Assembly: GCA_049297675.1 (NCBI GenBank)
Contig: JBAQUS010000011.1
Location: forward strand, 459 to 64,458
Reading direction: 5' to 3'
Origin: Minisyncoccia bacterium
GTDB taxonomy: Bacteria; Patescibacteriota; Minisyncoccia; Phycocordibacterales; DATDWN01
Length of the DNA stretch: 64,000 bases
Below, in pieces: positions 1-64,000 of this stretch. Within the stretch, counting starts at the first letter, position 1; the number at the start of each line of letters is the position of its first letter. The notes beneath the pieces are model-generated. The model was not told the DNA's origin and did not search any database. It saw only the letters and a program-made list of their open reading frames with translations. The translations under genes were made by a program, and so were the position numbers.

Positions 1-2562
1 TTTCTCGTCAATCGAGCCAGAACGTTCTAACCAACCCTTACTTCCGTCAGCCTCAAGAACGATAAATTGATCGGAGTCCGACGAAACGGAGATACTAGAG
101 TTGTGAGTAGTAAACAAAAATTGCCGTGCGTGTTTGCTTATTCGTAGCTTTGAACAAATATCAGCCCAAATAGAAGGCACATCGAGAGCGTCTTCCGGCT
201 GGTCAATCACGACAGGCATACTCCCGTCTCCCAACGCAATCATTATCAAGGCGTCTGCCTTTTGACCCATAGAAAGTTCCGAGAGGGGGTAGTAATTCCC
301 GTCTTTTTTCTGATAAGAAATCTCAATGCGATCTTCGGGATAGCCTTTATACTGAAGGCATAAAGTCCCCAACAGATTTTCTGTCTCCATTAGCTCGTTA
401 ATTATATTTTCGGCTTTCTGCTCGGTAAGTTTAGCCACTTGAGAGAGCTTCTTAACGTTCCTGTCTAAAACCATCTCAACAAGATCGACGGGTGAAACTA
501 GACTCGCGATTTCTTCAACTTCTTTTTTCTCGGCGTGTGAGCCGACCTTCAATTTCTTGAGCAGTTGAATATAGGTCGCTTTATTATCTCCAGCCTGAAC
601 AACAATTTGTAGCTTCCCGCCTGATTTACCAGTGATGAGCTTTGCTTGATCTGATCTTTCCGTAAAGTATGCGGACTTTGTAGTTCCAAGTTTCGTCAAA
701 AGACCGCTTCGTTCCGTTCTAAGCGTAGAGTATGCTTTCGCAGCTTTTTGAGCGGCGGTAATCTTTGTATCCAAATCTTTCTTCTCTCCCATGAGTTTCT
801 TCCTATCAGTCTCAAGGCCTTCCTGTTTCTTTTGAAGTTTTATCTCGCCGTTATACTTTTTCTCAACTTGAGAATATTTATTAGTCTTTTCCCACGCTAT
901 TAAGTCAGCTTGCGACTTCTTCTTTGCTTTTCCGATTGCTTCGCGTTGCTTCTCCAACGCTACGACAACGGCAGTATAGCTATCGCTTATATTGGCTTCT
1001 ATAATTTCCAAAATCGCCTTCGGGGTTTTCTTACGGGTAGGAGTATTTTCACGAAAGTTGTTAATAGCTTCGTCCACACTCTCAAAGAGAGAGTCATATT
1101 CTTCAATCTTCCCCTCGATAGCCGACTTTTCTTCCGAGAGTTTTATATACTTTTCAGAAAATCCTTTTGCTCCCAACGCACCAAGGCTCGTTTTTAGTTT
1201 CTTAACTTTCTCCTCGACAGTTCCCTGTTGTTTAAGGAAAGAATCTAGGTTCGCTGATCCTTGGATAGCTTCATAGAGACTTCGGTCAAGGTTGCCTAAT
1301 TCCTGAATAATGCCGGAAACTTTATTCTGGTGTGATTCAAAGTCTCTAAAATTATCTAACAGGCGGAGTTGTGCTTCGGGGTCGCGAGTTATTTCTAGTA
1401 TCTCGTTTTGGCTATATATGAGCATGGGGAAAATAGAAGAAACATCGCCCTTAAACTCCTTGTCCGTAATTTTATTGAAGCACTTAATAGCAGAGGAGTA
1501 AGGGTCGCGGGGATTATCAAACGTCCGCGACAATTCATATTGTTCGCCGGAGGCGTCCTTAAAAACTACTTTAACTTCGCCGTTAATGCGGAGTTGTTTT
1601 TCCAACTTTTGCTTGTGATCCGACAGAAGGTCGTCATGGGGTTTGCGGTCAAAGGCAAACCGCAGAAACTCCACAATTAAAGACTTCCCCGTTCCAGTTC
1701 CTCCGATGACGCTATTCATGCTCGGACTAAAATCAATTTCTTGTCCGTCGAGAAACCCGCCCGTTATAGAGATTTTCTCTATTCTAGGGTGTTCGGGATT
1801 TATCTTTTCCGTTTCGTAGTCCTGAACAATACGACTGTCGGGGTCTTCAAAGCATTGCCGCAGAGATTCTATTGTCAGTTCGCCCATTCTGAAATAAGTG
1901 AAGCCACTTCCAATAGAGGCGAGGCAATGCCCTTTGTCGTCGGGACTCCTGTTGTCAGAAGATTTATATACGGCAAGTTTCCGCTGATAGGTAAGGTCTT
2001 GGCCGTTCAAATAATCTACCAGTCTCTTGCCCTCCGCTTTCTCAAAATCGCCCGATGTGGCTTCGACGGCTGATAGGTTTTTATTCTTCACTATATCGGT
2101 TCGCGGATTACCTTTTATGTCAGACAACGCCCCATGCGTTGAATTCGCATGAGCCAACACAGGTAAGCCTCCGGCGTCTCTAACTATGTCTACAACATCA
2201 GGGACGCTTTTCGAGGTTAGCGAATCTTCGCCTTTGCCTTTTATATCGAGCTTCCCCAAAACTTTCTGAAGGTCATCTTTTGTCTTGGAAGGATCGAAAA
2301 GAGCAATAACGTGTATAGAGCCATTTACCGATCCGCCACAAGATATTTCTACGCCCGGAAATATCGTGAATCCTTTTTTTCGAGCGGCTTCTTTGGCGGT
2401 ATCTATAAAATCAACTGTATTGTGATCCGTTATCGCGATAGCGTCTAAGCCAACCTTTTTGGCATGTTCAATTATCTTTTCAGCCGTAATCGCTTTATCG
2501 GTGAAATCATGTGAGGCCGGAGTGTGAACGTGAAGGTCTAGTTTTCTTAATATGAGGGACAT
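1..2562 (-). CDS. Partial (C-terminus off-window) PHP-domain phosphoesterase fused to an SMC/Rad50-like ABC ATPase; at least 854 aa visible
   Basis: Manual reverse-strand translation from ATG at 2562..2560 runs without a stop to position 1 in the frame that ends exactly at nt 1. It starts 11 nt after the res stop codon. N-terminus has PHP motifs (LDLHVHT..SHDF, AIAITDH, PGVEIS, HVIALF, PVLAHANS). Walker A is GGTGTGKS (rc of 1681..1740). A K/E-rich coiled coil follows, then ABC signature LSMGQK, Walker B VVIDQPEDALD and H-loop TTHNSS. Not in the ORF track because there is no in-window stop. Confidence 0.6.
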   Translation of the reverse strand, partial: MSLILRKLDLHVHTPASHDFTDKAITAEKIIEHAKKVGLDAIAITDHNTVDFIDTAKEAARKKGFTIFPGVEISCGGSVNGSIHVIALFDPSKTKDDLQKVLGKLDIKGKGEDSLTSKSVPDVVDIVRDAGGLPVLAHANSTHGALSDIKGNPRTDIVKNKNLSAVEATSGDFEKAEGKRLVDYLNGQDLTYQRKLAVYKSSDNRSPDDKGHCLASIGSGFTYFRMGELTIESLRQCFEDPDSRIVQDYETEKINPEHPRIEKISITGGFLDGQEIDFSPSMNSVIGGTGTGKSLIVEFLRFAFDRKPHDDLLSDHKQKLEKQLRINGEVKVVFKDASGEQYELSRTFDNPRDPYSSAIKCFNKITDKEFKGDVSSIFPMLIYSQNEILEITRDPEAQLRLLDNFRDFESHQNKVSGIIQELGNLDRSLYEAIQGSANLDSFLKQQGTVEEKVKKLKTSLGALGAKGFSEKYIKLSEEKSAIEGKIEEYDSLFESVDEAINNFRENTPTRKKTPKAILEIIEANISDSYTAVVVALEKQREAIGKAKKKSQADLIAWEKTNKYSQVEKKYNGEIKLQKKQEGLETDRKKLMGEKKDLDTKITAAQKAAKAYSTLRTERSGLLTKLGTTKSAYFTERSDQAKLITGKSGGKLQIVVQAGDNKATYIQLLKKLKVGSHAEKKEVEEIASLVSPVDLVEMVLDRNVKKLSQVAKLTEQKAENIINELMETENLLGTLCLQYKGYPEDRIEISYQKKDGNYYPLSELSMGQKADALIMIALGDGSMPVVIDQPEDALDVPSIWADICSKLRISKHARQFLFTTHNSSISVSSDSDQFIVLEADGSKGWLERSGSIDEK

Positions 2563-2573
2563 ACTTTGTAGGA

Positions 2574-5255
2574 TTATTTACTCCAACCGCGTATAACTTC
2601 TTGGAAGTTTCGGGGCTTCTGTTGTTGCTTCTCCCAATCTTCCTGCTTTATGTATAGCATTTCGTAAGTAGCGTTTTTCTGACTGGCGTTCACATCAACA
2701 CACCACTGTTCGAGACGCTTTATCTTTTCCACGTCGTCCAAGTCCTCACGGCCTTTCGTCTCCACAATGTAATACTCCTTTGGCGACACTTTTACAATAA
2801 AGTCGGGATAGTAGTCGGAGATATTCCCGTCGGCATTTTTATAGTCAATTTTGAAGTGAACCGCAAAGTAGTTTTTGACGTATGAAATTATGTCGTCGCA
2901 ACCCTCAAGAAAACTTGCGAACTCAAGTTCAAAATGACTATCGCCAATAATCTTATTGAAGATACTCTTTTTAGGAACGATATAACCCTGATCCTTCACT
3001 ACGAACGGACGGCTCTTGCTGATTTTTATATAGTCCCTGATTTCAGCTTCTCCCTTGTCCAATACAGTCAGAGTGTTTATCTCTTTTTTGAATGTCTCAA
3101 AAATTGTCCGCGAAGCCTCAATCTCTGACAAGTTGCGAAGTGAGTTTAAGTTATCAAGCTCAATACTCTTATCGAATAGTTGGTTTTGAATAAACTCCTT
3201 CACTTTTTCATAGAGAATATCATAACCGCTAACCAAGCGTAGCTCCTTCATAACACTTTGCGTGAAGTAGCCGACGACGCTTTGATAGTTCGGCACAAAA
3301 TTGCTATCCAGTTCTGTTTTATGAGTTATATCTCCGCTCGAAATATCGCGGAAAACAATCTCTCTTTTTTCTTCTTCGGAAAATTCTTTTAGTAGAATTT
3401 TCTTATGACCGAATTTTGCTACGTTAAGCTCCGAGAGATTTTTATATTCACGATATATTCTTGGCGTGAGAACGGGAATCTCAATATCCAGTTTCTCAAT
3501 GTCCTTTTTCATATTCTCCCGATCAACCTCAACGACAAGAGGGCTTTTTGGTCCTGAACCTTCACCCATTTTCTTGTGTTCAAGTTCAACGCCCTCGCTT
3601 TTGATGGACTCCACAAAGTCCATAAATGCGTCCGTGCCGACTACGCTAACAAGCTCCGGTAAGTTAGGGTCGCGATACATACGACGCAAGCCACGGCCAA
3701 GCGTTTGTTCGGGGAGAATGTTGCTTTGTGCGGTATAGGCACGCAAGCCGACAATCGTAGTAACATTCCGCACGTCCCAACCTTCTTTAAGCATAAGCAC
3801 CGAGACAATCGCTTTATGTGGACTCTCCAAACGATCTATCTCGTTCGCGGCCTTACGCAATATTTTCAATTCTTCTTCCTTCTTTCCGGTAACGCTCTCC
3901 GAAATATCTCCGTTGTCTTTGGTATGAATAACAAGCACCGCGTCCTTTAACTCCGAATATGTATTTTCGAGATACTTGGCGACTTCATCACAGTTCTTTG
4001 TATCGTCAGTCATAAGGAACAGCACGGCTTTTTTGTTGAGCTTGATATGCTCGTCATAAACCTTTTTCCACTCCAAATAACCGAGATGAATATAGTCCTT
4101 ATATTTTTCCGTGAAGTTAGAGCTTTTATGCTCCTGTAATTTCGCCCGACTCGCCAAATCGGGAAGGACGGGATGTTTTACCACATCTTGATGTATTGCT
4201 TCCACAAGCGGGTAATCGCTTGTCGTTTGAACAAAGATAGAGCCGTTGGTATGTTTCGGTGTAGCCGTAACGTCCACCTGTAAACTCAACTGATCGCCTT
4301 TCATTTTGAGGCGATTATGAATGTCCTCAATTGCTTTGAACCAAGCCATTCGCGGGTCGTGGATATGATGAGCTTCGTCGTTTAGCACAACCAGCTCATC
4401 TATATTACGGACAATATCGCCAAGATCGAGCTTCGATTCATTCGTCGCTCCGGCTGGCTTGTCGCCGAGAAAATAACTCGATGTATCTTGGTCTTCAAAA
4501 CTTGCCGATTCAATCGCTCCCTCATAGACGCGATGAATGTTCGTGAGAAAAATATTTCCAGTTTTTCTCACAGTTCCTATCTCGTCCTGAATATGAAGCG
4601 TTGCCTGAAAATCATCTCGCCAATTTTTCCCATCGTAGCCGTTGTCGGGAAGCACGGGGTCTTCAAAAAAGATTTTTAGTCCATCAAAATCAGCACGAAT
4701 ACGATCAAGGACAATAATGTTCGGCGTGATAACTAAGAAATTGCGAGCGAGTTTTGAATCTTCCTCATAGAGTTTGTGAAAGTAGCACCACGCTAAAATT
4801 AAACTCAATACTTTCGTTTTTCCTGAACCAGTCGCCATTTTTACGACATACCGCGTCCAGTCCTCATCAAACATTCCTGCTGAAATCGCTCCCGAACTGT
4901 CAAAACGAATCAGGTCATATTTGTCTCTCGCTTTAGCAACGTCGTAAAGCCAGACGATAGTTTCCACCGCTTCGCGTTGAGCGAAGTAATACTGAAATAA
5001 AAATACTTCTCCGTCCGATGTTTCCATCGGGTGATCTTTTAAGAACCACCAATTCAATAGGGCTTTACTTGTTTCGCTCGCTCCCTTATATCCCGTAAGC
5101 CGCCACTCTTTTACCTTCTTGCGAAGTTCCGCAACGAGCGGCGGGAGCAGTTTCTCATACCCCTTTTCCCGCAAATTCTCGTCAGCCGGAAACCAACGGA
5201 TTGCCGGATCGAGAATTTCATAAGGCGACTTGGGGAATTTTTGATGTAAAGCCAT
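2574..5255 (-). CDS. res: Type III restriction enzyme Res subunit (SF2 helicase with C-terminal PD-(D/E)xK nuclease)
   Basis: 893 aa. Helicase motif I MATGSGKTKV and DEAH-like LNDEAHHI. C-terminal PDFIVK..ETKG nuclease motif. Translationally coupled downstream of mod. Confidence 0.8.
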   Translation of the reverse strand: MALHQKFPKSPYEILDPAIRWFPADENLREKGYEKLLPPLVAELRKKVKEWRLTGYKGASETSKALLNWWFLKDHPMETSDGEVFLFQYYFAQREAVETIVWLYDVAKARDKYDLIRFDSSGAISAGMFDEDWTRYVVKMATGSGKTKVLSLILAWCYFHKLYEEDSKLARNFLVITPNIIVLDRIRADFDGLKIFFEDPVLPDNGYDGKNWRDDFQATLHIQDEIGTVRKTGNIFLTNIHRVYEGAIESASFEDQDTSSYFLGDKPAGATNESKLDLGDIVRNIDELVVLNDEAHHIHDPRMAWFKAIEDIHNRLKMKGDQLSLQVDVTATPKHTNGSIFVQTTSDYPLVEAIHQDVVKHPVLPDLASRAKLQEHKSSNFTEKYKDYIHLGYLEWKKVYDEHIKLNKKAVLFLMTDDTKNCDEVAKYLENTYSELKDAVLVIHTKDNGDISESVTGKKEEELKILRKAANEIDRLESPHKAIVSVLMLKEGWDVRNVTTIVGLRAYTAQSNILPEQTLGRGLRRMYRDPNLPELVSVVGTDAFMDFVESIKSEGVELEHKKMGEGSGPKSPLVVEVDRENMKKDIEKLDIEIPVLTPRIYREYKNLSELNVAKFGHKKILLKEFSEEEKREIVFRDISSGDITHKTELDSNFVPNYQSVVGYFTQSVMKELRLVSGYDILYEKVKEFIQNQLFDKSIELDNLNSLRNLSEIEASRTIFETFKKEINTLTVLDKGEAEIRDYIKISKSRPFVVKDQGYIVPKKSIFNKIIGDSHFELEFASFLEGCDDIISYVKNYFAVHFKIDYKNADGNISDYYPDFIVKVSPKEYYIVETKGREDLDDVEKIKRLEQWCVDVNASQKNATYEMLYIKQEDWEKQQQKPRNFQEVIRGWSK

Positions 5256-5259
5256 AAGT

Positions 5260-7356
5260 TTATACTGTTACCTCAATTACTTTCATCGTGTCGTTGCCGA
5301 ATATATCAACCACCTTCACAGCTACCTTGCGTTTGCCTGAATTGACCTCAACGGACGAGCTGATAAGTTCCAAGTCCCGTTTCTTTTTTGTGCGAAAGTC
5401 CTGCCACTCGTTCTCAAAGATATAATCGCCAGTCCAGCGTTCCTCGACTTCGCCCGTCTGCTCGTTCTTTACGCGGATAGTTTCTTTTTTGCTTTCGAAA
5501 TTGAAATCCACCGCCCAATAATCTATCCAGTCAGTCCACTTTTTCGTAAGAACTTCGCGACTCGTAACGCCGTCCTTGTCTTTGGCGATTTTGATAATTT
5601 GCCCGTTCTCAACCAAGAGCTTTTTACCACCCGCTTTCAGATTTTCTTCAACTTCCTTTATTGAGTCCTGATTGTAGAAAACTGAAAAATCGGTAAGCTC
5701 GATTGCGATAGTTTTTTTCTTCACAATCGGCTTAACCTCAATATACGAGACATCGTGGAAAACGACTTGATTCTTTTCTATCGCTCTCTTATCAAATACT
5801 TCGCGGGGAATGTATTTGAGAGCAAGATCAACCCCTTTGCTTTTCGCTTCTTCCTGAATTTTCGGGAACAATCCCATCTCAAATTCAAAGGCGAGAATAT
5901 CAACCTTTGTTATTTGCTTTTCAATACATTCGTTGATAACCGCCTCAACAAACAGACGCGAGGCAGGCAAATTGATAGGGCCTATGGAAACAAGACGAGA
6001 ACTTTTCTTGCCGTGAAATGTTTTGAATCCTGCCGTTGCTTCCGCCTTGTATGCGGAGAGTATCAAAGATACAAAATCTTTTTCCTTTTGGGCTATTTGC
6101 TTTACTTTTTCTTCTTCTCGTAAATTCGGATTTATACCTACATAATGTTGCCTCTCATACTTACCAAGATTGAGGATCTCAAACGCCCGATAATTTTTAT
6201 TATCTTTTTTCAATTGCCTTTGAACGTCTATCATTCTTTTGCGAGTAGTGTGTATTCCGAACTTTCCAAGGTCAGAGCCTATCCATTTTCTTCCTAATTT
6301 TTCTGCAACGGCAAGAGTCGTGCCAGAACCACAAAAAAAGTCAGCGACAATATTCCCCTCATTAGAAGAAGCTTTGATAATACGTTCCAATAAGGCTTCT
6401 GGCTTTTGAGTGTCATAACCAGTATCATCATTAGCCATTGAATTTAAACGCGGAATTTCCCACATGCTTCCAACTTTTCTTTCCTTAGATTCGTAATACA
6501 CGACTTTCCCACTTTCATCTTTCACAGTGACAGTTTTTCTTGCAACTGGATCCCATGTGATTTTATTTTGTTTTCTAGGTTTTTCTAGGGGGATAGATTG
6601 ATGGTAAAAAATATAATTTTTACTTTTTGAATACAATAATATACTCTCGGTGTCTCGTGGGAAATTGCGTGCGAATCCGAATTGCAGTTTATTACGATAG
6701 AACCAAGTTATTTGATTGACTAAATTTTCTTTTCCAAAAATCTCGTCAAGTAATAATTTAGTATAGGCATTAACATCGCCCCCGATATGCACATAAATGC
6801 TCCCGTCATCAGCAAGCAAATCTCTCATTAAAACTAACCTTTCATACATCATCGCAATCCAACTATCAGTTCCTTTACCCCAAGTGTCCCGATACGCAAG
6901 CTCCTCAAGCACGTTTGGTTTCTTAGTAAATTCCTCTCCACCAATTTCAATATTCATTGAAAAATCAGCGCCCACATCAAACGGAGGATCAATATAAATA
7001 AGTTTGATTCCTCCCTGTTCTTCAATCTCTTGTCGCAACGGCCCATTCTTTAAGGAAGAAAGAATTAGCTTGTTATCTCCCCAAATAAGTTTATTTGTCC
7101 AACCTGAAATCTGTCGGCCACCTTCTCCAAAAAGTAATCCTTGAACCTCTCTTGTTTTTTCAAAACGCGGCTCATCTACTTGCTCAATAACTTGAAACGG
7201 CAAAACCGTATTCGTTACCTCGCTTGTCTTTCCATTCCATACAAGCTCTACTTCTTGTTTCTCCTCAAATAATAAAAAACGATATTTGTCGGGCAAGGGT
7301 TTACCTGCCTCAATATATTTCTGAATATCTCTTTTTTCGTTGTCGCTTAGATACAT
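5260..7356 (-). CDS. mod: Type III Mod DNA methyltransferase (beta-class N6A/N4C MTase), long C-terminal extension
   Basis: 698 aa. Motif IV IYIDPPF precedes motif I FFCGSGTT, the beta-class order typical of Type III Mod. 4-nt gaps to the HTH gene upstream and res downstream. Confidence 0.75.
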
Positions 7357-7360
7357 AAAT

Positions 7361-7567
7361 TTATTTGATTAAGTCTTCAATCGGAACGCCAAGTGCTTTT
7401 GCGAGCCGTTCAATGTTTTTCAAAGCCATATTCCGCACACCCCGTTCAATACCGCTTATATAAGTCGAGTGAACGCCTAAAACTTTGGCGAGATCGGCTT
7501 GCGACATCTGTTTTTTGAGTCTAATTTCTCTAACTTTTTTTCCAAACTTGGCTGATATATCTGTCAT
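7361..7567 (-). CDS. XRE-family helix-turn-helix regulator, candidate controller (C) protein of the R-M operon
   Basis: 68 aa. Classic HTH_XRE sequence ([26 protein letters not shown]). First gene of the HTH-mod-res-PHP/ATPase operon. Confidence 0.7.
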
Positions 7568-7646
7568 AAAATCATATTACACCCCTTGCGTGCATTCTAT
7601 CAGATATTGTAATATAGTTCTATGTAGAATTATCATTCTACCCTAT
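7568..7646. promoter_or_regulatory. Divergent promoter/operator region between the HTH-mod-res operon and the recombinase gene
   Basis: 79-bp gap between divergent genes. Contains palindrome TAGAATtatcATTCTA (6-4-6) and other dyad symmetry (attcta..tagaat). Candidate C-protein operator. Confidence 0.3.
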
Positions 7647-9200
7647 ATGTCTAAATACTTTCTTTACGTCAGAAAAAGCACCGATGTTGAAGACAAACAA
7701 GTCCTCTCCATTGAAAGCCAACTCGCTGAATTGCGGGCACTCGCTAAACATGAGAATCTTTCCATCTCGGACGAGTTTATCGAAAAGCGTTCAGCAAAAA
7801 TGCCCGGTCGCCCGATCTTCAACGATATGCTCCGCCGCATACAGACGGGCGAAACACAGGGCATTATTTGTTGGAAAGTAGACCGCTTGGCTCGCAACCC
7901 CGTGGACGGCGGACAGATTCAATGGCTTCTTCAACAAGGCGTGATCCAACACATTCAAACACACGACCGAAGCCATTATCCAAACGATAATGTTTTGATG
8001 ATGTCCGTCGAGTTAGGTATGGCGAACGAATATATCCGACAACTAAGTGCGAACACCGCACGCGGGCTAAGGCAGAAAGCACGGCAGGGGGATTTCCCCG
8101 GCCTTGCCCCGCTTGGCTACATCAACAATTCCAACATCAAGAAAATTGCCGTCCATCGCAAAAATGCGAAACTCGTTAAGAAAATGTTTGAACTTTACGC
8201 AACGGGAAGTGTCCGTCTTGAAAATCTTTCCTTGGTTTTGGAACAGGCGGGTATCCAGTCCAAAAATAAAAATCGCGTTCATATCTCGCGAATATCAAAT
8301 ATTCTCTCTAACCCGATTTATTACGGACACTTCCGCCACGCAGGGGAAATATACGAGGGCAAGCACGAGCCGATAATCACTAAAGACCTCTTTGATAGGG
8401 CTAATGCCGTCTTGCGAGGCAGAGGCCGTACCCCCGACAAGAAAACCGACCCAAGGCCTTTTTGTGGCCTCCTGTCGTGTGGGAGTTGCGGTATGGGGAT
8501 AACGGGAGAGATAAAGATAAAGAGGCAGAAGAACGGCAACACCCATCGCTATGTTTATTACCATTGCACTAAGAAAAATAAGACGCAGAAATGCCCTGAA
8601 CCCTGTATCCGAGCGGAGGAGTTAGACCGCCAGTTGTCGGTCATGCTTACCGAATACACTATGCCGAAAGAATGGGTAGCCCCACTTTCCGCCATGCTCG
8701 ACAAAGAGGAACACGACACTAAAAATTCCGCGTCGGGGGCTGTTCAAGAAATGCGGGGGCAAGTCATAGACTTTTCCCGCAACCTCGCCCGACTTACCGA
8801 TGTCTATGTTGCACAAGACATAGAGCGAGATGACTACCTTGAGAGGCGTCGTTCGCTTATGTCCGAGAAGAAGTCCGTCGAGGAGCAAATAGCCCGTCTT
8901 GAACATACCCCCTCCGCGTGGATCGAACCGACCCGAGACTGGATTAAAGACGCTTCCATACTGGAAGAAGTAGCAAAAACAGACGACCTCCCCTCCAAAA
9001 AAATCTCCCTCCAAAAAATCTTCGGCTCGAACCTCACCTTAAAAAAACGCGGAGCGTTCGGAATTGCCCAAAACCATTGGCTTTCTTTGGCGAACGCCAA
9101 AGAAAAAATTTCTAAAAATGACCTTAGTTTAATTCTGGTGCGTCCAGCAGGAATCGAACCTGCGACCCTCTCCTTAAAAGGGAGTTGCTCTACCGACTGA
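7647..9200 (+). CDS. Large serine recombinase (resolvase/invertase N-domain, recombinase domain, zinc ribbon, coiled coil)
   Basis: Catalytic region YVRKSTDVEDKQ..SIESQ and DRLARN. Zinc ribbon CGLLSCGSCG..YYHC. The track ORF starts at 7485, but the N-extension overlaps the HTH gene and promoter; the first Met followed by the resolvase fold is at 7647. The last 21 codons are antisense to tRNA-Lys. Confidence 0.8.
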   Translation: MSKYFLYVRKSTDVEDKQVLSIESQLAELRALAKHENLSISDEFIEKRSAKMPGRPIFNDMLRRIQTGETQGIICWKVDRLARNPVDGGQIQWLLQQGVIQHIQTHDRSHYPNDNVLMMSVELGMANEYIRQLSANTARGLRQKARQGDFPGLAPLGYINNSNIKKIAVHRKNAKLVKKMFELYATGSVRLENLSLVLEQAGIQSKNKNRVHISRISNILSNPIYYGHFRHAGEIYEGKHEPIITKDLFDRANAVLRGRGRTPDKKTDPRPFCGLLSCGSCGMGITGEIKIKRQKNGNTHRYVYYHCTKKNKTQKCPEPCIRAEELDRQLSVMLTEYTMPKEWVAPLSAMLDKEEHDTKNSASGAVQEMRGQVIDFSRNLARLTDVYVAQDIERDDYLERRRSLMSEKKSVEEQIARLEHTPSAWIEPTRDWIKDASILEEVAKTDDLPSKKISLQKIFGSNLTLKKRGAFGIAQNHWLSLANAKEKISKNDLSLILVRPAGIEPATLSLKGSCSTD

Positions 9201-9211
9201 GCTATGGACGC
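9136..9211 (-). tRNA. tRNA-Lys (anticodon UUU), 76 nt with encoded CCA
   Basis: rc gives GCGTCCATAGCTCAGTCGGTAGAGCAACTCCCTTTTAAGGAGAGGGTCGCAGGTTCGATTCCTGCTGGACGCACCA. Cloverleaf folds with a 7-bp acceptor, D-arm GCTC/GAGC, anticodon loop CTTTTAA and T-loop TTCGATT. Near-identical in layout to E. coli tRNA-Lys. Confidence 0.85.
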
Positions 9212-9390
9212 AAAATACTTATGGAATATAACAGAAAAAAGTATCCTTAGCAAAAAATAAAATTGACTTCAAGACTATTTATCTTATTTTTTACTATACT
9301 AGTCATTAACATATTTAAATTTTGTCAATCTTGACTAATACCTTTTAAAAGACAAATGTACACTGATACCTAAGTTGTTTTAAAAAGAAT

Positions 9391-9470
9391 CCGGAAGTGG
9401 ACACCATATCCCCTGCGTAAGCAGGGTCAGTTTCCCAATTTGGTGTCCGCTCCCGGATTTTTTTGTTTTT
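9391..9470. terminator. Long hairpin flanked by A-run upstream and T-run downstream; candidate bidirectional intrinsic terminator
   Basis: Outer stem ccggaagtggacacc / ggtgtccgctcccgg with nested inner hairpin ccctgc-gtaa-gcaggg. Followed by atttttttgttttt and preceded by ttttaaaaag. Confidence 0.5.
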
Positions 9471-9581
9471 AGTTTGTTCTCGAGTAGCAAAACTCTCAAA
9501 TAAGCATTGACAGACAATTGACATTATATCATAGACACTATTCACACTTGTTATGCAGACGAGACGAGTGCTAGAATCTTA

Positions 9582-9640
9582 CTGCCAAACTCGTAAGGGT
9601 TGTTCGAGGGGAAACCGAACAGGCAGATAGAATTTTTTCT
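9582..9640 (+). terminator. Hairpin plus T-run; possible 3' end of a short sRNA
   Basis: Stem ctgcc..ggcag enclosing gttcg-aggggaaac-cgaac. Followed by atagaattttttct. Confidence 0.35.
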
Positions 9641-9928
9641 GTCATGAAAAAAGTTTCCCCACAAACAAAACTAGACTTGAATTTGCAAATCCGTCAAAGG
9701 ATGTTTTTCTTTGGCGGATTTTTGCATTTTAATTTTTTGCTCTGTTATTTTTGTGGTTTTTTTGTGTTTACTGTTTGAGTTCGAATTCAAGCCGATATAA
9801 TTTTTTCTTATGTCATCTTGAACTCGGACTTGTTAAAACAGGTCCAAAAGGTCGATAGCGCTTTTTGTTCGATTATACCTTAAGGTATCGAGCAGTGGCG
9901 AAATTATTAAATTAAATAAATAAAAAAT

Positions 9929-10627
9929 ATGAAAAAAGCAATTGCTTTAGTTGGAATGGCCTCAATGGTGCTTTCAGCAGTACCAGCATTGGCAAGTGTT
10001 AACTCAAGCTTCATAAAGATTGAGACTAACAACACAGGTTCAATTGACAACTATACATCTGCAAAAGCAGAGACAGGTAGCAACTGGGCAGGTGGAAGTC
10101 TAGGAGGAAGAGGAGGAAAGGGTGGTGAAGTAGAAGTAGACGGAAGTGGCGATTACAACAACGGTGGCGCACTAGCAGGTTTTGGTGGTCACGGTGGAAT
10201 CGCTGACATCGGCGGAACAGTAAGAACTGGTAATGCAGATGCACAATCATCAACAGAGAATTTTCTTAACACAACTGATGTCGATGTTGATCTTTGGGGA
10301 GAGGATGTAAACAGCTCAAAGATAAAGATCGAAACTAACAACGATAGTTGTGGTTGTGAAAACGAGACTAACCACGTCCAAAACAGAACAAAATCTCGAG
10401 CTAGAACTGGCGACAATAGCGCCGATGGTAGCGAGGGAGGAGCTGGTGGAAAAGGCGGTGATGTCGAAGCTTCAAGCGGAGACAACAACAACGGTGGTGC
10501 CTTTGCAGGTGATGCTGGTCACGGAGGATCAAGTAATGATGGAGGATGGATAGAGACAGGTGATTCAACAGCAACTTCTGAAGTTGTAAATGTTGTCAAC
10601 GAATCTCTTGTTCGCGTCAGACTATAA
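9929..10627 (+). CDS. Secreted Gly-rich protein with two internal repeat units
   Basis: Signal peptide MKKAIALVGMASMVLSAVPALA. Duplicated blocks (SSFIKIETNN / SSKIKIETNN; GGKGGEVEVDGSGDYNNGGALAGFGGHGG / GGKGGDVEASSGDNNNGGAFAGDAGHGG). C-terminal motif TGDSTATSEVVNVVN is shared with the next gene. Confidence 0.6.
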   Translation: MKKAIALVGMASMVLSAVPALASVNSSFIKIETNNTGSIDNYTSAKAETGSNWAGGSLGGRGGKGGEVEVDGSGDYNNGGALAGFGGHGGIADIGGTVRTGNADAQSSTENFLNTTDVDVDLWGEDVNSSKIKIETNNDSCGCENETNHVQNRTKSRARTGDNSADGSEGGAGGKGGDVEASSGDNNNGGAFAGDAGHGGSSNDGGWIETGDSTATSEVVNVVNESLVRVRL

Positions 10628-10850
10628 ATTGTCTTGGTAATTTGGAAAACTTAGTTTTCAAAATCTACTAAACATCTGGTGGGTGGGAATTTCCTTGAAA
10701 TTCCTATCCTCCGGAGAGACTTCACCAAAAAGAAGGGGTCTCTCGGGAGGAGAATATAATTTTGTGTTGTTTCCTTCTTTACTTGACCTTTTTGTATTAC
10801 CGAGTAGTCTTTGAGAAAAATATTAAAAGCTTCTAATCCAAATACTCTAT

Positions 10851-13800
10851 ATGACATCATTATTTCGTCTTAAGTCACCCACTGTTTGGATAGCCATTTT
10901 TACAGTGTTAATACTATTGTCTGGGTTCACTACTACCATATTAAGTGCCCAAGAAGCTCCCCCACCAGTCGATCTGTGTTCAGAGGTCTCTGGTGAACAA
11001 ACAGAAGAACCCTGTGCCAATACAGTTTGCACTACTGATGGTGGTGTGTGGAACGGTCAATCTTGTGATTTACCAGAGTCTGAAGTACAAAACATAGCTA
11101 CATCAACAGAGAGCATTCTTCCTACAACACAAACTGACACGGGAACCACTACAATTGAAATAGCTACATCGACCGACGGTACGGGGGGACTTTTTGGTGG
11201 AACAATTAATACAGGGGACGCCATAGCCACTACCAGTGTTGAAAACGAAATCAATACCAATTTCACAAATCTAAATGGTCAAGGTGAGTCAAATTCTTCC
11301 GACATGACTAGCCAAAACACAAATGAAGCGGAGGTGTTAAGCGGAGCTGAGGCAAACTCTAAAACTGGAGAAAATGAAGCTACTGGAGGAGTAAGTCCGG
11401 CAACAGTTTCAACTGGCGATGCTCTTTCTGCAGCAAACGTTATAAACGTGGTTAATACAAATATTTTTAATTCCGAGGGATTGGTTTTGTTTATGAATAA
11501 ATTATTCGGCGGAGGACTGGACTTAAGTGGGTATGATTTATCCTATTTCTTTGACGCACCAGTTGACTGTGATACCAATCCGATGATCCTGTCTTGTCGT
11601 AACAGTAGCGATCTAAATGTTATTAATACCAACTTAGCCACTGTCACTAACAGTGTTATTGTCCGTTCTTCAACTGGAGAGAACTTAGCATCATCAACAG
11701 AGGGAGGTAGTGCAGAGATAGGAACTGGAGACGCATACGCTGCTGCAAATGTTCTAAACTTAGTTAACACCAATCTCATAAACTCTAACTATCTTTTGGT
11801 CTCATTCAATAACTTCGGTGATTTAATCGGAAACATCACTCTTCCAGATTCTAATTTCTTCAAAAAACTGCTCTCTTCTGGTGGAGTATTGCCAGAGATG
11901 AATTCGAGTTCAGCTACAGCAAACAACACCAACAATGCCAACTTTTACGGGACAACAACAGCCAGTGGTGAAACCGGAAGCAATATTGCATCTACTACTG
12001 GTCAAGGCGTAGGAGAAGTAGATACTGGGGTCGCTTATACTTCGGCAGATACATACAACCAACTAAACGACACTCAGATCGGAGGAACTTCTGTATTCAT
12101 GCTTTTCCGTGTTTGGGGCGACTGGACAGGAAGCGTAAAAGGACTCCCCCCAGGCATGTCCTGGATGGAAACTCCAACAGGTATTATCCTAACGAGCGAC
12201 GCACCAGAGTGTTCAAATAACGAGGATGATGACCTTGACGGATTTGTTGATTCCTCAGACTCAGCTTGTCACACAAACGGTAATCCTAACAGTGAATTTA
12301 CGTACGACTCATACGGCACTTCGGAAAGTTCTCCGCAATGTACAAACAATACAGATGATGATGGAGATGGTTTTACTGATGTGGACGATCCAAGTTGCTT
12401 CGAGGAAAGTCATGGAGAGATGGTTTACATGCCAAACAAAAGAGAGCAATCACCAAATGGCGAGTATAACTCATCAAACCTAGTTGCTTCTTCAACCAAT
12501 ACTGCCAATCTAGAAAATAATGTCGAGGTTTTTGCTCTCACCGGGGAAAATGAAGCTGTAACAGAAAACGGAACATCCACTATATCTACTGGAAATGCCT
12601 ACGCCGTTGCAAACGTGGTTAATTTCGTAAACACAAACATTATAGGACGCAATTGGATATTTGCTCTCTTTAATATTTTCGGAGATTGGAGTGGAGATAT
12701 TGAATTCGGTAAGCCCAACCTATGGATCGGTGCTGTTGCAGAAACCACTAATCCAACTTTACCAGGATCGGATGTTATATATAGATTTACAGTTTCAAAC
12801 CGTGGTGACTCTGACGCAGAGAATGTGGTGATTAATGCAGAATTCGATAAAAACATGCTTTCTTTTAACGTAGATAATAACTCTGCAACAACTTCGGATG
12901 GAATGCTCTGGAGAATTGGCAGAATCGCTCGTGGTGAAACAAAGGATTTCACATATACAGCAAAGGTAAGCAATATTCCTGACGGAACTTCAGCCACAGT
13001 TCCTCTTAAGGCAACTTTAAACAGTAATACGGAAGACAGCGACTCAGAGGATAACTCCGAAGCTGTGACTATTGTGGTAACTTCTCCTGTTGTACTACCA
13101 GTAAATTCTTCTTCGAGCTCTGGTGGTAGCGGTGGAGGAGGAGGTGGCGGTGGAGTTCCGAACGTATGGACACCAGACCCTAAAATATCCATGACAAAGA
13201 CTGCCAACTTATCTACAAGTACTGTGGCAACTACTACCAAAGTTAACTATGAAGTCGTTCTGTACAATGACAAAACTGCTGGACCAGTATACAAAGGAGT
13301 TCTAACAGATACTCTTTACGGACCAGATGGAGAGGTAATGTCAAAAAGATCATGGAATCTCGACACCATAGCGCCTGGCGACCTCATTACTCTGACCTAC
13401 ACTATGGAATTTGGATCGAGCACTGTAGCCGGACTTTACAAGAACGTAGCCAAAGTTACTGGAAAACAAAACTATTCAATCTCCAGTGCTTGGAAAGATA
13501 CACCATCAGTTGAAGTTTCAAGCACAGTAATGTTTGACGAGTTTGCCTTAAAAGGTACCGTTCTCGAAACCGCCACAACCACACTTTCAAACCAGATTGC
13601 CGCAAGCTCTTCATGTCTTCCCCTTCTTAACACCAACTTGAGACGTGGTTTCAAAAATGACACTTCCGAAGTTAGAAGGCTTCAAGAATTCCTAAACAAC
13701 GAAGTGCAATCTAATCTTCCTATCACTGGATTCTTCGGGTCATTAACCCAAAGAGCCGTGGAATCATTCCAAAACAAGTACAAGGAACAGGTTCTTATTC

Positions 13801-14102
13801 CACTTGGATTGAGTAAAGCAACAGGAGCAGTTTATACTATGACAAAACTTACAATCAACTCTCTGTCCTGCGGTGAAACACCTGTAGCACTCCAAGGTGC
13901 AGTAGAAACTGCCCAAATTGCAAACTCAGAAAGAGTGAGTCCGTCAAACGTTCCTAAAACAGAAAAGCCAAAAGTTACTGAAATAGTACCAAAAGCTAAA
14001 GAAATAAACCTTGCCAATGTTCTTAATGCTACAGAACCACAACCTGCAATAAAAACGAAGGGTGGACTAAAGAGTTGGCTGAAGGGCTTGTTCCAGAGAT
14101 AA
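10851..14102 (+). CDS. Large (1083 aa) secreted cell-surface protein with repeated TGDAxAxANVxNxVNTN motifs, a Gly-run linker and a C-terminal peptidoglycan-binding (PG_binding_1-like) domain
   Basis: N-terminal TM/signal. At least 5 copies of the TGDA(Y/L)A(A/V)ANV(V/L)N(V/L/F)VNTNI motif. Two Cys-flanked Asp-rich loops (CSNNEDDDLDGFVDSSDSAC, CTNNTDDDGDGFTDVDDPSC). SSSSSGGSGGGGGGGG linker. C-terminal segment LRRGFKNDTSEVRRLQEFLN..GFFGSLTQRAVESFQNKY matches the PG-binding repeat pattern. Confidence 0.65.
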   Translation: MTSLFRLKSPTVWIAIFTVLILLSGFTTTILSAQEAPPPVDLCSEVSGEQTEEPCANTVCTTDGGVWNGQSCDLPESEVQNIATSTESILPTTQTDTGTTTIEIATSTDGTGGLFGGTINTGDAIATTSVENEINTNFTNLNGQGESNSSDMTSQNTNEAEVLSGAEANSKTGENEATGGVSPATVSTGDALSAANVINVVNTNIFNSEGLVLFMNKLFGGGLDLSGYDLSYFFDAPVDCDTNPMILSCRNSSDLNVINTNLATVTNSVIVRSSTGENLASSTEGGSAEIGTGDAYAAANVLNLVNTNLINSNYLLVSFNNFGDLIGNITLPDSNFFKKLLSSGGVLPEMNSSSATANNTNNANFYGTTTASGETGSNIASTTGQGVGEVDTGVAYTSADTYNQLNDTQIGGTSVFMLFRVWGDWTGSVKGLPPGMSWMETPTGIILTSDAPECSNNEDDDLDGFVDSSDSACHTNGNPNSEFTYDSYGTSESSPQCTNNTDDDGDGFTDVDDPSCFEESHGEMVYMPNKREQSPNGEYNSSNLVASSTNTANLENNVEVFALTGENEAVTENGTSTISTGNAYAVANVVNFVNTNIIGRNWIFALFNIFGDWSGDIEFGKPNLWIGAVAETTNPTLPGSDVIYRFTVSNRGDSDAENVVINAEFDKNMLSFNVDNNSATTSDGMLWRIGRIARGETKDFTYTAKVSNIPDGTSATVPLKATLNSNTEDSDSEDNSEAVTIVVTSPVVLPVNSSSSSGGSGGGGGGGGVPNVWTPDPKISMTKTANLSTSTVATTTKVNYEVVLYNDKTAGPVYKGVLTDTLYGPDGEVMSKRSWNLDTIAPGDLITLTYTMEFGSSTVAGLYKNVAKVTGKQNYSISSAWKDTPSVEVSSTVMFDEFALKGTVLETATTTLSNQIAASSSCLPLLNTNLRRGFKNDTSEVRRLQEFLNNEVQSNLPITGFFGSLTQRAVESFQNKYKEQVLIPLGLSKATGAVYTMTKLTINSLSCGETPVALQGAVETAQIANSERVSPSNVPKTEKPKVTEIVPKAKEINLANVLNATEPQPAIKTKGGLKSWLKGLFQR

Positions 14103-14111
14103 TTTAATAAT

Positions 14112-14247
14112 GAATCACAAAACTCTTACTCAACACATATTCTCTGGCGCCGGAATAATTTTCTGCTGAAAATTTTCCTTAACTCTCGAGCTTCACGCTC
14201 TCCGAGATACGCCAGAAAATATGTGTCTTCGCAGAGTTTCGTGATTC
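14112..14247. repeat. MITE-like palindromic repeat, copy A (about 136 bp)
   Basis: Imperfect terminal inverted repeats of about 38 bp (gaatcacaaaactcttactcaacacatattctctggcg .. cgccagaaaatatgtgtcttcgcagagtttcgtgattc). rc is about 85% identical to copy B at 42694..42829. Confidence 0.6.
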
Positions 14248-14274
14248 ACATCAATTTTGATTATAGTTATTCTA

Positions 14275-15119
14275 TGAAAAGAAAACTTCCAAACACAACA
14301 AATTGGCTTTTTGCTTTGCTTATAATCCTCTCTGTACTCTTCTCTAGCAAGGCTTATTCATCAAGTATTAATAACAGCGTCGAAAGCACATCATCAACAG
14401 GTGGAAATAAGGTTTCTTCAAGCACATCCGTAATTATTGGAGAATCAAAAAGTTCCGCAAGCATAAAGACAGTAAACGGCGAGGGTGAGGCAAAAGTCAT
14501 TATAGATACAGATGATGGTTACTCAAGCGTAAAAATTAATAGCTATGCTAGTAGTTCAAGGTCGGGAGAAAAAAGTACAGATACAGGAGCCTCTAGCATA
14601 AAGATCTCTGCCACAGCTTCTTCATCTAAAAAAGAATCATATGTTGAAATAGACAACAGTAATAGTAAAGTAGAAATAGTAATAAACGGTCAGAAAATTG
14701 ATTTTCCTAAAGAGGGCAAAATAAAACTTCTTATTGCTAGCCCTTCTGAAGTTAATGAGGAAAATGAACTTAGGGAATATGCCAAAACAGTGGCACTAAA
14801 TAATAGCCAGATTAGAAAAATGAGAATAGCAAGTAGTACAGTTTCTATTGATTTTTATTCTAAAGCAAAGTTATTTGGATTTATCCCAACACAACTGACA
14901 TCAAATATTGAAACAAGTATTATCCGAGAATCAAATAGTGCTGTCGTAATGAAACTTCCTTGGTACCACATCTTTTACAAAAAAGAAACAAACTTCTCTG
15001 ATCTAGAGGAAAAAATTAAACTAGAATTTGGAAAAGTGAGTTCGGATCAAGGAAGTGAGGACTACACAAAATTAGCTAAAGTTTTGGAAACAGTATCAAA
15101 CGCTATATTGTCGAAATAA
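14275..15119 (+). CDS. Ser-rich secreted hypothetical protein
   Basis: Signal peptide MKRKLPNTTNWLFALLIILSVLFSSKAYS. The track start at 14223 lies inside the MITE copy, so the start was moved to the Met preceding the signal peptide. Confidence 0.5.
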
Positions 15120-15135
15120 TTTTTGTAATTTACTA

Positions 15136-15849
15136 TTATATTCCCAAGACCCAACTTTCAAGCATAACTTCCATTTCCCCTTTTCCTGTCCTCACTCTGT
15201 GAGTCATATCTACTAAATCACCTGACATTTTAACAAGCTCTTCTGTTTTGTACTTTCTTGTGCCTGAGAGAGCATTTTTATAAACAAAAGGAGAAAGTCC
15301 ACTTTCTGTCTGGCTTTGACTTCGGCTGGCTAAAATCATATTTTTTATTTGCCAGAAAAATATTCCATGAATTTCCTCTGGAGCTGAGCCTTTTTCTATA
15401 GAATCCAGGTATGAGATCCAAAGTTTTTTCCTGTCTCTTTCCAAAAGTCCTGAGGTTATTGAAAAAATATTGTACTCTCCTCTTTCATCCTCCCTTAAAT
15501 CAAACTTTTGAACTTGTTTGGCATGTTTTTCTATTTTTTTAAGGCTAGTTGCATCAACTACACCCTCTAGCATAAAAAACAACTGTTCAGACTCTGACAT
15601 CTCAAGGAATTTTCCAAGTACAAATTCTTTTATCTCTTTTTTCTCAAATAGATTATCTAGAACAACAGTATATTTTGGGTCAAAAAGACCTTGAGAGACT
15701 AACAACTCCTCTAGCTGTACGTCAGACCAATTCTCTGTAGTAATTTTAAAAAGTTCAGCCTCTGGTCTCTTTTTTTTGGCAAAGTCCAAAAGCTCATGGA
15801 GTTTTTTCCTCGCCCTTATTGTATCCTTTCCGTGAATTAAGTAGAGCAT
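15136..15849 (-). CDS. holA: DNA polymerase III delta subunit-like (HolA)
   Basis: N-terminus MLYLIHGKDTIRARKKLHEL resembles the HolA N-terminal pattern (MIYLxxGED). 237 aa, short. Confidence 0.5.
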   Translation of the reverse strand: MLYLIHGKDTIRARKKLHELLDFAKKKRPEAELFKITTENWSDVQLEELLVSQGLFDPKYTVVLDNLFEKKEIKEFVLGKFLEMSESEQLFFMLEGVVDATSLKKIEKHAKQVQKFDLREDERGEYNIFSITSGLLERDRKKLWISYLDSIEKGSAPEEIHGIFFWQIKNMILASRSQSQTESGLSPFVYKNALSGTRKYKTEELVKMSGDLVDMTHRVRTGKGEMEVMLESWVLGI

Positions 15850-15927
15850 GAGAGTAGTATATAGTAGCTAGGTTATATCATCTAGTAACTATATTTATCC
15901 AAATTCATCCTATAAGCTAGATGCTAG

Positions 15928-18327
15928 CTACTGACTACTAATCAGTTTCAGCTCTCCCCAATTATCCCCCTCGTAAGCATTTGTTTTACAAACTATACCA
16001 CTGACTTTTTTGGGATCAATTATGTTTTCCATGATTTTCTGTATCTCGGTAGAAATAGATTTGATTAAATTCTCCTTTATCTCATAGACAAGCTCGTCAT
16101 GAACCTGAAGCAAAAGTCTAACATCCTGCTTTAAGTTTTTTCTTATCAAAAACTTGTCTATTTCAATCATAGCAAGCTTAACTATATCGGCTTCCGTTCC
16201 TTGTATAGGCGCATTTATTGCCATCCTTTCTGCTTGAGCCTTCATGAAAGGTAAACGAGAATGTATATCTGGAAAATACCTTTTTCTACCAAAGAAAGTC
16301 TCTGTGTAACCTTTTTGAGCTGTCTCTCTTTTGACATTTTCTAAATACTCGGCTAAACCAGAAAAATTGTTGAAATACCCGTCTAAAAATTGTTGGGCTT
16401 CTTTCCTATCAGTACCAATATTTTTCTGTAGAGCTGTCACCCCCATACCATACATAACCCCAAAGTTTATTATTTTAGCCTTTCTTCTCATCTCCTTAGT
16501 CACTTCTGTCTGCGGTACTCCAAATACTTCACTGGCAACTGCGTTGTGAACATCTAATCCTTTTTTGAAAATATCAATTAATTTTTTGTCTCCTGAAAGA
16601 AAAGCGGCTATGCGAAGCTCAATCTGTGAATAATCGAAGGTTACGACTTTGTAGTCTTTTTCCGATATAAAGGCTTTTCTGATTTCCCTACCCAAATCCG
16701 TTCTATTTGGAATATTTTGAACCCCGGGATTTTGACTGGCCATCCTGCCTGTTGCCGAGCCTGCCTGAAGAAACTCAGGGTGAAGCCTCCTATTTTCATC
16801 AACCAGTTTGGGAATCGTATCTATATATGTGCCGAGAAGTTTCGCTAACTCTCTATACTCCAAAACAAGCCCGGCTATAGGATGTTCATCTTTTAGTTTT
16901 TCAAGTTCCGATTCTTTGGTTGAGAGTGCCCCACCACCTGTCTTCTTTTGATTTTTGGGTTTCAGTCCCATTTTTACGAAAAGAATTTGCCCAAGTTGCT
17001 TTGGCGAGCTTATATTGAATTCTTCGCCAGCGAGTTTCCAAATCTTTTTCTGTATTATCTCAAGCTCCTTGTGATATTTTTCGGATAAAGAGAAGAGAAA
17101 ATTTACATTTATTTTCACTCCCACTTCGTGCATTTCTTTAACTATTGGTATGAGTGGTTTCTCTATTTTTTCTAGTACAAAATCCAGTCCTTCCTGTTTT
17201 ATAGTTTTCTCCAAAACAATAACTGCTTCACTGAGCTTGTCTTTATGTGTGTAGGAGAGAACATCCTCCAAACTAGCTCCGGCTTTGTTTGAATCAACAA
17301 TCCAGAGAAGAAGAGTGGCATAGTATATATCATCTGAGTCCAAATTTTTCTCGTTGTCTTTGGTTTCAGGCATCTCCAGAGAAAGTACCTCAGCAATTTT
17401 CGATCCAAGTGTTCGAAATTCATATTTATTAAAAAGCTCAACGACTTTTTTCATCTCAACATTACCACTCAAAACTTTCTCTGGAAGTGAGAAGTTAATC
17501 GGTGCATCTCGTCTGATCGTTGCCAGCATTTTGGAAAACAAAGCTTCTTCCTCACCTTCTTTAAGAAGTTCGATTATTCTTGCCTTTATTCCTGCTTTTA
17601 GTAAAGTTTTTTCACTGGTTCTAATTTTTTTATATATATCTTCAATTGAGCCGAAGTTTTGGATAAGATCCATGGCCGTTTTTTCGCCTATACCTGAGAT
17701 TCCAATAATATTGTCCGACGGATCACCGCGTAAACCCTTGAAATCTGGCAAAAGCTTCGGTGAAAATCCAAATCTCTCCACAACGGCTTTTTGATTATAT
17801 ATAATAGTGTCCTTTATTCCTTTTTTTAAGGTATAAACGGTCACTTTGTCTCCATCAATAAGTTGCATGGTGTCCATATCTCCCGAGGCAATAATTACAT
17901 CTGTGCCCTTATCTTTTTTTAGATTTTCAACAATCGTTCCCAGCATGTCATCCGCCTCAAAACCAGGAGAGGAATACATAGGAATATTTAGTGCAGTGAA
18001 AATCTCTTTTGAGCTTTCCAGTTGTGCAATGAGATCCTCATCAATCTTTTTTCTATGAGCCTTGTAGCCATCGTAAACATCATGACGCATGGTTGGTCCG
18101 GGAAGATCGTAACAAGCCACAATGTATTCCGGTTTTATATCCTTTATGAGTTTAATTAAAAATGTACAGAGTCCATACAAGGCTCCTGTCGGTTCGCCTT
18201 TGGACGACTTGAATTCAGGTAGTGCATGATAGGCACGATGAAGAATTGCATGAGTGTCAAGAAGAACTAGAGTTTTTTGTTTTTTTTGTTTTGACATTGT
18301 TTGAAAGTCAAATCTTTTTCTCCTCAT
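15928..18327 (-). CDS. polA: DNA polymerase I (5'-3' exonuclease + polymerase domains)
   Basis: 5' nuclease N-domain (LVLLDTHAILHRAYHAL). Polymerase motifs QIELRIAAFLSGD and VHDELVYE. The true start may be the internal Met (MSKQKKQK) preceded by GAGGAG. Confidence 0.85.
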   Translation of the reverse strand: MRRKRFDFQTMSKQKKQKTLVLLDTHAILHRAYHALPEFKSSKGEPTGALYGLCTFLIKLIKDIKPEYIVACYDLPGPTMRHDVYDGYKAHRKKIDEDLIAQLESSKEIFTALNIPMYSSPGFEADDMLGTIVENLKKDKGTDVIIASGDMDTMQLIDGDKVTVYTLKKGIKDTIIYNQKAVVERFGFSPKLLPDFKGLRGDPSDNIIGISGIGEKTAMDLIQNFGSIEDIYKKIRTSEKTLLKAGIKARIIELLKEGEEEALFSKMLATIRRDAPINFSLPEKVLSGNVEMKKVVELFNKYEFRTLGSKIAEVLSLEMPETKDNEKNLDSDDIYYATLLLWIVDSNKAGASLEDVLSYTHKDKLSEAVIVLEKTIKQEGLDFVLEKIEKPLIPIVKEMHEVGVKINVNFLFSLSEKYHKELEIIQKKIWKLAGEEFNISSPKQLGQILFVKMGLKPKNQKKTGGGALSTKESELEKLKDEHPIAGLVLEYRELAKLLGTYIDTIPKLVDENRRLHPEFLQAGSATGRMASQNPGVQNIPNRTDLGREIRKAFISEKDYKVVTFDYSQIELRIAAFLSGDKKLIDIFKKGLDVHNAVASEVFGVPQTEVTKEMRRKAKIINFGVMYGMGVTALQKNIGTDRKEAQQFLDGYFNNFSGLAEYLENVKRETAQKGYTETFFGRKRYFPDIHSRLPFMKAQAERMAINAPIQGTEADIVKLAMIEIDKFLIRKNLKQDVRLLLQVHDELVYEIKENLIKSISTEIQKIMENIIDPKKVSGIVCKTNAYEGDNWGELKLISSQ

Positions 18328-18449
18328 TACTTTTTTAGAACCAGGATAAATTCTTGCTAGAATTTTCCCTTAAGTCTCGGCCTCTTCGGCCTCCGACATA
18401 TTCTAAAAAAATAATGAGTCAACAAGATTTGACTTTTCATATTATAACA

Positions 18450-18911
18450 CTAAACAATTATCTCGATTTCTCTAGAATTTTCATTTGGAAGTGTGTCAAA
18501 TTTGATTTTTATATGATCTGGTATTATGCCAGAAACTCTTTCCGGCCATTCTATAAAAATTAGATTACTAGGGTCAGATATAATTTCTTTCCAGCCCAAA
18601 TGGAGTAATTCTTCTTCTTTCTCTAATCTATACGCATCGATATGAACGAGAAAATCAAATGTTAAAGTGGAAGGTGTGAAAGTGTCAAAGTGTGAAAGTT
18701 CGTAAGCTTTCATTATGACAAAAGTGGGGCTTGTGACTGTATCGGGGACACCTAAAACTTTTGCCACTGCTTTTGTAAAAGCAGTTTTGCCTGCTCCTAG
18801 ATTGCCATAAAGACCAACGACTGTTGCATATGTGGTTTTAGGAGAAATTCCTTTCAAAAATTCCATAGCAATTTCTTCTGTTTCTTCCAAACTTTTCGAT
18901 GTATAAATCAC
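18450..18911 (-). CDS. tsaE: tRNA threonylcarbamoyladenosine biosynthesis ATPase TsaE
   Basis: P-loop LYGNLGAGKTAFTKAV typical of TsaE/YjeE. Confidence 0.8.
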   Translation of the reverse strand: MIYTSKSLEETEEIAMEFLKGISPKTTYATVVGLYGNLGAGKTAFTKAVAKVLGVPDTVTSPTFVIMKAYELSHFDTFTPSTLTFDFLVHIDAYRLEKEEELLHLGWKEIISDPSNLIFIEWPERVSGIIPDHIKIKFDTLPNENSREIEIIV

Positions 18912-18967
18912 GATAAATATAGTACCACGATATTAGTTATTTTTTGTTCAAATTTATTTATCTCCCT

Positions 18968-19011
18968 CAACACATACACATATTCTTTGCTATAGCAAAG
19001 AATATGTGTAT
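18968..19011. repeat. Perfect 20-bp inverted repeat with 4-nt loop (cacatacacatattctttgc-tata-gcaaagaatatgtgtatgtg)
   Basis: Read directly. Lies between the GC-rich gene 19262..20261 and tsaE. Confidence 0.55.
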
Positions 19012-19093
19012 GTGAGTTATAGTTATTTATATTCCTTACTTAACTTAGAAAAAAGGTGTGTATTTATGACAGGTTACCTTTGTAGACTACCGT

Positions 19094-19143
19094 GAATTAC
19101 AAAACTCTCACTCAACACATGTTTTCGACGAGTTTCGTAATTC
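19094..19143. repeat. Miniature (50 bp) internally deleted copy C of the MITE-like repeat family
   Basis: gaattacaaaactctcactcaacacatgttttc + gacgagtttcgtaattc match the two ends of copies A and B. Confidence 0.5.
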
Positions 19144-19261
19144 CCAATTCGTAAATTTGATTACATTCGTATAATTCGTTCATCAAAAAAGTCGCCCACA
19201 TTGGACGACTTACCTCCTCTCTAGCAGGGCGACACAATTGTCGCCCTGCGAACAAAGAACA

Positions 19262-20261
19262 CTAGTTTTCGAGCCCGTTCATGAAGCCTGTGACGTACCA
19301 TGGCGGAGTCCATCCGCCAGTGGAACCATCTGTACCACCTACGCCGGTGTTGACACCCCCTCTACCTTTCGACGGACGAGACGGGAAAGGCAACCAATCG
19401 ATAGACTGGTCCTTTTGAGTATAGAAGTCATACCCGTAATTCGGGTAAATGGTGTAGGCAGGCGAGTACGCCAATCTCCCGCTCCGGCTTTTAGCAGTCA
19501 GTTTGACCTGCTTGGCTCCGTTGTAAAGCCAATCACGTGAGATTGAAATGGTTGCATCACCACCCGGACAGAAACTTGTGACAATCCACTTGCCATTTGT
19601 AGTGTGGACGTCAAAGATCTCCCCATCCATTGGGCTGTGGATGGTCAGGTAGACAGTTCGATCAATGTGTCGCATCCCAGAATTCGCATCCGGGTTGACG
19701 ATAGTCTTGCCGTCGAACTCAACCGGACATCGTAGATGCGCTGTACGAGCGGCATCGGCCTCTCGATTTGATCGTTTGATCACCGCATCGTGCTGTTTCT
19801 GGAGCTTGTTGCGAACCTTTCTCTCCTCGCTAGACGCCCCCTTGTAGAGCTCTGAGAGAATCTCGTTCTGCTCCTTCTTGAGGCTCTTCACCTCAGTATT
19901 AACCTCTACCCTAGCCTGATACAAACTAGGCTTTGGTTCGGTGGTCGTCAGAAGGTCTTCACTGAGCTTTTTGTCAAGCTCTCTCAAAGTCTTGAGACGC
20001 AACTCGATCTGCTCGAGCCTCGCCACCTCTGGAGATTTTCTCTCCGCAAGATGGTCCGGGATCGACCTTGTCTCGATTGGCTCGACCTCTTTCGAGACCG
20101 ACTGTGTAGAGATATTATCAACCTCCACCGTCAGCTCGTCAGCCGGAAGCCGAAGTTCAGGCTCGTCGACGACGATCGGCTTCTGCTGGCTCTGCGCCGA
20201 GGCAACCGACACGACAGTGAACGAAACGAAAATCATGAACGATTTCAAATAGCTGGCCATG
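19262..20261 (-). CDS. Secreted hypothetical protein (signal peptide, coiled-coil middle, beta-rich C-terminal domain); compositionally GC-rich
   Basis: Start moved to MASYLKSFMIFVSFTVVSVASA, which has a perfect AGGAGG Shine-Dalgarno 5 nt upstream (rc of 20262..20272). GC is clearly higher than in flanking genes. Confidence 0.55.
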
Positions 20262-20395
20262 CTGGCCTCCTTGTTAGATAGACCCCCATGGTCCGCTTTA
20301 ATTATACACCCAAATGTATCTTCTGTCAAGGTGTTAACAGTGGCTTAAAATAGGGCTATTTTTGAGCATTTTTCTATGATAAAATTAGGGGACTT

Positions 20396-20506
20396 GTCCC
20401 GTTAGAGACCGTTATGGCGATAAAAACAAAAATAAGTTTTAGTATAAAAATTAATAATGTAATAAAAATAACAGACGCTACGATAGCGATCTGTCTCTAA
20501 CGGGAT
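20396..20506 (+). promoter_or_regulatory. 13-bp inverted repeat (gtcccgttagagac / gtctctaacggga) bracketing 85 nt of AT-rich leader; the right arm abuts the pilB start codon
   Basis: Right arm ends at 20504; ATG is at 20505. Confidence 0.3.
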
Positions 20507-22184
20507 GACAGTAGAATTTGACGAAGATAAACAAAATAAGCGAGTAAAGGACCTTCGAAAAGAGGAGGAGGAGGAACTGACTTCGGCTATGTCCTCTAAG
20601 TTTGGCCTACCATATCTTGATCTCACTGTTACTCCAATAAACATAGATGCATTGCGTGTAATATCCGAAGCAGAAACCAGAGAATCTCAAATAGCAGTTT
20701 TTAATGAAGTAAATAAGGAGTTAAGTATTGGAGTGCTCTCTCCAAATAACCCGAATACATTAAAATCAATTGAAAAGCTAAAGAACAAGGGCTACCGAGC
20801 AGAGCTTTACATGGTTTCACATGCAAGTTTGCAAAAAGTTTGGGAAAGATACAAAGATTTATCATATTCTTTTGAAACCAAATCTGGAGCACTGGATATT
20901 TCAAACGATCAAATCACAGAATTTTTAAGGCAGGTTCATACTATAACCGATGTCCAGAAATTAATAGCTGAAGTATTGAGTCTAAAAAAAAGTTATAGAA
21001 TATCGAGAATCATGGAGATTATCCTTGCAGGTGCGATTGCCACAAACTCCTCAGATATTCATTTGGAACCTGAGGAAAGTTATGTAAGGCTTCGTTATAG
21101 ACTGGACGGAATTCTGACGGATATTTTGGAATTCGATTTGGAAACATTTAAATTACTGCTATCTAGAATAAAACTGGTTTCAAATCTTAAACTAAATGTC
21201 TCTGGAGCACAAGATGGTAGATTCAGTATCAAACTTGAAGATACAGAAATAGAAATAAGGACATCACTTCTTCCAGGAGCTTATAGTGAATCGATTGTTA
21301 TGAGAGTTTTAAATCCTAATGCTATTTCAGTACCACTAGAAGATCTTGGTATACATCCAAGATTACTTGAAATTATCACACGAGAACTCGGTAAGCCAAA
21401 TGGTATGATGCTTAACACAGGACCAACAGGTGCTGGAAAGACTACTACACTTTATGCCTTTCTCAAAAAAATCCATCAGCCAGAAGTAAAAATAATTACA
21501 ATTGAAGACCCAATTGAGTATCATCTGCCGGGTATAGTACAAACCCAGGTCAATGAAAAATTGAACTACAACTTTGCTGAAGGGCTTCGTAGTGCACTTC
21601 GTCAGGATCCAGACGTCATCATGGTTGGAGAGATTAGAGACAGCGAGACTGCCGAAATCGCTATTAACTCAGCCCTCACAGGACACTTGGTTTTCTCAAC
21701 CCTTCACACCAACACCGCGGCTGGAACCTTTCCTAGACTTATTGATCTCGGGGTAAATCCAAAGGTTATTTCTTCGGCAATAAACCTGGTCATGGCGCAG
21801 AGATTAGTTAGAAAACTTTGCAACTACTGCAAACAGGAAATAACGGTTGAGGGAAATAATAAGAAAATCTTAGATAGGATTTTGGAAACTATTTCTGATA
21901 AAACATACTTGGAAGGGCTGGACCTAAACAAAATATGGAAAGCTGTAGGTTGTGAGAAATGCAACAAAACAGGATATATTGGGAGAATAGGAATATACGA
22001 GGGTATTCTCATTGATGACAAAATAGAGAGCATTATTGTTCAAAACCCAAGTGATAGAGAAATAAAAAAAGCTGCTCTCGAGCAGAATATTTTAGATTTA
22101 ATACAAGACGGAGCAATAAAAATTTTTAAAGGCATCACCACAGTTGAAGAACTGGAGAGAACCGCCGACACTGGTAAAGAATAG
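20505..22184 (+). CDS. pilB: Type II/IV secretion system ATPase (GspE/PilB family)
   Basis: Walker A GPTGAGKTTT. Asp/His boxes (LVFSTLHTNTAAGTFPRLIDLGV). C-terminal CxxC..CxxC zinc motif (CNYC..CEKC). Confidence 0.8.
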   Translation: MTVEFDEDKQNKRVKDLRKEEEEELTSAMSSKFGLPYLDLTVTPINIDALRVISEAETRESQIAVFNEVNKELSIGVLSPNNPNTLKSIEKLKNKGYRAELYMVSHASLQKVWERYKDLSYSFETKSGALDISNDQITEFLRQVHTITDVQKLIAEVLSLKKSYRISRIMEIILAGAIATNSSDIHLEPEESYVRLRYRLDGILTDILEFDLETFKLLLSRIKLVSNLKLNVSGAQDGRFSIKLEDTEIEIRTSLLPGAYSESIVMRVLNPNAISVPLEDLGIHPRLLEIITRELGKPNGMMLNTGPTGAGKTTTLYAFLKKIHQPEVKIITIEDPIEYHLPGIVQTQVNEKLNYNFAEGLRSALRQDPDVIMVGEIRDSETAEIAINSALTGHLVFSTLHTNTAAGTFPRLIDLGVNPKVISSAINLVMAQRLVRKLCNYCKQEITVEGNNKKILDRILETISDKTYLEGLDLNKIWKAVGCEKCNKTGYIGRIGIYEGILIDDKIESIIVQNPSDREIKKAALEQNILDLIQDGAIKIFKGITTVEELERTADTGKE

Positions 22185-22341
22185 TTACAAAGTAACTTAG
22201 ATAAAATAGCAAGTCTTTAAAAATTAAATTAGACAAGCTGTCCACTTCTCTTTGCAGTGTATAAGTCACTTGCCAAAGAGTTGTTAAAACATATACTGAT
22301 GAAAGAGATTTGATTTTGCGTTGTATAAAGGCGTGAGAGAA

Positions 22342-22522
22342 CAAAAAACTCCAAAATATAAATCTCTAAGCAACACTTTCAATAATCGATACCAAAAGCC
22401 AAGCATTTTACAAAGGATAGTGTCAGATTGTTACACAAGATAACACCCAGCACGTCCTCGCAGAAACGCTCTTAAGCATAAAATGCCCAGTTGCTTAGAG
22501 ATTTATATTTTGGAGCAAAAAA
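22342..22522. mobile_element. MITE-like element: 26-bp perfect terminal inverted repeats (ctccaaaatataaatctctaagcaac) flanking a 115-bp core, with 7-bp direct repeat CAAAAAA on both sides
   Basis: Left TIR 22349..22374, right TIR 22490..22515. Direct repeats at 22342..22348 and 22516..22522. Confidence 0.5.
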
Positions 22523-22693
22523 CCATATAACTCTACTTGAGCCATATTTTGTCCTTATTTTAAGCCCTCCTTTTCAATGATTAGATTCAGCAATAGTCTA
22601 TCATAAAAGACACTTGATGTCAATAGATAATCGTGGCCTAAATTAAAGTGGTCTCTGATACTATTTTAGTGTAAATTTTGCAATAATAGGTTA

Positions 22694-23716
22694 ATGTCAA
22701 CCAAAAAGGTTAAAAAAACCAGCGGAGAAAAAATAAATCAAGAAAAAGATTCACTTTTTTTAGACACAACACTTAGGCCAAGTAGGTGGGATGACTATGT
22801 TGGACAGGCAAACATTAAAAAGAACTTGCAAATACTTCTTACCGCAGCTAAGGAGAGGAGTCACCCACCTGAACACATACTTTTTTATGGTTCACCTGGT
22901 TTGGGTAAGACTACTCTGGCTCATCTCATAGCTAAAGAAACAAATTCGCAGATGAAAGTGACTTCAGGTCCTGCCATAGAGAAAGTTGGCGACCTAGCAT
23001 CGATCCTTACTAACCTATCTCCCGGTGATATTCTTTTTATAGACGAAATACATCGCCTAAACAAAGCTATTGAGGAAGTTTTGTATCCGGCAATGGAATC
23101 AGGATCGCTAGACATCATTATAGGTAAAGGCCCGAGTGCAAGGACTATACAACTAGAGCTACCTGCATTTACCCTAATAGGTGCAACCACTCGTATTGCT
23201 ATGATATCCTCCCCTCTTCGCTCACGTTTCTCTGGTGGAATATTTAAACTTGAGTTCTACACAAACGAAGAGATACAGAAAATAATAACTAGGTCAGCGA
23301 AAATACTAGGAATCGACTTGGAAAAGTCAGCTAGTGAGGAAATCTCTAAAAGATCGCGCTTTACCCCGAGAACAGCTAACTATTTTTTGAAAAGGTGCAG
23401 GGACTTTGCTCAAGTTCACAAAAGAAAGATGGATAAATCAGCAGTAGACGAGGCTCTTAAGCTATTAGGGATTGATAAGGTGGGACTTACACCATCTGAT
23501 AGAGATATAATGCACACTATAATAAACAAATTCTCTGGTGGACCTGTGGGACTAAATACTTTGGCTGCCGCTTTGGGCGAGGAGCAAGCAACCATAGAGG
23601 AGTTTAACGAACCATACCTCATTCAGCTTGGATTTCTTGATAGAACTCCACGTGGAAGAACTGTGACAACTTTAGGATATGAGCACCTTGGACTAACGTC
23701 TCCTACATTACTTTAA
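22694..23716 (+). CDS. ruvB: Holliday junction branch-migration ATPase RuvB
   Basis: Walker A GSPGLGKTTLAHLIA. Conserved RuvB layout. Confidence 0.9.
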   Translation: MSTKKVKKTSGEKINQEKDSLFLDTTLRPSRWDDYVGQANIKKNLQILLTAAKERSHPPEHILFYGSPGLGKTTLAHLIAKETNSQMKVTSGPAIEKVGDLASILTNLSPGDILFIDEIHRLNKAIEEVLYPAMESGSLDIIIGKGPSARTIQLELPAFTLIGATTRIAMISSPLRSRFSGGIFKLEFYTNEEIQKIITRSAKILGIDLEKSASEEISKRSRFTPRTANYFLKRCRDFAQVHKRKMDKSAVDEALKLLGIDKVGLTPSDRDIMHTIINKFSGGPVGLNTLAAALGEEQATIEEFNEPYLIQLGFLDRTPRGRTVTTLGYEHLGLTSPTLL

Positions 23717-23756
23717 TTTTACTTTACAAACTTTATTAACTTTATAATCTATCCTT
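23717..23756 (+). promoter_or_regulatory. Conserved leader/promoter motif (..actttacaaactttattaactttataatc..) upstream of the yebC-like gene
   Basis: TATAAT lies 9 nt before the ATG. Leader motif resembles those at 51159..51255 and 51691..51772. Confidence 0.35.
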
Positions 23757-24284
23757 ATGTCAGGACATAACAAATGGTCAAAGATAAAGAGACAGAAAGA
23801 AAAAACTGATGGAGAGAAGTCGAAGATGTTTGGTAAAATGGCTAAACTTATCTCTGTTGAAGCCAAAAAGTCTGGTGGAAATATTTCTTCACCAGGACTA
23901 AAAGCAGTTATAGAGAAAGCAAAGTCAATCAACATGCCCAACGATAATATTGACAGAGCCATAAAGAAATCCTCTGAAGCAGGAGAATCAGAGATTGTAG
24001 TTTACGAGGCATACGGACCAGGAGGATGCGCTATGATAATTGAGTGTCTTACAGATAACAAAAATCGTGCAAACCAGGAAGTCAAAACCATCCTCTCACG
24101 CAATGGATATGCCATGGCCGGTGTTGGCGCGGCCAGCTGGGCGTTTACACATAATCCTGGGGAAGATTGGTTACCAACTTCCACTATTGCACTTTCAGAT
24201 GAAGATGGAGAAAAACTCGTGGCACTTGTAGATGAGCTTGAGGGGTCAGATGAGATACAAGAGGTTTACACAAACGCCGAATAG
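23757..24284 (+). CDS. YebC/PmpR-family probable transcriptional regulator (short form)
   Basis: N-terminus MSGHNKWSKIKRQK.. and conserved YEAYGPGG segment typical of YebC. Confidence 0.6.
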   Translation: MSGHNKWSKIKRQKEKTDGEKSKMFGKMAKLISVEAKKSGGNISSPGLKAVIEKAKSINMPNDNIDRAIKKSSEAGESEIVVYEAYGPGGCAMIIECLTDNKNRANQEVKTILSRNGYAMAGVGAASWAFTHNPGEDWLPTSTIALSDEDGEKLVALVDELEGSDEIQEVYTNAE

Positions 24285-24363
24285 TATAACATCCAAATTT
24301 AACGAACGCCTTCGTTGGATTTCATTTAAATTTGAATGTTCTAAAAAATGCTAAAATACTGAA

Positions 24364-24864
24364 ATGCGAATAGTCTCAATTGATCCTGGGTATGAAAGAC
24401 TGGGAATTGCTATCTTAGAAAAACTTCCCCAAGGTGTCACCTTGGGGAAGGAAGTTTTGGTATTTTCAGAATGTTTTAAAACATCATCTAAACTCCCCCA
24501 CTCTGAACGACTTACTCTTATTGGAGACAGAATAAAAGAAATAATAAAAAAATATAAACCTGAGCAGATGGCAACCGAGAAACTTTTCTTCTCTGGAAAC
24601 CAGAAAACGGCAATGCTTGTAGCCGAAGCACGTGGGGTGATTCTCTACTCTGGAACTTCGGCAGGAATTCCTGTCTTTGAATATACCCCAAACCAAGTCA
24701 AAATCGCCATAACCGGATACGGTAGAAGCGAAAAGAGACAAATAATAAGTATGGTACAAAAACTTATCACCTTTCCCAAAGGGGTACCCTTTGGGAAAAC
24801 ACAATCAGATGATGAATTCGATGCTATAGCTATAGGACTTACCCATTTTGCAATTCAAAGATAA
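24364..24864 (+). CDS. ruvC: Holliday junction resolvase RuvC
   Basis: N-terminus MRIVSIDPGYERLGIAILE carrying the catalytic Asp. 166 aa. Confidence 0.8.
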   Translation: MRIVSIDPGYERLGIAILEKLPQGVTLGKEVLVFSECFKTSSKLPHSERLTLIGDRIKEIIKKYKPEQMATEKLFFSGNQKTAMLVAEARGVILYSGTSAGIPVFEYTPNQVKIAITGYGRSEKRQIISMVQKLITFPKGVPFGKTQSDDEFDAIAIGLTHFAIQR

Positions 24865-24873
24865 AGATAACTA

Positions 24874-24915
24874 AACGGTCGGACAGGAAACTGCTCGGCC
24901 GTTTCCTGTTATATA
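24874..24915 (+). terminator. Hairpin after ruvC (acaggaaac-tgctcggcc-gtttcctgt)
   Basis: 9-bp perfect stem with a weak T-rich tail. A second GC-rich hairpin lies at 24966..25017. Confidence 0.3.
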
Positions 24916-25091
24916 AATAGCAAAATTAAAATTTCATTGAGCAAATATCATTTTGAAGACTTCGCAGGCCTGAAAGCTTGGCTCTGTCAAGGCACCCCTT
25001 CTTGACAGTTTCAGGCCGAGAATAAGCGAACTCTCCGCAGGAGAGAGTGAGCGGTCTGAAAAATGATGTTTGTGAGAATGAGATTTTAATT

Positions 25092-26888
25092 TTACGATCG
25101 CATCATTTTGAGAAAAACATCTTGAGGGATATTTACCTTTCCCCTCTCTTTCATCTTCTTCTTTCCCTTCTTTTGCTTCTCACGAAGTTTCATTTTGCGA
25201 GTTATGTCTCCTCCGTACATGTGCTGAGTGACATCTTTACTGAAAGCTGAAACGGAACGACTAGAAATAATCCTCCCTAATGCTTTTCCTTGAATTTTCA
25301 TAGCAAACATCTGACGAGGAAGAACTAAATGGAGTTTTTCAACAGCTTTCTCTGCTTCTTCTTCAACCACCCTACGAGAAACTACTCTGGAGAATGCTGG
25401 GAGAACTTCGTCAGCTACTAGTATATCTAACCTAACAACATCAGCACTCTTCATTCCCTCTATTTCGTAAGAAATTGAAGCAAAACCACTTGATGAACTT
25501 TTCAGCTTATCAAAGAAATTTCTCATAAGTTCTCTAAGTGGCATCTTCAAAGTCAGTCTCGTTCTGTCTTCACCAAAGTTCTCGGAATCCCCCACTTCGG
25601 CTTCGTGTTCATAGAGAAGTGGCATAAGATTTGCTATATACTCTACTGGAGTAATAATAACCACTTTCGCCCAAGGCTCTTTTATTTCGGATAAAAGTCC
25701 TTCATCTGGAAAGTATGCCGGCGAATAAATCATCTCAGTTTTATCTTTTTTTGGACCCGATTTGTATTTGACTTCGTAAGTAATGGTTGGCATCGTCACA
25801 ACAAGAACTAGATTAAACTCTCTGTGAAGACGCTCTGTTATAATCTCTAAATGAAGCATTCCTAAAAATCCACATCTAAAACCCCTGCCTAGTGCTCCTG
25901 AAGATTCCTCTTCAAATGTAAAAGACGAATCAGAAAGTTTTAGTTTTCCGAGAGATTGTTTAAGTAGAATAAAATCATCTTGGCTTTCTGGATATATAGA
26001 TGCCCAAACGACTGGTCGAGGCGACATATATCCTGGAAGTGGTGGCAGATTATCTTTTAGGTCAGAAACTGTGTCCCCAACAGATGCTATACCTGGCTCT
26101 TTTATACCAGTGACAATGTATCCTATCTCTCCAGAAGAAAGTGAATCTACAGGCTTTTCATCTGGAGAAAATATTCCTACCTCTATGCCAGTAAATGTTT
26201 TTTTTGAAACCTTGAAAAGTAGTTTTTCATTTCGAGAAATTTTTCCACTCATAACACGAACAAAAACTATTACTCCTCTATGTGTTGAGTATTTAAAATC
26301 AAAAATGAGTGATCTAAAAGAATCAGTCACCTCTACTTGTTTAGGTTCCGGTATTCTTTTTATTATTTCTTTTAGTAAACTCTCCACACCCAGGCCTGTT
26401 CTGCCTGAAACTAAAAGTACTTCGTCCTCATTACAATCAAGTAGTTTAATTACTTCACTCTTTACCTCTTCTATCTTCGCCAGGGGAGAATCTATTTTGG
26501 ATATAACAGGTATGATTTTAAGCCCAGATTCTCTTGCCATTCCAAGTGTTGTTAGGGTCTGAGCCTGTACACCTTGAGTAGCATCTACCAAAAGTATTGA
26601 TCCTTCTACAGCCTTGAGTGCCCTTGAAACCTCATACGAGAAATCGATATGACCTGGAGTGTCTATTAGATTCAAAATATAACTTTTTCCGCCATGATCG
26701 TACTTCATTCTTACAGGTTGCATTTTTATGGTAATGCCTCTTTCGCGCTCAAGCTCCATAGAGTCGAGAACTTGATCCTGCATTTTACGAGCCTCAATCG
26801 TATGAGTTAACTCAAGTATTCGATCTGCCAAGGTGGACTTCCCGTGATCTATGTGGGCTATGATTGAAAAATTCCTAATATTCTGCAT
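25092..26888 (-). CDS. lepA: Elongation factor 4 (LepA)
   Basis: N-terminus MQNIRNFSIIAHIDHGKSTLADRILELT. GTPase motifs. Confidence 0.9.
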   Translation of the reverse strand: MQNIRNFSIIAHIDHGKSTLADRILELTHTIEARKMQDQVLDSMELERERGITIKMQPVRMKYDHGGKSYILNLIDTPGHIDFSYEVSRALKAVEGSILLVDATQGVQAQTLTTLGMARESGLKIIPVISKIDSPLAKIEEVKSEVIKLLDCNEDEVLLVSGRTGLGVESLLKEIIKRIPEPKQVEVTDSFRSLIFDFKYSTHRGVIVFVRVMSGKISRNEKLLFKVSKKTFTGIEVGIFSPDEKPVDSLSSGEIGYIVTGIKEPGIASVGDTVSDLKDNLPPLPGYMSPRPVVWASIYPESQDDFILLKQSLGKLKLSDSSFTFEEESSGALGRGFRCGFLGMLHLEIITERLHREFNLVLVVTMPTITYEVKYKSGPKKDKTEMIYSPAYFPDEGLLSEIKEPWAKVVIITPVEYIANLMPLLYEHEAEVGDSENFGEDRTRLTLKMPLRELMRNFFDKLKSSSSGFASISYEIEGMKSADVVRLDILVADEVLPAFSRVVSRRVVEEEAEKAVEKLHLVLPRQMFAMKIQGKALGRIISSRSVSAFSKDVTQHMYGGDITRKMKLREKQKKGKKKMKERGKVNIPQDVFLKMMRS

Positions 26889-26921
26889 GAACTGTAGTTA
26901 AGCATAAAATTGATATTTTTT

Positions 26922-28601
26922 CTATTGGAGCTCTGCATCCGGGGCAATGGCTTTTACCTTCCATATTTTTTTGTGCAATGTCCCCCATACTTCTTGTAAT
27001 TCTCTGCTTCCTAAAAGATACAACACAAATACAAGCGATATTATTCCTACTATACCTGATAGAAAACCATGCATAAAAATTCCCAAAAGAGTATTTATAT
27101 TTAAAAGTGTTCCCAATAATTCAAGGACCTTATATGTCACAAATCCCATAATTATAGATGAACCAAAAACTTCAAAAAACGTTCGAAAAACTGGTCTAGA
27201 AAACCCAGGAAAGTGAATATGGAAACCTGCCCAATGAATGATTAGACTAATAAACAACCCTATACTATAACCTAGTGGAAGCATCAAAACTGCAGTCCCG
27301 GGTATATCAGAAACCTTAAGTATTGACTCCATGAAGTACTTAAAAACTGTACTATCCTTAAAAACACTAATCAACTCGAAACTGGCATATACCAAGAAAA
27401 AGGCTGAAATTATATTCATAAAAAGAGGAGTTTTGGTCTTTCCTTGCGAATAGTACGATCTTACAAAAAGAGTGACCAGATTTTGGGCAACAAGGGAAAC
27501 TGTAAAAAGCGCTAAGGCTGCAGCAGTCAAACGAGTGTCATCCCAGTTAAACCTTCCGGCACCAAGAATTGTTCTAACTATCTGAGCCCTTAGAACAATA
27601 AATAAAACTGAGGCTGGTATGGACCAAAAAATAATGTGCTTAGATGAGGATATCATTTGATCAATAAACTCGTTCCTATTTCCTTTTGAAAAAAGTCTGG
27701 TCAAGGTTGGAAAAGCTGCCAAAGAGTAACTAACACCAATAATACTAAACGGAACAGACTGTAAATTGAACGAGAAATTAAATATCGCTACTGACCCAGG
27801 AACAAAAAAGGAGGCAAAGGAAATTAAAAAGAGTTCCGCAATTTCGTTGGATGAAACCGTGATTGTCCTCGGAAGTGAGGTGTAAATTATATTTTTGATA
27901 AATGAGAATTTAATAGGAAAATGAAAAGCAGGAAACATTCCTATACTTATTATAAATGGGATTTGTATAGCAAAATGTAAAAGTGCACCTAGAACAACAC
28001 CATAACCCAATCCAGAAATACCGAAAGTGGGATAGAAAAAAACTATGCCAATAATGATACCTATATTGTAAACAACTGGTGAAACTGCATAGACAAAAAA
28101 CCTTCTGTGTGTCTGGGTAATACTACCTAAAAGATTGGAGAGCCCGAGAAGAATCGGGGATAGTAGTAGAATTCTAGTCAAATTGACCAGTTCGCCAAAA
28201 CTTTCACTAAGAAAAAATAAAGGGAATAGTTTGGACAAAACATATGGAGAAAAAATATAAGCGACCACACTTGAGAGAAGTACGAAACAAAAATAGAAAG
28301 TGAAGACCGTATCTATAAAATTCTTTGCTTCACTTTCACTTTTATCCATTCTCTCAACTAAAAAAGGAATGATGACTGATATGGAAACCACAGAAGCCAC
28401 TAAAACAAATATTATGTCTGGAATTCTAAATGCTGAATAATATAGATCGAGAGTATTTCCAGCGCCAAAATATGAAGCTAAAATTCTATCGCGAAAAAGA
28501 GCCAAAATTTGTGAACAAACTGCAAAAAATCCGAGTAAGTACGCGGCTTGATGAAGACTGCCGACTTCCCTGCTTAGCATATTTATTAAATTCTTTACCA
28601 T
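26922..28601 (-). CDS. murJ: Lipid II flippase MurJ (MviN family)
   Basis: N-terminal LALFRDRILASYFGAGNTLDLYYSAFRIPD matches the MurJ signature. About 14 TM segments. Confidence 0.75.
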   Translation of the reverse strand: MVKNLINMLSREVGSLHQAAYLLGFFAVCSQILALFRDRILASYFGAGNTLDLYYSAFRIPDIIFVLVASVVSISVIIPFLVERMDKSESEAKNFIDTVFTFYFCFVLLSSVVAYIFSPYVLSKLFPLFFLSESFGELVNLTRILLLSPILLGLSNLLGSITQTHRRFFVYAVSPVVYNIGIIIGIVFFYPTFGISGLGYGVVLGALLHFAIQIPFIISIGMFPAFHFPIKFSFIKNIIYTSLPRTITVSSNEIAELFLISFASFFVPGSVAIFNFSFNLQSVPFSIIGVSYSLAAFPTLTRLFSKGNRNEFIDQMISSSKHIIFWSIPASVLFIVLRAQIVRTILGAGRFNWDDTRLTAAALALFTVSLVAQNLVTLFVRSYYSQGKTKTPLFMNIISAFFLVYASFELISVFKDSTVFKYFMESILKVSDIPGTAVLMLPLGYSIGLFISLIIHWAGFHIHFPGFSRPVFRTFFEVFGSSIIMGFVTYKVLELLGTLLNINTLLGIFMHGFLSGIVGIISLVFVLYLLGSRELQEVWGTLHKKIWKVKAIAPDAELQ

Positions 28602-31000
28602 TATTGTTGGGCGCTCTCTGTTACTGGTAGATCTCTAGATTTCTCTGGAGATGAATTCGTGCTGTTTAAAAGAGCTGATTTTCCACTTAGCAAGTTCTGA
28701 AGAATATTTTTAACTTCAATATTATCGGGGTTAGTTTTACTTAAATCTTGAAACTCCTTAATGGCTTTTTGCTTTTGCCCAACAAAATCATATGATAACC
28801 CGAGGAAATATTTTGCATTGGCATAATCAGGGCTAATTGATAGGGCTTTTTCAAATGACAACACTGCTCCGGCATAGTCTTTTGAATTGTATTTTAGGAG
28901 ACCAAGTTGAAAGAAAGTGCCAACATTTGTCGGATCTATAACTGATGCTACTGTTACAGATAGAATTGCAGCTGGAAGATTGTTATCTGTTACTTCAATT
29001 TGCGATAGAAAGAAGTAGGCATCAACATAATTTCTCTTTAATTTTATTGCTTCCAAGGCGTAGTCTCTAGATTTTTTAAGATCGCCCTTAGTTACTGACA
29101 GCCTAGAGAGCAACATATATATGGAAGGGTTGTATGGGTTGAGCCTTAGAGCCTCTTTATATTGTATTTCCGCATTTTCAAATGCATTTTCAACATTCAT
29201 TTCTGGATTGGAAACTGCCTCATATACTCTGCCAGCACTAATCCAGTTCAAATAGTTTTGCGGATTTGCCTTTTCAGAAGAAAGTGAAGCCTTTATAGCA
29301 TTAGAGAGAACATCACTAAATTGTTTTTGAATTTCTGTCTGACTGACTTTAGTTGTATCTTGTGAGACTATTTTTTGGAGCTTCACTAATTCAATTTCTG
29401 AGAGTGCTCTATAGTATATATCGTGGGGAATTAGATTTATTGCTTTTATCATATACTTTTCAGAAAGATCTACATCGTTTTGAATATTTAATGCTTGAGC
29501 ACTTTTCTGGAAAAACCACACTGACTTTGAACTTTTGTACAACTCAAAAGCTAAACTAAGAGAAGTGACAAATACGAAAAGTAAAACTATAGAGCCAACA
29601 AAACCAGACTTGGGAGTCAGAACGAAGTTTTTCCTTTCAACTGATGTCATTCCCGCTAAGTTTCTTGATGCAAAAAACAAACCGTTGAAAAACACATGTA
29701 GTACAAAAATTGCAACGCTTGGGACATAAACAAACATCATAACCCATAAATATAATGAAATGAAAAAAGACGATACAACGAAATACTTGGTAAAAACGTC
29801 GAGATTTTTTTGAAAAATCGACTTTAATCCCACATAAATGAAGTAGCCAATATATAGAATCCAAGACAGAAAGCCTAGAGCCCCCGTCGTAATAACAAAT
29901 GTAGGTATAAGACCTACACCGTTATTAAAATCTGTATTCCAAAAGATAGTGTTCACAACGTCCTTTGGTTTGTTTATAAGCCATTCATTTAAAAAAGTGT
30001 TGGGACCGGAACCCAGAAATGGACTCTCAACTAAGGTAGTCTTCGCAATCTGATATGTTGCTGTAAATGATGGTCTTACCTCTACATTTTCAATTCCAAA
30101 TTTTACTGATAAATACTGACCCATACTATCTCCATAAATCACAAATGTAAGTGAAATTAGAAAAATTATTCCTGTAACTATAGGGATTTTTTTCAACATC
30201 ACTTTTATTGAGAAACTTTCGGAAGAGCCGACAGATGACCCAAAAGCGGAGTACAAAATAAACAAAAAGGTGACTGCTACTAGTGTATACCAGACCATTT
30301 CAAAATTTACAATTGCCAAGAAAAAGAATGACGAGATCAAGATAAAAAGAAGAAAGAACTTGGTTAACCTGTTTAAATTCAGCATTTCATAAGAAAAAAA
30401 TGACAAAATCGAAACTGTACCAAAAAAAATACCAACATTGTTCCAATTTCCAAGTGTAGTATTAGTAATCTTGTTAAAAATTCCAAAAGACAAAAAATCA
30501 ACACCAAAAATCATCCTTGATACTATAAATACAGCAATTACAATCGATGATAACAAAAATGCTATTTGGGCATTTATTATTCTCTTTTTGTCATTAAAAA
30601 ATATTGATACTAAAAAAATAAACGTAAAAGAAAGTGCAATAAAACCTACTGCCCCAATATCAAACGTATACCCAATAAAATTCATTCTCGTTGGTCCATT
30701 CAATAAACCCGATAGTAAATATACTACTGGGATGATAAAAATAAAAAATCCGAAACTCTTCCGTGTTGGCAAATAAACACTACCAGTTTTCAAACCCTGA
30801 GATACATAAACTAATATAGCTAGTAACGCCCCAATAGCAAAAAACGTACTTGTCCAAAACTGAGTAGGAATAGAATTTAGTGGTATAAAAAATATTGGAG
30901 TCAAAAATACAATTGATAGAAAAATGATGTGCAATATCTTCTCATAATACCCTTCTTTTTGTTTTGTTGTTACGTCTTCAATCATGTGATATTTATACAT
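28601..31000 (-). CDS. Polytopic membrane protein (O-antigen ligase/polymerase-like N-domain) with C-terminal TPR repeats
   Basis: More than 12 predicted TM helices. C-terminal TPR-like repeats (AIKLKRNYVDAYFFLSQIE..). Domain call is inference. Confidence 0.45.
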   Translation of the reverse strand: MYKYHMIEDVTTKQKEGYYEKILHIIFLSIVFLTPIFFIPLNSIPTQFWTSTFFAIGALLAILVYVSQGLKTGSVYLPTRKSFGFFIFIIPVVYLLSGLLNGPTRMNFIGYTFDIGAVGFIALSFTFIFLVSIFFNDKKRIINAQIAFLLSSIVIAVFIVSRMIFGVDFLSFGIFNKITNTTLGNWNNVGIFFGTVSILSFFSYEMLNLNRLTKFFLLFILISSFFFLAIVNFEMVWYTLVAVTFLFILYSAFGSSVGSSESFSIKVMLKKIPIVTGIIFLISLTFVIYGDSMGQYLSVKFGIENVEVRPSFTATYQIAKTTLVESPFLGSGPNTFLNEWLINKPKDVVNTIFWNTDFNNGVGLIPTFVITTGALGFLSWILYIGYFIYVGLKSIFQKNLDVFTKYFVVSSFFISLYLWVMMFVYVPSVAIFVLHVFFNGLFFASRNLAGMTSVERKNFVLTPKSGFVGSIVLLFVFVTSLSLAFELYKSSKSVWFFQKSAQALNIQNDVDLSEKYMIKAINLIPHDIYYRALSEIELVKLQKIVSQDTTKVSQTEIQKQFSDVLSNAIKASLSSEKANPQNYLNWISAGRVYEAVSNPEMNVENAFENAEIQYKEALRLNPYNPSIYMLLSRLSVTKGDLKKSRDYALEAIKLKRNYVDAYFFLSQIEVTDNNLPAAILSVTVASVIDPTNVGTFFQLGLLKYNSKDYAGAVLSFEKALSISPDYANAKYFLGLSYDFVGQKQKAIKEFQDLSKTNPDNIEVKNILQNLLSGKSALLNSTNSSPEKSRDLPVTESAQQ

Positions 31001-31123
31001 TTAATTTTTTACATTATACAAAATTTTTCTATTAATGAAAAATCGCACAATTACGTGCGATATTTCATTTTTTTGTTGTGTCTATAAGCCGAATTCTGTC
31101 CCCGCTAAACTTTAGTTAAGCAG

Positions 31124-31548
31124 TGGATGATTATTTATCTGGTCCCTCAATTACTTTCGGGATCAAGCGACTCCCCCCTCCTCAGTTTGGTGGATACAAC
31201 AATCAATTTAGTAATCAAATATTACTACCACCAAACTGGGGAGGGATACGGTCTTGCATCAAGGTAAGGATTTAGCCGTTTCACTCCAAACCTTTCGGTA
31301 AGGACTATGCATCAATTTCTTGAAGCACCTGTACAACTTTCGAAATACAGCGTCTCTGCTCGCACCTCTTAGATTACTCTAGACGGGTGTTACCCGCTAC
31401 CCTCCCAATTTTTTCCGCCACAAGTGGCACAAAATTGAGGGTCCCTCAATTTTGTAACTGCTTGTGGCAGACAAAATTGGCTGATGTTCGGACTTTCCTC
31501 TCTTATAAATAAGAGTAATCATCCAACACAACAGTTATATTGTGACAT
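31124..31548 (-). ncRNA. rnpB: Candidate RNase P RNA (rnpB), about 425 nt, highly structured
   Basis: Minus-strand reading has terminal helix GGAUGAUUA..UAAUCAUCC (P1), then hairpin CUCUUAUUUAUAAGAG (P3-like) directly followed by AGGAAAGUCCG (CR-I). GGGUAACACCCG and GGAGUGAAACGG segments are present. A long helix CCCUCCCCAGUUUGGUGG/CCACCAAACUGAGGAGGG and a perfect hairpin AAAAUUGAGGG-A-CCCUCAAUUUU also occur. The region is GC-richer than its surroundings. The P4 3' strand was not convincingly located. Confidence 0.4.
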
Positions 31549-31656
31549 ATTTTTGTTTCATATACAAGTCTAGGTGAAAGGTTACCCAATATTGCTAAGC
31601 CAACATAAACCTTATATCATTAGATATAGGTTTATTATGGTTTTATAATCTTCTAC

Positions 31657-31902
31657 ATGGCAAATTTATACATAACAATAAAACAAGCCTCAAAAATACT
31701 TGGGGTATCTCCTCTGACGCTTAGAAACTGGGATAAAAAAGGTAAACTCAAGGCCCATAGACACCCAATGAATAATTATAGGGTTTATAAGATTAGCGAC
31801 TTGGAAGGAGTAATTCAGGAAATAGAAGCCAATTCAGGACTAAGAAAAAGAACAAAATCTGAAGTAAGAAAACTTATTGTAAAACATCTTTCTGACAATT
31901 AA
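31657..31902 (+). CDS. MerR/excisionase-type HTH DNA-binding protein
   Basis: IKQASKILGVSPLTLRNWDKKGKL is a typical MerR-like HTH. 81 aa. Confidence 0.5.
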   Translation: MANLYITIKQASKILGVSPLTLRNWDKKGKLKAHRHPMNNYRVYKISDLEGVIQEIEANSGLRKRTKSEVRKLIVKHLSDN

Positions 31903-33314
31903 ATTTCCTTTAAAATTTCCATAGTAATTAATTTTAGCGTCTCAGGATTTCCAGAGCCTTTCGTCTTTTTCATACCCTGACCAACAAAATATTGGAGTAA
32001 AGACTCCTTGCCTTTTTTGTACTCAGTAACACTTTCTGGATTTTCACTAATAATTGTTTTCATTATTTTTCTTAGCTCTTCTGGATCGTTTTTTTGGATA
32101 AGATTTTTTTCTTTAGCAATTGTTTCCGGTTCTCCACCTTCTTCAAAGATAATTTTTAATATATCCTTGCCCGCTCGAGAAGATAGTTCACCCTTTTTTA
32201 TCATTAATATCAGTTTTGAGAATAATTCGGGTGTAACCTTTCCAAACCCTCCTGATATCTTTTTCGACAATCCACTTAAATCGGACACTACGTAGTTTGT
32301 GGCAGTAATTAGAATATCTTTATCAGTAATATTCTTTACAGCCGTGTCAAAAAAATCACTAAAATCCTTGTTGTTCACATAAAACTCAACATCCTCTGGT
32401 TTTATTCCCAGATCTAAATATTTTTTTCTTTTTTGAGAAGGAAGGGGTGGTAAAATTGACTTTAGATTTTCTTGCGAAAATTCCTTGATCTCGCTTAAAA
32501 GTAGTTTGGGTAAATCTGGATCAGGAAAATATCTATAGTCATGAGCGTTTTCCTTTGATCTTTGGGAAAAAGTAATTTCTTTGTTTTCGTCCCATCCACG
32601 AGTTTCCTGTAAAACTTTCTCTCCTTTCTCTATTAGTCCAGTTTGTCTTCTGAATTCAAAGTCAATTGCCTTCCCAACTGCCTTAAAAGAATTTATATTT
32701 TTTACTTCAACTTTTGTGCCAAATTTGTCATCTTTTGAAACTGAGATATTGACTTCAACTCTCATCTCTCCCTTTTCCATATTTGCACCTGAAACATCCA
32801 GATACTGCAAAATAAGCTGAAGTTCTTTAGCGAAAGAAACTGCCTCCTCGCTTGAATGAATTTCAGGCTCTGTAACAAGTTCCATGAGAGGAACTCCTGC
32901 CCTGTTAAAGTCTACTAAGCTTACTCCTGGTGTATCATGGGATGACCTAGCTGTGTCTTCCTCTAAATGAACCCTTGTGAGATTGATTCCATTAATTGAG
33001 CCCTTAGAAACTAGTGGATATTTGTATTGACTGATTTGATATCCCTTAGGTATGTCTGGATAAAAATAGTTCTTTCTATCAAACTCAGTAAAGTCAGCTA
33101 GCACTCCACCAACAGCCGTACCCACAAGTAAAACCTTTTTAACAGCCTCCCTATTTATTACTGGTAGTGTGCCAGGATAGCCCATGCAAACAGGACAGGT
33201 ATTTGTGTTTGGACTTTTCTCTTCACCAGAATTCAAACAACCACAAAACATTTTACTTTTAGTTTTAAGCTCAGCGTGAATCTCCAAACCTATAGTCATT
33301 TTATATCCGTCCAT
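31899..33314 (-). CDS. gatB: Asp-tRNA(Asn)/Glu-tRNA(Gln) amidotransferase subunit B
   Basis: N-terminus MTIGLEIHAELKTKSKMFCGC. Confidence 0.9.
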   Translation of the reverse strand: MDGYKMTIGLEIHAELKTKSKMFCGCLNSGEEKSPNTNTCPVCMGYPGTLPVINREAVKKVLLVGTAVGGVLADFTEFDRKNYFYPDIPKGYQISQYKYPLVSKGSINGINLTRVHLEEDTARSSHDTPGVSLVDFNRAGVPLMELVTEPEIHSSEEAVSFAKELQLILQYLDVSGANMEKGEMRVEVNISVSKDDKFGTKVEVKNINSFKAVGKAIDFEFRRQTGLIEKGEKVLQETRGWDENKEITFSQRSKENAHDYRYFPDPDLPKLLLSEIKEFSQENLKSILPPLPSQKRKKYLDLGIKPEDVEFYVNNKDFSDFFDTAVKNITDKDILITATNYVVSDLSGLSKKISGGFGKVTPELFSKLILMIKKGELSSRAGKDILKIIFEEGGEPETIAKEKNLIQKNDPEELRKIMKTIISENPESVTEYKKGKESLLQYFVGQGMKKTKGSGNPETLKLITMEILKEI

Positions 33315-33324
33315 ATTTCTTATT

Positions 33325-34290
33325 TTAAACTTTTCTCAGTATTTTTACTAACTCATCCATAAAACTTTTTACTGAAAAATCATCTATGACAGAGACCGAT
33401 AGAATATTTTTATGAGTTTTTTTAAATAGTCTAATCTTTTTGTCCATACTTTTTTTATCTATCGTGTCTGTTTTGGTGAGAAGTACTATCTCATCTTTTT
33501 TGAGAAGATCTGGACTGTATTTTGAAAGCTCATTTCTTACCGTCTTATAATCTTTTATAGGATCCTCGCTCTCTGAGGAAATACAGTGCATAATAACTTT
33601 TGTCCTCGAAATATGTCTTAAAAACTTCAGCCCAAGCCCCTTGCCATCCGAGGCACCTTCAATAAGTCCAGGTATATCTGCAATTATGTATCCATAAAGA
33701 TTTCCTAGGTTTGGATTTAACGTGGTAAATTCATAATTACCGACCTTTGCCTTAGCTTTTGTTATGGCATTTAGCAAACTCGACTTACCGATATTTGGCA
33801 GTCCAACCAAACCAATATCGGCAACAAGTCTAAGCTCTATAAAATAGGTGCTTCCCTCTCTGGGTTTGCCTAAAGTGAACTCTATTGGTCTTTGATTTTT
33901 TGATCCTCTGAAATTAGCGTTGCCATAACCCCCTCTTCCACCCTGGAGAAAAAAAATTGGGTCTTGGTCAAGAACATGTACTTCTTCACCACTCTCTCGA
34001 TTTATCACAACCGAACCAATAGGAAGTTCTATAGTCATATTTTCCCCTGCTCTACCGTGCTTGTTGTTTGACATGCCGTTTTGTCCGTCTTCTGCTTGAA
34101 AATCCTTTACAAAGCGATACTCTGAAAGTTTATTTATGTCCGGTACCCCCTTTAAATAGACATCCCCGCCTCTTCCACCATCACCCCCACCCGGACCGGC
34201 GTGATCTCTACCTTTTTCATGTTTCCATGATACTATGCCGTCACCACCTTTTCCAGAATATATATTTAAAGTTAATTCGTCTATGAACAT
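33325..34290 (-). CDS. obg: GTPase Obg
   Basis: Gly-rich Obg fold GKGGDG..GGGDGGRGGDV. G-domain motifs. Confidence 0.9.
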   Translation of the reverse strand: MFIDELTLNIYSGKGGDGIVSWKHEKGRDHAGPGGGDGGRGGDVYLKGVPDINKLSEYRFVKDFQAEDGQNGMSNNKHGRAGENMTIELPIGSVVINRESGEEVHVLDQDPIFFLQGGRGGYGNANFRGSKNQRPIEFTLGKPREGSTYFIELRLVADIGLVGLPNIGKSSLLNAITKAKAKVGNYEFTTLNPNLGNLYGYIIADIPGLIEGASDGKGLGLKFLRHISRTKVIMHCISSESEDPIKDYKTVRNELSKYSPDLLKKDEIVLLTKTDTIDKKSMDKKIRLFKKTHKNILSVSVIDDFSVKSFMDELVKILRKV

Positions 34291-34604
34291 GGTAGATTTT
34301 CTTAACGAACGATAGTGAGTTTTAGAAAATCACCACCCCTCACCAATTTTGCTAGTAGACTATCTTGCGACGCTGACCCGAATAGGGTCGGGCTATTCGC
34401 CCGCACGTCGCTAGAGAAAACGTCACTATGTGGTTGTTTTATATCATGTTTCATATTTTTATCAAAATTGGTAATGGGGTTAAGAAAATTATAGTCACTA
34501 CGTTCCTTAATTTTCTAAAGTTATCCACAAAAATCCATTTTTGAATCTTTTCAAAAAAAAGAGAATTTGTTACAAATATGCCAATAACACTTTAAGTAAA
34601 AAAT

Positions 34605-34859
34605 ATGGACGAAGAAAGAGAAGATGAAGAAAAGGAAGATGATTTTCCTGGAGATATAATAGGAAAAACTAAACCAAAAAAAAGGTCTGGTTCTGTTTCT
34701 GATTTAGGACCTGACGATATTGATCATCAAGTAGTAGATGCATTCACAGATGAAGCTACAGAAGATCCCGTAATAGATGAGGATGACTCTCTAGAAAGAT
34801 TGGCTGAGATTGAAGATGAGGAAGATGATGCCAACTATAATGATGACGACTACGAATAG
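34605..34859 (+). CDS. Small highly acidic (D/E-rich) hypothetical protein
   Basis: 84 aa. About 45% Asp+Glu. No recognisable domain. Confidence 0.35.
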   Translation: MDEEREDEEKEDDFPGDIIGKTKPKKRSGSVSDLGPDDIDHQVVDAFTDEATEDPVIDEDDSLERLAEIEDEEDDANYNDDDYE

Positions 34860-34875
34860 AAAAGATTGGTTGTAA

Positions 34876-36090
34876 TTACTTCAAATTAATTTTTATAAAC
34901 CTTCTTTTACCTATTTTATAGACTCCTGATTCTGCTTTTTCATCCAAATTTTCAATCTTTATATCTTTATCCATCAGAGTAATTGCTCCCTCATCCATAA
35001 GTCTCCTAAAATCAGATTTGGAAGAGACGATTTTTTTTGAAACTAAAACTTCAACCAGAAGTGCATTTTTACTAATTGAAACTTCATCAATATCCTTAGG
35101 GACCTGACCCTTAGAAAAAGTATTCTCAAATTGAACTTCTGAATCACTGGCTTCTTTTTCGGAATATAGTTCTGATATAATTGTTTTGGCTACTTTCTTT
35201 TTTAACTCAAGTGGGTTATTTGTTATATCGTAAGAATTTATATCTTCTAAGAGAACATCGGTAAGAAGCGTGAACAAAGGAATGATTGAATCGTCTCCAA
35301 GTGACATAATCTTACCAAATATGTCAACCGGCTTATCTCCAATACCAATAACATTACCTTCACTCTTTCCAATCTTAACTCCCTTTGAATCCAAAAGTAG
35401 TGGAGTTGTCATGACAAACTTTTCTTTATTTTTCATAACTTTCAATAAAGTTCTGCCAGTAAGCATGTTGAAAGTTTGATCTGTTGCACCAAGCTCTAAG
35501 TCAACATCCATAGCTACCGAATCATAACCTTGAAAAAGAGGGTACAAAAATTCACGCATGTTTATAGTTTCACCAAATTTTAGTCTTTCTTGAAACATAT
35601 CCCTCTCAATAAGTTGCTGAACTGAAAAATTTTGAGCAATTGTTAATATATCCTTGTAATTGAGTTTATTCAACCAATCACCGTTATACATAACCTTTAC
35701 AGGATTGGTACCACCAAAATCAATCACTCTTTCTGCTTGACTTAAGTAATTTTTAGCATTTTCTCTTAACTCTTCTTGAGTAAAAAACTTTTCTCTAGTT
35801 TTTTTCTTTCCTGATGGATCCCCTGCTAGTCCAGTTCCATCACCAATAAGAAATATTACTTCGTGGCCCAAATCTTGCCATTGTTTATGTTTTCGAAGTC
35901 CAACCATATGACCAATGTGAAGTTTATCTCCAGTGGGATCAAAACCTTGATACAGTCTCAGTCTTTTTCCAGACAATAAAACAGATTTTAAGCCTTCTTT
36001 TGATGGATATATTCTATCAACACCCCTAGTCAAAAGTTCTTCTATTTTGCTTTCGTCCACTATAACTTTAGATTTATTTAGCCCAAACAT
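34876..36090 (-). CDS. tyrS: Tyrosyl-tRNA synthetase
   Basis: HIGH motif (LHIGHMVG). KMSKS-like KIGKSEGN. C-terminal S4-like domain. Confidence 0.9.
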   Translation of the reverse strand: MFGLNKSKVIVDESKIEELLTRGVDRIYPSKEGLKSVLLSGKRLRLYQGFDPTGDKLHIGHMVGLRKHKQWQDLGHEVIFLIGDGTGLAGDPSGKKKTREKFFTQEELRENAKNYLSQAERVIDFGGTNPVKVMYNGDWLNKLNYKDILTIAQNFSVQQLIERDMFQERLKFGETINMREFLYPLFQGYDSVAMDVDLELGATDQTFNMLTGRTLLKVMKNKEKFVMTTPLLLDSKGVKIGKSEGNVIGIGDKPVDIFGKIMSLGDDSIIPLFTLLTDVLLEDINSYDITNNPLELKKKVAKTIISELYSEKEASDSEVQFENTFSKGQVPKDIDEVSISKNALLVEVLVSKKIVSSKSDFRRLMDEGAITLMDKDIKIENLDEKAESGVYKIGKRRFIKINLK

Positions 36091-36126
36091 TCAATCACTT
36101 TAACACAAATATGGTAAAATGAATAA

Positions 36127-38283
36127 GTGATAAAAAGAACAATTAGGAAGCACGGCTGGAGAAATATATTTGTTTTTTTTGTGTCCTGTGGGATGATTTT
36201 TTTAGGTATTATTCTTATTTGGGTCTCTTCATTCAAAATCCCCTCTTTAGACACCATTGAGGAGAGAAAGGTTAGTCAATCAACTAAAATATACGACTAC
36301 ACTGGAGAAATATTACTTTATGACGTCTTTCAAAAAACAAAAAGGACTGTTATACCGCTTGAAAACATTTCTCCAAATATTAAAGACGCTATTATCTCAA
36401 TCGAAGATAAAGATTTTTATACACACAATGGTTTCAAATTGAGATCTTTTTTAAGAGCTGTTTTTGTTAATGCAATTAACATTGGATTCTCGCAGGGTGG
36501 CTCTACTATTACTCAGCAGGTTGTTAAAAATTCAATACTAGTAGGAGATAAAACCATTACTAGGAAAATCAAGGAGATTGCCCTTTCCCTTAAACTTGAA
36601 AGGATCCTTTCCAAGGATCAAATTCTATCGATGTATCTCAATGAAATACCTTACGGTGGTAGTATTTATGGTGTTGAAGAGGCTAGTCAAACTTTTTTTG
36701 GGAAATCCGCTAGCGAATTGACTTTATCTGAGTCAGCCTATCTTGCCTCCCTTCCAAAAGCTCCGACTTTTTATTCTCCATATGGAAAAAATAAAACTGA
36801 ACTTGATAAGAGAAAAGACCTAGTTCTTGATGAGATGCTAAGAGATGGAAAAGTTACCAAAGAAGAACAAGAGTCTGCTAAAAAAGAGGTTGTTTCGTTT
36901 GTACCAAAAAGTGCAACTGGAATAAAAGCTCCCCATTTTGTGATGTATATAAAAGATTATTTAGAAAAAAAATATGGGGTGGATGTTCTTGAACATGGTG
37001 GATTAAGGGTAATAACCACGCTTAACTATAGTCTTCAGGCCAAGGCGGAAGAAATCGCAAAAAAGTACGCTGAAATCAACGAAAAAGATTTTAATGGTTC
37101 AAACGACGCATTTGTGGCAATTAACCCAAAAACGGGTTGGATTTTGACAATGGTGGGGTCTAGAAACTACTTTGATACAAAAATTGATGGAAACTTTAAT
37201 GTCACTCTCGCGCACAGACAACCTGGATCTACATTTAAGCCTTTTGCCTATGCTCAAGCCTTTATGAAGGGTTATACACCAGATACAGTTCTATTTGATC
37301 TACCAACTCAATTCTCTACAAACTGTCCAATAGACAACCTGACAAGCGAAAATGGATGCTACTCCCCAGGAAACTATGATGATAAGTTTAGAGGCCCTAT
37401 AACACTTAGAGAATCATTGTCCCAGTCAATTAACATCCCCTCTGTAAAAGTCTTGTATTTGGCTGGAATAAAAGAAACCCTAAGTTTAGCTGAGAGTATG
37501 GGTATAACAAGTCTTGGAAATTCAAATGAATATGGACTGACTTTAGTTTTGGGGGGGGGTGAGGTTACTCTACTTGAAATGACCTCTGCATACGGGGTTT
37601 TCGCTACAGAAGGATTAAAAGCCCCTTATACTGGAATAATTAGTGTTTTGGATTCTAATGGGAAGGTTTTAGAAGAATATAAATCAGCCCCAAATCAGGT
37701 TCTGGAACCAGAAATTACCCGAAAAATATCGGATATATTATCTGATAACGTTGCTAGAACTCCGTTATATGGGGCGAATTCCGTACTATACTTTCCTGGG
37801 GTAGACGTTGCAGTTAAAACCGGTACTACAAATAATTACAAGGATGCTTGGATTATAGGATACACACCAAGCGTTGTTGTTGGTACTTGGGCAGGAAACA
37901 ATGATAACACCTCAATGGCAAAAAAGGTTTCAGGACTTATAGTAGCTCCTATGTGGAGAGCATTTATGGATGAGGTCTTAAAAACAGTACCTAACGAAAC
38001 GTTTACTAGGCCAGAGAAAGAAGATTCCTTTGAACTTAAGCCTGTTTTGAGAGGTAGATGGCAAGGAGGAATTTCGAATTTAATTCAAGGAGGAACAATA
38101 GATACCGATGTTCCCTACAACTCTCAACAGGAAATATTGGCCGGTGGGGTACACTCAATTTTATACTGGTTACATAAAGACTATCCTAGAGGAGAAATGC
38201 CAGAATTTCCTGGGCAGGATCCTCAGTTTGAGAGATGGGAATATCCAATAAGAAACTGGGCTACATCGCAAGGATTGGAGTAG
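36127..38283 (+). CDS. mrcA: Class A penicillin-binding protein (glycosyltransferase + transpeptidase)
   Basis: GT51 motifs (EDKDFYTHNG, RKIKE). Transpeptidase STFKPF, SxN, KTG. Confidence 0.85.
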   Translation: MIKRTIRKHGWRNIFVFFVSCGMIFLGIILIWVSSFKIPSLDTIEERKVSQSTKIYDYTGEILLYDVFQKTKRTVIPLENISPNIKDAIISIEDKDFYTHNGFKLRSFLRAVFVNAINIGFSQGGSTITQQVVKNSILVGDKTITRKIKEIALSLKLERILSKDQILSMYLNEIPYGGSIYGVEEASQTFFGKSASELTLSESAYLASLPKAPTFYSPYGKNKTELDKRKDLVLDEMLRDGKVTKEEQESAKKEVVSFVPKSATGIKAPHFVMYIKDYLEKKYGVDVLEHGGLRVITTLNYSLQAKAEEIAKKYAEINEKDFNGSNDAFVAINPKTGWILTMVGSRNYFDTKIDGNFNVTLAHRQPGSTFKPFAYAQAFMKGYTPDTVLFDLPTQFSTNCPIDNLTSENGCYSPGNYDDKFRGPITLRESLSQSINIPSVKVLYLAGIKETLSLAESMGITSLGNSNEYGLTLVLGGGEVTLLEMTSAYGVFATEGLKAPYTGIISVLDSNGKVLEEYKSAPNQVLEPEITRKISDILSDNVARTPLYGANSVLYFPGVDVAVKTGTTNNYKDAWIIGYTPSVVVGTWAGNNDNTSMAKKVSGLIVAPMWRAFMDEVLKTVPNETFTRPEKEDSFELKPVLRGRWQGGISNLIQGGTIDTDVPYNSQQEILAGGVHSILYWLHKDYPRGEMPEFPGQDPQFERWEYPIRNWATSQGLE

Positions 38284-38309
38284 AAATAAAAATTAATTTT
38301 TTACTTCTA

Positions 38310-38564
38310 TCATTTTATATCTATAATTTTTGTATCAATATTTTTCGAAAAATTTTCTATTATTTCTTTTTTGTAAATAAAAATTTTGTTTTTTATTAGT
38401 GGACTGCTTTTCAAAAAAACTACACAATCTTTTAATTCAATGTTTTTTAGATCAACATCAATATTTGTTACTATTTTAATTTTTTCCTTTATTTTTTGTA
38501 TATAAAAATCATTTGATTTAACACTTTTAGAAAATTTTTCTAAATATTTGTTTATATTAAACAT
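38310..38564 (-). CDS. Small Lys/Ile-rich hypothetical ORF in an approximately 85% AT region; may be spurious
   Basis: 84-aa ORF only. Low-complexity composition. Confidence 0.25.
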   Translation of the reverse strand: MFNINKYLEKFSKSVKSNDFYIQKIKEKIKIVTNIDVDLKNIELKDCVVFLKSSPLIKNKIFIYKKEIIENFSKNIDTKIIDIK

Positions 38565-38583
38565 AAAGTTATAAACTTTTAAC

Positions 38584-39684
38584 TTATTTATTCATAGGCA
38601 TCACAAGATAAAGAAAGGAATTATCGTTAACACCTTTTATAACTAGAGGTTTATTAGTGTCTGAAAAGTACATTGTTATGCTTTCAGAATTAATAGACTG
38701 GAAACAGTCTATTATGTATTTATAGTTAAAGCTTATAGTTAGACTGTCTCCCTTTATAACAGAATCTATATTGTTTACATTTTCCCCTATATCCATGTTT
38801 TTTGTGGTTATTCTTAATTTCTTTTCTTTAGGTAAAATATTAAAAACAACTTGACTAAACTTATCAGAAAAAATATTTGATATTTTTAAACTTGAAATAA
38901 GATCTTGTTTAAGTAGTGTAACCTCAGTTTTTGGTTCTTTAGGAATAATTTGTTTGTAGTCAGGAAAAACCCCATCTATTATTCTTGAAGTTATATATAA
39001 ATCGTTATATGTGAATGATATTTGGTTTTCGTTAAGTGTAATATTTATATCCTCTTTTATATCATCTAGTACTCTTATTATTTCGGAAACATTTTTTTGA
39101 GGAATTAGAATCTGGCTAAAATCCTTGTGTTTTTTTATTGCTATTTTTTTTTCAGATAATCTAAATGAATCTGTGGCCACAAAAACAATATTCTCATCCT
39201 CTGATAAAACAAGGATACTCGATAAAACTGGTCTTATAGTTGAGATGGATGAGCTGTATACTACAGACTTAAAACCTTTTATTAGTAACTGAGTATTGAA
39301 TGAAAAAGATTTACCGTCGGAAATTTTTGGAATATTTGGAAAATCATCAATAAGAAACGTTTTGATAATAGACTCAGAATTTTTTGTTGATATTTTCAAA
39401 TTTCCTTTAACTTCCTCTAAATTTATATTTTTATCAGTGGTTGGATTAGATAAAAAATTATTTAGTATAGACCCAGAAACTGCTATCTTTCCTGGTTTAA
39501 TAACTTTTACTGGTATTGAAACTTCAATTCCTAGATCAAGATTTGTTGATTTTATTGTTAAAAGAGAATCATGAGCATCTAATAAAACACAACTAAGAAT
39601 AGGTAAGCTAACATTTTTGGTAGTTATTTTTTCCGCTTTAGATATCGCGTAAACCAATTTTTCTTTAACACATTCAATATTCAT
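38584..39684 (-). CDS. dnaN: DNA polymerase III beta sliding clamp
   Basis: 366 aa. N-terminal pattern typical of DnaN. Immediately downstream of dnaA. Confidence 0.8.
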   Translation of the reverse strand: MNIECVKEKLVYAISKAEKITTKNVSLPILSCVLLDAHDSLLTIKSTNLDLGIEVSIPVKVIKPGKIAVSGSILNNFLSNPTTDKNINLEEVKGNLKISTKNSESIIKTFLIDDFPNIPKISDGKSFSFNTQLLIKGFKSVVYSSSISTIRPVLSSILVLSEDENIVFVATDSFRLSEKKIAIKKHKDFSQILIPQKNVSEIIRVLDDIKEDINITLNENQISFTYNDLYITSRIIDGVFPDYKQIIPKEPKTEVTLLKQDLISSLKISNIFSDKFSQVVFNILPKEKKLRITTKNMDIGENVNNIDSVIKGDSLTISFNYKYIIDCFQSINSESITMYFSDTNKPLVIKGVNDNSFLYLVMPMNK

Positions 39685-39888
39685 AATATTTAATTTATTT
39701 TAAAGTAATTACTATTATATATGCATATACTGTGTATAATTACAAAATATCCTTGTTTGTAGCTGTATTATTATAAAATCAATTGTTAACAACTTTGTAT
39801 ATTATTCTTTAATAATTAATTATCAAGTCCTTATTAACAATTAATAATATACTTTAAACATACTTCTCTACACACTATACACATTTCA
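39685..39888. promoter_or_regulatory. AT-rich dnaA-dnaN intergenic region with DnaA-box-like 9-mers; candidate oriC component
   Basis: cTATACACA (8/9 to TTATACACA) near 39870 and tTATCCttg. AT content above 75%. Confidence 0.3.
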
Positions 39889-41241
39889 TTAAATAAATAT
39901 AGAGCGCAGTTGATTTATTTCTTGTATTAAAACTTCATCCATTTTCATATCATTTTTTATTTTTTCACAAGAATGCATAACAGTTGTATGATCTCTTCCA
40001 CCCAGCCTTTCCCCAATTGCTGGGTATGAAATACTAAAATCTTCCCTTAAGATATACATAATTATTTGTCTTGGTTTTATAACTTCCTTTTTTCTTGTTT
40101 TATCGTAAATAAGTTGTTCTTCTATATTATAAAAATCCGCCACAGTTTTTACTACCTCTTTAGTCGAAACAAGTTTTTTTGGTTTGGTGTTATTTTTAAC
40201 AAAATTTTTAACTTCTGTTAAGGAAAGTTCTCTACCTTTAAGTTCAGATTGGCAAGTGATAGAGTTTATTATTCCTTCAAGTTCTCTTATATTTCCATTA
40301 ATTGAGTATGCTAGGTAATCCACAGTATCTTTTGTTAATGGATATAGGGCTTGTGCAGACTTATGCTTAATAATTGCTGCTCTAGATTCGTTATCTGGTG
40401 TAGGAATATCAACTATCATTCCCTGACTAAATCTGGATTTTAGTCTTTCCTCTAAATCCTGAATGAGCCCAGGATGTTTGTCTGAAGAAAATATTATTTG
40501 TTTGTTGTTTTCGTATAGATGGTTAAAAAGATGAAAAATTTCCTCTTGAATTTTCATTTTTCCTGAGAAAAATTGAATATCGTCCATTATGAGCACATCG
40601 TATTTTCTATACTTTTCCTTGAAAAAATTTGGCTTATTGGCTTGTATTGCATTCACATATTCTTGGCTAAACTTTTCCGAGGTAGTGTAAAAAACTTTTT
40701 TACTTCCTGTATTTTTAAGATAGTTTCCAACAGCTTGTATAAGATGTGTTTTTCCGTGACCCGTTCCACCATATATAAACAAAGGATTATAGACTATTCC
40801 CGGTTTTTTGATGACGGCCTGACTGGCTGCATAAGCGAACTCGTTAAATGGTCCGACTATAAATGATTCAAACGTGTATCTTGGATTAAGATTATCTTCT
40901 TTGTTTATATATGTGTCAGCAATAGGGAGCTCACGAGTTGCTTGGGGTATGGATTTTTGGGTTTCCTGTCTTTCTTTCATCTCTTCCTTACTGATTACAT
41001 AATGAAGAGATTGGACATTACCAGATATATTTCTGAGAGTCTTAAGAATAAGGTTGTGAAACTTGCTACCCAACCAGTCTTGGACAAATGTGTTTGGTAC
41101 CCCAAGATAAACAGCTCCATTTTCTTGTCTAATAATCACTGTGTCTTTAAACCAGGTGTTGAAATTAGGTTTAGATAGACTCAATTCCATTTCCACTAAT
41201 ACACCGTCCCAGAGTTTTTTGTTATCCAACATGGGATACAT
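39889..41241 (-). CDS. dnaA: Chromosomal replication initiator DnaA
   Basis: AAA+ Walker A GGTGHGKTHL. C-terminal DNA-binding helix (HTTVMHSCEKI). Confidence 0.9.
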   Translation of the reverse strand: MYPMLDNKKLWDGVLVEMELSLSKPNFNTWFKDTVIIRQENGAVYLGVPNTFVQDWLGSKFHNLILKTLRNISGNVQSLHYVISKEEMKERQETQKSIPQATRELPIADTYINKEDNLNPRYTFESFIVGPFNEFAYAASQAVIKKPGIVYNPLFIYGGTGHGKTHLIQAVGNYLKNTGSKKVFYTTSEKFSQEYVNAIQANKPNFFKEKYRKYDVLIMDDIQFFSGKMKIQEEIFHLFNHLYENNKQIIFSSDKHPGLIQDLEERLKSRFSQGMIVDIPTPDNESRAAIIKHKSAQALYPLTKDTVDYLAYSINGNIRELEGIINSITCQSELKGRELSLTEVKNFVKNNTKPKKLVSTKEVVKTVADFYNIEEQLIYDKTRKKEVIKPRQIIMYILREDFSISYPAIGERLGGRDHTTVMHSCEKIKNDMKMDEVLIQEINQLRSIFI

Positions 41242-41337
41242 TATATAGCATCAAAAAAAATCGGATACTTGTTAAAAATATCGTTTTATGTTAGTAATAT
41301 GTTAATAAAGTGTGAACAAGAAAGTTCATCAATTAAC

Positions 41338-41393
41338 AAAGTTTATAAAGTCTTATACAAACACTTTACAAACTTTTACTTTTCAACTATACA
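41338..41393 (+). promoter_or_regulatory. rpmH promoter carrying the conserved AAAGTTTATAAAGT-N4-TACAAA module
   Basis: Same motif and spacing as upstream of genes at 51158 and 51690 (minus strand). Confidence 0.4.
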
Positions 41394-41531
41394 ATGTCTA
41401 AAACATACAAACCAAAAAAAAGAAAAAGAGCAAAAAGTCATGGCTTTTTAGTTAGGAGTAAGTCAAAGACTGGAAGAAATACTATTTTAAGAAGACGAAG
41501 AAAAGGTAGAGCTAAACTGAGCACAGTCTAG
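41394..41531 (+). CDS. rpmH: 50S ribosomal protein L34
   Basis: MSKTYKPKKRKRAKSHGFLVRSKSKTGRNTILRRRRKGRAKLSTV. 45 aa, below the track's length cutoff. Confidence 0.85.
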   Translation: MSKTYKPKKRKRAKSHGFLVRSKSKTGRNTILRRRRKGRAKLSTV

Positions 41532-41611
41532 TGAGTTGTAAAGTTTGTAAAGTGAATCCCAACAATAACTTTGTAAACTCGATAACTTTACAAACTTTAT
41601 TAGCTACAATC

Positions 41612-41950
41612 ATGCTCCCCAAAAAAAATAGAGTGTCAAAGATGGAATTTGGGGAAATATTTAAGGGTGGTAAAAGGTATAACTCCGAGCATTTTCTGCT
41701 CTATTTGGCTAAAAATAAGGACAAATTACAAAAATTTTCATTTTCAGTTTCTAAGAAAGTTTGTCCAAAAGCGGTTCAAAGGAATAAACTGAGACGTAGG
41801 GGATATTCAGCTATATCAAAAATAGTTAAGAGTATGATAGATGGCAACTCTGGACTGTTTGTTATTAAGAAAAACTTCAGTAAAATGAGTTTCAAGGCCT
41901 TAGAAGAAGAAATTACATCATTACTTTTGAAAGCAGGTGTGTTAATATAG
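41612..41950 (+). CDS. rnpA: RNase P protein component
   Basis: Basic N-terminus MLPKKNRVSK.. and conserved FSVSKKV..A..RNKLRR. The track start (41531, GTG) runs through the conserved motif region, so the start was moved to ATG 41612. Confidence 0.7.
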   Translation: MLPKKNRVSKMEFGEIFKGGKRYNSEHFLLYLAKNKDKLQKFSFSVSKKVCPKAVQRNKLRRRGYSAISKIVKSMIDGNSGLFVIKKNFSKMSFKALEEEITSLLLKAGVLI

Positions 41951-41955
41951 CTCTT

Positions 41956-42684
41956 ATGGTTTATATATTTAATTTGCTTATTGCCACACCTTTTTATAAT
42001 GGACTTGTTTTTCTTATAGGACTACTCCCTTATCTTGATGCCGGCATAATCATCATCATATTTACAATAATAGTCAAAATTATACTTCTTCCCCTATCGA
42101 TCAAGGCTTCAAAGTCCCAGATTGAGATGAAAAGTACAGAAAAGGATTTGCAGGTTTTGAAAGAAAAGTATAAAGAGAACAAAAACGAACTCAATGTAAA
42201 AACAATGGAATATTACAAGGAAAAGGGAATAAATCCTTTTGCTGGTATTCTTATCATCATTATTCAACTCCCTATTCTGATAGGACTTTACAGAGTCTTC
42301 CTAAAATCTGGATTGCCGGAAATTAACCAATCCCTTCTTTACTCGTTTGTCACAGCTCCAACTCTAGTTGACATGATGTTTCTTGGTTCCATAAATATAG
42401 CAGAAAAGAGCTTGTTTCTAGCTATAATTTCAGGATTAACAACCTATTTTCAGGTAGTCTATGCCACACAAACAAATCTCCCAGCGAGCGAGGGTAGCAC
42501 CCAAAACGAGCTAGCTAGAGCCATGTCCATGCAAATGAAGTACTTTTTTCCCCTACTTATGGCTTTTATTTCATACACCATCTCATCAGCTATAGCTCTC
42601 TATATTATAACAAGCAATATTTTTGCAATTTTCCAAGAAATCTATATTAGAAAGAAGTATCACAAGAGTGTTACAGTAGTGTGA
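41956..42684 (+). CDS. yidC: YidC/Oxa1-family membrane protein insertase (short form)
   Basis: Position after rpmH-rnpA. Multi-TM with conserved YidC core pattern. Confidence 0.7.
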   Translation: MVYIFNLLIATPFYNGLVFLIGLLPYLDAGIIIIIFTIIVKIILLPLSIKASKSQIEMKSTEKDLQVLKEKYKENKNELNVKTMEYYKEKGINPFAGILIIIIQLPILIGLYRVFLKSGLPEINQSLLYSFVTAPTLVDMMFLGSINIAEKSLFLAIISGLTTYFQVVYATQTNLPASEGSTQNELARAMSMQMKYFFPLLMAFISYTISSAIALYIITSNIFAIFQEIYIRKKYHKSVTVV

Positions 42685-42693
42685 AAGTACTGT

Positions 42694-42829
42694 GAATTAC
42701 GAAACTCGTCGAAAACACATGTTTTCTGGCGTATCTCGCAGGCCTGCAGAGGCCGAGAGTTAAGGAAAATTTTCAGCAGAAAATTATTCCGGCGACAGAA
42801 AATATGTGTTGAGCAAGAGTTTTGTAATT
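42694..42829. repeat. MITE-like palindromic repeat, copy B (inverted relative to copy A)
   Basis: gaattacgaaactcgtcgaaaacacatgttttctggcg .. cagaaaatatgtgttgagcaagagttttgtaattt. Core is near-identical to the rc of copy A. Confidence 0.6.
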
Positions 42830-42836
42830 TATCTTA

Positions 42837-44123
42837 CTATATACCTAAACCAGGTGTGGTTGTGCTGGTGGCAGTAGTTTTTGTTAGGTCCAAACTCCAG
42901 AGACTGTTGTCTATTTTGTTTATGAATATGAGGTATTGTTCGTTTTCCGAGAGAATAGGTTTTATAACGTCAATTTTCTCACCAGATTCGCTCTCCAAGT
43001 CCGATACAATCTCTGCATTACCATTTATGGTATCGAACGTATAAATCTCATCGTTAAAAGACACTAGACCCTTGTACCAAGATGTTAAACTATTGGCAAA
43101 TATAGCAGTTTTTGGTGTTGCGCAGAATAGTTTGTCTCTATTTTTCTTACTCCACACACACTTTTCAGGAAACGTCTCAGGAGAAATGACTTCAACAGTC
43201 TTGTCACTGTTTTTTAGAACTTTCATTGAAACACCAACATCTAATTCTGTATAAAGAATCTTTGATAGGTCACTGTTTACTATGGCCGTCAATCCTTTTA
43301 CATCACCGAGGATTTTTTTGACGGATCCGTTATCTGTGTCAACCAAATAAAGAAAACCAGAAATTCCTTGATGAGGTTTGGTGGTCAATGCTACGGTTCT
43401 ATTATTTACAAACTGGGAGTTAAATTCCTTTATATCAGAATTCCAAACCTGTTTTTTTCTTGTTCCTTCAAAGTTTGAAGTAAATCCGGACGAAGAGTAA
43501 ATATCTTCTACTAAATAAAAGACATTTTCTCCAAAAACAGAAACATCAGAAACATTTTCAGGGAAAATTACTCCAGAAGTGGTATTTATTGTCGTCGTGC
43601 TAATCGATTTTATATTGAGGGAGTATGTGCTTATTGTTTGGTTGTCATCTTCAAGGTATCTGGCCATAAGATAATTAGGGTTACTTCCCCATATGGCTTC
43701 ATAAGAGAGTGGGATAGTGGTGTTTGAGATTCTGGCCACCTTAGGCGAGAAAGTTTCGACCTCATAAATGTGTCCTGTGGCTTTTTCGATGTATCTGATG
43801 ACGGTGCCGACTCTGTTGTCGCTTGTGCCGGCCCCAGAGACTGGTTCACTTGAGATTTTTCGCAGTCTTTTTGTAAAAGTTTCAGGTTGTGGCAATTGCT
43901 CTGTGGTCTCACTTACTTGACCGTTTTCACTTCCATCCCCACTACCCGTTGTACCAGACTGATCCTCTTCACCTCCTCTGTCTCCAAAAGGGAAAAAGGA
44001 AAAACCAGTTCTTGTCCCGTCTTCACCCACAGTGTTATTTCTTGTCAAAAAGTAGTAGCCCAAAAGAGCCAGAAGAAAGAGGGATAAAACAACTATAAGT
44101 ATTATAAAAATTTTTCTAGACAT
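42837..44123 (-). CDS. Secreted/membrane-anchored hypothetical protein
   Basis: N-terminal TM (MSRKIFIILIVVLSLFLLALLGYYFL) followed by a Gly/Ser/Thr-rich linker. Confidence 0.5.
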   Translation of the reverse strand: MSRKIFIILIVVLSLFLLALLGYYFLTRNNTVGEDGTRTGFSFFPFGDRGGEEDQSGTTGSGDGSENGQVSETTEQLPQPETFTKRLRKISSEPVSGAGTSDNRVGTVIRYIEKATGHIYEVETFSPKVARISNTTIPLSYEAIWGSNPNYLMARYLEDDNQTISTYSLNIKSISTTTINTTSGVIFPENVSDVSVFGENVFYLVEDIYSSSGFTSNFEGTRKKQVWNSDIKEFNSQFVNNRTVALTTKPHQGISGFLYLVDTDNGSVKKILGDVKGLTAIVNSDLSKILYTELDVGVSMKVLKNSDKTVEVISPETFPEKCVWSKKNRDKLFCATPKTAIFANSLTSWYKGLVSFNDEIYTFDTINGNAEIVSDLESESGEKIDVIKPILSENEQYLIFINKIDNSLWSLDLTKTTATSTTTPGLGI

Positions 44124-44124
44124 T

Positions 44125-45039
44125 TTACCAAGTTACATGCCAATGTTCACCGCTTGAGTGAGTATAAGCCCCTGCTCTCTCGAATGTCGCAGTTGCGCCT
44201 GTAGGTAATCTGACAGTAAGTTTGTTGGTAGGATTACTAGCCTTAGGTTCAATAGTAGCAAGATATGATCTAAATGCTGCTGTGTTACCCAAATCAACTA
44301 TATTAGCTCCAGGACCGTGGTCCAAATGACCACCTTCTGCTCCACCTGTTATGGTAATCAAACAGTCTTGCTTTATTTTATTTAAGCATGTCTGACTTAT
44401 CGATTTAAGTGATGTAACCACATTTGGAGGCAATCCAATGACATTGGTACAACCTCGAGTTGATCCTGTATCACAAGGTCCAGCATTAACATAAACCCTA
44501 CCAGGTGAAGTGGCAAGTGCATCTCTTATGGTGTTATTTATTGCTACCTGCTCTGGGGTCAAAGAATATCCCGCTAAAGTCCCATCTGGATTGCGAGCTC
44601 CAGTGTATGTGCCTGCCGCTCCCACCACTACACCAGCCGGTGGAGTGGCAGTTGGTGGTCTTTTCATAACCAAATCAATTGCAAGTATACCTGGGTCAAT
44701 TGTGTAAAGAATAGCATAAGCGCCAATAACCAGAAGTAAACCTACCACTGCGTTTGTTAAGTATTCTCTACCTTGCTGTTTTTGGGTTATAGCGTCAGCT
44801 GTAGCGTACATTATTCCTCCAAAGGTAATCATGACAAAGGCCAAGACAGCAGAGGCCCCAATAGCTAGTCTGAACGCTGCAGGAATATAAGTAGTAAGAG
44901 TAGTTTGTTGTGCACCGATTCCTGGTAATGATGGGACTAAGAGTTGGTAAGGCTGTGCTTGAGCGTGAGTCAATGTGGCTAAAGAGAACAAAAATATTGA
45001 TAGAGCCAAAAATTTTGTAAATTTGTTTTTCATATTCAT
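44125..45039 (-). CDS. Signal-peptide protein with VirB2/TrbC pilin-like hydrophobic core and a C-terminal extra domain; GC-rich
   Basis: Signal peptide, then two hydrophobic helices (AAFRLAIGASAVLAFVMITFGGIMYATADAI .. AVVGLLLVIGAYAILY). Assignment by architecture only. Confidence 0.35.
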   Translation of the reverse strand: MNMKNKFTKFLALSIFLFSLATLTHAQAQPYQLLVPSLPGIGAQQTTLTTYIPAAFRLAIGASAVLAFVMITFGGIMYATADAITQKQQGREYLTNAVVGLLLVIGAYAILYTIDPGILAIDLVMKRPPTATPPAGVVVGAAGTYTGARNPDGTLAGYSLTPEQVAINNTIRDALATSPGRVYVNAGPCDTGSTRGCTNVIGLPPNVVTSLKSISQTCLNKIKQDCLITITGGAEGGHLDHGPGANIVDLGNTAAFRSYLATIEPKASNPTNKLTVRLPTGATATFERAGAYTHSSGEHWHVTW

Positions 45040-45042
45040 ATA

Positions 45043-46062
45043 TTAAAATATTGGATTAGATAAACTTATTTCTCCAAATTTCAGGTTAAATTTGGTTGAG
45101 GCGTACTGGAGAATTTTTTCAGTATTTTCGATTGAGAGAGAAATGTTTGCTGTGCCGGACACCCCCTCTTTTTGTCTAAATGTTTGAATGTTGCCAGAAC
45201 TTTCTGCTACCTGCACCCCGTTTATTGCCCATTTGTATAAAAGGTCAGATGAGAAACTATTTAACACTCCAAAATAATAAGGCATACCTATAACTACAAT
45301 TTCTTTAGAGTCCTTAAGTTCCACTTCTCCTGCTAAGGCTCTTTGAAGTTCTATCCCATAAAGTGGATTTTTTCTATAAAAAATAAGCTCAGGTTCCACA
45401 GGTGGCAGGTCAAATCTGGCGAAAGCTCGGAGACCCGGATTGTCAGGCGAGGTCACCTCCACGGTTATATTTTGCGATCTTGAGATGAGAGGGCCGTTAA
45501 ATGTGTAAATATTTTTTCCATAACCTGATGCCTCGCTTACAACATTCTCAGATTTTGACCACTTATATACCAGACTTTTAGGATTTATCTCAACTCCGTT
45601 TTCATTTGTCATATGCGGAAAAGCTATGATGCTTAATCTGTTTTCGTGGCTGAACATTCTCTTACCTTTGTAAAATGGTGGCACAAAACTTTCCGATTGC
45701 CAGATAAGGTCAACATCGGATGGTTTTATATTAATCTTTTTCCTCTCTACGCTTCCATTATTGAAAACAACAATTATTTCAAGAGTTGTTGTTTGACTGA
45801 TACCACCTACGGTAAAACTGAAGTTTTTTATTCCCTTGCCCGAGGCTTCTGTTCTGCCGTTTACTTGCCAAGTGATTGTGGAGGAATCAAGATCTTTTAT
45901 ATAGTTTGTTAAAGTTACTCTAACCGTTTGATAAGCTCTAGGGCTTAAAGGAATCACCTCCATATTAACGCTATTGTTAATCTGTTCCAATCCTTGCGAA
46001 TGAGCCTTATAAAAAGGCAGGAGAGATAATATTAGAGCTAGAAGAAAAAAATACTTCTTCAT
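45043..46062 (-). CDS. Secreted beta-rich hypothetical protein
   Basis: Signal peptide MKKYFFLLALILSLLPFYKAHS. Confidence 0.5.
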   Translation of the reverse strand: MKKYFFLLALILSLLPFYKAHSQGLEQINNSVNMEVIPLSPRAYQTVRVTLTNYIKDLDSSTITWQVNGRTEASGKGIKNFSFTVGGISQTTTLEIIVVFNNGSVERKKINIKPSDVDLIWQSESFVPPFYKGKRMFSHENRLSIIAFPHMTNENGVEINPKSLVYKWSKSENVVSEASGYGKNIYTFNGPLISRSQNITVEVTSPDNPGLRAFARFDLPPVEPELIFYRKNPLYGIELQRALAGEVELKDSKEIVVIGMPYYFGVLNSFSSDLLYKWAINGVQVAESSGNIQTFRQKEGVSGTANISLSIENTEKILQYASTKFNLKFGEISLSNPIF

Positions 46063-46124
46063 TGGAATAATTATATCACAAAATTACGATAGAGAAATTA
46101 ACTGTACACATTTTCATCAATTTA

Positions 46125-46568
46125 TTAGGCATCGTCAACTAGAGGCACATTTGGAGTATAATTTCTATCTTTATTCATATTCCTAATTTTGGTTCCGGCT
46201 ACTACTGCTCCTTTTGCAAGTGTTGGATGTTTCTGTGCCAACTCTTTTATTTTAGTTGTGCCTATTAAATAAACCACAACTCCTGTCCATGCTGGTAAAA
46301 GATTCAAATAAGGAACCATTTCAACCAATCCTCCTGCAACCATTGAACCAAGTCTTTTAGGAGTTATCATTTTTATCCCGTTAAACCAAAACCACACCAA
46401 AAAAGTTAGAAAAATCCCTATACTAAGAAGATCTGCCAGAAAATTTCCAGCAATAGGTATCCAGCCAATTAGAGCCTGAAGAGCATCAAAAAATAGCGCT
46501 GTGCCAATCATCAAAATAGCTGTGCTGTCCTTTATCTGAGTCTCTTTCATCTGTTCATTATACCACAA
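46125..46568 (-). CDS. Small polytopic membrane protein
   Basis: 3-4 predicted TM helices. 147 aa. Confidence 0.5.
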   Translation of the reverse strand: MWYNEQMKETQIKDSTAILMIGTALFFDALQALIGWIPIAGNFLADLLSIGIFLTFLVWFWFNGIKMITPKRLGSMVAGGLVEMVPYLNLLPAWTGVVVYLIGTTKIKELAQKHPTLAKGAVVAGTKIRNMNKDRNYTPNVPLVDDA

Positions 46569-46576
46569 TTTCTTTA

Positions 46577-46709
46577 AATTACGAAACTCGTCGCAGGTGT
46601 AGCTTTTTTAGAGACTCTCGGAGTCGGGTAGACGAGAGTGAGCGCAAAATTCAGCAGAATTTTGACGCGTGCTCTAAAAAAGCTATATCAAGAAAGAGTT
46701 TTGTAATTT
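46577..46709. repeat. MITE-like repeat, diverged copy D
   Basis: Ends aaattacgaaactcgtcg .. aagagttttgtaattt. Palindromic interior (tgtagcttttttagag .. ctctaaaaaagctat). Shares the aaaattcagcagaattttg core segment. Confidence 0.5.
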
Positions 46710-46714
46710 AACTT

Positions 46715-49700
46715 CTACCCATTCCTCTCCAGCTCCTCCTTTTTACTTTTGATTGCCAATATTTCCGATGGGTCGGATGTAATAATCTGCTCCTCTGTGT
46801 ATGAAGCGATTATTTTTATTGCCACATGCTTTAGTCCAGCGAAGAATATTCCCTCACCGACGTCTGACTCTAAAAGTAGATATTTTTCCTCATCTGTAAG
46901 GTTAAAGGTTTGCTGGAGTTTGTCCATAGAGGTTGGAGATTGCTTCAAAAGGACTTGTATGGAAGAGTTTGTAATAATCGGTACTCCATAAGGGGATTTC
47001 ATAAAATCGTCTACGTCTTGGGTTATTGTCGCCAGTCCCAAATAATATTTTCTGCCTCTTTTAGCAAGGGAGAGTAGAAAAGATGCTGTGTCCTCGGACT
47101 TCATCATCCACCAAGCCTCGTCTATAACTAGAAGTCTTTTCTTCAGCTTCTTTCTTATCATGTTCCAGATATAGTGCATGACAATATACATGGCGATGGG
47201 TTTCAATTCATCTTCCATGTCGCGAACGGAGAAGACAATGAACTTTTTGTTTATATCCACATTTGACGGCTTGTTTATAAAGCCAGCCCAGGTTCCGCGG
47301 GTGTATTTTGTAAGTCTTTGAGCAAGGGAATCCCCCCCTTCCATACCAGAGAGAACCAGCTCAAAGTCCGACATAAGTGGTGGTTCTATATTTTGAAAAT
47401 CCGAGTCTGGAGTAATGTCCTTTAGAGCATAGGTTTCTGTTATAGCTCTATCTATAATAGCGTCTTCCTCGGGAGTTATTCCCCCCATCATGATTCTGAA
47501 AAGCCCGACTAGGTTTATAATGTTTGACCTAAGTACGTTAGCAAAAGATTCTCCCTCTCCCGGCTGAGGAAGTTCAAAAGGATTTATGTGGTGTTCAGAG
47601 TTTAGAGAAATATTAAAGTATCTGCCTCCAACGGCTTCTGATAAATATTCGTATTCTTTTTCTGGGTCTATGACTATTACATCAACATCAAACATCAGAG
47701 TTCTAAGTATCTCTAGTTTAGTCATAAAGGAGTTATGAACAAACATACCTGAAGTTCCAGCAAGGAAAATTTCATTATCTACAGTTAAATCATAAACATA
47801 TTTTTCTGCATTGTTATTACGTTTTTCTATTGAGATAATAGGATCCCACATAAGGTCTGACTGAGCAAGTCTTCTAAGCATTTTTAGAATTCCTTCTATA
47901 TGAGGTAAATTAGCATATATGTTTCTATATGTTTCGCTTATAAATTTTGCCGAATCCAAAACCATTTCATAAGATGTTCTGTCGGGTAATTTTTTTCGAA
48001 AAGCACTACCCAATCCAGGATTTTGATCTATAATAGAACTGTCAAAATCTAAAAAGCTCTGGTGTATGCGTTTTGTAGCAACTAAAATTTCATTTCCGGT
48101 TTCTGTACCCAAGACTACTCGAGAAAGAATAATAATATTAGCAAGTCCAGGTTTTCCTTTACGTTTTTTCATCCAAGCCCAGCTTGATCCGAGCTCACTG
48201 TAGAGTCTATTATTAAACTCCTTGTTCGATTCACCTAAGTTTATGAGAGTTTCTATTTCAGGTAGTTCTGACATTAGTTTCATCGTCTTTTCTATTTTTT
48301 TAAAACGATTTATCCTTTCTTCCACACTTACCACAAGTTTGTAAAGCTCTTCTCTTCCTGGATTATACACCCCATGAGAGAGAGCAGAAAGATTTGGTAT
48401 GTTGTGCAGTTGACTATCAAAATAGACACGAAGTTCATTAATAAGCGACGCGACTGAAGGGATAATATCAACATTTGTATTATTTTGTTTGTCACATATT
48501 GACTTGAGGGCTTCCTGTTTTTGTGGTGTTGCAAAGCCTATCTTATCTCTAAAGATGGTGAGATTTTCTTGGCCAGATATACTAATTATCCAAAACAATC
48601 TTTTGCCACCAGTCTTTTTATATGTGATGGTTTTTTTGTGTAAACGAGCAACAATGCCAAAACCAAGCAACAGATAAGAAATTTCCGAAAGCAAATTTTT
48701 TGATTTTGATGTTGCAGTTACTCGTGAAGCATCAACACCCCCGTCTCCTTCAAAGTAAGCTCGAATATAAGCAGATATAACTTCCTTAGGAGAACCAAAG
48801 AGTATCTCCGGAACATGTTTTTTTGCTGATCTTCCACTGGCACCGATTGCATATATTAAGGCTACGAAAGGTCGATCGCTGATCACTATATCTTTTGGTG
48901 CTGGATAACAGAGTACACCTAAATTTTTACAAGCTTTTTGCACCACTGATCTTACTTTCTCATCAATATTACTTACTTGTATAGCATTTTGGTTTATGCA
49001 ACCTTCAGCACCAATATAACCCAGAAGTGTTCCGAAATCTTCATTAACTCTAAAAGTTGCGGGCAAACTTCCTCTGCCAGAACCAGACATGATTTTAAGA
49101 GAAGCAGATTCTCTTTCGGTTAGTTTTTTATCATATTTTTTCATCAGGGCATTAAAGAATTCTAGAGGAATTCGACGCCCCTTTTTATATAGAGGCAAAT
49201 AATGGTCATATCTAGGATTTATTGTTTCTCTTGAATATGCCTTGTGAACACTATTAACAATATTAGCTCCACCCACTACGTACATACGTTTTTGGTTTTT
49301 TAGAAGGTCAAAAAGATTAAGTTTTATCTGTGTATTTTGCGAAAAAGAAACTTCACGAGGTAATGGAATATATTCTCCATTTTTAACTTCAGTACTTTTT
49401 AAAACAACAACCTTTCCATCTCTTAAAACAAGCATATTATGGTCACCAGTTGTTGTTATCTCACGACCACTTTGAGTTTGAAAACGGTAAAAAGTATTCG
49501 GAGCTTGTTTGCGTGCCGCAATAGTGACTTTACTCCACGAACCTTTAAGTTCACTATCAAAACTCCAAACTTCAAATCCTGGATCAATAGTCCCCTCCAT
49601 TTCTTTATCAATTTTGACCTTACCCTTCTCCTTAATTGTTTTTTCTATCAAACTGCCAATTTGTTTAAATTCAATCTGGCCATTTTTTCTAATAATGACA

Positions 49701-50515
49701 GGTTCGATACCTCTCACACTTTTACCGGCACCTGATTTAGCAAAGGTAATTGAGTTGTAGTTTTCTAGAGAAAATCTATCAAAGAGAATTAATGATGAGT
49801 TGTGTCTGTTTATTCCATAAAGAATTCCCTTATCAGATGTTAGGTCAAAAGAGATGAAAGGAAATAGACTGGATAGAGGTGAAGAATTTAGTTTACTATA
49901 AACCTTCAAATCATCTGTGCCGAGTGGAATGGTTGTTTTGAATCCCTGTTCTTGTTGGAAAAGAGCTGGTTTTACGTAAACTAATTTTGCTTCAAGAATT
50001 GATTTTATTTCTGACTCAACCTTATCTAGTTCACCATCGGAGTCGGCATAGATGGTCAAATATAGTCCGACATCAAAAAGTCTCTCCTGGGCTTGCTGGA
50101 GCTGATCTCTCAAGTTTTCGAGGTCTTGATAGGCTGTGTCTAGCATCGGGTTTCTAACCAAACCTTTGGCTTCTCTCGTGTTTATCTGACTCTGGACTTC
50201 AGCAACTTTTTTTTGGAAAGTACGGAGGACTTGGGAGGTTTCGATGGGTTGAATAAATATACCAACATCAAAGACTTTGTCTAGATTTATTATGGGAGCG
50301 AACCAACTTTCTGAAAGATATCTTGGGTAAGAAATAACAAAGAAAGATCTAACAACTTTCTCGCCCAAGTTAATTCCCTTTGGGGTGACCTTAAGAGCAC
50401 TAGGGGCAATGACATCTTTCAGTTCCAAAGAGCCAGAATCATATATCTGGTGCGGTAAAATGGTCGCAACATGTGTCTCTTCTTTTTTTCCCTTCAAAAA
50501 GTCAAATATTCCCAT
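46715..50515 (-). CDS. VirB4/TraC-like conjugative (T4SS) ATPase, C-terminal two-thirds, interrupted by an intein
   Basis: Extein: ..ITFAKSGAGK|[intein]|SFMTKLEIL.. reconstitutes P-loop SGAGKSF. Walker B LLVIDEAWWMM. 265-aa N-extein + 663-aa intein + 338-aa C-extein. Confidence 0.75.
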   Translation of the reverse strand: MGIFDFLKGKKEETHVATILPHQIYDSGSLELKDVIAPSALKVTPKGINLGEKVVRSFFVISYPRYLSESWFAPIINLDKVFDVGIFIQPIETSQVLRTFQKKVAEVQSQINTREAKGLVRNPMLDTAYQDLENLRDQLQQAQERLFDVGLYLTIYADSDGELDKVESEIKSILEAKLVYVKPALFQQEQGFKTTIPLGTDDLKVYSKLNSSPLSSLFPFISFDLTSDKGILYGINRHNSSLILFDRFSLENYNSITFAKSGAGKSVRGIEPVIIRKNGQIEFKQIGSLIEKTIKEKGKVKIDKEMEGTIDPGFEVWSFDSELKGSWSKVTIAARKQAPNTFYRFQTQSGREITTTGDHNMLVLRDGKVVVLKSTEVKNGEYIPLPREVSFSQNTQIKLNLFDLLKNQKRMYVVGGANIVNSVHKAYSRETINPRYDHYLPLYKKGRRIPLEFFNALMKKYDKKLTERESASLKIMSGSGRGSLPATFRVNEDFGTLLGYIGAEGCINQNAIQVSNIDEKVRSVVQKACKNLGVLCYPAPKDIVISDRPFVALIYAIGASGRSAKKHVPEILFGSPKEVISAYIRAYFEGDGGVDASRVTATSKSKNLLSEISYLLLGFGIVARLHKKTITYKKTGGKRLFWIISISGQENLTIFRDKIGFATPQKQEALKSICDKQNNTNVDIIPSVASLINELRVYFDSQLHNIPNLSALSHGVYNPGREELYKLVVSVEERINRFKKIEKTMKLMSELPEIETLINLGESNKEFNNRLYSELGSSWAWMKKRKGKPGLANIIILSRVVLGTETGNEILVATKRIHQSFLDFDSSIIDQNPGLGSAFRKKLPDRTSYEMVLDSAKFISETYRNIYANLPHIEGILKMLRRLAQSDLMWDPIISIEKRNNNAEKYVYDLTVDNEIFLAGTSGMFVHNSFMTKLEILRTLMFDVDVIVIDPEKEYEYLSEAVGGRYFNISLNSEHHINPFELPQPGEGESFANVLRSNIINLVGLFRIMMGGITPEEDAIIDRAITETYALKDITPDSDFQNIEPPLMSDFELVLSGMEGGDSLAQRLTKYTRGTWAGFINKPSNVDINKKFIVFSVRDMEDELKPIAMYIVMHYIWNMIRKKLKKRLLVIDEAWWMMKSEDTASFLLSLAKRGRKYYLGLATITQDVDDFMKSPYGVPIITNSSIQVLLKQSPTSMDKLQQTFNLTDEEKYLLLESDVGEGIFFAGLKHVAIKIIASYTEEQIITSDPSEILAIKSKKEELERNG
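47732..49720 (-). mobile_element. Intein (663 aa) with LAGLIDADG homing endonuclease, inserted in the Walker A P-loop
   Basis: Starts with Ser (SVRGIEPVII). Block B TTTGDHNMLV. LAGLIDADG-like LLGYIGAEGC and YIRAYFEGDGGV. Ends ..MFVHN followed by the +1 Ser. Confidence 0.7.
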
Positions 50516-50519
50516 AGTT

Positions 50520-51158
50520 TTAATTCATTTTTATTGGTTTTTCCGTGTCGCCTGGATTAAATATTTTATAAAACAGCTCTATGACCTCTTCCTCACCTAG
50601 CCTGACCACTCTTATTCCGCATCGGGATAGTCCTTGTTCTACCACCGAAACTCTCTGTTCAAGCTGTGTTCGATTTTCTTCAAAACTTACTTTCTTCTCC
50701 TCAGCCACCTGACTAGCAGATCTTCTTCCCAAAAGTCTTCCAGCAACCCCGCCTTTAATATCTATTATAGCAGGATCATAAGGCACAACCACGAAGAAAC
50801 TTTTTGTCATGATGTTTGTCGATTCGGTAAATTTTTTAACAAACTCTATATATTCCCTTGTTTGAATTTTCATTAAATCGTTAACTTGTTCCTTGTACCT
50901 GTCCTCCAAGAGGGCCAAGTACGGTCTTATATCCAGCCTTCTGGATTGAATAGAAATTTGAATTGCAAAATCCAACGAGTTTAAAAAATCTTGAAATTGC
51001 AAAATTATTGCGTTTCTTTCATCATCAGATTTTAGACTGAAGTTTAAAGAGGAAGTTAAAACAACAGCGCGCAAAGTACCATCTTTAAGCACTACTATTC
51101 CGTCACGGACTTCTCTTATTGGAACAAATTCTTGAGTTGCATTTGAAGCGACAACCAT
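50520..51158 (-). CDS. Probable N-terminal domain of the split VirB4-like ATPase (212 aa)
   Basis: Pattern IREVRDGIVVLKDGTLRAVVLTSSLNFSL resembles the VirB4 N-terminus. 212 + 265 aa places Walker A at about residue 477, as in intact VirB4. The stop is 4 nt before the ATG of the downstream ORF. Confidence 0.4.
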   Translation of the reverse strand: MVVASNATQEFVPIREVRDGIVVLKDGTLRAVVLTSSLNFSLKSDDERNAIILQFQDFLNSLDFAIQISIQSRRLDIRPYLALLEDRYKEQVNDLMKIQTREYIEFVKKFTESTNIMTKSFFVVVPYDPAIIDIKGGVAGRLLGRRSASQVAEEKKVSFEENRTQLEQRVSVVEQGLSRCGIRVVRLGEEEVIELFYKIFNPGDTEKPIKMN

Positions 51159-51255
51159 GAAAGTTAGTTATAAAGTAATAAAGTTCATTAAATTTTCAAC
51201 TGTATAATGTATTGTACTATACTTTATAAACTTTATAAACTTTCAACTCCTCGAA
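51159..51255 (-). promoter_or_regulatory. Promoter: tandem AAAGTTTATAAAGT motif, N4, TACAAT, then conserved leader GAACTTTATTACTTTATAACTAACTTT before the ATG
   Basis: Read on the minus strand. Nearly identical module at 51691..51772. Confidence 0.45.
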
Positions 51256-51690
51256 CTATCTTGTTGTCTTTCCGTCCTCCCCTGTCAGCGGATTTAAATT
51301 TTCATTTATGTCCAATGTCCACGAAAGTTCCTTTAGTTTGCTTTCTGAAAGTTTTGGAACAAAAACTTGTCTAGCTGAAGTTTCCGGAGTTTCTGACTCT
51401 ACTATTTTTTTGTCTTCCCTTTTCCAGATATAAAGATTTTGTTTTGTATAGTAGAGAAATGCTGATTCCAAAAAATCTATGAATGGTTTGTTGTTTATTT
51501 TATAAAATGCAAGAGCAACGGATAGCCCAGCAACTGCTCCTATAGGAAATATGGCTATATAAAAAGGCAGATATCTATAAAGTATAAAAGACATAAAAGC
51601 TCCACCGGCAATATAAACAAACTGTTTTATAGTGAATGGCCCAATTATTTTGTCTTCTATTTCTATAAATTGAGGAACTTGGTATTTCAT
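51256..51690 (-). CDS. Small 2-TM membrane protein, VirB3-like by size, topology and position upstream of VirB4
   Basis: 144 aa. Two hydrophobic helices (IAGGAFMSFILYRYLPFYIAIFPIGAVAGLSVALAFY). Confidence 0.4.
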   Translation of the reverse strand: MKYQVPQFIEIEDKIIGPFTIKQFVYIAGGAFMSFILYRYLPFYIAIFPIGAVAGLSVALAFYKINNKPFIDFLESAFLYYTKQNLYIWKREDKKIVESETPETSARQVFVPKLSESKLKELSWTLDINENLNPLTGEDGKTTR

Positions 51691-51772
51691 AAATTAGTTA
51701 TAAAGTTCATAAAGTGAATTCACTAAATTATACCCCACTTTATAAACTTTATAAACTTTTAACTTTACAAAC
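51691..51772 (-). promoter_or_regulatory. Promoter: AAAGTTTATAAAGTTTATAAAGT-GGGG-TATAAT plus conserved leader
   Basis: rc of 51727..51732 is TATAAT. The tandem motif occupies the -35 region (TTTATA with a 17-nt spacer). Confidence 0.5.
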
Positions 51773-53626
51773 TCATTCTGTTGGTTCTCTATATGGATCG
51801 ACAACATATTCGTGGGTAATAGGTGTACTTTGAGTGTTTTCCACTCTGGCGTAAGTTGAATTATTTAATTTATCATTAGTCACTGAGTTACCTTGAGGTG
51901 CTTTATACTGACCAATATTATCTTGATAGTCCGGTCTCTGATACTGCGGGGTATTTTGTTGTTCATTCTGTTGTTTTTGAGCATATTGAACAGAAAAATC
52001 ATTTCTTGGATTAACCTGAACGTTTTGAGTTTCTTTTAGAGGATCGTTGAACGTGGCGTTGCCAAATTTCGGAACGAAAGCCGGTCTTTCAGCCTGAAAG
52101 ATTCTTTGTTGTGGCTCATTTTCCTTTAAAGCAGGTTCTCTTTCAATTTTTTGACCTTGTTCTGGCCAATAGTTTTTATCCAAATTTCTTGTATTAACTT
52201 GGTAGGGCTGGTTTATATTTTGAATATTTTGGGGAGCGTTCCATCCAGGAATATTTGCTCTGCTGTTTGTCGAATTTTCTCTACCGAAAACTATTTTTGG
52301 AGCAGAACTAGAATTTAACGGTTTGCTGAAATTACTCTCGTCGGTAAAGGCGCTAGGTTTATTCAGTGCTCCAAATGGTCTGCTTCCTGTATTTTGTCCT
52401 AGATTTTGCCCGATCGGTTTATTGAGAGCTTCTTCGGAAAGTGTAGAATTAGTTCTTTCCTGGGGTCTTTGAGGTGCTTGTGAAAAGCTAGTTTGATTCA
52501 GCACTTCATTTACAGCTTGTTGTGCAGGCCTGTATTTGACTTCAAATCCCGGCTTTTTACTTGGCACTACAGTAGTTTTGTTTTCGGGTTTGTATTCATG
52601 TGAGATGTTAGTGTCCACTCCAGGTAGATTAGGAGGTGATTCCCTGACTGCCTCTCTAGCGTTTGCTATGGGATATTGCAGTCCTTTTTTCTCGGCAGTT
52701 TCTTTTTCTATGTTTGACTGAATTCTTTTATAAAGTCCTTCGGCGTTTTCGGTTATCCTATTTTTTAGGCTAAAAGCGATTTTTTTGGCCACATAACTAT
52801 CCACACCGAGGTATTTCGAAATTAAAGCTTCCTGATTTTGATCATCTTGAATATCTAGGATAATGTCTCCCATAAGAGAGATGAGACTTTTTGTTTGTTC
52901 CTCGTTTAGTCGATTTACTCTGGCGATATCGTCCATTTCAAAAGAAAGTTCACTAGAGACAAATATAACCCTAAGTATCTCGGGGAGGTTTTCGTATAGG
53001 TCCCAATACTCTCCCGGTGATATTTTCATCACTCTGTTGTATCTGCCAGCAAAAGATTTATCGTGGGTTTTTTTTGCTTCGACTTTCGGTTCCGTTCTAA
53101 GAGGAACTCTTACGGTTGCTTCAACCGATGGTCTTGTCTCTGTTACTGGGACGTACATTGGAGCGGGAGAATATCTCGGCACGGAAATTGTTTGCTCTGT
53201 ATGTGCTGGTGGAGGAGTTACTTGCCTCGTAGGATTTTGTGCTGAATTTTCGGGAGATTTGTAAACATTAGAAACTGGTCTGGGCGTCTCTTTTTTTTGG
53301 GCTCTACTTTCTATAAATTTTAGAGCATAATCGAAGACTCTTTTGTCTAGATCTTCAAAAATCTGCTCGGATAAAATTGGAGAGAAGCCGTGAGTTTCTT
53401 TCAAATTTGATAAAAGCTGGTTTTGATCGTCCTGACCTATAATGACAAAAAGGACATCATCTATAAGGTTTTCCGTTTGTTCAGGAGTTAGTCCATACTT
53501 TTGAGAGACCTCTCTCACTCTATTTTCCCAAACTCCTTCGGACAGTAAATCAGAAACTTCATTTGAAAGAGAAGCCATTATTTGATCTGTGTCATTTTTG
53601 ATTTGATTTTGGTTTACAGGATCCAT
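51773..53626 (-). CDS. Gln/Asn/Pro-rich low-complexity protein (617 aa) within the T4SS-like cluster
   Basis: Long ORF with an ordered N-terminal domain, then Q/N/P-rich repeats (QNTPQYQRPDYQDN..). Confidence 0.5.
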   Translation of the reverse strand: MDPVNQNQIKNDTDQIMASLSNEVSDLLSEGVWENRVREVSQKYGLTPEQTENLIDDVLFVIIGQDDQNQLLSNLKETHGFSPILSEQIFEDLDKRVFDYALKFIESRAQKKETPRPVSNVYKSPENSAQNPTRQVTPPPAHTEQTISVPRYSPAPMYVPVTETRPSVEATVRVPLRTEPKVEAKKTHDKSFAGRYNRVMKISPGEYWDLYENLPEILRVIFVSSELSFEMDDIARVNRLNEEQTKSLISLMGDIILDIQDDQNQEALISKYLGVDSYVAKKIAFSLKNRITENAEGLYKRIQSNIEKETAEKKGLQYPIANAREAVRESPPNLPGVDTNISHEYKPENKTTVVPSKKPGFEVKYRPAQQAVNEVLNQTSFSQAPQRPQERTNSTLSEEALNKPIGQNLGQNTGSRPFGALNKPSAFTDESNFSKPLNSSSAPKIVFGRENSTNSRANIPGWNAPQNIQNINQPYQVNTRNLDKNYWPEQGQKIEREPALKENEPQQRIFQAERPAFVPKFGNATFNDPLKETQNVQVNPRNDFSVQYAQKQQNEQQNTPQYQRPDYQDNIGQYKAPQGNSVTNDKLNNSTYARVENTQSTPITHEYVVDPYREPTE

Positions 53627-53638
53627 ATTCTAGTATTG

Positions 53639-56020
53639 TTAAGTCGTTGTTCCACCTCCAGTGTTGTCTTGGGTTGGAGTTGGTTCAGATGCTGTCTCAG
53701 GTACAGGTGCTTGGGTGGTTGTTTCAGTTTCCACATCTTTGGCAAAGTCCGGGTTCTCCTTTCTTCTCTGTTTCAATATATCAGCTAATTGCTGGTCTGC
53801 GGTTTTTCCTTTGGCCGCATTCCTAACCTCTATGGCCAATCGTTTTCTATACTGTGTCGGTTTTGTTTCTCTTCCAGTGACTGTTGAAACAGCCCCGCGA
53901 GCTATTCTCTGGTACAGAGGTCCCCTCTCTACTCTTTCAGCCTTCAACCCTACTCTTTGACTGTATTCACTGACAACAGATTTGCCAATATCGATATCTG
54001 TGTCTTTCAAAACAATTTTACCTCCTTTTGTTTCTGTTCCACCACCTAAAGCTACCAGTCGCTCTTTTTCTTTTGAAATCCACCTATTTTCTTTTAGGGC
54101 TTTCTTCTCTTCATCAATCTCCATAATTTTCTGTCTTTTTTCTCTTACTGCCTCACTCTTTCTAAATAACTCCTCTTCTTTTTCTCGAGCATCCCTCTCA
54201 AGTTTTTCTGCACTTGCTATATATCTGGAACGGGTATTTTGGTAAGTTGGATCAACTTCTTTATCGTAAATTTCTCTTTCTGCCTCAGCTCTAAGTTTTT
54301 CGTTTGGAGCACTGTTTTTCTTGGCTACAAGCTCATCCATTTCTCTGGTGGCTTGAGCTCTCTCGGCCAAGGCTTTTTCTTTCTTTATCTTGATCTCAGC
54401 CTCCATCGTCACTTTTTCTGTATCGTGTTCTACTACATCTTTTCTTATTCTATCTTCATCAGCTTTTTCTCTCGAGTTCAGATATGTGTCGGAATTATAA
54501 TAAGCCTTTCTTTCTTCAGCTTTTCTATCCTCCTCAATTTTGAATCTACTACCAAGTGCAGTATTCACATTTAGTTTTGCTTTTGCCTCTTCTTTGGCAA
54601 CCTTTGTTGGTTCTAGCGCTTCAGCTTTCTTTTTCTCATCCTTTAGCTTCTGCTCCCTTATAGCTCTAAAATTACTCTCTTTTTCATTCACTTTTCCAAA
54701 ACCAGTTTCTTGTCCCAAGACTTGACCTATGGCAGTTTTACCAGCTCTTGTTGCTCTAGCGTCAAAAGTGCTAGTGGATGCTCTGTTTGCGGCCGCTAGT
54801 TGAAGTCTGGCTCTTACACTACCTTCAGCCGCTCGCCTCTTCAAATCCTCATCACCTGCCATCCTCTCACCGTATCTTCCGATAGTGGTTCTACCTATTC
54901 TTGCCGCACCGCCAAGAAGCGCTCCACCTGCAAATCCAGTTGCTGCCGATGTGAATTTCCCAATCTGACTAGCACCCTGCGTGGCGAATTGTTTGGAAAT
55001 AACGATGGATGCGATGGTTAACCCAATAACCAAGGCAAAATTAACAATAACACTAGCCGCTCCTTGTGCCGCTATACCATCTGTCGTTTTTGCTAAGTTA
55101 TCATAGCCAAGACTTGTATTTCCTAGAAATCCTTGATCTCCCATTATTGTCAGAACCACCCAAGTCATTATCATATAAACCGGGGGCCAGATAATTTGTC
55201 CCCAAAATGATTCCCACCATTTGTCAGCGTGTTTTTTCATACCTTTCCACGCTAAGCCCATGTAAGCAATTGGCGAAAGGGCCAAGAGAGCTAAAAGAAT
55301 AATATATCTTACAATAAACATTACACTTACAGCTAGAAATACGAATATCACTACCAGAAATAAAATTGACATGCCTACGTATGCGAATGCTTGTCCTGTA
55401 CCTGTAACTGTCGCTAAACCTTCAGGTGAGTAAAAACTCTGCAAATTTATACGATTCATGTATGCATTTGATAATCCGTCTGTCAGTAATATGGCACCTG
55501 GATTTGGTACAACAATATTGTTGTATATTCCTATCGTTACAACATTTGAAGCATCTATAATTACTTTTGTAAAAAATAGACTGAAGTTTATTAGTATTGA
55601 TGCTAGGAATATTCCAAAAACGAATTTTCTTACACTCGAGACATCCTCTATGCTTAAAATAACAAGTATGGCCTGATAAACCAACATGAATATAAAGCCT
55701 ATATTCATTAAATCCTTTATAACTTTCCACGCTGTGTTTATACCAGTTAAATCTCTTATACTATTTGCCATCTTAAAGATAGTTAGATCTATAACACTGT
55801 TAAGGATAAGGCCGGAAAGACCCATAAGCCAGGACATTAGTTTGGCAACGAACCAAAGTATATTAGTAATAATGTCCGTCATGAGACCTGAAAAGCCCCT
55901 TCCCAACACAACTTGGTCAAGGAATACGCCAGCATCAACAAAACCAGTCGGCAAAAGTACACCAACTATGAGTACCAATATTAGAATGTATTTTACCCCC
56001 CCCTTCATTAAATTGGTCAT
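53639..56020 (-). CDS. Polytopic membrane protein (VirB6/TrbL-like N-domain) with long Lys/Glu-rich coiled-coil C-terminal region
   Basis: About 7 TM helices in the first 330 aa. C-terminal charged coiled coil. VirB6 assignment is inference. Confidence 0.4.
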   Translation of the reverse strand: MTNLMKGGVKYILILVLIVGVLLPTGFVDAGVFLDQVVLGRGFSGLMTDIITNILWFVAKLMSWLMGLSGLILNSVIDLTIFKMANSIRDLTGINTAWKVIKDLMNIGFIFMLVYQAILVILSIEDVSSVRKFVFGIFLASILINFSLFFTKVIIDASNVVTIGIYNNIVVPNPGAILLTDGLSNAYMNRINLQSFYSPEGLATVTGTGQAFAYVGMSILFLVVIFVFLAVSVMFIVRYIILLALLALSPIAYMGLAWKGMKKHADKWWESFWGQIIWPPVYMIMTWVVLTIMGDQGFLGNTSLGYDNLAKTTDGIAAQGAASVIVNFALVIGLTIASIVISKQFATQGASQIGKFTSAATGFAGGALLGGAARIGRTTIGRYGERMAGDEDLKRRAAEGSVRARLQLAAANRASTSTFDARATRAGKTAIGQVLGQETGFGKVNEKESNFRAIREQKLKDEKKKAEALEPTKVAKEEAKAKLNVNTALGSRFKIEEDRKAEERKAYYNSDTYLNSREKADEDRIRKDVVEHDTEKVTMEAEIKIKKEKALAERAQATREMDELVAKKNSAPNEKLRAEAEREIYDKEVDPTYQNTRSRYIASAEKLERDAREKEEELFRKSEAVREKRQKIMEIDEEKKALKENRWISKEKERLVALGGGTETKGGKIVLKDTDIDIGKSVVSEYSQRVGLKAERVERGPLYQRIARGAVSTVTGRETKPTQYRKRLAIEVRNAAKGKTADQQLADILKQRRKENPDFAKDVETETTTQAPVPETASEPTPTQDNTGGGTTT

Positions 56021-56105
56021 GTGTTAGTTTTCTAAACCACAACTATCTTTTCCTGTACCTGTATGTATGTTCTAACATATTTTTCAATTTTTGTCTAGGT
56101 CCTAT

Positions 56106-57581
56106 CTAAGGCATCTGTACTAGAACTATATTTGATCTTTCGTTATTTCCACAGGGTGTACCGTCAGTTAGTCTTTGATTTCCGTTTGAAACCATAAATC
56201 CGACTTGTTCACCAGAGACCGGTCTGTGTCCAGTCATAGGAGCCCAACGGCTATCGTACCACCAGTTTGTTGGCAGTTGAATTTTTGGGTCGCCTGGACC
56301 ACCGTCATTTGTTCCTCCAGTCCAATTTCTAACAAAGGCCGAACCATACCATTGACCGTTTATATTAACGAAAGCCCACAAAGTATGTAAGATAGGTTCG
56401 TTGTTGCCGAACGGAGCACATTGAGGCCAAGCACCTTCCAAAGTGTAATCTACATTCCATGCACCACCCCAGTTTCCTCCAGTTATGTCAGTTGACTGAA
56501 CCATTGAGGTTATCTGTGGTGCTGGTCCAACAATAGTTACTGATGCAGGATCAAGTGTACCAACTATATTCCAAGCACCGCTTCCTGTTCCTGTACCACC
56601 TCCACCTCCCCCACCAGTGTTATCATCATCGCAAACATAACCTTGGTTACTAGGACAAGGAGGTGGTGGAGGAGCTCCAGGTGCTTCCCCTGGAGGTTGG
56701 TCTTGCTCAGCTTCTAGATCTTCAGTGTATTTGGTTTCTCCTGTTCCTGGATTGCTTGCACCGAATAGCCCTCTGCCTACGCCACCAACTATCCTTCCGG
56801 CAAGTTGGTTAAACAGTGCACCTATAATTTCATTTATCTCATCAGCCACTTCAAGTCTTCTTGTTCCTATACCGACGTTAAGGTGAAGAGATTCAGATAT
56901 GACACTTCCAGGCGTGTTGGTTTGTTTATCTACTTGACAGTCACCTGTACCAAAAGACGGATCAAGTTCCATGCCTTCAGGACATGTTTCCCAAGAGAGA
57001 AATCCTCCACTCCAGTTCAGTTGATCCTGAAACTTGTCTTGTTGATTACCTACATCTATTGCCAGCTGGTTTTGAGCACTGTTCAATGCTCCATACGGGT
57101 TGTTTTGATCATTTTGAGTCACTTCAAACCAACCTCCCCAACCACCTTGGCTGAAATCCCCCATGAACTGATCATAGTTGTTTGCTAGTACTCCTAGACT
57201 GCATACAAAGTTATCATCTTCACTGAGGTAGTTTTTAACTAAAGCCAAGCGCACCTGAGCTCTAAACGGACTACAAACAGCATTTAATTTTCCGCTTGAT
57301 AAAAGTCTTGATGCCGCCCTGTCAGCTTCGTTTAAAAAGAATTGTTGGGGATTTCTAACAAAGGCTGGAGATCCCTGAAATCCAGAGTTTATCCAGTTTA
57401 CCGTCTGTGCAGTTATTATTCTAAGCATGGAGTTAACCAGATTGTAAGCGATTACATCAAGTACGAATTCCTTGATAGATTGGGCTATGTCGACGTACTG
57501 GGCTTGAGCCTTTTGAGGGTATGAGGAGAGAAGTATTAAAACTATCAATGTTCCAGCGATAATTTTTTTAGTGTATATCAT
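56106..57581 (-). CDS. Secreted protein with Gly-rich and poly-Pro segments
   Basis: Signal peptide MIYTKKIIAGTLIVLILLSSYPQKAQA. PPPPPCPSNQGYVCDDDNTGGGGGGG. Confidence 0.5.
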   Translation of the reverse strand: MIYTKKIIAGTLIVLILLSSYPQKAQAQYVDIAQSIKEFVLDVIAYNLVNSMLRIITAQTVNWINSGFQGSPAFVRNPQQFFLNEADRAASRLLSSGKLNAVCSPFRAQVRLALVKNYLSEDDNFVCSLGVLANNYDQFMGDFSQGGWGGWFEVTQNDQNNPYGALNSAQNQLAIDVGNQQDKFQDQLNWSGGFLSWETCPEGMELDPSFGTGDCQVDKQTNTPGSVISESLHLNVGIGTRRLEVADEINEIIGALFNQLAGRIVGGVGRGLFGASNPGTGETKYTEDLEAEQDQPPGEAPGAPPPPPCPSNQGYVCDDDNTGGGGGGGTGTGSGAWNIVGTLDPASVTIVGPAPQITSMVQSTDITGGNWGGAWNVDYTLEGAWPQCAPFGNNEPILHTLWAFVNINGQWYGSAFVRNWTGGTNDGGPGDPKIQLPTNWWYDSRWAPMTGHRPVSGEQVGFMVSNGNQRLTDGTPCGNNERSNIVLVQMP

Positions 57582-57593
57582 GATGATATTATT

Positions 57594-58418
57594 TTAAAAT
57601 CTAATAAGAAATGAATTCATATTATTTAATGCTTTATAAAAAATTGTAACATGCTCATTATATTTAGAAACAGCCAACAATGCTCTGGTAGGGTCTTTTA
57701 TTGTGACCCTCAGGGCCTCAAGATCTGCAAGTAAGATACTATATGAATTGAGTAGGTTTAGATGCAAGATTGATGCCCCCTCCGGAACTTCCATTGCCAG
57801 AAAATCATCTATAAATCCCTTAGCAATGATAATAAGAGGATCCAATCTTTTTAGTGTGTTCTCATTTCCAGTTTTTACCGCCTCTTCTACAATTGTGACT
57901 GGGTTGTCCTTTATTTGAGAGGATCTGTTTTTTAGACTAGAATTAACCGACGTTTTATATTTTCTCATTGTTTCTGGGTCACTTTTACTGGTGATCTTAA
58001 GATTTTTTAGGACATAAACAGGGGCTGAAATGCTGGTATACAAAGAAGATTCGGATATACTCTCAACAATTTTGTTTACATCGTCCACTTCTACCTCCTT
58101 ACCTCCTTGTTTTGTTAACATATATTGTGAAAAAAAGTCTCTAGCAAGTTGAGCAGTCAGGGTTGTGTCGTCAAATTTATTAGGGTCTGTTTTTGTCAGA
58201 TTTGTTTCAACTTGGTCTTTCGGATCGATTTTTGTAAGCAATTTTTTCCACTCATCGTTACCATTTTCTGCAACATAAGGCCTTGATTCAACCGTTTCTA
58301 TTAATGAATCACCTGTCTCAGTGACTGAAAGATTAGTTTGGCTTCTAGAGAAAAGCCATGATGAAAAAATTAGTGAAAGGCATAAGATCATTAATGATAA
58401 TATTTTTCTACTTGGCAT
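57594..58418 (-). CDS. Secreted/lipoprotein-like hypothetical protein
   Basis: N-terminal hydrophobic segment MPSRKILSLMILCLSLIFSSWLFS. Confidence 0.5.
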   Translation of the reverse strand: MPSRKILSLMILCLSLIFSSWLFSRSQTNLSVTETGDSLIETVESRPYVAENGNDEWKKLLTKIDPKDQVETNLTKTDPNKFDDTTLTAQLARDFFSQYMLTKQGGKEVEVDDVNKIVESISESSLYTSISAPVYVLKNLKITSKSDPETMRKYKTSVNSSLKNRSSQIKDNPVTIVEEAVKTGNENTLKRLDPLIIIAKGFIDDFLAMEVPEGASILHLNLLNSYSILLADLEALRVTIKDPTRALLAVSKYNEHVTIFYKALNNMNSFLIRF

Positions 58419-58425
58419 GAGCTAA

Positions 58426-60045
58426 TTATACCACAAGACTTCTAAGTCCAACATAGACCAAACTAATAATCAACAAAAACAAGAATTGTAAAATAAAGAT
58501 TTTTCCCTCCCTATATATTTTACTTGAAACCAACTTATACCCAATAATTGAGAATGGTATGGTGATTATATATAAGAAGTAAAAATTCAAGAATATAGGG
58601 ATCAGAATGTAGCTCATAGCAAACAAGACTGCTGTTGTTTTATTACCCCACTTGGATGGTATGGTGCCCACTTCATTTCTACTATCACCGGCGACATCTT
58701 TTATATCCTTAAAGTTTATTTGTAGAGTATAGAAAATAATGATCCCGACTATCAAAAGTGTTGGAAATGTGTCTATTGTTTTATCAAACGAGACAAAATA
58801 GAATCCAGACAATGTTGCTGAAAGAATCACGAGACTTATAAGGAAAGATGATATTATTGGTAGGCTACGTAGCCTAAGTGGAGGTGCTGAGTACAAGTAT
58901 GCTACTAAAAGACCAACTAATACTAAGAAAAAACTGTAAAAACCGGCTGACCATGATCCCAAAAGTGCCATCAAAATGTGGATCAAAGCTATAGATTCCA
59001 CCTCGCTTACAGTTAGGGTGGTTTGAACTAAAGGTCTGTTTGTGTTCGATATTTTATCAATTTCCACATCATAAATATCATTTATCATTACTGAGTAAAT
59101 CCACATTCCGTACCAGGATAAAAGAAGGCAGACAATTGCCAATAGATCCACATGTCTATATACCCCATACCCTTCATAATATGCAAAACCCATTGCCATG
59201 AGAAGCGGAGACAAATAATAAACAATTCTCTCTGGACGAGAATTTTTTACAACAAGCATGAATTTTCCTGGGGTTGCTCCATAGAAAAAAAACATTGACA
59301 ATAATACAGAAAATATAAACAAAATCTGTGACATTAGTTTGTCGAAACCAAGTTGAAAGAACCTGAATGGGGATACTGAAAAAGCAGTTTCGTGGAGGGT
59401 GTTATGAAATATGTTTGAATAGATAATAAGTTTGTTTAAGTAGTTTGTGATTTCTACTCTATTTTCCCCTAACGATTGTAGATTGGTTAAGGTATAAACT
59501 AGACTTGGAATGCTTCCAATAATAAATAAAAAAATATATGACAATAACAATCCAAATATAACCGATTTAATTTTTTTTGTTTTCACAAAAATGTAATATC
59601 CTATTACCAAAAATAGTGTTATAAATTGGACTTGCATCCCCGTTGTAATTCCTCGAACTGGTTGTAATGTCAAAAATTTGAAAAAATCTAAAAATAAATC
59701 TTTTGGTAGATCATATATGTAAGACATTGTTTGTCCTCCACTAAACAAAATGTCTAGAATCGGTGCGATCCAGATGATTGGAAAAATAATAAGCACAAAT
59801 TTGCCTGCCTCAAAATATTTTTTTGTTAAAAAACCAATAATACAGCTTAGACCTAGCGCTATACATAAAAAAAATAGACCATATTGAACTAGTGTGTATG
59901 GATCAGTGGGCATCATTCTAGATGGAGCTGGACTGGATATTGATTCAAGCAAAAATCTAACGAAAAGTATAGAAACAAAACTAATCACCCAACTTTTCAG
60001 GCTGATCTCAAGCCCTTCAATTTTCTTTATAACTTCCATATTCAC
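58426..60045 (-). CDS. Membrane protein with C-terminal UbiA-family prenyltransferase domain
   Basis: NDIYDVEIDKISNTNRPL (NDxxDxxxD..RP) and second Asp-rich motif DIKDVAGD. N-terminal extra polytopic domain. Confidence 0.55.
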   Translation of the reverse strand: MNMEVIKKIEGLEISLKSWVISFVSILFVRFLLESISSPAPSRMMPTDPYTLVQYGLFFLCIALGLSCIIGFLTKKYFEAGKFVLIIFPIIWIAPILDILFSGGQTMSYIYDLPKDLFLDFFKFLTLQPVRGITTGMQVQFITLFLVIGYYIFVKTKKIKSVIFGLLLSYIFLFIIGSIPSLVYTLTNLQSLGENRVEITNYLNKLIIYSNIFHNTLHETAFSVSPFRFFQLGFDKLMSQILFIFSVLLSMFFFYGATPGKFMLVVKNSRPERIVYYLSPLLMAMGFAYYEGYGVYRHVDLLAIVCLLLSWYGMWIYSVMINDIYDVEIDKISNTNRPLVQTTLTVSEVESIALIHILMALLGSWSAGFYSFFLVLVGLLVAYLYSAPPLRLRSLPIISSFLISLVILSATLSGFYFVSFDKTIDTFPTLLIVGIIIFYTLQINFKDIKDVAGDSRNEVGTIPSKWGNKTTAVLFAMSYILIPIFLNFYFLYIITIPFSIIGYKLVSSKIYREGKIFILQFLFLLIISLVYVGLRSLVV

Positions 60046-60074
60046 TTATTATACAATAATGTTATCCGAAAATC

Positions 60075-60755
60075 CTACTTACTGTTTATATTATACCCCA
60101 CGATTTCAAGGCTAGTTTTATTATTCTGGGTTGTCCAAAACAAATAATCAGGAGTTATTATCCAGGGTATTTCTTTATTAGAGACAAGCTCTATTTTTGT
60201 TAGTTGTTTAAGTATTACGTCAGAACAGGAGGCGTTTTTTCTCTTTTCATCAAATGGACCAAATACATAATCTGGGTCATCAGCAATTTTTCTAAGATTG
60301 GACTTAATCTCACCAAATCTTTCATTGTAATTTTTTGGCCTTATCACTACAAAATTTTTCATATCCTCATCCATCCAATCACTTTCTGAAAGCTTAGAAA
60401 TCTGGATTTGATCTTTTGGTTCTAGGTGGTCTCCGAGTGCTTCGAAAAGTTCATCGTTACCCAGATATATTGCTGAATGGGTAAAATATGGATTAAGAGT
60501 TTTGCTAAACAAGTCTGAAACATTTGTTACGTATCTGCGAATAAGAATGTCTCCCGGTAGAAGCTCGCATTCAGAAAATTTTCTACATCCAGTACCGTTT
60601 TCAGAGTTATTTTCAAGTAGATAGGTGTTTATTTGCTCATAAGAAAGTCTAAAGACACTTTTATAAAATACATAACCGCTAAAAACTATAATACTAAGGC
60701 AAAATATTATAAACAGTATAACCACAATTAGAATTCTTTTTAGCCATTTTCTCAT
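60075..60755 (-). CDS. Membrane-anchored putative permuted papain-like (YiiX/NlpC-P60-like) hydrolase
   Basis: GDILIRR..THSAIYLG resembles the YiiX family signature. Weak. Confidence 0.3.
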   Translation of the reverse strand: MRKWLKRILIVVILFIIFCLSIIVFSGYVFYKSVFRLSYEQINTYLLENNSENGTGCRKFSECELLPGDILIRRYVTNVSDLFSKTLNPYFTHSAIYLGNDELFEALGDHLEPKDQIQISKLSESDWMDEDMKNFVVIRPKNYNERFGEIKSNLRKIADDPDYVFGPFDEKRKNASCSDVILKQLTKIELVSNKEIPWIITPDYLFWTTQNNKTSLEIVGYNINSK

Positions 60756-61582
60756 TATTCTATATTTTTACACAATTCTGTCCAAACTTCGAGAGGTAAA
60801 TCCTCTGCTCTTATCTTCATGGGTATTTTCAATGCTTCAAAAGCTTTTAATATTTTCTTCCTATCATATTTCTGACAAAGGTTTGAAAAAAGTTGCTTTC
60901 TCTTATGAGCAAACCCAGCATGTATCAAATCAAAAAACCTCTCTTTCCCATTTCCCAAAGGTCGGACCTTTGGGAAATGATTTACTATGTTGGATATATG
61001 CAATATTGCCGAATCGACCTTTGGTTGAGGCGCAAAAAAGGCCTTACTGACAGTCTTTACATAATTAGGTTTACCGTAAATTTTAACGGAAAGTGAAAGC
61101 AGGCTCTCCTTTTTGTCTTTTGCTACTATTCTCTCCGCTACTTCCTTTTGAACCAGAAGAGTCATTGATTCGGGTTTATTCTCCGCCTCTAAAAATTTTC
61201 TCAGAATCTGTCCAGTTATATAGTAAGGAATATTAGCCACCACCTTGTACCCTCTACCTATGCCAAGGGGCACCCTTGGCATACTGGTGTCAAAGACGAT
61301 CTTTGACAGATCAAAATTCAAGATATCTCCGTAAATTAGAGCTAATTTATTATCTTTAATTTCAGTATTAAATTTTTCAGTCAGTACTGGTATTAATCTA
61401 CTATCTTTTTCAACAGCTACAACTTTTTTTACCGTTTTGAGAAGTTCTCTTGTTAGTATTCCTTCTCCAGGACCAATCTCCAAAACTACATCTTTGAAAT
61501 CAGTTTTGCTAGCCCCAACTATATCCTCAGCTATTTTTTGAGAATTCAGAAAGTTTTGTCCTAAGGATTTTTTATGCTCCAT
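60755..61582 (-). CDS. rsmA: 16S rRNA (adenine1518/1519-N6)-dimethyltransferase
   Basis: N-terminus MEHKKSLGQNFL. SAM motif VLEIGPGEGILT. Confidence 0.85.
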   Translation of the reverse strand: MEHKKSLGQNFLNSQKIAEDIVGASKTDFKDVVLEIGPGEGILTRELLKTVKKVVAVEKDSRLIPVLTEKFNTEIKDNKLALIYGDILNFDLSKIVFDTSMPRVPLGIGRGYKVVANIPYYITGQILRKFLEAENKPESMTLLVQKEVAERIVAKDKKESLLSLSVKIYGKPNYVKTVSKAFFAPQPKVDSAILHISNIVNHFPKVRPLGNGKERFFDLIHAGFAHKRKQLFSNLCQKYDRKKILKAFEALKIPMKIRAEDLPLEVWTELCKNIE

Positions 61583-61583
61583 T

Positions 61584-63560
61584 TTAATAGTTTATTGTTT
61601 TTTCACTCTCACTATAACTCTCTGATTCTAGATATTTTTCGGGAATATCGTATATAAACTCAGAAGGCGAATTTACTTGTAGAGAGCCAAATATAGTACG
61701 AGTAACAGCATGTGTCAAAAAAAGTTTTTTACCTGCTCGAGTAACTGCAACATAAAATAACCTTCTTTCTTCTTCACTATCTTCCCCTGATTTTTTACCC
61801 TGACTCAATTTTTTATGCGGGAAAAGATCACTTTCTAGTCCAGAAATAAAAACATAATCAAACTCTAGTCCCTTGGATGAGTGGACAGTCATAAGTTTCA
61901 CCCCGTTTTTTTTACCATCGATTGAATCTTGGTCTGAAAACAGGGCAATATCTGTTAAAAATTTTTCCAAAGCCTCTTCCGGCAGATACTCGTCGTAAGA
62001 ACTAGCAAGAGTTACAAGTTCCATAGTGTTTTCTAGTCTATCCATATCCTCTTCTAAACCGGTGTTATACATCTCTTCTATTCCAGAAGATTTCACAATC
62101 TGTCTTAAGGCCTCCGAAGGTTTTAAAGAGAGCAGTAAATCTCTAAAACCTATCAATAGTTTTCTGAAATTATCCAACTTTATTTTCATAGATAACGGCA
62201 GTTCCTCTTCTTTTCCTCCGATTATTTTTTGTAGGGTAGTTTTACCTATTCCTCTTGGTGGTATGTTTATTATTCGACTAAAGTCTGAGAGATTTTCTGA
62301 ATCTAGTGATGCTCTAACAAAACTTATAAGGTCTTTAACTTCCTTTCTTTCAAAAAATTTTGTCCCGACCATTTGATATGGGATGTTAAGGGAGAGGAAG
62401 GCATCCTCCAAAACTCTTGATTGAAAGTTTGCTCTATATAATACGGCAATGTTTTCGCTGTCTGCTCCTTTCTCGATTAACTTTTTAGCTTTTAGGGCAA
62501 TAAAAAATGCTTCATCGGACTCATCTCTGGCTGAAAATAGGCCAATTTTCTCCCCCACATGGTTTTCAGTAAATAGTTTCTTGGGGATACGGAAATTATT
62601 TTTTTCTATTATCTCATTGGCGACCGAGAGAATGTTTTTTGTTGATCTATAGTTTTGTTCAAGGAAAAAAGTTTTTACCTCAGGATATTTTTTCTCAAAA
62701 TTCAACATATTTTTTATTTCCGCTCCTCTCCACGAGTACACACACTGATCCGAGTCTCCCACAACACAAATATTTCTGCTTTTTTGGGCTAAAAGATTAA
62801 CTATTTCGTTCTGAACTCTGTTTGTGTCTTGGTATTCGTCAACATGAACATACAAAAATCTATTTTGATATTTCCCTAATATATCCCCATGTGAGAGAAA
62901 AAGCTTGAGGGTTTTGAGGAGTAAATCATCAAAGTCTAGAGCCTTCTCTTTTCTTAATATCTCTTCATATTTTTCCCATGCTTTCTTTACCACTTCTGAC
63001 GTAAAATCAAAAGCTCCGTTTTCCATGTACTCTCCCATAGTTGTTCCCCGACTCTTTTCTTTAGAGATTATGTGACTAACCTTTTCTATATGTTCCTTTG
63101 GGTCTAGGCCAAGAGTGTTCAGAGCATCTTTTAGTGCTTTTTTTGTGTCTTGCTTGTCAAAAATTTTAAAATGCCTTGGCAGTTTAAGAAGCTCTGCGTT
63201 CTCCTTCAGAATTTGCACACCGAGAGCGTGAAATGTGCTAACAAAAGGTGTTCCATTTATTCTTCCCCCACCCCGATTTTCCTCCTGCAGTAAGTGAAAT
63301 ATCCTCTCTTTCATTTCTTTTGCCGCTTTGTTTGTAAAAGTAATAGCTAAAATATTCTCAGGTTCTATCCCACTCAAAATAAGATGAAGAATTCTATGTG
63401 TTAAGGTTTTTGTCTTTCCCGCACCGGCACCTGCCACTATTAAGACCGGTCCTTCTGTACAAAGCACGGCTTCTTTTTGCTCCTTGTTAAGAGTTTTCAA
63501 GTAATCCATTCGAGAAAGTATAGCACGCTCACTATATATTGATTTATTTTGCACTTTCAC
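61584..63560 (-). CDS. uvrD: UvrD/PcrA-family ATP-dependent DNA helicase
   Basis: LNKEQKEAVLCTEGPVLIVAGAGAGKTKTLTHRILHLI (motif I). Further SF1 motifs. Confidence 0.85.
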   Translation of the reverse strand: MKVQNKSIYSERAILSRMDYLKTLNKEQKEAVLCTEGPVLIVAGAGAGKTKTLTHRILHLILSGIEPENILAITFTNKAAKEMKERIFHLLQEENRGGGRINGTPFVSTFHALGVQILKENAELLKLPRHFKIFDKQDTKKALKDALNTLGLDPKEHIEKVSHIISKEKSRGTTMGEYMENGAFDFTSEVVKKAWEKYEEILRKEKALDFDDLLLKTLKLFLSHGDILGKYQNRFLYVHVDEYQDTNRVQNEIVNLLAQKSRNICVVGDSDQCVYSWRGAEIKNMLNFEKKYPEVKTFFLEQNYRSTKNILSVANEIIEKNNFRIPKKLFTENHVGEKIGLFSARDESDEAFFIALKAKKLIEKGADSENIAVLYRANFQSRVLEDAFLSLNIPYQMVGTKFFERKEVKDLISFVRASLDSENLSDFSRIINIPPRGIGKTTLQKIIGGKEEELPLSMKIKLDNFRKLLIGFRDLLLSLKPSEALRQIVKSSGIEEMYNTGLEEDMDRLENTMELVTLASSYDEYLPEEALEKFLTDIALFSDQDSIDGKKNGVKLMTVHSSKGLEFDYVFISGLESDLFPHKKLSQGKKSGEDSEEERRLFYVAVTRAGKKLFLTHAVTRTIFGSLQVNSPSEFIYDIPEKYLESESYSESEKTINY

Positions 63561-63753
63561 ATTTTCTATGTCCTGTGTGTAACTCCTATTGACCTGAATT
63601 TGTAAGTCTATATAATGAACCCATACGGTAAGGTACAGTGGTTATATGGCTTAACAGAGCCAAATAATAGTCGGAAATCAAGAATATACGTTAAAATTTA
63701 ACTTATTTTGGGTCTTCTACAAGATCCGCGTTTTCTTTCAGGTCTTAAAAGCA

Positions 63754-64000
63754 TGATTCGGCTTCTTCTTCTGAAGTTCCGTGTTATGGGATCTCTAAAG
63801 AACGTGGTGAACAAACGTCAGACTTTAAGAAAAATGGCTATTTTGCCTGCTATTTTGCTTTATATCGTAACTCCAGTTTATGTAAGTGCCAGTGTTATTT
63901 CATATCTATTTGAACTCTTTAGTAGTGAAAAAGTTTTAGCAGAGGAAGTAATATCAAATTCCCAGAACATACCGTTGCTTTATGCTGAAATCTCACCTCT
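63754..64000 (+). CDS. Partial ORF (runs off window), membrane-like N-terminus
   Basis: MIRLLLLKFRV.. then hydrophobic AILPAILLYIVTPVYVSASVISYLF. No stop before the window end. Confidence 0.25.

What the first reader, a model, noticed from the sequence alone, without database searches (positions are those of the whole stretch)
1..2562. Unlisted PHP-nuclease/SMC-like ABC ATPase fusion as fourth gene of a C-protein-controlled Type III R-M operon
A gene of at least 854 aa, missing from the ORF track because it has no in-window stop, starts 11 nt after the res stop codon. It fuses an N-terminal PHP phosphoesterase (all PHP His/Asp motifs present) to an SMC/Rad50-type ABC ATPase with Walker A, a roughly 400-aa coiled coil, signature motif, Walker B and H-loop. 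Nuclease plus ABC ATPase is the logic of OLD, Gabija GajA and SbcCD, but here the nuclease module is PHP and it is co-transcribed with mod-res. This suggests an accessory or back-up defence effector linked to Type III restriction. The C-terminus and any further partner genes lie beyond position 1.
Basis: partly seen in the sequence, partly recalled or inferred. Interest (0 to 1): 0.8.

Follow-up and report, generated by a model that had tools for sequence, protein, structure and literature searches.

The report
Ppl-like PHP nuclease-ATPase riding restriction operons
The unlisted gene is real and encodes a member of an already named family (TrlF, sister of the anti-phage protein Ppl) that joins a PHP nuclease to an SMC-like ATPase; its relatives sit inside restriction-modification operons of every type, so the link to restriction is real but not specific to Type III.

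Summary
Observation confirmed. An 854-codon open frame runs from 2562 to 1 on the minus strand and starts 11 nt after the res stop. The full protein is 880 aa, so the window lacks only 26 residues. PHP metal ligands, Walker A, Q-loop, signature, Walker B and H-loop are invariant among homologs. An AlphaFold model (pLDDT 85.9) matches RNase AM-type PHP domains and JetC/Rad50/SMC heads.

The fusion is not new. The truncated protein passes NCBIfam's curated cut-off for 'TrlF family AAA-like ATPase'. It aligns end to end with Ppl, a characterised single-gene defence exonuclease.

No partner gene lies beyond position 1. The source contig and a 94%-identical contig show TrlF as the last gene of a ~9.3-kb cassette: serine recombinase, C, mod, res, TrlF. 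The cassette is bounded by ~170-nt inverted repeats next to a tRNA.

The link to restriction is real but type-agnostic. Near-identical copies (94-97% nt, identity confined to the ORF) lie in Type I operons, after a Type II-like C-M-R operon, after Type III res, or alone. In 79 species-level loci an R-M gene is directly adjacent in 15 (odds ratio 5 against positions 2-10).

Most likely it is an autonomous Ppl-like end-sensing nuclease co-carried and co-expressed with R-M. It is a new member of a known kind.

The parts
1..2562 (-). TrlF-family (Ppl-like) PHP nuclease / SMC-like ABC ATPase gene. It covers codons 1-854 of 880; the last 26 codons and the stop lie outside the window.
   Evidence: Translation. 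NCBIfam NF045780 scores 384.6 bits against a cut-off of 350. P0383 is 100% identical and 880 aa long.
1798..2562 (-). PHP phosphoesterase domain (aa 1-255). The HxH motif is at 2521-2532 and the DH motif at 2419-2430.
   Evidence: Pfam PHP E 1.4e-10. Invariant metal ligands. Foldseek 7ug9 RNase AM PHP E 7e-8, TM 0.65. Profile against PDB: 7ug9 1.9e-10.
1348..1785 (-). ABC ATPase head, N-terminal lobe (aa 260-405). Walker A is at 1681-1704 and the Q-loop at 1402-1416.
   Evidence: Profile hits to the SMC3 head (3.5e-11) and Rad50 (4.6e-7).
625..1341 (-). Antiparallel coiled-coil insert (aa 408-646). It contains no cysteine, so there is no zinc hook.
   Evidence: AF2 secondary structure shows helices 408-436, 439-460, 469-505, 517-560 and 563-646. 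Sequence.
343..612 (-). Small strand-plus-helices domain between the coiled coil and the C-lobe (aa 651-740). Its role is unknown.
   Evidence: AF2 model, pLDDT 80-92.
1..336 (-). ABC ATPase head, C-terminal lobe (aa 743-854 and beyond). The signature LSMGQK is at 259-276, Walker B VVIDQPED at 190-213 and the H-loop at 100-111.
   Evidence: Pfam AAA_21 covers 715-824. AriA 8v46 profile hit 2e-7.
2574..5255 (-). Type III res (893 aa).
   Evidence: Pfam ResIII 1.6e-14; RE_endonuc at 20.8 bits, sub-threshold. PADLOC REase_III 4.7e-17.
5260..7356 (-). Type III mod (698 aa).
   Evidence: Pfam N6_N4_Mtase 1.2e-48. PADLOC MTase_III 5.7e-116 over 37-696.
7361..7567 (-). Controller (C) protein, HTH_3, 68 aa.
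   Evidence: Pfam HTH_3 1.5e-16. PADLOC Control_protein 3.3e-22.
7568..7646 (.). Divergent intergenic region. It holds the palindrome TAGAATGATAATTCTA (7625-7640) and further TAGAA(T/C) half-sites, which are candidate C-box operators.
   Evidence: This is sequence inspection only; no statistics were run.
7647..9200 (+). Large serine recombinase (517 aa from the conserved ATG), divergent from the operon.
   Evidence: Pfam Resolvase, Recombinase and Zn_ribbon_recom. The N-terminus MSKYFLYVRKSTD is conserved in L088 and L091.
8984..9144 (.). Left arm of the ~160-nt terminal inverted repeat of the cassette. The right arm lies about 167-338 nt beyond window position 1.
   Evidence: L107 arms 3419-3579 and 12730-12901, 98-99% complementary. 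The same layout occurs in L091.
9139..9211 (-). tRNA gene abutting the cassette, read here as tRNA-Lys(UUU).
   Evidence: Rfam tRNA 73.7 bits. ARAGORN. Sequence.

Best explanation
The gene encodes a TrlF-family, Ppl-like enzyme. It joins an N-terminal PHP metal-dependent nuclease to an SMC/Rad50-like ABC nucleotide-binding head that carries a ~240-aa coiled coil. I take it to be a self-contained second-layer defence nuclease. It is carried as the last gene of a C-protein-regulated Type III R-M operon, on a ~9.3-kb recombinase-bearing cassette, in a Minisyncoccia (CPR) chromosome.

Proposed mechanism, by analogy with Ppl (inferred, not shown):
- The ATPase heads bind NTP and hold the PHP exonuclease off.
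- When infection drains nucleotide pools and free 3'-OH DNA ends appear, the PHP domain degrades DNA from those ends.

Sitting in the R-M operon gives it co-transfer and co-expression with restriction. It needs no specific contact with Mod or Res.

Shown here: architecture, catalytic-residue conservation, family membership, operon position, cassette boundaries, and the recurrent type-agnostic adjacency to R-M genes.

Inferred: nuclease activity, NTP gating, anti-phage role and co-transcription.
For: Family and fold:
- NCBIfam TrlF 384.6 bits against a cut-off of 350.
- Full-length alignment to the Ppl models: NCBIfam residues 7-854 on model positions 6-858 of 882; PADLOC Ppl 2.8e-43.
- AF2 and Foldseek confirm the PHP and SMC-like folds.
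- All catalytic motifs are invariant.

Autonomy:
- Ppl works as a single gene. It is a 3'-5' ssDNA exonuclease inhibited by NTPs and activated by 3'-OH ends (PMC12904381, citing Xu et al., Mol Cell 2026, via PMC13434339).
- Close homologs occur alone, for example Peribacteria L082-87 at 70% and L093 at 95%.
- The same ORF at 94-97% nt identity occurs in Type I, Type III and MTase-S-fusion contexts. Identity starts and stops within ~13 nt of the start and stop codons. This argues against co-evolved contacts with any one R-M enzyme.

Operon:
- The gap after res is 11 nt, and no minus-strand terminator-like site lies between res and the gene.
- Homologs overlap hsdM by 4 nt.

No partner:
- L091 and L107 show the cassette ending after the gene.
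- No TrlG-like ORF occurs in the window.

The invariant Gln after the Walker B Asp (IDQPED) fits an NTP-binding sensor better than a fast motor. This last point is my inference.
Against: No member of the TrlF family has a demonstrated anti-phage or nuclease activity. The only genetics, from the Photorhabdus TRL locus, found no trlF mutations among its temperature-tolerant isolates; nearly all mutations mapped to trlG (PMC7554251).

The protein scores far below the Ppl equivalog cut-off (222 against 1000), so transfer of mechanism from Ppl is by homology only.

The five-fold excess of R-M genes directly next to TrlF homologs suggests more than hitch-hiking. A functional interplay with restriction is therefore not excluded.

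Co-transcription with mod-res was not measured.
Confidence: 0.5

Rival explanations
1. Functional partner of restriction through DNA ends. The enzyme is a generic post-restriction exonuclease that loads on the double-strand ends made by any R-M enzyme (Type I, II or III). It destroys the cut invader DNA and makes restriction irreversible. This is the role RecBCD plays in E. coli, and it could matter in small CPR genomes.
For: R-M genes occupy 10.4% of positions directly adjacent to TrlF homologs, against 1-3% at positions 2-10. That is 15 of 79 species-level loci, 12 of them on the same strand, with Fisher odds ratio 5.0 and p 1.9e-5.

About half of the distinct contexts of close relatives are inside or at the end of R-M operons of Types I, II and III.

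Upstream neighbours include N6_N4 MTases, C5 MTase, HindVP, HinP1I, Mrr and Type ISP proteins.

A RefSeq IncC plasmid has hsdM-hsdS-TrlF-TrlG-hsdR.

Ppl is reported to sense 3'-OH DNA ends (PMC12904381). A type-agnostic association is what an end-based coupling predicts.
Against: Most homologs (about 70-80% of loci) have no adjacent R-M gene, and Ppl defends as a single gene.

Embedding of unrelated, independently acting defence genes in R-M and BREX loci is common (Payne et al. 2024, bioRxiv 10.1101/2024.01.29.577857; TgvAB, PMC11411939).

Type III cleavage gives short 5' overhangs, not the 3' overhangs reported for Ppl. That statement rests on my own knowledge.

I did not check whether this genome lacks RecBCD/AddAB.
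Confidence: 0.25
2. Guardian of the R-M system, like PrrC or PARIS. The protein is silent while Mod/Res is functional. It is unleashed as an abortive-infection nuclease when a phage anti-restriction protein blocks the R-M enzyme.
For: It is an ABC-ATPase defence protein embedded in R-M operons, the same genomic logic as prrC in the EcoprrI hsd locus (PMC12707154; Payne et al. 2024). The C-terminal ATPase lobe hits AriA of PARIS (PADLOC AriA 6.8e-9; PDB 8v46 2e-7).
Against: The same ORF at 94-97% nt identity serves in Type I, Type III, MTase-S fusion and R-M-free contexts. This is hard to reconcile with sensing one particular R-M complex. The effector is a PHP DNase-like domain, not an anticodon nuclease. 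No interaction evidence exists.
Confidence: 0.1
3. Not an anti-phage gene. It serves the mobile cassette itself (processing of recombination intermediates, exclusion of competing elements). Or it is a growth-restricting or toxin-like module, as in the Photorhabdus temperature-restriction locus. Or it is an SbcCD-like repair function.
For: In the window, L091, L088 and L098 it is the constant gene next to the right inverted repeat of a serine-recombinase cassette whose R-M cargo varies. The family name comes from a locus that limits growth at 36 degrees C (PMC7554251). The fold resembles Rad50/SbcC.
Against: Most family members are not in such cassettes, and many are in defence islands with GmrSD, Hma-like genes, ToxN, Fic or AAA_21/DUF4435. 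In Photorhabdus the phenotype mapped to trlG, which is absent here. There is no zinc hook and no SbcD/Mre11 partner.
Confidence: 0.1

Closest known systems
TrlF family AAA-like ATPase (NCBIfam NF045780; named after trlF of the Photorhabdus laumondii temperature-restriction locus trlR-trlF-trlG, PMC7554251)
   Same: It passes the curated HMM cut-off even though truncated. It has the same PHP plus ABC-ATPase architecture and a length near 880 aa. The IDQPED and RQFxFTTHN motifs are conserved. A small HTH gene heads the operon.
   Different: There is no TrlG (Schlafen/AlbA_2 + HATPase_c_4) partner. That partner follows 12-13 of the distant (23-29% identity) relatives but none of the close ones. 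Here mod and res lie between the HTH gene and the TrlF gene. The function of TrlF itself is unknown in Photorhabdus.
Ppl (single-gene anti-phage system of Millman et al. 2022; mechanism in Xu et al., Mol Cell 2026, as summarised in PMC12904381 and PMC13434339)
   Same: It shares the N-terminal PHP nuclease plus NTPase/ABC domain in one ~880-aa polypeptide. The two are homologous end to end (NCBIfam Ppl model positions 6-858 of 882). Solo occurrences exist.
   Different: It scores 222 bits against an equivalog cut-off of 1000, so it is a sister family and not Ppl. The 3'-5' exonuclease activity, NTP inhibition and 3'-OH sensing are untested for this clade. This clade is often operonic with R-M genes.
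PrrC / TgvAB / 'embedded' defence genes in R-M, BREX and Hma loci (PMC12707154; PMC11411939; Payne et al. 2024, bioRxiv 10.1101/2024.01.29.577857)
   Same: It is a defence-type gene placed inside or at the end of an R-M operon. Close relatives sit between hsdM and hsdS, exactly like classic embedded genes. PrrC is also an ABC-type NTPase.
   Different: The effector domain differs: PHP rather than an anticodon nuclease or GmrSD. Here it is appended to a Type III operon. Dependence on, or independence from, the host R-M is unknown.
SbcCD / Mre11-Rad50, and OLD / Gabija GajA
   Same: They share the logic of an ABC ATPase with an inserted coiled coil controlling a metal-dependent nuclease that acts on DNA ends. 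Foldseek top hits are JetC, Rad50 and SMC heads.
   Different: The nuclease is a fused PHP domain. It is not a separate Mre11/SbcD calcineurin-like phosphoesterase and not a TOPRIM domain. The coiled coil is short (~240 aa) and has no CxxC zinc hook.

Membership tests
TrlF family AAA-like ATPase (NCBIfam NF045780) | Whole-protein score at or above the curated cut-off (350 bits) | tested here: met
   384.6 bits, E 1.5e-114, residues 6-853 on model positions 6-918 of 944, despite the missing 26 C-terminal residues. NCBI names relatives 'TrlF family AAA-like ATPase'.
TrlF family AAA-like ATPase (NCBIfam NF045780) | N-terminal PHP domain with intact metal-binding His/Asp/Glu residues | tested here: met
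   Pfam PHP 42.2 bits. H11, H13, D46, H47, E72, H84, H138, D203 and H212 are invariant. The fold matches 7ug9 and 3e0f.
TrlF family AAA-like ATPase (NCBIfam NF045780) | Operon trlR-trlF-trlG, with a downstream AlbA_2/HATPase_c_4 partner as in the founding locus | tested here: not met
   No TrlG-like ORF occurs in the window. In L091 and L107 the gene is followed by the cassette end. TrlG partners are seen only in distant relatives. This is a feature of the locus, not of the HMM-defined protein family.
Ppl anti-phage protein (NCBIfam NF042955 / PADLOC Ppl) | Equivalog-level sequence score (cut-off 1000 bits) | tested here: not met
   222 bits. PADLOC Ppl gives E 2.8e-43 in two stretches. It is homologous but not an equivalog.
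Ppl anti-phage protein (NCBIfam NF042955 / PADLOC Ppl) | PHP nuclease plus NTPase in a single polypeptide | tested here: met
Ppl anti-phage protein (NCBIfam NF042955 / PADLOC Ppl) | 3'-5' ssDNA exonuclease activity, inhibited by NTPs and triggered by 3'-OH ends; phage protection as a single gene | not testable with these tools
   This needs biochemistry and plaque assays. It is known only for E. coli Ppl (PMC12904381).
Type III restriction-modification system (host operon) | Mod methyltransferase of the Type III class followed by a Res subunit with helicase motifs and a C-terminal endonuclease | tested here: met
   PADLOC MTase_III 5.7e-116. Res: Pfam ResIII 1.6e-14 and PADLOC REase_III 4.7e-17. 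RE_endonuc scores 20.8 bits, just under its 23.4 cut-off. The order is mod then res with a 4-nt gap.
C-protein-controlled R-M operon | Small HTH controller gene at the head of the operon | tested here: met
   The 68-aa HTH_3 protein matches PADLOC Control_protein at 3.3e-22 and lies 4 nt upstream of mod.
C-protein-controlled R-M operon | C-box operator repeats upstream of the C gene | tested here: inconclusive
   The palindrome TAGAATGATAATTCTA lies at 7625-7640 with extra half-sites. L091 has a different palindrome (ATTGTATTATAC/GTATAATACAAT) at the same place. No binding data or statistics are available.
SbcCD / Mre11-Rad50 | Zinc-hook CxxC at the coiled-coil apex and a separate Mre11/SbcD nuclease subunit | tested here: not met
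   Residues 400-650 contain no cysteine. No SbcD-like neighbour is present.
OLD / Gabija GajA | C-terminal TOPRIM nuclease domain | tested here: not met
   No TOPRIM hit was found. The nuclease-type domain is an N-terminal PHP.

The most novel reading that the evidence does not exclude
The TrlG-less clade of TrlF/Ppl-like PHP-ATPases may be a plug-in 'post-restriction' module. It would move as a gene-sized cassette between R-M operons of Types I, II and III. It would cooperate with them through the DNA ends they create, destroying cut invader DNA and so taking the place of RecBCD-type degradation in streamlined CPR bacteria. That would make it a general accessory subunit of restriction rather than an independent defence system.
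Probability: 0.2. Interest if true: 0.7.

Novelty: new member of a known kind. Interest (0 to 1): 0.4.

Why it matters
The gene itself is a routine family assignment: TrlF, Ppl-like. The comparison still gives two things worth having.

First, it shows that an uncharacterised and very large family is preferentially wired into restriction-modification operons of every type. The family has about 1,000 clusters at 50% identity with E below 1e-30, and relatives in more than 500 species genomes. The ORF is exchanged precisely between those operons. This makes a concrete question testable: does a Ppl-like end-sensing nuclease act with restriction enzymes or merely beside them?

Second, it documents a compact cassette in CPR bacteria that packages a serine recombinase, a controller, an exchangeable R-M system and this nuclease. 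The cassette is tRNA-adjacent and bounded by inverted repeats.

Neither point overturns current ideas, since embedded defence genes are already known.

Tried and rejected
1. I looked for a solved Ppl or TrlF structure. The phmmer, profile and Foldseek searches of the PDB returned only separate PHP domains and SMC/Rad50/JetC/AriA heads. No full-length relative is deposited in the copy searched.

2. I tested whether the small HTH gene is really a TrlR that belongs with TrlF, with the R-M genes inserted between them. Among small ORFs directly upstream of homologs, only L056 has a related HTH. The idea is not supported.

3. I tested whether the Type III association is conserved. Close mod/res homologs lie near TrlF in only 3 of 80 species-level loci (L031, L036, L056) and in different arrangements. 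A Type III-specific link is rejected in favour of a type-agnostic one.

4. ARAGORN's 'tRNA-Stop (tta)' call at 9136-9211 suggested a suppressor tRNA. I reject this. The anticodon loop reads CTTTTAA, as in tRNA-Lys(UUU), and the call depends on shifting the loop by one base.

5. The 72-aa 'recombinase-like' ORF after TrlF in L091 is not a gene. It is the inverted copy of the recombinase 3' end inside the terminal repeat.

6. The Mol Cell 2026 Ppl paper and the Krishnan et al. 2020 ABC ATPase classification are not held in the library. The Ppl mechanism is therefore cited second-hand.

7. Promoter and terminator scans gave counts no higher than shuffled controls and were not used as evidence.
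Full report
**1. The observation**

The minus-strand frame from 2562 to 1 is open for 854 codons. It is absent from the mechanical ORF list only because ORFs that run off the source are not listed. The res ORF (2574-5255) ends with TAA at 2576-2574 and the new gene starts with ATG at 2562. The gap is 11 nt. The public gene calls on the source contig show the same spacing.

The gene is complete in the source. Protein P0383 is annotated 'MAG: PHP domain-containing protein [Minisyncoccia bacterium]' and is 880 aa long. It is 100% identical over all 854 residues. The window therefore lacks 26 residues. LepA at 25092-26888 is 100% identical to a protein of the same 179,156-nt contig. Neighbouring genes are housekeeping: PolA, RuvB, LepA, holA and PilB-like. 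The window is thus a chromosome of a Minisyncoccia (Patescibacteria/CPR) MAG.

**2. Domains**

- Pfam gives PHP at 42.2 bits and AAA_21 at 31.9 bits, both above cut-off. SMC_N and AAA_23 fall just below.
- An alignment with 17 homologs of 37-97% identity shows invariant PHP ligands: H11, H13, D46, H47, E72, H84, H138, D203 and H212.
- It also shows invariant ATPase motifs: Walker A G287-S294, Q385, signature S764/G766/Q767/K768, Walker B D787-D791 and H820.
- The AlphaFold model built on this alignment has mean pLDDT 85.9. Its parts are PHP 1-255, head N-lobe 260-405, helical hairpin 408-646, a small domain 651-740 and head C-lobe 743-849.
- Foldseek against the PDB returns JetC, Rad50, SMC, MukB, RecF and RecN heads (E 4e-12 to 1e-7). 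For the N-terminus it returns RNase AM (7ug9, TM 0.65) and 3e0f/3o0f PHP domains.
- A profile search of PDB sequences agrees.
- The coiled coil has no cysteine, hence no Rad50-type zinc hook.
- The residue after the Walker B aspartate is an invariant glutamine (IDQPED), where ABC ATPases normally have the catalytic glutamate. I read this as a hint of slow hydrolysis and a sensor role. That is inference only.

**3. What family it is**

NCBIfam places the truncated protein in 'TrlF family AAA-like ATPase' at 384.6 bits against a curated cut-off of 350. The next hits are 'anti-phage protein Ppl' (222 bits, cut-off 1000, aligned end to end) and the Spaf_1101 family. PADLOC's best hit is Ppl at 2.8e-43.

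TrlF was named in Photorhabdus laumondii as the large 'histidinol phosphatase'-annotated gene of the temperature-restriction locus trlR-trlF-trlG. All phenotypic mutations there fell in trlG, and the role of TrlF stayed unknown (PMC7554251).

Ppl is a single-gene defence system with a PHP domain and an ATPase (PMC11482910). It is now described as a 3'-5' ssDNA exonuclease. Bound NTPs hold it inactive. Nucleotide depletion together with 3'-OH ends releases it (PMC12904381; primary reference Xu et al., Mol Cell 2026, listed in PMC13434339).

The family is large. There are 1,022 clusters at 50% identity with E <= 1e-30. More than 515 species-level genomes carry a relative. There are 112 full-length matches on plasmids, most labelled TrlF by PGAP. 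The PHP-nuclease/ABC-ATPase fusion is therefore a known kind.

**4. What lies beyond position 1**

The source contig (L107) ends 378 nt after the stop codon. Contig L091 carries the same C-mod-res-TrlF operon, 93.7% identical over 6.4 kb, and continues further. After TrlF there is only a spurious 72-aa ORF. Convergent unrelated genes follow, one of them a carbonic-anhydrase-like protein. There is no TrlG-like or other partner, and none elsewhere in the window.

The block recombinase-C-mod-res-TrlF is bounded by long inverted repeats:
- In L107 the arms are 3419-3579 and 12730-12901, 98-99% complementary. They correspond to window 8984-9144 and to a site 167-338 nt beyond position 1.
- In L091 the arms are 749-943 and 10051-10221. 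Two identical direct copies of tRNA-Gly(CCC) lie just outside them.
- In the window the left arm abuts a tRNA (Rfam 73.7 bits). ARAGORN calls it tRNA-Stop. Its anticodon loop CTTTTAA reads as Lys(UUU).

TrlF is therefore the terminal cargo gene of a ~9.3-kb recombinase-bearing cassette.

**5. Is the link to restriction real, and is it Type III-specific?**

Close relatives, with amino-acid identity to the window protein:

| Locus | Identity | Context |
|---|---|---|
| L091 | 97% | Same Type III operon |
| L098 | 82% | Type III res directly followed by TrlF |
| L081/L092 | 96-97% | hsdM-TrlF-(163 aa)-hsdS; start codon overlaps hsdM by 4 nt |
| L094-96 | 95% | N6_Mtase+Methylase_S fusion protein, a 204-aa gene, then TrlF |
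| L088/L097 | 82% | Serine recombinase divergent from C (68 aa), N6_N4 MTase, 386-aa gene, TrlF; a Type II-like C-M-R operon in the same cassette type |
| L089 | 73% | hsdR-hsdM-TrlF-hsdS |
| L099 | 74% | hsdR-hsdM-TrlF-(152 aa)-(179 aa)-hsdS |
| L100 | 54% | TrlF followed by an N6_N4 MTase |
| L093 | 95% | No adjacent R-M gene |
| L082-87 | 70% | No adjacent R-M gene |
| L101 | 90% | No adjacent R-M gene |
| L090 | 72% | No adjacent R-M gene |

The 94-97% nucleotide identity between the Type III copy (L091) and the Type I, fusion-MTase and solo copies begins and ends within about 13 nt of the start and stop codons. The ORF has moved between operons as a gene-sized unit.

I also examined a species-dereplicated sample of 79 loci, using crude ORF calls and R-M profiles built in-session, so the counts are lower bounds:
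- An R-M gene is directly adjacent in 15 loci. That is 10.4% of adjacent genes, 12 of 15 on the same strand.
- At positions 2-10 the rate is 1-3%. Fisher odds ratio is 5.0, p 1.9e-5.
- Pfam scans of same-strand neighbours add Mrr, HindVP, HinP1I, C5 methylase, Type ISP, MmeI-like and ResIII proteins.

Annotated records show the same pattern. IncC plasmid pCFR-0b27 has hsdM-hsdS-TrlF-'RNA-binding domain protein'-hsdR. A Halapricum plasmid has TrlF and a DUF262 gene amid DUF1156, DUF499 and SNF2 genes.

By contrast, close homologs of this particular mod-res pair lie near TrlF in only 3 of 80 loci, in three different arrangements. The association with restriction is therefore real, operonic and type-agnostic.

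The canonical partner TrlG (SLFN_AlbA_2 in 12 and HATPase_c_4 in 10 downstream neighbours) accompanies only the distant clade at 23-29% identity.

**6. How it most likely works**

I favour an autonomous Ppl-like nuclease at confidence 0.5. NTP-bound ATPase heads restrain the PHP exonuclease. Loss of NTPs and the appearance of free DNA ends during infection release it. The operon position provides co-transfer and co-expression under the C protein.

Arguments for autonomy:
- Ppl sets a single-gene precedent.
- Solo homologs exist.
- One nearly identical ORF is used promiscuously across unrelated R-M enzymes.

The adjacency excess keeps a second model alive at 0.25. In that model the enzyme processes the ends that restriction creates. 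That coupling needs no specific protein contact and would work with any R-M type.

A PrrC/PARIS-like guardian role (0.1) fits the embedding but not the promiscuity. A non-defence role for the cassette, or a TRL-like growth-restriction role (0.1), cannot be excluded. None of these models can be separated by sequence analysis.

**7. Comparison with what is known, and novelty**

Embedding of defence genes in R-M and related loci is established. Examples are prrC in EcoprrI, TgvAB in a Vibrio Type I operon, and the 'guilt by embedding' survey that lists Ppl among ABC-ATPase defences (PMC12707154; PMC11411939; bioRxiv 10.1101/2024.01.29.577857). I found no paper describing TrlF-family genes as R-M-embedded or appended to Type III operons. 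The library is incomplete.

The finding is a new member of a known kind. Three modestly new observations come with it: a TrlG-less clade, ORF-precise exchange among R-M operons, and a compact inverted-repeat cassette in CPR bacteria.

**8. Verdict**

Interest is 0.4. The gene is ordinary in family terms, but the type-agnostic wiring into restriction operons gives a clear, testable question about cooperation between restriction and Ppl-like nucleases.

Noticed in passing
window 8984-9144 (left arm); right arm about 167-338 nt beyond window position 1; L107 3419-3579 / 12730-12901; L091 749-943 / 10051-10221: The recombinase-C-mod-res-TrlF block is bracketed by ~160-175-nt inverted repeats, 95-99% complementary. 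The left arm contains the 3' end of the serine recombinase gene and abuts a tRNA. In L091 two identical direct copies of tRNA-Gly(CCC) lie just outside the arms. Long terminal inverted repeats are not what a simple serine-integrase insertion predicts. The block could be an invertible or transposon-like element.
   Followed up: partly
window 9136-9211 (-): ARAGORN labels this tRNA 'tRNA-Stop, anticodon tta'. Rfam scores it as a good tRNA (73.7 bits). The anticodon loop reads CTTTTAA with an A-A mismatch closing the stem, so it is most simply tRNA-Lys(UUU) and not a suppressor.
   Followed up: partly
window 190-213 (aa 784-791): Walker B reads VVIDQPED. An invariant Gln (Q788) follows the Walker B Asp, where ABC ATPases have the catalytic Glu. 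This is a natural 'EQ-like' state and may mean nucleotide sensing rather than rapid hydrolysis. The motif is conserved across the whole family, and it served as the search pattern that recovered 515 relatives.
   Followed up: partly
window 7361-7646 versus L091 2270-2547: The window and L091 share mod-res-TrlF at 83-94% nt identity. Their C genes are only 38% identical in protein, and their upstream palindromes differ. Their recombinases are ~70% identical in nucleotides and sit next to different tRNAs (Lys against Gly). The controller/recombinase module and the cargo module have separate histories.
   Followed up: partly
window 46715-50515 (-): A 1,266-aa VirB4/TraG-type P-loop ATPase is interrupted by an intein with a LAGLIDADG homing-endonuclease domain (Pfam Intein_splicing, LAGLIDADG_3, P-loop_TraG).
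   Followed up: no
L107 (source contig) 3363-4917, equal to window 7647-9200: The public gene calls on the source contig list no recombinase gene here, only a 71-aa ORF on the other strand. Yet the 517-aa serine recombinase frame is intact in the window and is called on the Logan contigs L108-L110.
   Followed up: no
L093 13203-14660; L089 14416-16674; L104 (Halapricum plasmid): Other defence-type genes cluster near close TrlF homologs. These include an AAA_21/AAA_15 ATPase with DUF4435, a GmrSD_N protein, Fic and RadC genes, and a DUF1156/DUF499/SNF2 (Hma-like) set with an embedded DUF262 gene.
   Followed up: no
L081 3454-4607 and L092 4528-5019; L099 10431-11462: In the Type I contexts, one or two small genes without Pfam matches (221 aa and/or 163 aa in L081/L092; 152 and 179 aa in L099) lie between TrlF and hsdS. 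The 163-aa protein has a weak relative next to TrlF in L008. These are possible additional embedded components.
   Followed up: partly

Follow-up and report, generated by a model that had tools for sequence, protein, structure and literature searches.

Which mechanism brought a block of compositionally foreign genes to the 3′-end of a tRNA-Lys gene, and where does this block end? The question is raised by positions 1-9140 of the window (the whole stretch of 64,000 nt analyzed here). Judging from sequence comparison, this segment is very probably the tRNA-proximal part of a mobile element that owes its place at the 3′ terminus of tRNA-Lys(UUU) to a large serine recombinase (LSR) and that carries an internal inverted copy of its attP site. 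A preliminary description had read the block as an integrative element acquired by horizontal transfer, with a defence cargo, next to this tRNA 3′-end; composition, family-wide association with tRNA genes, att sites, empty versus occupied sites, turnover of cargo and its near-identity across CPR lineages all speak for that proposal.

Composition, cargo and target gene of the island

The island had been described as having a GC content of 45-50% against 35% in the rest of the window. The elevation is real, but the computed values are 0.430 (1-9135) and 0.369 (9212-64000); values close to 50% are confined to the recombinase gene (0.487) and the interval at 8-9 kb (0.499). Total GC is equally high at 10-14 kb (0.42-0.43), due to codon positions 1 and 2. 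The third codon position sets the island apart cleanly: GC3 is 0.44 in the island (0.38-0.54 in its five genes) versus 0.309 ± 0.060 in 37 ORFs outside it. In tetranucleotide usage, too, the island is farthest from the remainder of the window (distance 0.32-0.37 versus about 0.15). The windowed GC and k-mer comparison that the preliminary description had called for thus revealed non-uniform composition, with GC3 and tetranucleotide distance singling out the island.

Table 1. Features of the island and of its target gene (window positions; negative positions precede the window)
Feature	Position	Strand	Evidence and role
TrlF-family protein, PHP domain and SMC-like AAA ATPase	1..2562	-	Pfam PHP 1.4e-10, AAA_21/SMC_N; cargo
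Type III restriction enzyme, Res subunit	2574..5255	-	Pfam ResIII 1.6e-14, weak RE_endonuc; PADLOC REase_III 4.7e-17; cargo
Type III Mod DNA methyltransferase	5260..7356	-	Pfam N6_N4_Mtase 1.2e-48; PADLOC MTase_III 5.7e-116, full length; cargo
HTH (Xre/C-protein-like) regulator, 68 aa	7361..7567	-	HTH_3 1.5e-16; PADLOC R-M 'Control_protein' 3.3e-22
Large serine recombinase (LSR), 517 aa	7647..9200	+	Resolvase (PF00239) 1.1e-20, Recombinase (PF07508) 4.5e-15, Zn_ribbon_recom (PF13408) 1.7e-9
Proximal inverted repeat IR-R	8984..9140		P arm of attR; encodes recombinase C-terminus
Hairpin in repeat, TTTCTTTGGCG-AA-CGCCAAAGAAA	9082..9105		Read directly from sequence
Recombination core TGGTG	9136..9140		Antisense of C72-A73-C74-C75-A76 of tRNA-Lys
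tRNA-Lys(UUU), host target	9136-9211	-	Rfam tRNA 73.7 bits; B′ half of attR
Inverted copy IR-L	-338..-167 (contig 121-292)	inverted vs IR-R	Found in the contig before the window

Profile matches agreed with the gene content described earlier, a recombinase and an HTH-mod-res-PHP/ATPase operon (Table 1). The HTH regulator is the first gene of the cargo operon and is divergent from the recombinase; just 10 of 54 family loci have a homolog upstream of the recombinase gene, and the regulator therefore probably belongs to the cargo and not to the core. Mod and Res form a tandem with 4 nt between the genes, an organization expected of Type III restriction-modification (R-M). The full PHP/ATPase gene encodes 880 aa, its stop codon being situated 80 nt before the window start. 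Its product passes the TrlF cutoff (NCBIfam NF045780; 384.3 bits versus 350) with 27 C-terminal residues outside the window; a literature search found no paper describing TrlF. Assignment to the anti-phage protein Ppl (NCBIfam NF042955) was rejected, the score of 220.9 bits not reaching the cutoff of 1000; the PADLOC match to Ppl (4.7e-43) indicates relatedness only. The HTH regulator, Type III R-M system and TrlF ATPase are predicted to make up an anti-phage defence operon.

Two relatives, L118 and L121, combine the same Mod and Res with another gene where TrlF would be, and elements with the same ends carry different cargo. Near-identical cargo proteins, in turn, occur in different CPR lineages; the 90% cluster of Res has members in Minisyncoccia, Giovannonibacteria and Parcubacteria-group MAGs.

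The adjoining tRNA gene, with its 3′-end facing the island, is tRNA-Lys(UUU), as had been proposed. Rfam aligned the anticodon loop as C-U-UUU-A-A, and gap-free identity to E. coli tRNA-Lys is 59/76. ARAGORN called 'tRNA-Stop(tta)', a fold possible only with an internal C.A mismatch, a variable loop of 4 nt and a 2-nt spacer from D stem to anticodon stem; for these reasons we treated it as a register artefact.

The recombinase and its family

The recombinase has the domains of a serine integrase, an N-terminal resolvase domain followed by C-terminal Recombinase and zinc beta-ribbon domains, and its catalytic-serine motif, R9-K10-S11-T12-D13, is invariant in an alignment of 22 homologs. The nearest solved structures are those of SPbeta SprA/YokA and A118 Int, the match covering the Recombinase and zinc-ribbon domains. 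Annotated phage and plasmid recombinases do not exceed ∼31% identity to it, and no relatives were found in IMG/VR. The best NCBIfam match is CcrB; still, with 107.6 bits versus a cutoff of 900 the recombinase is not a Ccr protein (CcrA, 76.5 versus 700 bits; CcrC, 68.8 versus 900). The gene is absent from the gene list of the NCBI record; its ORF is full length against homologs.

Among 8,000 candidates scored, 3,894 were relatives at E ≤ 1e-20; the family comprises thousands of proteins, almost all from Patescibacteria MAGs. Our comparison covers over 100 related loci, in which the recombinase is the only universal gene; no candidate for a directionality factor was conserved across the family loci. 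This element family of the ultra-small CPR/Patescibacteria bacteria is very large and, apparently, undescribed.

In a scan of genome contigs (79 loci) we saw that an opposite-strand tRNA gene adjoins the 3′-end of the recombinase gene in nearly every locus with sequence there. The targets were tRNAs for Thr, Gly, Phe, Gln, Val, Arg, Asn, Trp and Ala; the tRNA-Lys described here is the only Lys target in the sample. One contig of 813 kb holds three element copies at three tRNAs. The stop codon of the present LSR falls inside the tRNA gene of the opposite strand, and the C-terminal tails of its homologs are likewise antisense tRNA, varying from homolog to homolog.

Attachment sites and the inverted repeat

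The last ∼160 bp of the element (IR-R) end in TGGTG, which rebuilds C72-A73-CCA of the tRNA; the tRNA therefore stays intact. In the proposed mechanism the LSR would insert the element at the tRNA-Lys 3′ terminus, the element end would restore the tRNA end, and the last few nucleotides of tRNA-Lys would come from the element.

A direct repeat of the tRNA-Lys 3′ segment had been predicted to mark the other end, beyond the window start. Only 459 nt precede the window in the source contig (GCA_049296815.1 JBAQTD010000011.1), which breaks off within the element, so the other end does lie further out. The predicted repeat is absent; we found instead an inverted copy of the recombinase-proximal end, IR-L, differing from IR-R over ∼170 bp by 2 mismatches and one 11-nt indel. 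Likeness to the tRNA is limited to 5 nt of the gene (9 nt at most, if a chance match is included), and no tRNA-Lys fragments were found elsewhere in the window or in the preceding 459 nt. As a true element of this kind has no long direct repeat, refuting it for want of an att repeat, as had been suggested, would be an error.

We found this inverted repeat in 54 family loci, its end reaching 3-5 nt into the tRNA. Family repeats are 150-185 bp long, with copies 99% identical within an element and 50% identical between elements. The hairpin that the repeat contains (Table 1) is conserved: five of six predicted pairs keep pairing through two-sided changes among 26 family members.

Three-way comparison of attL, attR and the internal site in 10 relatives led to the following assignments: (i) attR consists of the repeat tip (P), core and tRNA body (B′); (ii) attL consists of host DNA with the old terminator of the tRNA (B), core and a conserved motif of ∼38 nt (P′), to which a structured 'arm' (about 150-340 nt) is joined; (iii) the internal site consists of repeat tip, core, motif and arm, and so is an inverted copy of the attP expected to re-form on excision. 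Terminator hairpins lie outside attL, and host genes found 28-42 nt outside it are release-factor-2-like and FtsE-like. The core common to the three sites is 3-6 nt long, antisense of C72-N73-C74-C75. A short shared core without long identity is the pattern of attP × attB exchange, recognized here by comparison of sequences. The flank of the distal repeat is conserved across loci and is therefore not host DNA; identity flanking the internal attP copy extends over about 300-500 bp. About 16 loci have motif and arm a second time, facing the first copy at a distance of 3-8 kb; in about nine loci, whose left flank covers 4-10 kb, no far arm copy was found.

The contig before the window begins inside the arm; thus, attL and the outer compartment of the present island lie beyond the contig end. 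Neither these nor an empty tRNA-Lys site were recovered from the source contig and Logan unitigs; the unitigs break off within repeats and within the tRNA.

In three relatives (L011, L060 and L019) mismatches within the core leave just its last 3 nt for the exchange, so that the crossover dinucleotide would include the discriminator base. Repeat tips co-vary with the target in a way that fits such a dinucleotide: AG for Thr and Gly-UCC (U73), TG for Lys, Phe, Gly-CCC and Val (A73), CT for Gln and Asn. In the present island crossover would occur in the last 3 nt of TGGTG. Counted outward from the core, the tetranucleotide GAAC (GCAC in the present island) has its first base at nt 20 in the element motif (37/46); in the tRNA it comes earlier, at nt 16 (25/30). 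This 4-nt shift is the half-site spacing difference expected of serine integrases and resembles the attP versus attB offset reportedly found in them; in the A118 model the half-site shift is about 5 bp. The other attB half shows no conservation from host to host; the recombinase is therefore likely to read mainly the tRNA acceptor/T-arm half-site.

The comparison with relatives lacking the element, also proposed earlier, could be made at tRNA-Thr(CGU), not at tRNA-Lys. Beside an orthologous release-factor gene (80% identical), this tRNA is empty in L051, L044 and L056 and occupied in L079 and L060; everything from attL to attR is either there or missing as a unit.

We infer that the element excises as a circle with two inverted attP copies; a search for a circular junction found none. 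The internal copy would split the element into an inner compartment, here with the HTH regulator, Type III R-M system and TrlF ATPase, and an outer one; in relatives the latter carries defence genes in some cases and TrwB/Replic_Relax transfer-type genes in others. One could speculate further that the internal attP copy is functional, not a relic, a reading we hold only tentatively. The family would then be a pseudo-symmetric two-module element, with a recombinase/cargo unit with inverted P arms and a transfer/cargo unit with inverted P′ arms; the modules could be flipped, exchanged or integrated either of two ways, essentially only the universal tRNA acceptor/T-arm half-site would be recognized, and the target would be set by the crossover dinucleotide, discriminator base included. 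If so, nature would have provided thousands of variants of a re-targetable integrase, with att sites readable from sequence.

Four loci (L027, L046, L049 and L080) depart from the standard arrangement, and they bear on other explanations. The ∼170-bp inverted repeats, near-identical and enclosing recombinase and cargo, could be crossover sites of a DNA invertase flipping a 9.5-kb recombinase and defence block, as in Hin/Gin/Pin: the same core is present at both repeat tips beside similar GAAC-containing half-sites, as in hixL/hixR, the two copies evolve in concert, and L027 is oriented oppositely relative to its tRNA. We consider this unlikely, however. The recombinase is tRNA-proximal in about 60 loci, the one exception also being without the expected partner site; the enzyme is an LSR of 517 aa, not an invertase of ∼190 aa; true attL junctions and empty versus occupied sites show insertion; and the 11-nt indel telling the copies apart persists across many lineages.

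Quite unlikely, too, are two nested, separately mobile units served by one recombinase, an IS-like repeat-bounded block (P-type tips) situated between the tRNA and a unit bounded by motif and arm. The ends of each unit are indeed symmetric, minimal repeat-bounded units of 1.76-2.0 kb contain little besides the recombinase, unit combinations vary between related elements, and L046, L049 and L080 have tRNA-like sequence, not the motif, beside the distal repeat. Still, the tRNA-Thr(CGU) case shows gain or loss of the entire span; repeat-bounded units were never seen to border plain host DNA distally, nor arm-bounded units to adjoin a tRNA directly when the recombinase unit was missing. Moreover, the sites bounding either unit are inverted, and recombination between them therefore gives inversion, not excision.

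Least probable is a classic tyrosine-integrase island, which would carry the tRNA 3′ half and have its far end marked by a 15-50 nt direct repeat: the tRNA 3′-end position and foreign composition agree with it, and a different element family leaves displaced tRNA-Thr 3′ halves at the same tRNAs in some relatives, but no island ORF has a tyrosine recombinase domain, the LSR is the sole recombinase, similarity to the tRNA ends within a few nucleotides, the window and the 459 nt before it hold no other tRNA-Lys fragment, and attL of relatives shares only the short core. The 'classic' mechanism implied by the preliminary description thus did not hold, unlike the LSR-mediated insertion at the tRNA 3′ terminus that we favour.

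Relation to known systems

The LSR-inserted element shares the Resolvase, Recombinase and zinc ribbon architecture of its enzyme with serine-integrase prophages and elements (SPbeta SprA, A118/LI Int, phiC31, Bxb1). There, too, few attP/attB bases are common around the crossover, and spacing of half-site motifs differs (20 versus 16 nt here). Unlike in those prophages, the tRNA 3′ terminus is targeted and rebuilt, with crossover falling on its discriminator base; tRNA and recombinase ORF overlap; the element retains an inverted attP copy in its interior; and the family has no conserved directionality-factor gene.

Hin/Gin/Cin/Pin segments likewise have inverted repeats whose outer boundary is the crossover site and which enclose a serine recombinase gene. 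Their invertases are, however, small, with a C-terminal HTH, their sites are 26 bp long and both orientations coexist; here orientation is fixed across family loci (with one atypical exception) and insertion junctions are true ones.

Classical tRNA islands and tycheposons are also situated at tRNA 3′-ends, have modular defence or adaptive cargo and reuse hotspot tRNAs. They have tyrosine recombinases in 910/937 cases, leave partial tRNA genes, and a minority of tycheposons carry an LSR (bioRxiv 10.1101/2020.12.28.424599). The present family differs from them in serine-recombinase chemistry and in the 3-6 nt common to its sites.

As to cargo, Mod, Res and the C-protein match models of Type III R-M, and the ATPase resembles the single-gene defence protein Ppl.

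In SCCmec-type elements (CcrA/B/C), as here, an LSR inserts cargo islands into a conserved host gene at its very 3′-end, so that the gene is preserved; terminal inverted repeats, tandem accretion and scars at the same site add to the likeness. SCCmec differs in its rlmH target, as opposed to tRNA, and in short terminal repeats, as opposed to 150-185 bp repeats of a duplicated internal attP; the elements described here have a single recombinase and Patescibacteria hosts.

The island beside tRNA-Lys(UUU) and its left end

All genes that a preliminary description had assigned to the left 9.1 kb of the window were found there (see the table). We identified window 1-9140 as the inner compartment (the DNA between two inverted repeat copies) and integration module of an element of a large serine recombinase (LSR) family, integrated at tRNA-Lys(UUU). 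The ATPase scored 384 bits with the NCBIfam TrlF model, above its cutoff of 350; it is also a relative of the defence protein Ppl. The NCBI record (loci L001 and L087 of our collection) has a gene list without the full-length recombinase ORF, which is probably missing because the ORF overlaps the tRNA; the recombinase family may thus be under-annotated.

Features of the island and its target tRNA (window positions unless stated otherwise)
Feature	Position	Strand	Remark
PHP-domain + SMC-like AAA ATPase	from 2562, runs off window start	-	TrlF family
Type III Res subunit	2574-5255	-	
Type III Mod methyltransferase	5260-7356	-	
HTH/C-protein, 68 aa	7361-7567	-	first gene of operon
Large serine recombinase, 517 aa	7647-9200	divergent from operon	Resolvase + Recombinase + zinc ribbon
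attR core TGGTG	9136-9140		
tRNA-Lys(UUU)	9136-9211	-	3' end towards island
Internal inverted attP copy	contig positions 1-292		

The elevated GC content of the island proved to be real, if smaller than the 45-50% versus 35% proposed earlier: 0.430 in 1-9135 versus 0.369 in the remaining window. The 10-14 kb region equals the island in total GC; the matter is settled by third-position GC (GC3), which separates the island, with 0.38-0.54 in five island genes versus 0.309 +/- 0.060 over 37 other ORFs, the two neighbour genes at 10-14 kb having 0.30 and 0.34. Tetranucleotide distance to the window background also reached its maximum over 1-8 kb. A further gene of foreign composition, 10 kb away from the island, is a 355-aa ORF on the minus strand at 19262-20329 (GC 0.52; GC3 0.61 versus 0.31 in the host; no Pfam match). 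We also saw a strikingly AT-rich stretch at 38001-41000 (GC 0.25-0.27), with GC3 of 0.185 in ORF 38584-39684.

The identity of the target tRNA was read correctly at the outset: the Rfam alignment (73.7 bits) gives the anticodon loop C-U-UUU-A-A, and the gene has a gap-free 59/76 match to E. coli tRNA-Lys(UUU). ARAGORN labels it 'tRNA-Stop(tta)' by a one-base register shift; the fold behind this label has to accept an internal C.A mismatch, a variable loop of 4 nt and a gap of 2 nt separating the D stem from the anticodon stem. A suppressor tRNA was ruled out by these three lines of evidence, and the window's ORFs, intact under code 11, count against recoding; automated annotation of this tRNA could wrongly imply it.

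By an exact-protein match the window was placed on the 179-kb contig JBAQTD010000011.1 (GCA_049296815.1; labelled Minisyncoccia), window position 1 being contig position 460. No direct repeat of the 3' segment of tRNA-Lys, expected earlier as the mark of the far att site, occurs in the window or in the 459 nt preceding it; what is present instead is an inverted copy, at window -338 to -167, of window 8984-9144 (the 3' end of the recombinase gene together with the initial bases at the tRNA 3' end). Original and copy are two mismatches and one 11-nt indel apart and enclose an inner span of 9,483 bp; three Logan unitig contigs, taken from other runs and matching the window at 100% identity, break just within both copies. 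As had been supposed, the other end of the element lies outside the window: its outer compartment, far arm and attL are all beyond the contig start, and no further arm copy was seen anywhere in the window. Searching for exact matches to the Res protein and to that of the adjacent host gene retrieved only the same contig and short unitigs ending in the repeats and inside the tRNA, and thus no unoccupied tRNA-Lys site or longer contig. For this element the attB junction would be expected to read terminator-TGGTG-CGTCCAGCAGG... and the attP junction …TTAATTCTGGTG-TGTCTCGTAAAGGAGGCTCGCAC….

A recombinase family with a common end structure

Among 8,000 candidates scored, 3,894 were relatives of the recombinase at E<=1e-20; the best 120 are 63-96% identical and mostly ~516 aa long, those named being Patescibacteria. 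We collected homologous loci (L-numbers below) from a scan of species-representative genomes (79), exact look-ups (3) and a metagenome search that used the window-type arm as query (33). In nearly all loci with sequence past the stop codon, the 3' end of the recombinase gene touches or overlaps a tRNA encoded on the opposite strand, and the C-terminal ~20 residues of homologs, which vary between them, are an antisense translation of the tRNA T- and D-arms. The tRNAs that ARAGORN placed within 250 nt of the stop included tRNA-Thr (GGU, 24; CGU, 12; UGU, 6), along with Gly, Phe, Gln, Val, Arg, Asn, Trp and Ala; among the collected loci Lys is the target in the window's locus only. A single 813-kb contig holds three element copies at three distinct tRNAs.

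Among solved structures, SPbeta SprA and A118 Int come closest. Phage origin was rejected: IMG/VR contained no relatives, identity to annotated phage and plasmid recombinases is ~31% at most (26% at most for phage ones), and no phage genes were seen among annotated elements. Clustering of 861 ORFs left the recombinase as the sole universal gene, which also disposed of a conserved gene adjoining the arm.

An inverted repeat of ~150-185 bp is common to 54 loci, its proximal (recombinase-side) copy terminating 3-5 nt within the tRNA; the copies are separated by 1.76 kb (little besides the recombinase) to 10.6 kb. The two copies show concerted evolution: compared across their last 100 nt, they are 99% identical within an element versus 50% between elements. 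Covariation supports a hairpin within the repeat (5/6 pairs with compensatory changes). Outside the distal copy we found a ~38-nt motif (consensus TcCCTcTTAAACgAGGCTaGAACCtAtTTTAGCAAAAAT; TGTCTCGTAAAGGAGGCTCGCACTTATTTTAGCAAAAAT in the window's element), followed by an arm of ~150-340 nt with hairpins and compensatory changes. As the motif is conserved among elements at different tRNAs, the flank of the distal copy is not host DNA, and the distal repeat was rejected as the element's left end. Nor does the element end with the left arm: in about 16 loci a second core, motif and arm face it 3-8 kb further out, this far copy often being 98-100% identical to the near one, and host genes follow.

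The arm could be a structured DNA or RNA element; a promoter of outer cargo was discarded, as gene orientation relative to the arms varies between subfamilies. Left arms (for example L016:7544-7738, L028:5472-5722 and L020:7893-8066) lie outside the internal site and are non-coding, with a hairpin at the end and compensatory stem changes; stem pairs include CCGCA/TGCGG, CCGCGGGCA/TGCCCGCGG and CCGCGCGCA/TGCGCGCGG, and the arm-end loop is conserved and G-rich (GGAGGGGTTTGGGGAGGAA).

Contigs often stop 50-170 nt beyond the distal repeat or within the arm (e.g. the window's own contig start, L005, L007, L022, L043, L072, L121). Long near-identical inverted repeats break short-read assemblies, so that these islands, the window's included, are systematically truncated in MAGs.

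Integration sites and crossover

Set out in a common orientation, the three junctions are: (i) attL, unrelated DNA-core-motif; (ii) the internal site, repeat tip-core-motif; (iii) attR, repeat tip-core-tRNA body. Outside attL come terminator hairpins as expected after a tRNA gene (L079, L051, L100). Housekeeping genes come next: 28-42 nt outside attL there is a release-factor-2-like gene, and an FtsE-like gene follows it. In L051, L044 and L056 an unoccupied tRNA-Thr(CGU) lies directly beside the release-factor gene, with the sequence '...GAACTTC-TTGGAG-CCACCTCCCGGGATTGAACC...'. The occupied locus L079, whose release factor is 80% identical to that beside the empty sites, reads '...GGGTTTTGATT-TTGGAG-ACCCTATTAAAC(motif)...' on the left and, after 7.4 kb, '...tttcgatt-TTGGAG-CCATCGGCCGGGATTGAACC(tRNA)' on the right. 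Comparison of empty and occupied sites shows precise site-specific insertion.

The core common to the sites is 3-6 nt. In L011 attL has CTTGAG and attR CTGGAG, in L060 the reverse, and in L019 only GAG is shared; these mismatches place the exchange within the last three bases, antisense of C72-N73-C74, so that the crossover dinucleotide would take in the discriminator base. Target specificity is apparently tied to this base, to judge from repeat tips: AG for Thr and Gly-UCC; TG for Lys, Phe, Gly-CCC and Val; CT for Gln and Asn. In 37 of 46 loci the element half-site carries a GAAC (GCAC in the window's element) whose first base is nt 20 beyond the repeat, and on the tRNA side the T-arm GAAC begins at nt 16 in 25 of 30; the structural model of A118 integrase reportedly has a shift of similar size between attP-type and attB-type half-sites. 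Since the half of attB that lies downstream of the tRNA shows no conservation from host to host, recognition by the enzyme probably rests mainly on the tRNA half. Scars agree with this view: old repeat tips lie outside attL in L044, L104 and L106, and the tip is tandemly duplicated in L020.

No locus had a circular junction (full recombinase directly followed by motif and arm), and no directionality factor was found. In about 60 loci the recombinase lies on the tRNA side, an orientation so fixed that frequent inversion is unlikely; the single exception, L027, is also without the expected partner site, and at L027:9424-11494 an intact tRNA adjoins the distal rather than the proximal repeat. In L046, L049 and L080 tRNA-like sequence replaces the motif beside the distal repeat. 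These four atypical loci may have arisen by recombination at the internal site or through misassembly across the repeats. One could also imagine two nested units, one with the recombinase and one bounded by the arms, moving separately; we regard this as improbable.

In six loci (L025, L041, L044, L051, L073, L085) the element meets a mere tRNA-Thr 3' half just right of the recombinase (e.g. L044:11494-11540), in most of them followed by a conserved 'TTCGCTTACAC'. A group I intron was rejected: Rfam found none, and intact tRNAs 3-6 kb beyond the half-tRNAs (four loci scanned) point to a second element family. This second family, which duplicates the 3' half of its target tRNA, apparently inserts at these tRNAs too, so that elements accrete in tandem.

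Cargo and relation to known systems

Close relatives point to modular cargo. In L118 and L121, Mod and Res match those of the window at 92% DNA identity, with a different gene replacing TrlF; in these JGI metagenome contigs (L118:1-9648, L121:999-10884) the recombinase is 91% identical to the window's and the TrlF region has no match, making the ATPase an exchangeable module of the operon. Likewise, L005/L123 (at tRNA-Gly-CCC) and L100/L105 have common ends at 91-95% DNA identity and differ in cargo. In some elements the outer compartment (between internal site and attL) holds defence-type genes; by sequence motifs, L011 has a T5orf172-like gene and a Type I R-M, and L019 has two methylases. 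In the window's subfamily its genes are of transfer type. That of L094 (1886-7801) has a pair of TrwB/TraG-like coupling-protein ATPases together with a Replic_Relax protein and an S49 peptidase, which suggests that some elements are mobilisable or conjugative; in L066 and L006 a TrwB-like gene adjoins the arm.

Mobile elements of CPR/Patescibacteria are poorly characterised. The LSR family moves restriction-modification and other defence genes between lineages, and may be a main route of their exchange in these ultra-small bacteria; the 90% cluster of the Res protein has members in several CPR lineages. The att sites can be read straight from genomes and the target is a conserved tRNA end; this, with specificity that is apparently discriminator-linked, is relevant to the mining of serine integrases for genome engineering.

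Full-text literature searches returned no published description of the LSR family or of TrlF, and literature searches none of an LSR that crosses over at the discriminator of a tRNA or of an element with an inverted attP copy inside it; for such a copy we know of no counterpart among serine-integrase systems. LSR integrative elements, islands at tRNA ends and SCC-type insertion at the 3' end of a gene are well known already, and the window's island is an ordinary member of the LSR element family described here.

Follow-up and report, generated by a model that had tools for sequence, protein, structure and literature searches.

A co-oriented gene block beside the replication origin genes

The window (the whole 64-kb stretch of DNA analysed) contains a block of co-oriented minus-strand genes that spans positions 44125-57581 in the ORF calls and, in its full extent, runs from 42837 to beyond 63560 and comprises at least 15 genes. 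An initial annotation had described 44125-57581 as a one-strand cluster of 13 genes encoding mostly secreted or membrane proteins. The arrangement on one strand was confirmed but the gene number was not: with a length cut-off of ≥140 aa, nine ORFs lie in this segment, six of which have the membrane-bound or secreted appearance described. The relatives of the window are Zambryskibacteria, Paceibacterota, and Parcubacteria, the closest being 'Ca. Zambryskibacteria', and proteins 100% identical to those of the window occur in the Minisyncoccia/Paceibacteria MAG GCA_049296815.1.

The gene order uvrD-ksgA-...-VirB6-PrgI-TrsD-VirB4-...-pilin-|yidC-rnpA-dnaA-dnaN recurs in almost all of the 80 related loci, and the cluster adjoins the replication origin genes on its yidC-rnpA-dnaA-dnaN side. 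Both this order and the origin-side position match those given by Quinonero-Coronel et al. 2025 and Wang et al. 2023. The G+C content of the cluster (0.36-0.41) is similar to that of its flanks.

[quoted passage not shown]

The virB4 gene (46715-50515, minus strand) encodes a 1266-aa precursor of a Gram-positive/CD1110-type ATPase, which matches NCBIfam conju_CD1110 at 347.2 bits (cut-off 325), Pfam P-loop_TraG at 1.4e-24, and also AAA_10, with the Mbov_0397 ICE VirB4 as the second match in the HMM search. The identity of the C-extein is 81-93% across 80 species, and the median identity of the VirB4 exteins is 77-84%, compared with 63% for DnaA in the same related genomes. VirB4 is thus more conserved than DnaA, a pattern consistent with purifying selection on a housekeeping-like function and not with a mobile element.

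A 663-aa intein with a LAGLIDADG homing endonuclease (47732-49720, minus strand), which was overlooked in the initial annotation, extends from Ser266 to Asn928 of the VirB4 precursor, with Ser929 as the +1 residue, and separates K from S in the Walker A motif (GAGK|S). It matches Intein_splicing (75.4 bits; GA 35.8), LAGLIDADG_3 (79 bits; GA 22.5), and the TIGR intein N- and C-terminal models. Orthologs without the intein have an unbroken GxGKS(Y/F)xTKLEIL, and only one of the 80 relatives (L014) contains the intein, at the identical site.

Another feature that had escaped notice is a trsD-like ORF (50520-51158, minus strand; 212 aa), which represents the VirB4 N-terminal domain as a separate protein. 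It matches the N-terminal regions of VirB4_plasma (4e-11), CD1110 VirB4, and TrsD/TraD NF041427 (2e-6), is TraC-like according to the precomputed Pfam annotation, and forms an ORF of its own (205-222 aa) in each of the 73 loci in which it was detected. The adjacent prgI/VirB3-like gene (51256-51690, minus strand) encodes a 144-aa protein that matches Pfam PrgI at 32.9 bits (GA 27) and contains two hydrophobic segments, as read from its sequence, in accordance with the VirB3-like protein with two transmembrane segments proposed at first; orthologs are present in 72/80 loci. Two minus-strand promoter-like modules assigned to direct repeat D5 were found within the cluster, as had been described: one upstream of trsD (51211-51257; TTTATA-17-TACAAT) and the other upstream of prgI (51727-51773; TTTATA-17-TATAAT, matching 10/12 positions). 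The exact 22-mer AAGTTTATAAAGTTTATAAAGT, which overlaps both sites, occurs twice (51221-51242 and 51737-51758), with 0 occurrences expected.

The 793-aa product of 53639-56020 (minus strand) has a helical, polytopic domain at aa ~40-390, beyond which it continues as a charged coiled-coil tail of ~350 aa. In a Foldseek search of 350,542 PDB chains with an AF2 model of residues 1-430 (pLDDT 82.8, pTM 0.74), the seven best matches were all R388 TrwI/VirB6, with probabilities of 0.89-1.00 and TM-scores of 0.36-0.46, albeit with E-values of only 0.017-0.2 (best match, E = 0.017 and probability 1.0). The copy in the window has no significant HMM match, and its tail matches only coiled-coil proteins; among the orthologs, Pfam TrbL/VirB6 was detected in 5/59 and TrbL_4 in 2/59. 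The predicted fold and the ortholog matches support the assignment of this protein as VirB6-like, in line with the VirB6-like polytopic protein with a long tail suggested earlier.

The pilin-domain gene, pil304 (44125-45039, minus strand), encodes a signal peptide, a two-helix VirB2-like domain (aa 45-112), and a fused Cys-rich C-terminal domain (aa ~150-304). The T4SS_pilin score of this copy is borderline (24.5 bits, slightly below the GA of 26.6), but the domain is clear in the positional orthologs, T4SS_pilin being recognized in 54/58 and TrbC/VirB2 in six of these 58. The C-terminal domain of the window copy has no significant HMM match; its invariants in the alignment are C40, C48, C69, C77, GG.E, H92, D100, and H150-W-H152. 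This H/D/HWH domain is present in 21/58 orthologs, the others carrying instead NlpC/P60 (2e-9), Peptidase_M15_4, CHAP, Amidase_5, or DPBB domains or coiled coils. An assignment of the domain as a LAS-peptidase failed two direct tests.

All four VirB assignments of the initial annotation (VirB2, VirB3, VirB4, and VirB6) therefore survived testing, with VirB4 and PrgI/VirB3 exceeding curated thresholds, so that the cluster is not reduced to an isolated VirB4-like ATPase and its interpretation as a type IV secretion system (T4SS) is supported.

Other conserved proteins and repeats

Several other genes of the block encode membrane or secreted proteins. The gene adjoining that for the VirB6-like protein, s491 (56106-57581, minus strand), encodes a protein that is secreted or anchored, and orthologs are present in 56/80 loci. 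Its helical 4-Cys domain at the N-terminus is conserved, and its C-terminal domain varies. The window copy itself has no significant HMM match and its AF2 model is poor; the only recurrent NCBIfam matches in the family (n = 71) are three TrbJ models (NF010448 in 13, best 5e-7; TIGR02780 in three; and PRK13879 in two), with no competing family. Matches to DUF4141 were also seen, and the C-termini of orthologs bear F5/8-type-C or Ig-like domains. These family matches suggest that s491 is possibly VirB5/TrbJ-like. The cluster yielded no protein recognizable as VirB8-like or VirB1-like.

The secreted s339 (45043-46062, minus strand; ortholog in 75/80 loci) is built from three copies of an Ig-like module (W..NG repeats); W65, W168, and W278 are invariant in the alignment, and its orthologs weakly match BiPBP_C, Ig_3, and PKD_3. 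The last gene of the block, g428 (42837-44123, minus strand), lies outside the segment initially annotated and has a positional ortholog in 64/80 loci. Its product is membrane-anchored, with an N-terminal hydrophobic segment read from the sequence, and probably has a TolB-like beta-propeller fold, judging from a weak match of the ortholog profile to a TolB propeller in the PDB (E = 0.017); a few orthologs match PD40, DPPIV_N, or DUF5050. The N-terminally anchored s274 (57594-58418, minus strand) has an ortholog at the equivalent position in 32/80 loci, and its profile detected nothing in the PDB outside the signal region; it is a conserved neighbour whose membership in the T4SS is uncertain. 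The small multi-pass membrane protein m147 (46125-46568, minus strand), with an ortholog at the equivalent position in 31/80 loci, showed no family match in HMM searches and no similarity to the pilin profile (hhalign probability of 3%).

The Q/N/P-rich low-complexity protein q617 (51773-53626, minus strand) has a duplicated N-terminal module, no hydrophobic segment in its sequence, and no family matches in HMM searches. Its extreme C-terminal tail (...VDPYREPTE) is conserved: DPYRE(P) is the terminus of the equivalently placed ORF in 50/63 loci, and this ORF ranges from about 150 to 617 aa in length.

MITE-like palindromic repeats (~150 nt, unstranded) had been described as flanking and punctuating the cluster. 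One copy indeed lies inside, between virB4 and m147 (46574-46714), but the other, between the convergent yidC and g428 (42684-42835), is located 1.3 kb outside the start of the annotated segment. The inner copy, whose 40-nt terminal arms are 80% complementary, aligns with the outer copy and with a copy at 14106-14257 and is absent from the 80 related loci; the outer copy is 94% and 84% complementary to that at 14106-14257.

Relationship to known systems and proposed function

The chromosomal T4SS of ultrasmall Patescibacteria (CPR), to which the cluster corresponds, has already been published, and what is unreported here are local details, such as the VirB4 intein. PMC12102498 describes a Patescibacteria T4SS with TrsD, PrgI, VirB6, and VirB2-like pilins, without a relaxase, near dnaA, dnaN, rnpA, and ksgA; the cluster shares this position, reported for Paceibacteria, and likewise has no relaxase or T4CP nearby. 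The components in common with that system and with SEML1_0006-0019 of Southlakia epibionticum (PMC10633639) are a VirB4 of MPF-FATA-like type, the TrsD-like protein beside it, PrgI/VirB3, VirB6, and a pilin domain resembling VirB2. In contrast to the six-gene pilin array of Southlakia (PMC10633639), the window has only one pilin-domain gene, whose product carries an additional fused domain. Neither the weakly TrbJ/VirB5-like neighbour of VirB6 nor the DPYREP-tail protein was found in the available portions of PMC12102498.

Gram-positive MPF-FATA T4SSs (pGO1/pSK41 Trs, pCF10 Prg, and C. difficile CTn2) share the CD1110-type VirB4 and PrgI-type VirB3 with the cluster, the separate TrsD-like protein being as in the pGO1 subclass, and both lack outer-membrane core complex proteins. 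Unlike these systems, the cluster is chromosomally fixed rather than a mobile element, lacks a relaxase, T4CP, oriT, PrgB-type adhesin, and recognizable VirB8-like or VirB1-like genes, and has a VirB2-like pilin domain, which the Gram-positive systems do not (PMC12857230). R388 TrwI/VirB6 has the fold closest to that predicted for the polytopic helical membrane domain, at 12-16% identity; TrwI lacks an equivalent of the coiled-coil tail, and a large hydrophilic C-proximal extension is known from extended VirB6 proteins (PMC12857230).

We consider it highly likely that the cluster encodes a Patescibacteria T4SS of an MPF-FATA-derived lineage in Paceibacteria/Minisyncoccia, non-mobile and most likely engaged in host-contact exchange. 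The non-conjugative T4SS for cell-cell interaction tentatively proposed at first is the same conclusion as already published for Patescibacteria (PMC12102498, PMC10633639, and PMC12857230). PrgI/VirB3, the TrsD-like protein, and VirB4 would assemble into a membrane-associated motor; since the intein interrupts the Walker A loop of VirB4, protein splicing would be needed before this ATPase becomes competent. The extended VirB6-like protein may serve as a membrane platform or channel, and the VirB2-like domain protein, presumably forming a pilus, would constitute the extracellular part together with the secreted s491, s339, and g428. The pilin-fused domain, or the cell-wall hydrolases replacing it in orthologs, may open peptidoglycan, and the variable C-termini of s491 may provide target binding. 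Such a system would most likely allow the epibionts to exchange macromolecules, in a contact-dependent manner, with the host cell that they depend on. The T4SS of Southlakia is essential for epibiotic growth (PMC10633639; reviewed in PMC12857230), although these data come from Saccharimonadia, a different class from Paceibacteria.

Because relaxase, T4CP, and integrase domains are absent from all genes of the 64-kb window, in agreement with the initial annotation as to relaxase and coupling protein, and because the locus is fixed beside dnaA in many species, the system does not appear to be a mobile conjugation apparatus. It is extremely improbable that the cluster represents, intact or in decayed form, the module by which an integrative conjugative element transfers DNA between cells: the VirB4 family was defined on Gram-positive conjugative elements, PrgI and TrsD are components of conjugation systems, and the MITE-like repeats and intein show mobile DNA to be active in the region, but there is no att-like boundary in the 64 kb, nearly all 80 species have the cluster at one chromosomal position (ksgA/uvrD to yidC-rnpA-dnaA), and both its flank-like G+C content and the conservation of VirB4 argue against this origin. 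Other parts of the genome may encode a T4CP or relaxase; VirD4 homologues lie far from virB4 in many Patescibacteria according to a published survey.

It is likewise very unlikely, if somewhat less so, that only VirB4, TrsD, and PrgI are T4SS-derived and that the other proteins are unrelated envelope proteins whose genes are syntenic by chance near the origin. The specific VirB6 fold match with the TrbL matches of orthologs, the pilin domain of the pil304 orthologs, and the recurrence of TrbJ models in the s491 family all speak against this, even though the 793-, 491-, 339-, 428-, 274-, 147-, and 617-aa proteins of the window have no significant family match and ubiA, ksgA, and uvrD, clearly unrelated to T4SS, are equally syntenic in the 80 related loci. 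An inward, ComB-like or Ced-like uptake of DNA, RNA, or other host macromolecules, feeding a cell unable to make nucleotides, is a more serious alternative, although still rather unlikely. It would use components identical to those of the host-contact exchange system, and the cluster contains no effector-like or T4CP gene; uptake via a T4SS pilus in Patescibacteria is a published speculation (PMC12857230), and a 2026 preprint ties Minisyncoccota VirB4 to macromolecule transfer and host RNA feeding (10.64898/2026.06.21.733656). However, the sequence gives no sign of transport direction, and the cluster has no gene for a nuclease, ComEC, or a DNA-binding partner. Moreover, deletion of comEC left the viability of Southlakia unaffected while the T4SS was still essential (PMC12857230), so that in this organism the T4SS must be essential for something other than DNA uptake for transformation.

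With regard to the intein, the inteins known from P-loop ATPases include those in VirB4 of Firmicutes and Proteobacteria, and five cases are listed for VirB4 as a host (Novikova et al. 2016, PMC4760082); the term 'intein' is absent from the main text of PMC12102498. The intein of the window resembles the P-loop ATPase inteins (PMC4760082) in being of class-1 type, with a LAGLIDADG endonuclease, in a nucleotide-binding loop, but differs from them in its host, a patescibacterial chromosomal VirB4, and in its sporadic distribution among the related species.

Gene content and chromosomal setting of the T4SS locus

The segment at 42.8–63.6 kb is a single long series of minus-strand ORFs, which bears out the co-orientation of the cluster genes reported in the initial annotation. 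Thirteen genes had been placed in 44125–57581, where nine ORFs of at least 140 aa were found (304, 339, 147, 1266, 212, 144, 617, 793, and 491 aa). The plus-strand genes yidC and rnpA adjoin the cluster on the left, with rpmH (41395–41532, by direct reading) ahead of them and dnaA and dnaN on the minus strand. To the right are the genes for a 274-aa protein (s274; 57594–58418) and a UbiA-family protein, together with ksgA and uvrD.

The 1266-aa ORF (virB4; 46715–50515) matches NCBIfam conju_CD1110 with 347.2 bits (cut-off 325) and Pfam P-loop_TraG with 1.4e-24, and by these HMM scores it is classed as a predicted VirB4 ATPase of the Gram-positive/MPF-FATA type. The 212-aa ORF upstream of it (50520–51158) matches TrsD/TraD NF041427 (2e-6) and also the N-terminal regions of VirB4 proteins. 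In each of the 73 related loci in which it was detected, this trsD-like ORF is separate and 205–222 aa long; its split from virB4 is therefore regarded as ancestral, and a frameshift or an assembly error as its cause is excluded. The 144-aa protein (51256–51690), previously described as VirB3-like, matches Pfam PrgI (PF12666) with 32.9 bits, above the GA threshold of 27.

For the 793-aa VirB6-like protein (53639–56020), an AlphaFold2 model of residues 1–430 reached a pLDDT of 82.8, and the seven best matches among 350,542 PDB chains searched with Foldseek were all R388 TrwI/VirB6, with probabilities of 0.89–1.00 but E-values of 0.017–0.2 and TM-scores of 0.36–0.46. Among 59 orthologs, five matched Pfam TrbL/VirB6 and two matched TrbL_4. 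The window copy had no HMM match of its own, the family profile yielded only coiled-coil noise against PDB sequences, and no match to R751 TrbL was obtained with hhalign. These results point, with moderate confidence, to a VirB6 homologue, and its charged C-terminal tail of ~350 aa fits the 'extended VirB6' described in PMC12857230. With the VirB2-like domain of the 304-aa protein (see the section on extracellular components), all four component assignments of the initial annotation hold, and virB4 does not stand isolated.

The domain content of all genes in the 64-kb window includes no relaxase, type IV coupling protein (VirD4/TcpA), or integrase, in agreement with the earlier remark that a relaxase and a coupling protein were not visible. 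No VirB8-like or VirB1-like protein was recognized, and Rfam gave no match inside the cluster.

Proteins 100% identical to those of the window are encoded in GCA_049296815.1 (contig JBAQTD010000011.1), which is labelled Minisyncoccia bacterium. Related loci were collected by scanning species-representative genomes with the C-extein of VirB4; at least 585 were found, and the best 80, which are 81–93% identical to the query, were used for comparison. Their source genomes bear the names Zambryskibacteria, Paceibacterota, or Parcubacteria, or generic ones, among them 'uncultured Candidatus Saccharibacteria'. In nearly all 80 loci, the gene order is uvrD-ksgA-(ubiA)-s274-s491-VirB6-(q617)-prgI-trsD-virB4-(m147)-s339-pilin-g428, followed by convergent yidC-rnpA and then by dnaA-dnaN (s491, q617, m147, s339, and g428 denote the 491-, 617-, 147-, 339-, and 428-aa proteins), and the position of the locus is constant. 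Median identity in the same genomes is 77–84% for the VirB4 exteins versus 63% for DnaA, a comparison that is somewhat biased because the loci were picked by VirB4 similarity.

Quinonero-Coronel et al. 2025 (PMC12102498) describe a patescibacterial VirB4 clade related to MPF-FATA, in which TrsD, PrgI, VirB6, and VirB2-like pilins are frequent beside virB4 and relaxases are almost absent, and report that the loci of Paceibacteria and Microgenomatia lie beside dnaA, dnaN, rnpA, rpmH, and ksgA. The present locus matches this clade in VirB4 type, TrsD, PrgI, VirB6, VirB2-like pilin, patescibacterial host, and dnaA/dnaN/rnpA/ksgA context, and in having no relaxase within the 64-kb window. It is the known Patescibacteria T4SS described there. 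Unlike conjugative T4SSs and ICEs, it shows no relaxase, coupling protein, or integrase within the 64-kb window, and its position is constant in nearly all 80 related genomes rather than variable. A Tn-seq study (PMC10633639; Wang et al. 2023) found a matching cluster to be essential for the epibiotic growth of Southlakia; its authors drew attention to the pilins and to missing coupling and relaxase proteins. The earlier proposal of a non-conjugative T4SS used for cell–cell interaction is thus supported, and had already been published; the initial observation stands in part, since its gene count and the placement of one repeat have been revised.

What was observed is which components are present, how they are ordered and conserved, and that DNA-transfer genes are absent locally; established T4SS knowledge adds a possible mechanism. 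PrgI, the TrsD-like protein, and spliced VirB4 would form an energizing complex at the membrane, with the extended VirB6 as a platform and the pilin-domain protein and secreted proteins as the extracellular part, and the machine would mediate contact-dependent exchange with a host cell. Import by the machine is a live rival to this reading. A central part in the life of the ultrasmall, biosynthetically poor Patescibacteria on other cells is commonly ascribed to their T4SS. As a kind of system the locus is not new; it is a clear-cut case from Paceibacteria whose synteny is nearly universal among its relatives, and its points of interest are mainly an intein and the candidate extracellular components.

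If oriC lies in the rpmH-dnaA intergenic region (41242–41394), a location suggested by the divergent orientation of the genes there, transcription of the T4SS block and its neighbours (42837–63560; at least 15 genes) runs toward the origin and head-on to the rightward fork, and the same orientation is conserved in related loci. GC skew tracks the coding strand and gives no decision on this point.

An intein in the Walker A motif of VirB4

A 663-aa intein that contains a LAGLIDADG endonuclease splits the virB4 ORF. Its matches to Intein_splicing (75.4 bits, GA 35.8) and LAGLIDADG_3 (79 bits, GA 22.5) are above the thresholds, and TIGR01445 and TIGR01443 also match. When intein-free orthologs are compared, the insertion point falls exactly between K and S of Walker A (GAGK|S...HN|SFMTKLEIL). 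The element extends in frame from Ser266 to the terminal HN (position 928), with Ser929 as the next residue, and GxGKS is restored in the intein-free orthologs. Because the insertion is inside Walker A, the P-loop of VirB4 is not intact until the intein has been spliced out. Both LAGLIDADG-like motifs (LGYIGAEG and FEGDGG) and the TxxH block (TTGDH) are intact in sequence, and the intein is a candidate for splicing and homing endonuclease activity.

Only one of the 80 relatives (L014) carries an intein, which is located at the same site and is 66.5% identical, and closer relatives lack it, a scattered distribution of the kind that homing elements show. Inteins in VirB4 have been recorded before, though rarely, in five cases from Firmicutes and Proteobacteria (PMC4760082), and the word 'intein' is absent from the main text of both T4SS papers (PMC12102498 and PMC12857230). 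Judged from its sequence, the P-loop intein would be a naturally occurring example of T4SS activity made dependent on protein splicing.

Candidate extracellular components

The 304-aa protein (pil304; 44125–45039) was previously described as containing a VirB2-like pilin domain. Its own match to T4SS_pilin (PF18895) is borderline (24.5 bits, just under GA 26.6), and the domain was matched in 54 of 58 positional orthologs, with TrbC/VirB2 matched in six. The two pilin helices are followed by a ~155-aa domain with four invariant cysteines and further invariant residues (H92, D100, and H150-W-H152). This H/D/HWH domain is present in 21 of the 58 orthologs; in its place, other orthologs carry long coiled coils or NlpC/P60 (2e-9), Peptidase_M15_4, CHAP, Amidase_5, or DPBB domains. 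Such domain swapping suggests a wall-degrading role for which a VirB2-like module may serve as anchor or display, and a fusion of a pilin domain with swappable hydrolases was not found in the T4SS literature cited. The H/D/HWH domain might hypothetically be a LAS-type/M15 zinc peptidase. It had no Pfam, NCBIfam, or PDB profile match, hhalign with Escherichia coli MepK gave no match, and no HMM link was found to the orthologs presumed to carry M15_4. A word-indexed homologue search with the same domain returned one match, which is without annotation.

The 491-aa protein (s491; 56106–57581) belongs to a family in which the only NCBIfam models that matched recurrently were three for TrbJ (VirB5 family), with 13, 3, and 2 of 71 members, respectively. 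The best was NF010448 (13 of 71; 5e-7), and some members also match DUF4141. The TrbJ matches examined are confined to roughly the first 50 residues, comprising the signal peptide and the start of the mature protein, and the hhalign match of the family profile to R751 TrbJ is likewise N-terminal (48 columns, E = 0.0043, probability 8%). The window copy itself had no match to TrbJ or other families, the family profile matched nothing among PDB sequences, and an AF2 model of the N-terminal domain (pLDDT 60.6, pTM 0.34) gave only meaningless Foldseek matches. The C-termini of the orthologs contain F5/8-type-C or Ig-like domains, as would fit an adhesin. A likeness of this protein to TrbJ/VirB5 was not found in the T4SS papers cited.

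The 617-aa Q/N/P-rich protein (q617; 51773–53626) is the local form of a low-complexity protein of variable length (~150–617 aa in the window and 63 loci). A DPYRE(P) tail, nearly invariant as DPYREP(I/L), ends the ORF at this position in 50 of the 63 loci. The secreted 339-aa protein (s339; 45043–46062) looks like three Ig-like modules, and the 428-aa protein (g428; 42837–44123) looks like a TolB-like propeller. Like the TrbJ likeness of s491, these features of q617, s339, and g428 were not found in the T4SS papers cited. Pfam, NCBIfam, and PHROGs gave nothing significant for the window copies of the VirB6-like protein, s491, s339, q617, s274, and the small membrane protein m147 (46125–46568). 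The s274 profile matched PDB sequences in the signal region only, and m147 showed no match to the pilin profile with hhalign.

Comparison of the 80 loci thus provides testable extracellular candidates, namely the pilin-domain protein with putative swappable wall-hydrolase domains and, next to VirB6, the TrbJ-like protein whose putative binding domains are swappable, to which the three-module Ig-like secreted protein, the TolB-like propeller, and the DPYREP-tail protein may be added. They could be combined, as a speculative and rather improbable scheme, into a host-piercing filament of Paceibacteria in which a VirB2-like subunit would bear an exchangeable wall-degrading domain, a VirB5/TrbJ-like protein at the tip would bear exchangeable binding domains, and the DPYREP-tail protein would be a dedicated substrate or adaptor, the filament being gated here also by splicing of the VirB4 Walker A intein. 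The wall domains in such a scheme may be H/D/HWH here and NlpC/P60, M15, CHAP, amidase, or lytic-transglycosylase-like domains elsewhere.

Six related loci (L032, L033, L051, L054, L069, and L071) contain an extra ORF of ~120–130 aa between the DPYREP-tail gene and prgI. Its opening is conserved (e.g. KSFxDLxVW near the start) and may resemble that of the four-helix-bundle proteins encoded in 23S rRNA intervening sequences.

Beyond uvrD, a 339-aa LysM-LysM-Peptidase_M23 protein is encoded from 63786–64000 onward (contig positions 64245–65264) on the strand opposite to the cluster; a role as a wall hydrolase for the T4SS is conceivable.

Repeats, promoter elements, and other features of the window

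Palindromic MITE-like copies of ~150 nt were located at 14106–14257, 42684–42835, and 46574–46714, and a short copy of ~60 nt, consisting of the hairpin only, was located at 19088–19146. The copy at 46574–46714 lies inside the cluster downstream of virB4, as the initial annotation had it; the copy at 42684–42835, which had also been taken to flank or punctuate the cluster, lies beyond g428 and outside 44125–57581. The terminal arms are ~40 nt in length, and the related loci lack the element. Terminal inverted repeats, several copies, and a non-coding character are consistent with a MITE; a structured intergenic repeat of the REP-like kind is an equally good reading.

The promoter module previously noted inside the cluster was recovered as an exact shared 22-mer composed of two tandem 9-nt units, which overlaps sigma-70-like sites upstream of prgI and trsD; a segment of the ATGAACTTTAT..ACTTTATAACTAA type is likewise common to the two leaders. 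With 19 occurrences versus 3.4 expected, the 11-mer core clusters at the two T4SS promoters, in the rpmH/rnpA-dnaA region (41301–41595), and at 23721–23749. In general, promoter-like and terminator-like sites were not more numerous than expected from shuffled sequences. The corresponding near-palindromic motif, GTTTATAAAGT with GTTTGTAAAGT variants, is often in tandem with a 9-nt period, and its sites lie at 41301–41595 (the likely oriC neighbourhood), at 51221–51772, and at 23721–23749, ahead of the gene that starts at 23757. An operator or a strong-promoter element is a possible identity for the motif. Clustering at rpmH-dnaA had prompted the idea of a DnaA box, which appears unlikely because the same two promoters in other species carry different, species-specific tandem repeats, DnaA being conserved. 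Shared short tandem repeats of this kind were seen at the prgI and trsD promoters of eight loci (L013, L014, L025, L028, L038, L039, L064, and L005; e.g. AATTAGAATAATTAGAA in L038), and the same repeat words recur near dnaA in L005 and L039. This pattern suggests a fast-evolving cis-element shared by the two promoters.

Elsewhere in the window, the plus-strand gene at 20505–22184, 20 kb from the T4SS and adjoining ruvB, yebC, and ruvC, encodes a T2SSE ATPase that is PilB-like, as in type IV pili or competence. A possible restriction-modification or defence island is formed by the minus-strand genes at 2574–7356 and their neighbours, whose products are an 893-aa protein resembling ResIII helicases, a 698-aa N6_N4 DNA methyltransferase, a PHP/SMC_N-like protein, and a small HTH protein. 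The only tRNA gene of the window (9136–9211, minus strand; Rfam tRNA, 73.7 bits) was called 'tRNA-Stop' with anticodon TTA by ARAGORN. In canonical numbering, with one base at position 26 and a 5-nt variable loop, the anticodon loop reads CTTTTAA; on this reading the gene most likely encodes tRNA-Lys(UUU) rather than a suppressor tRNA.
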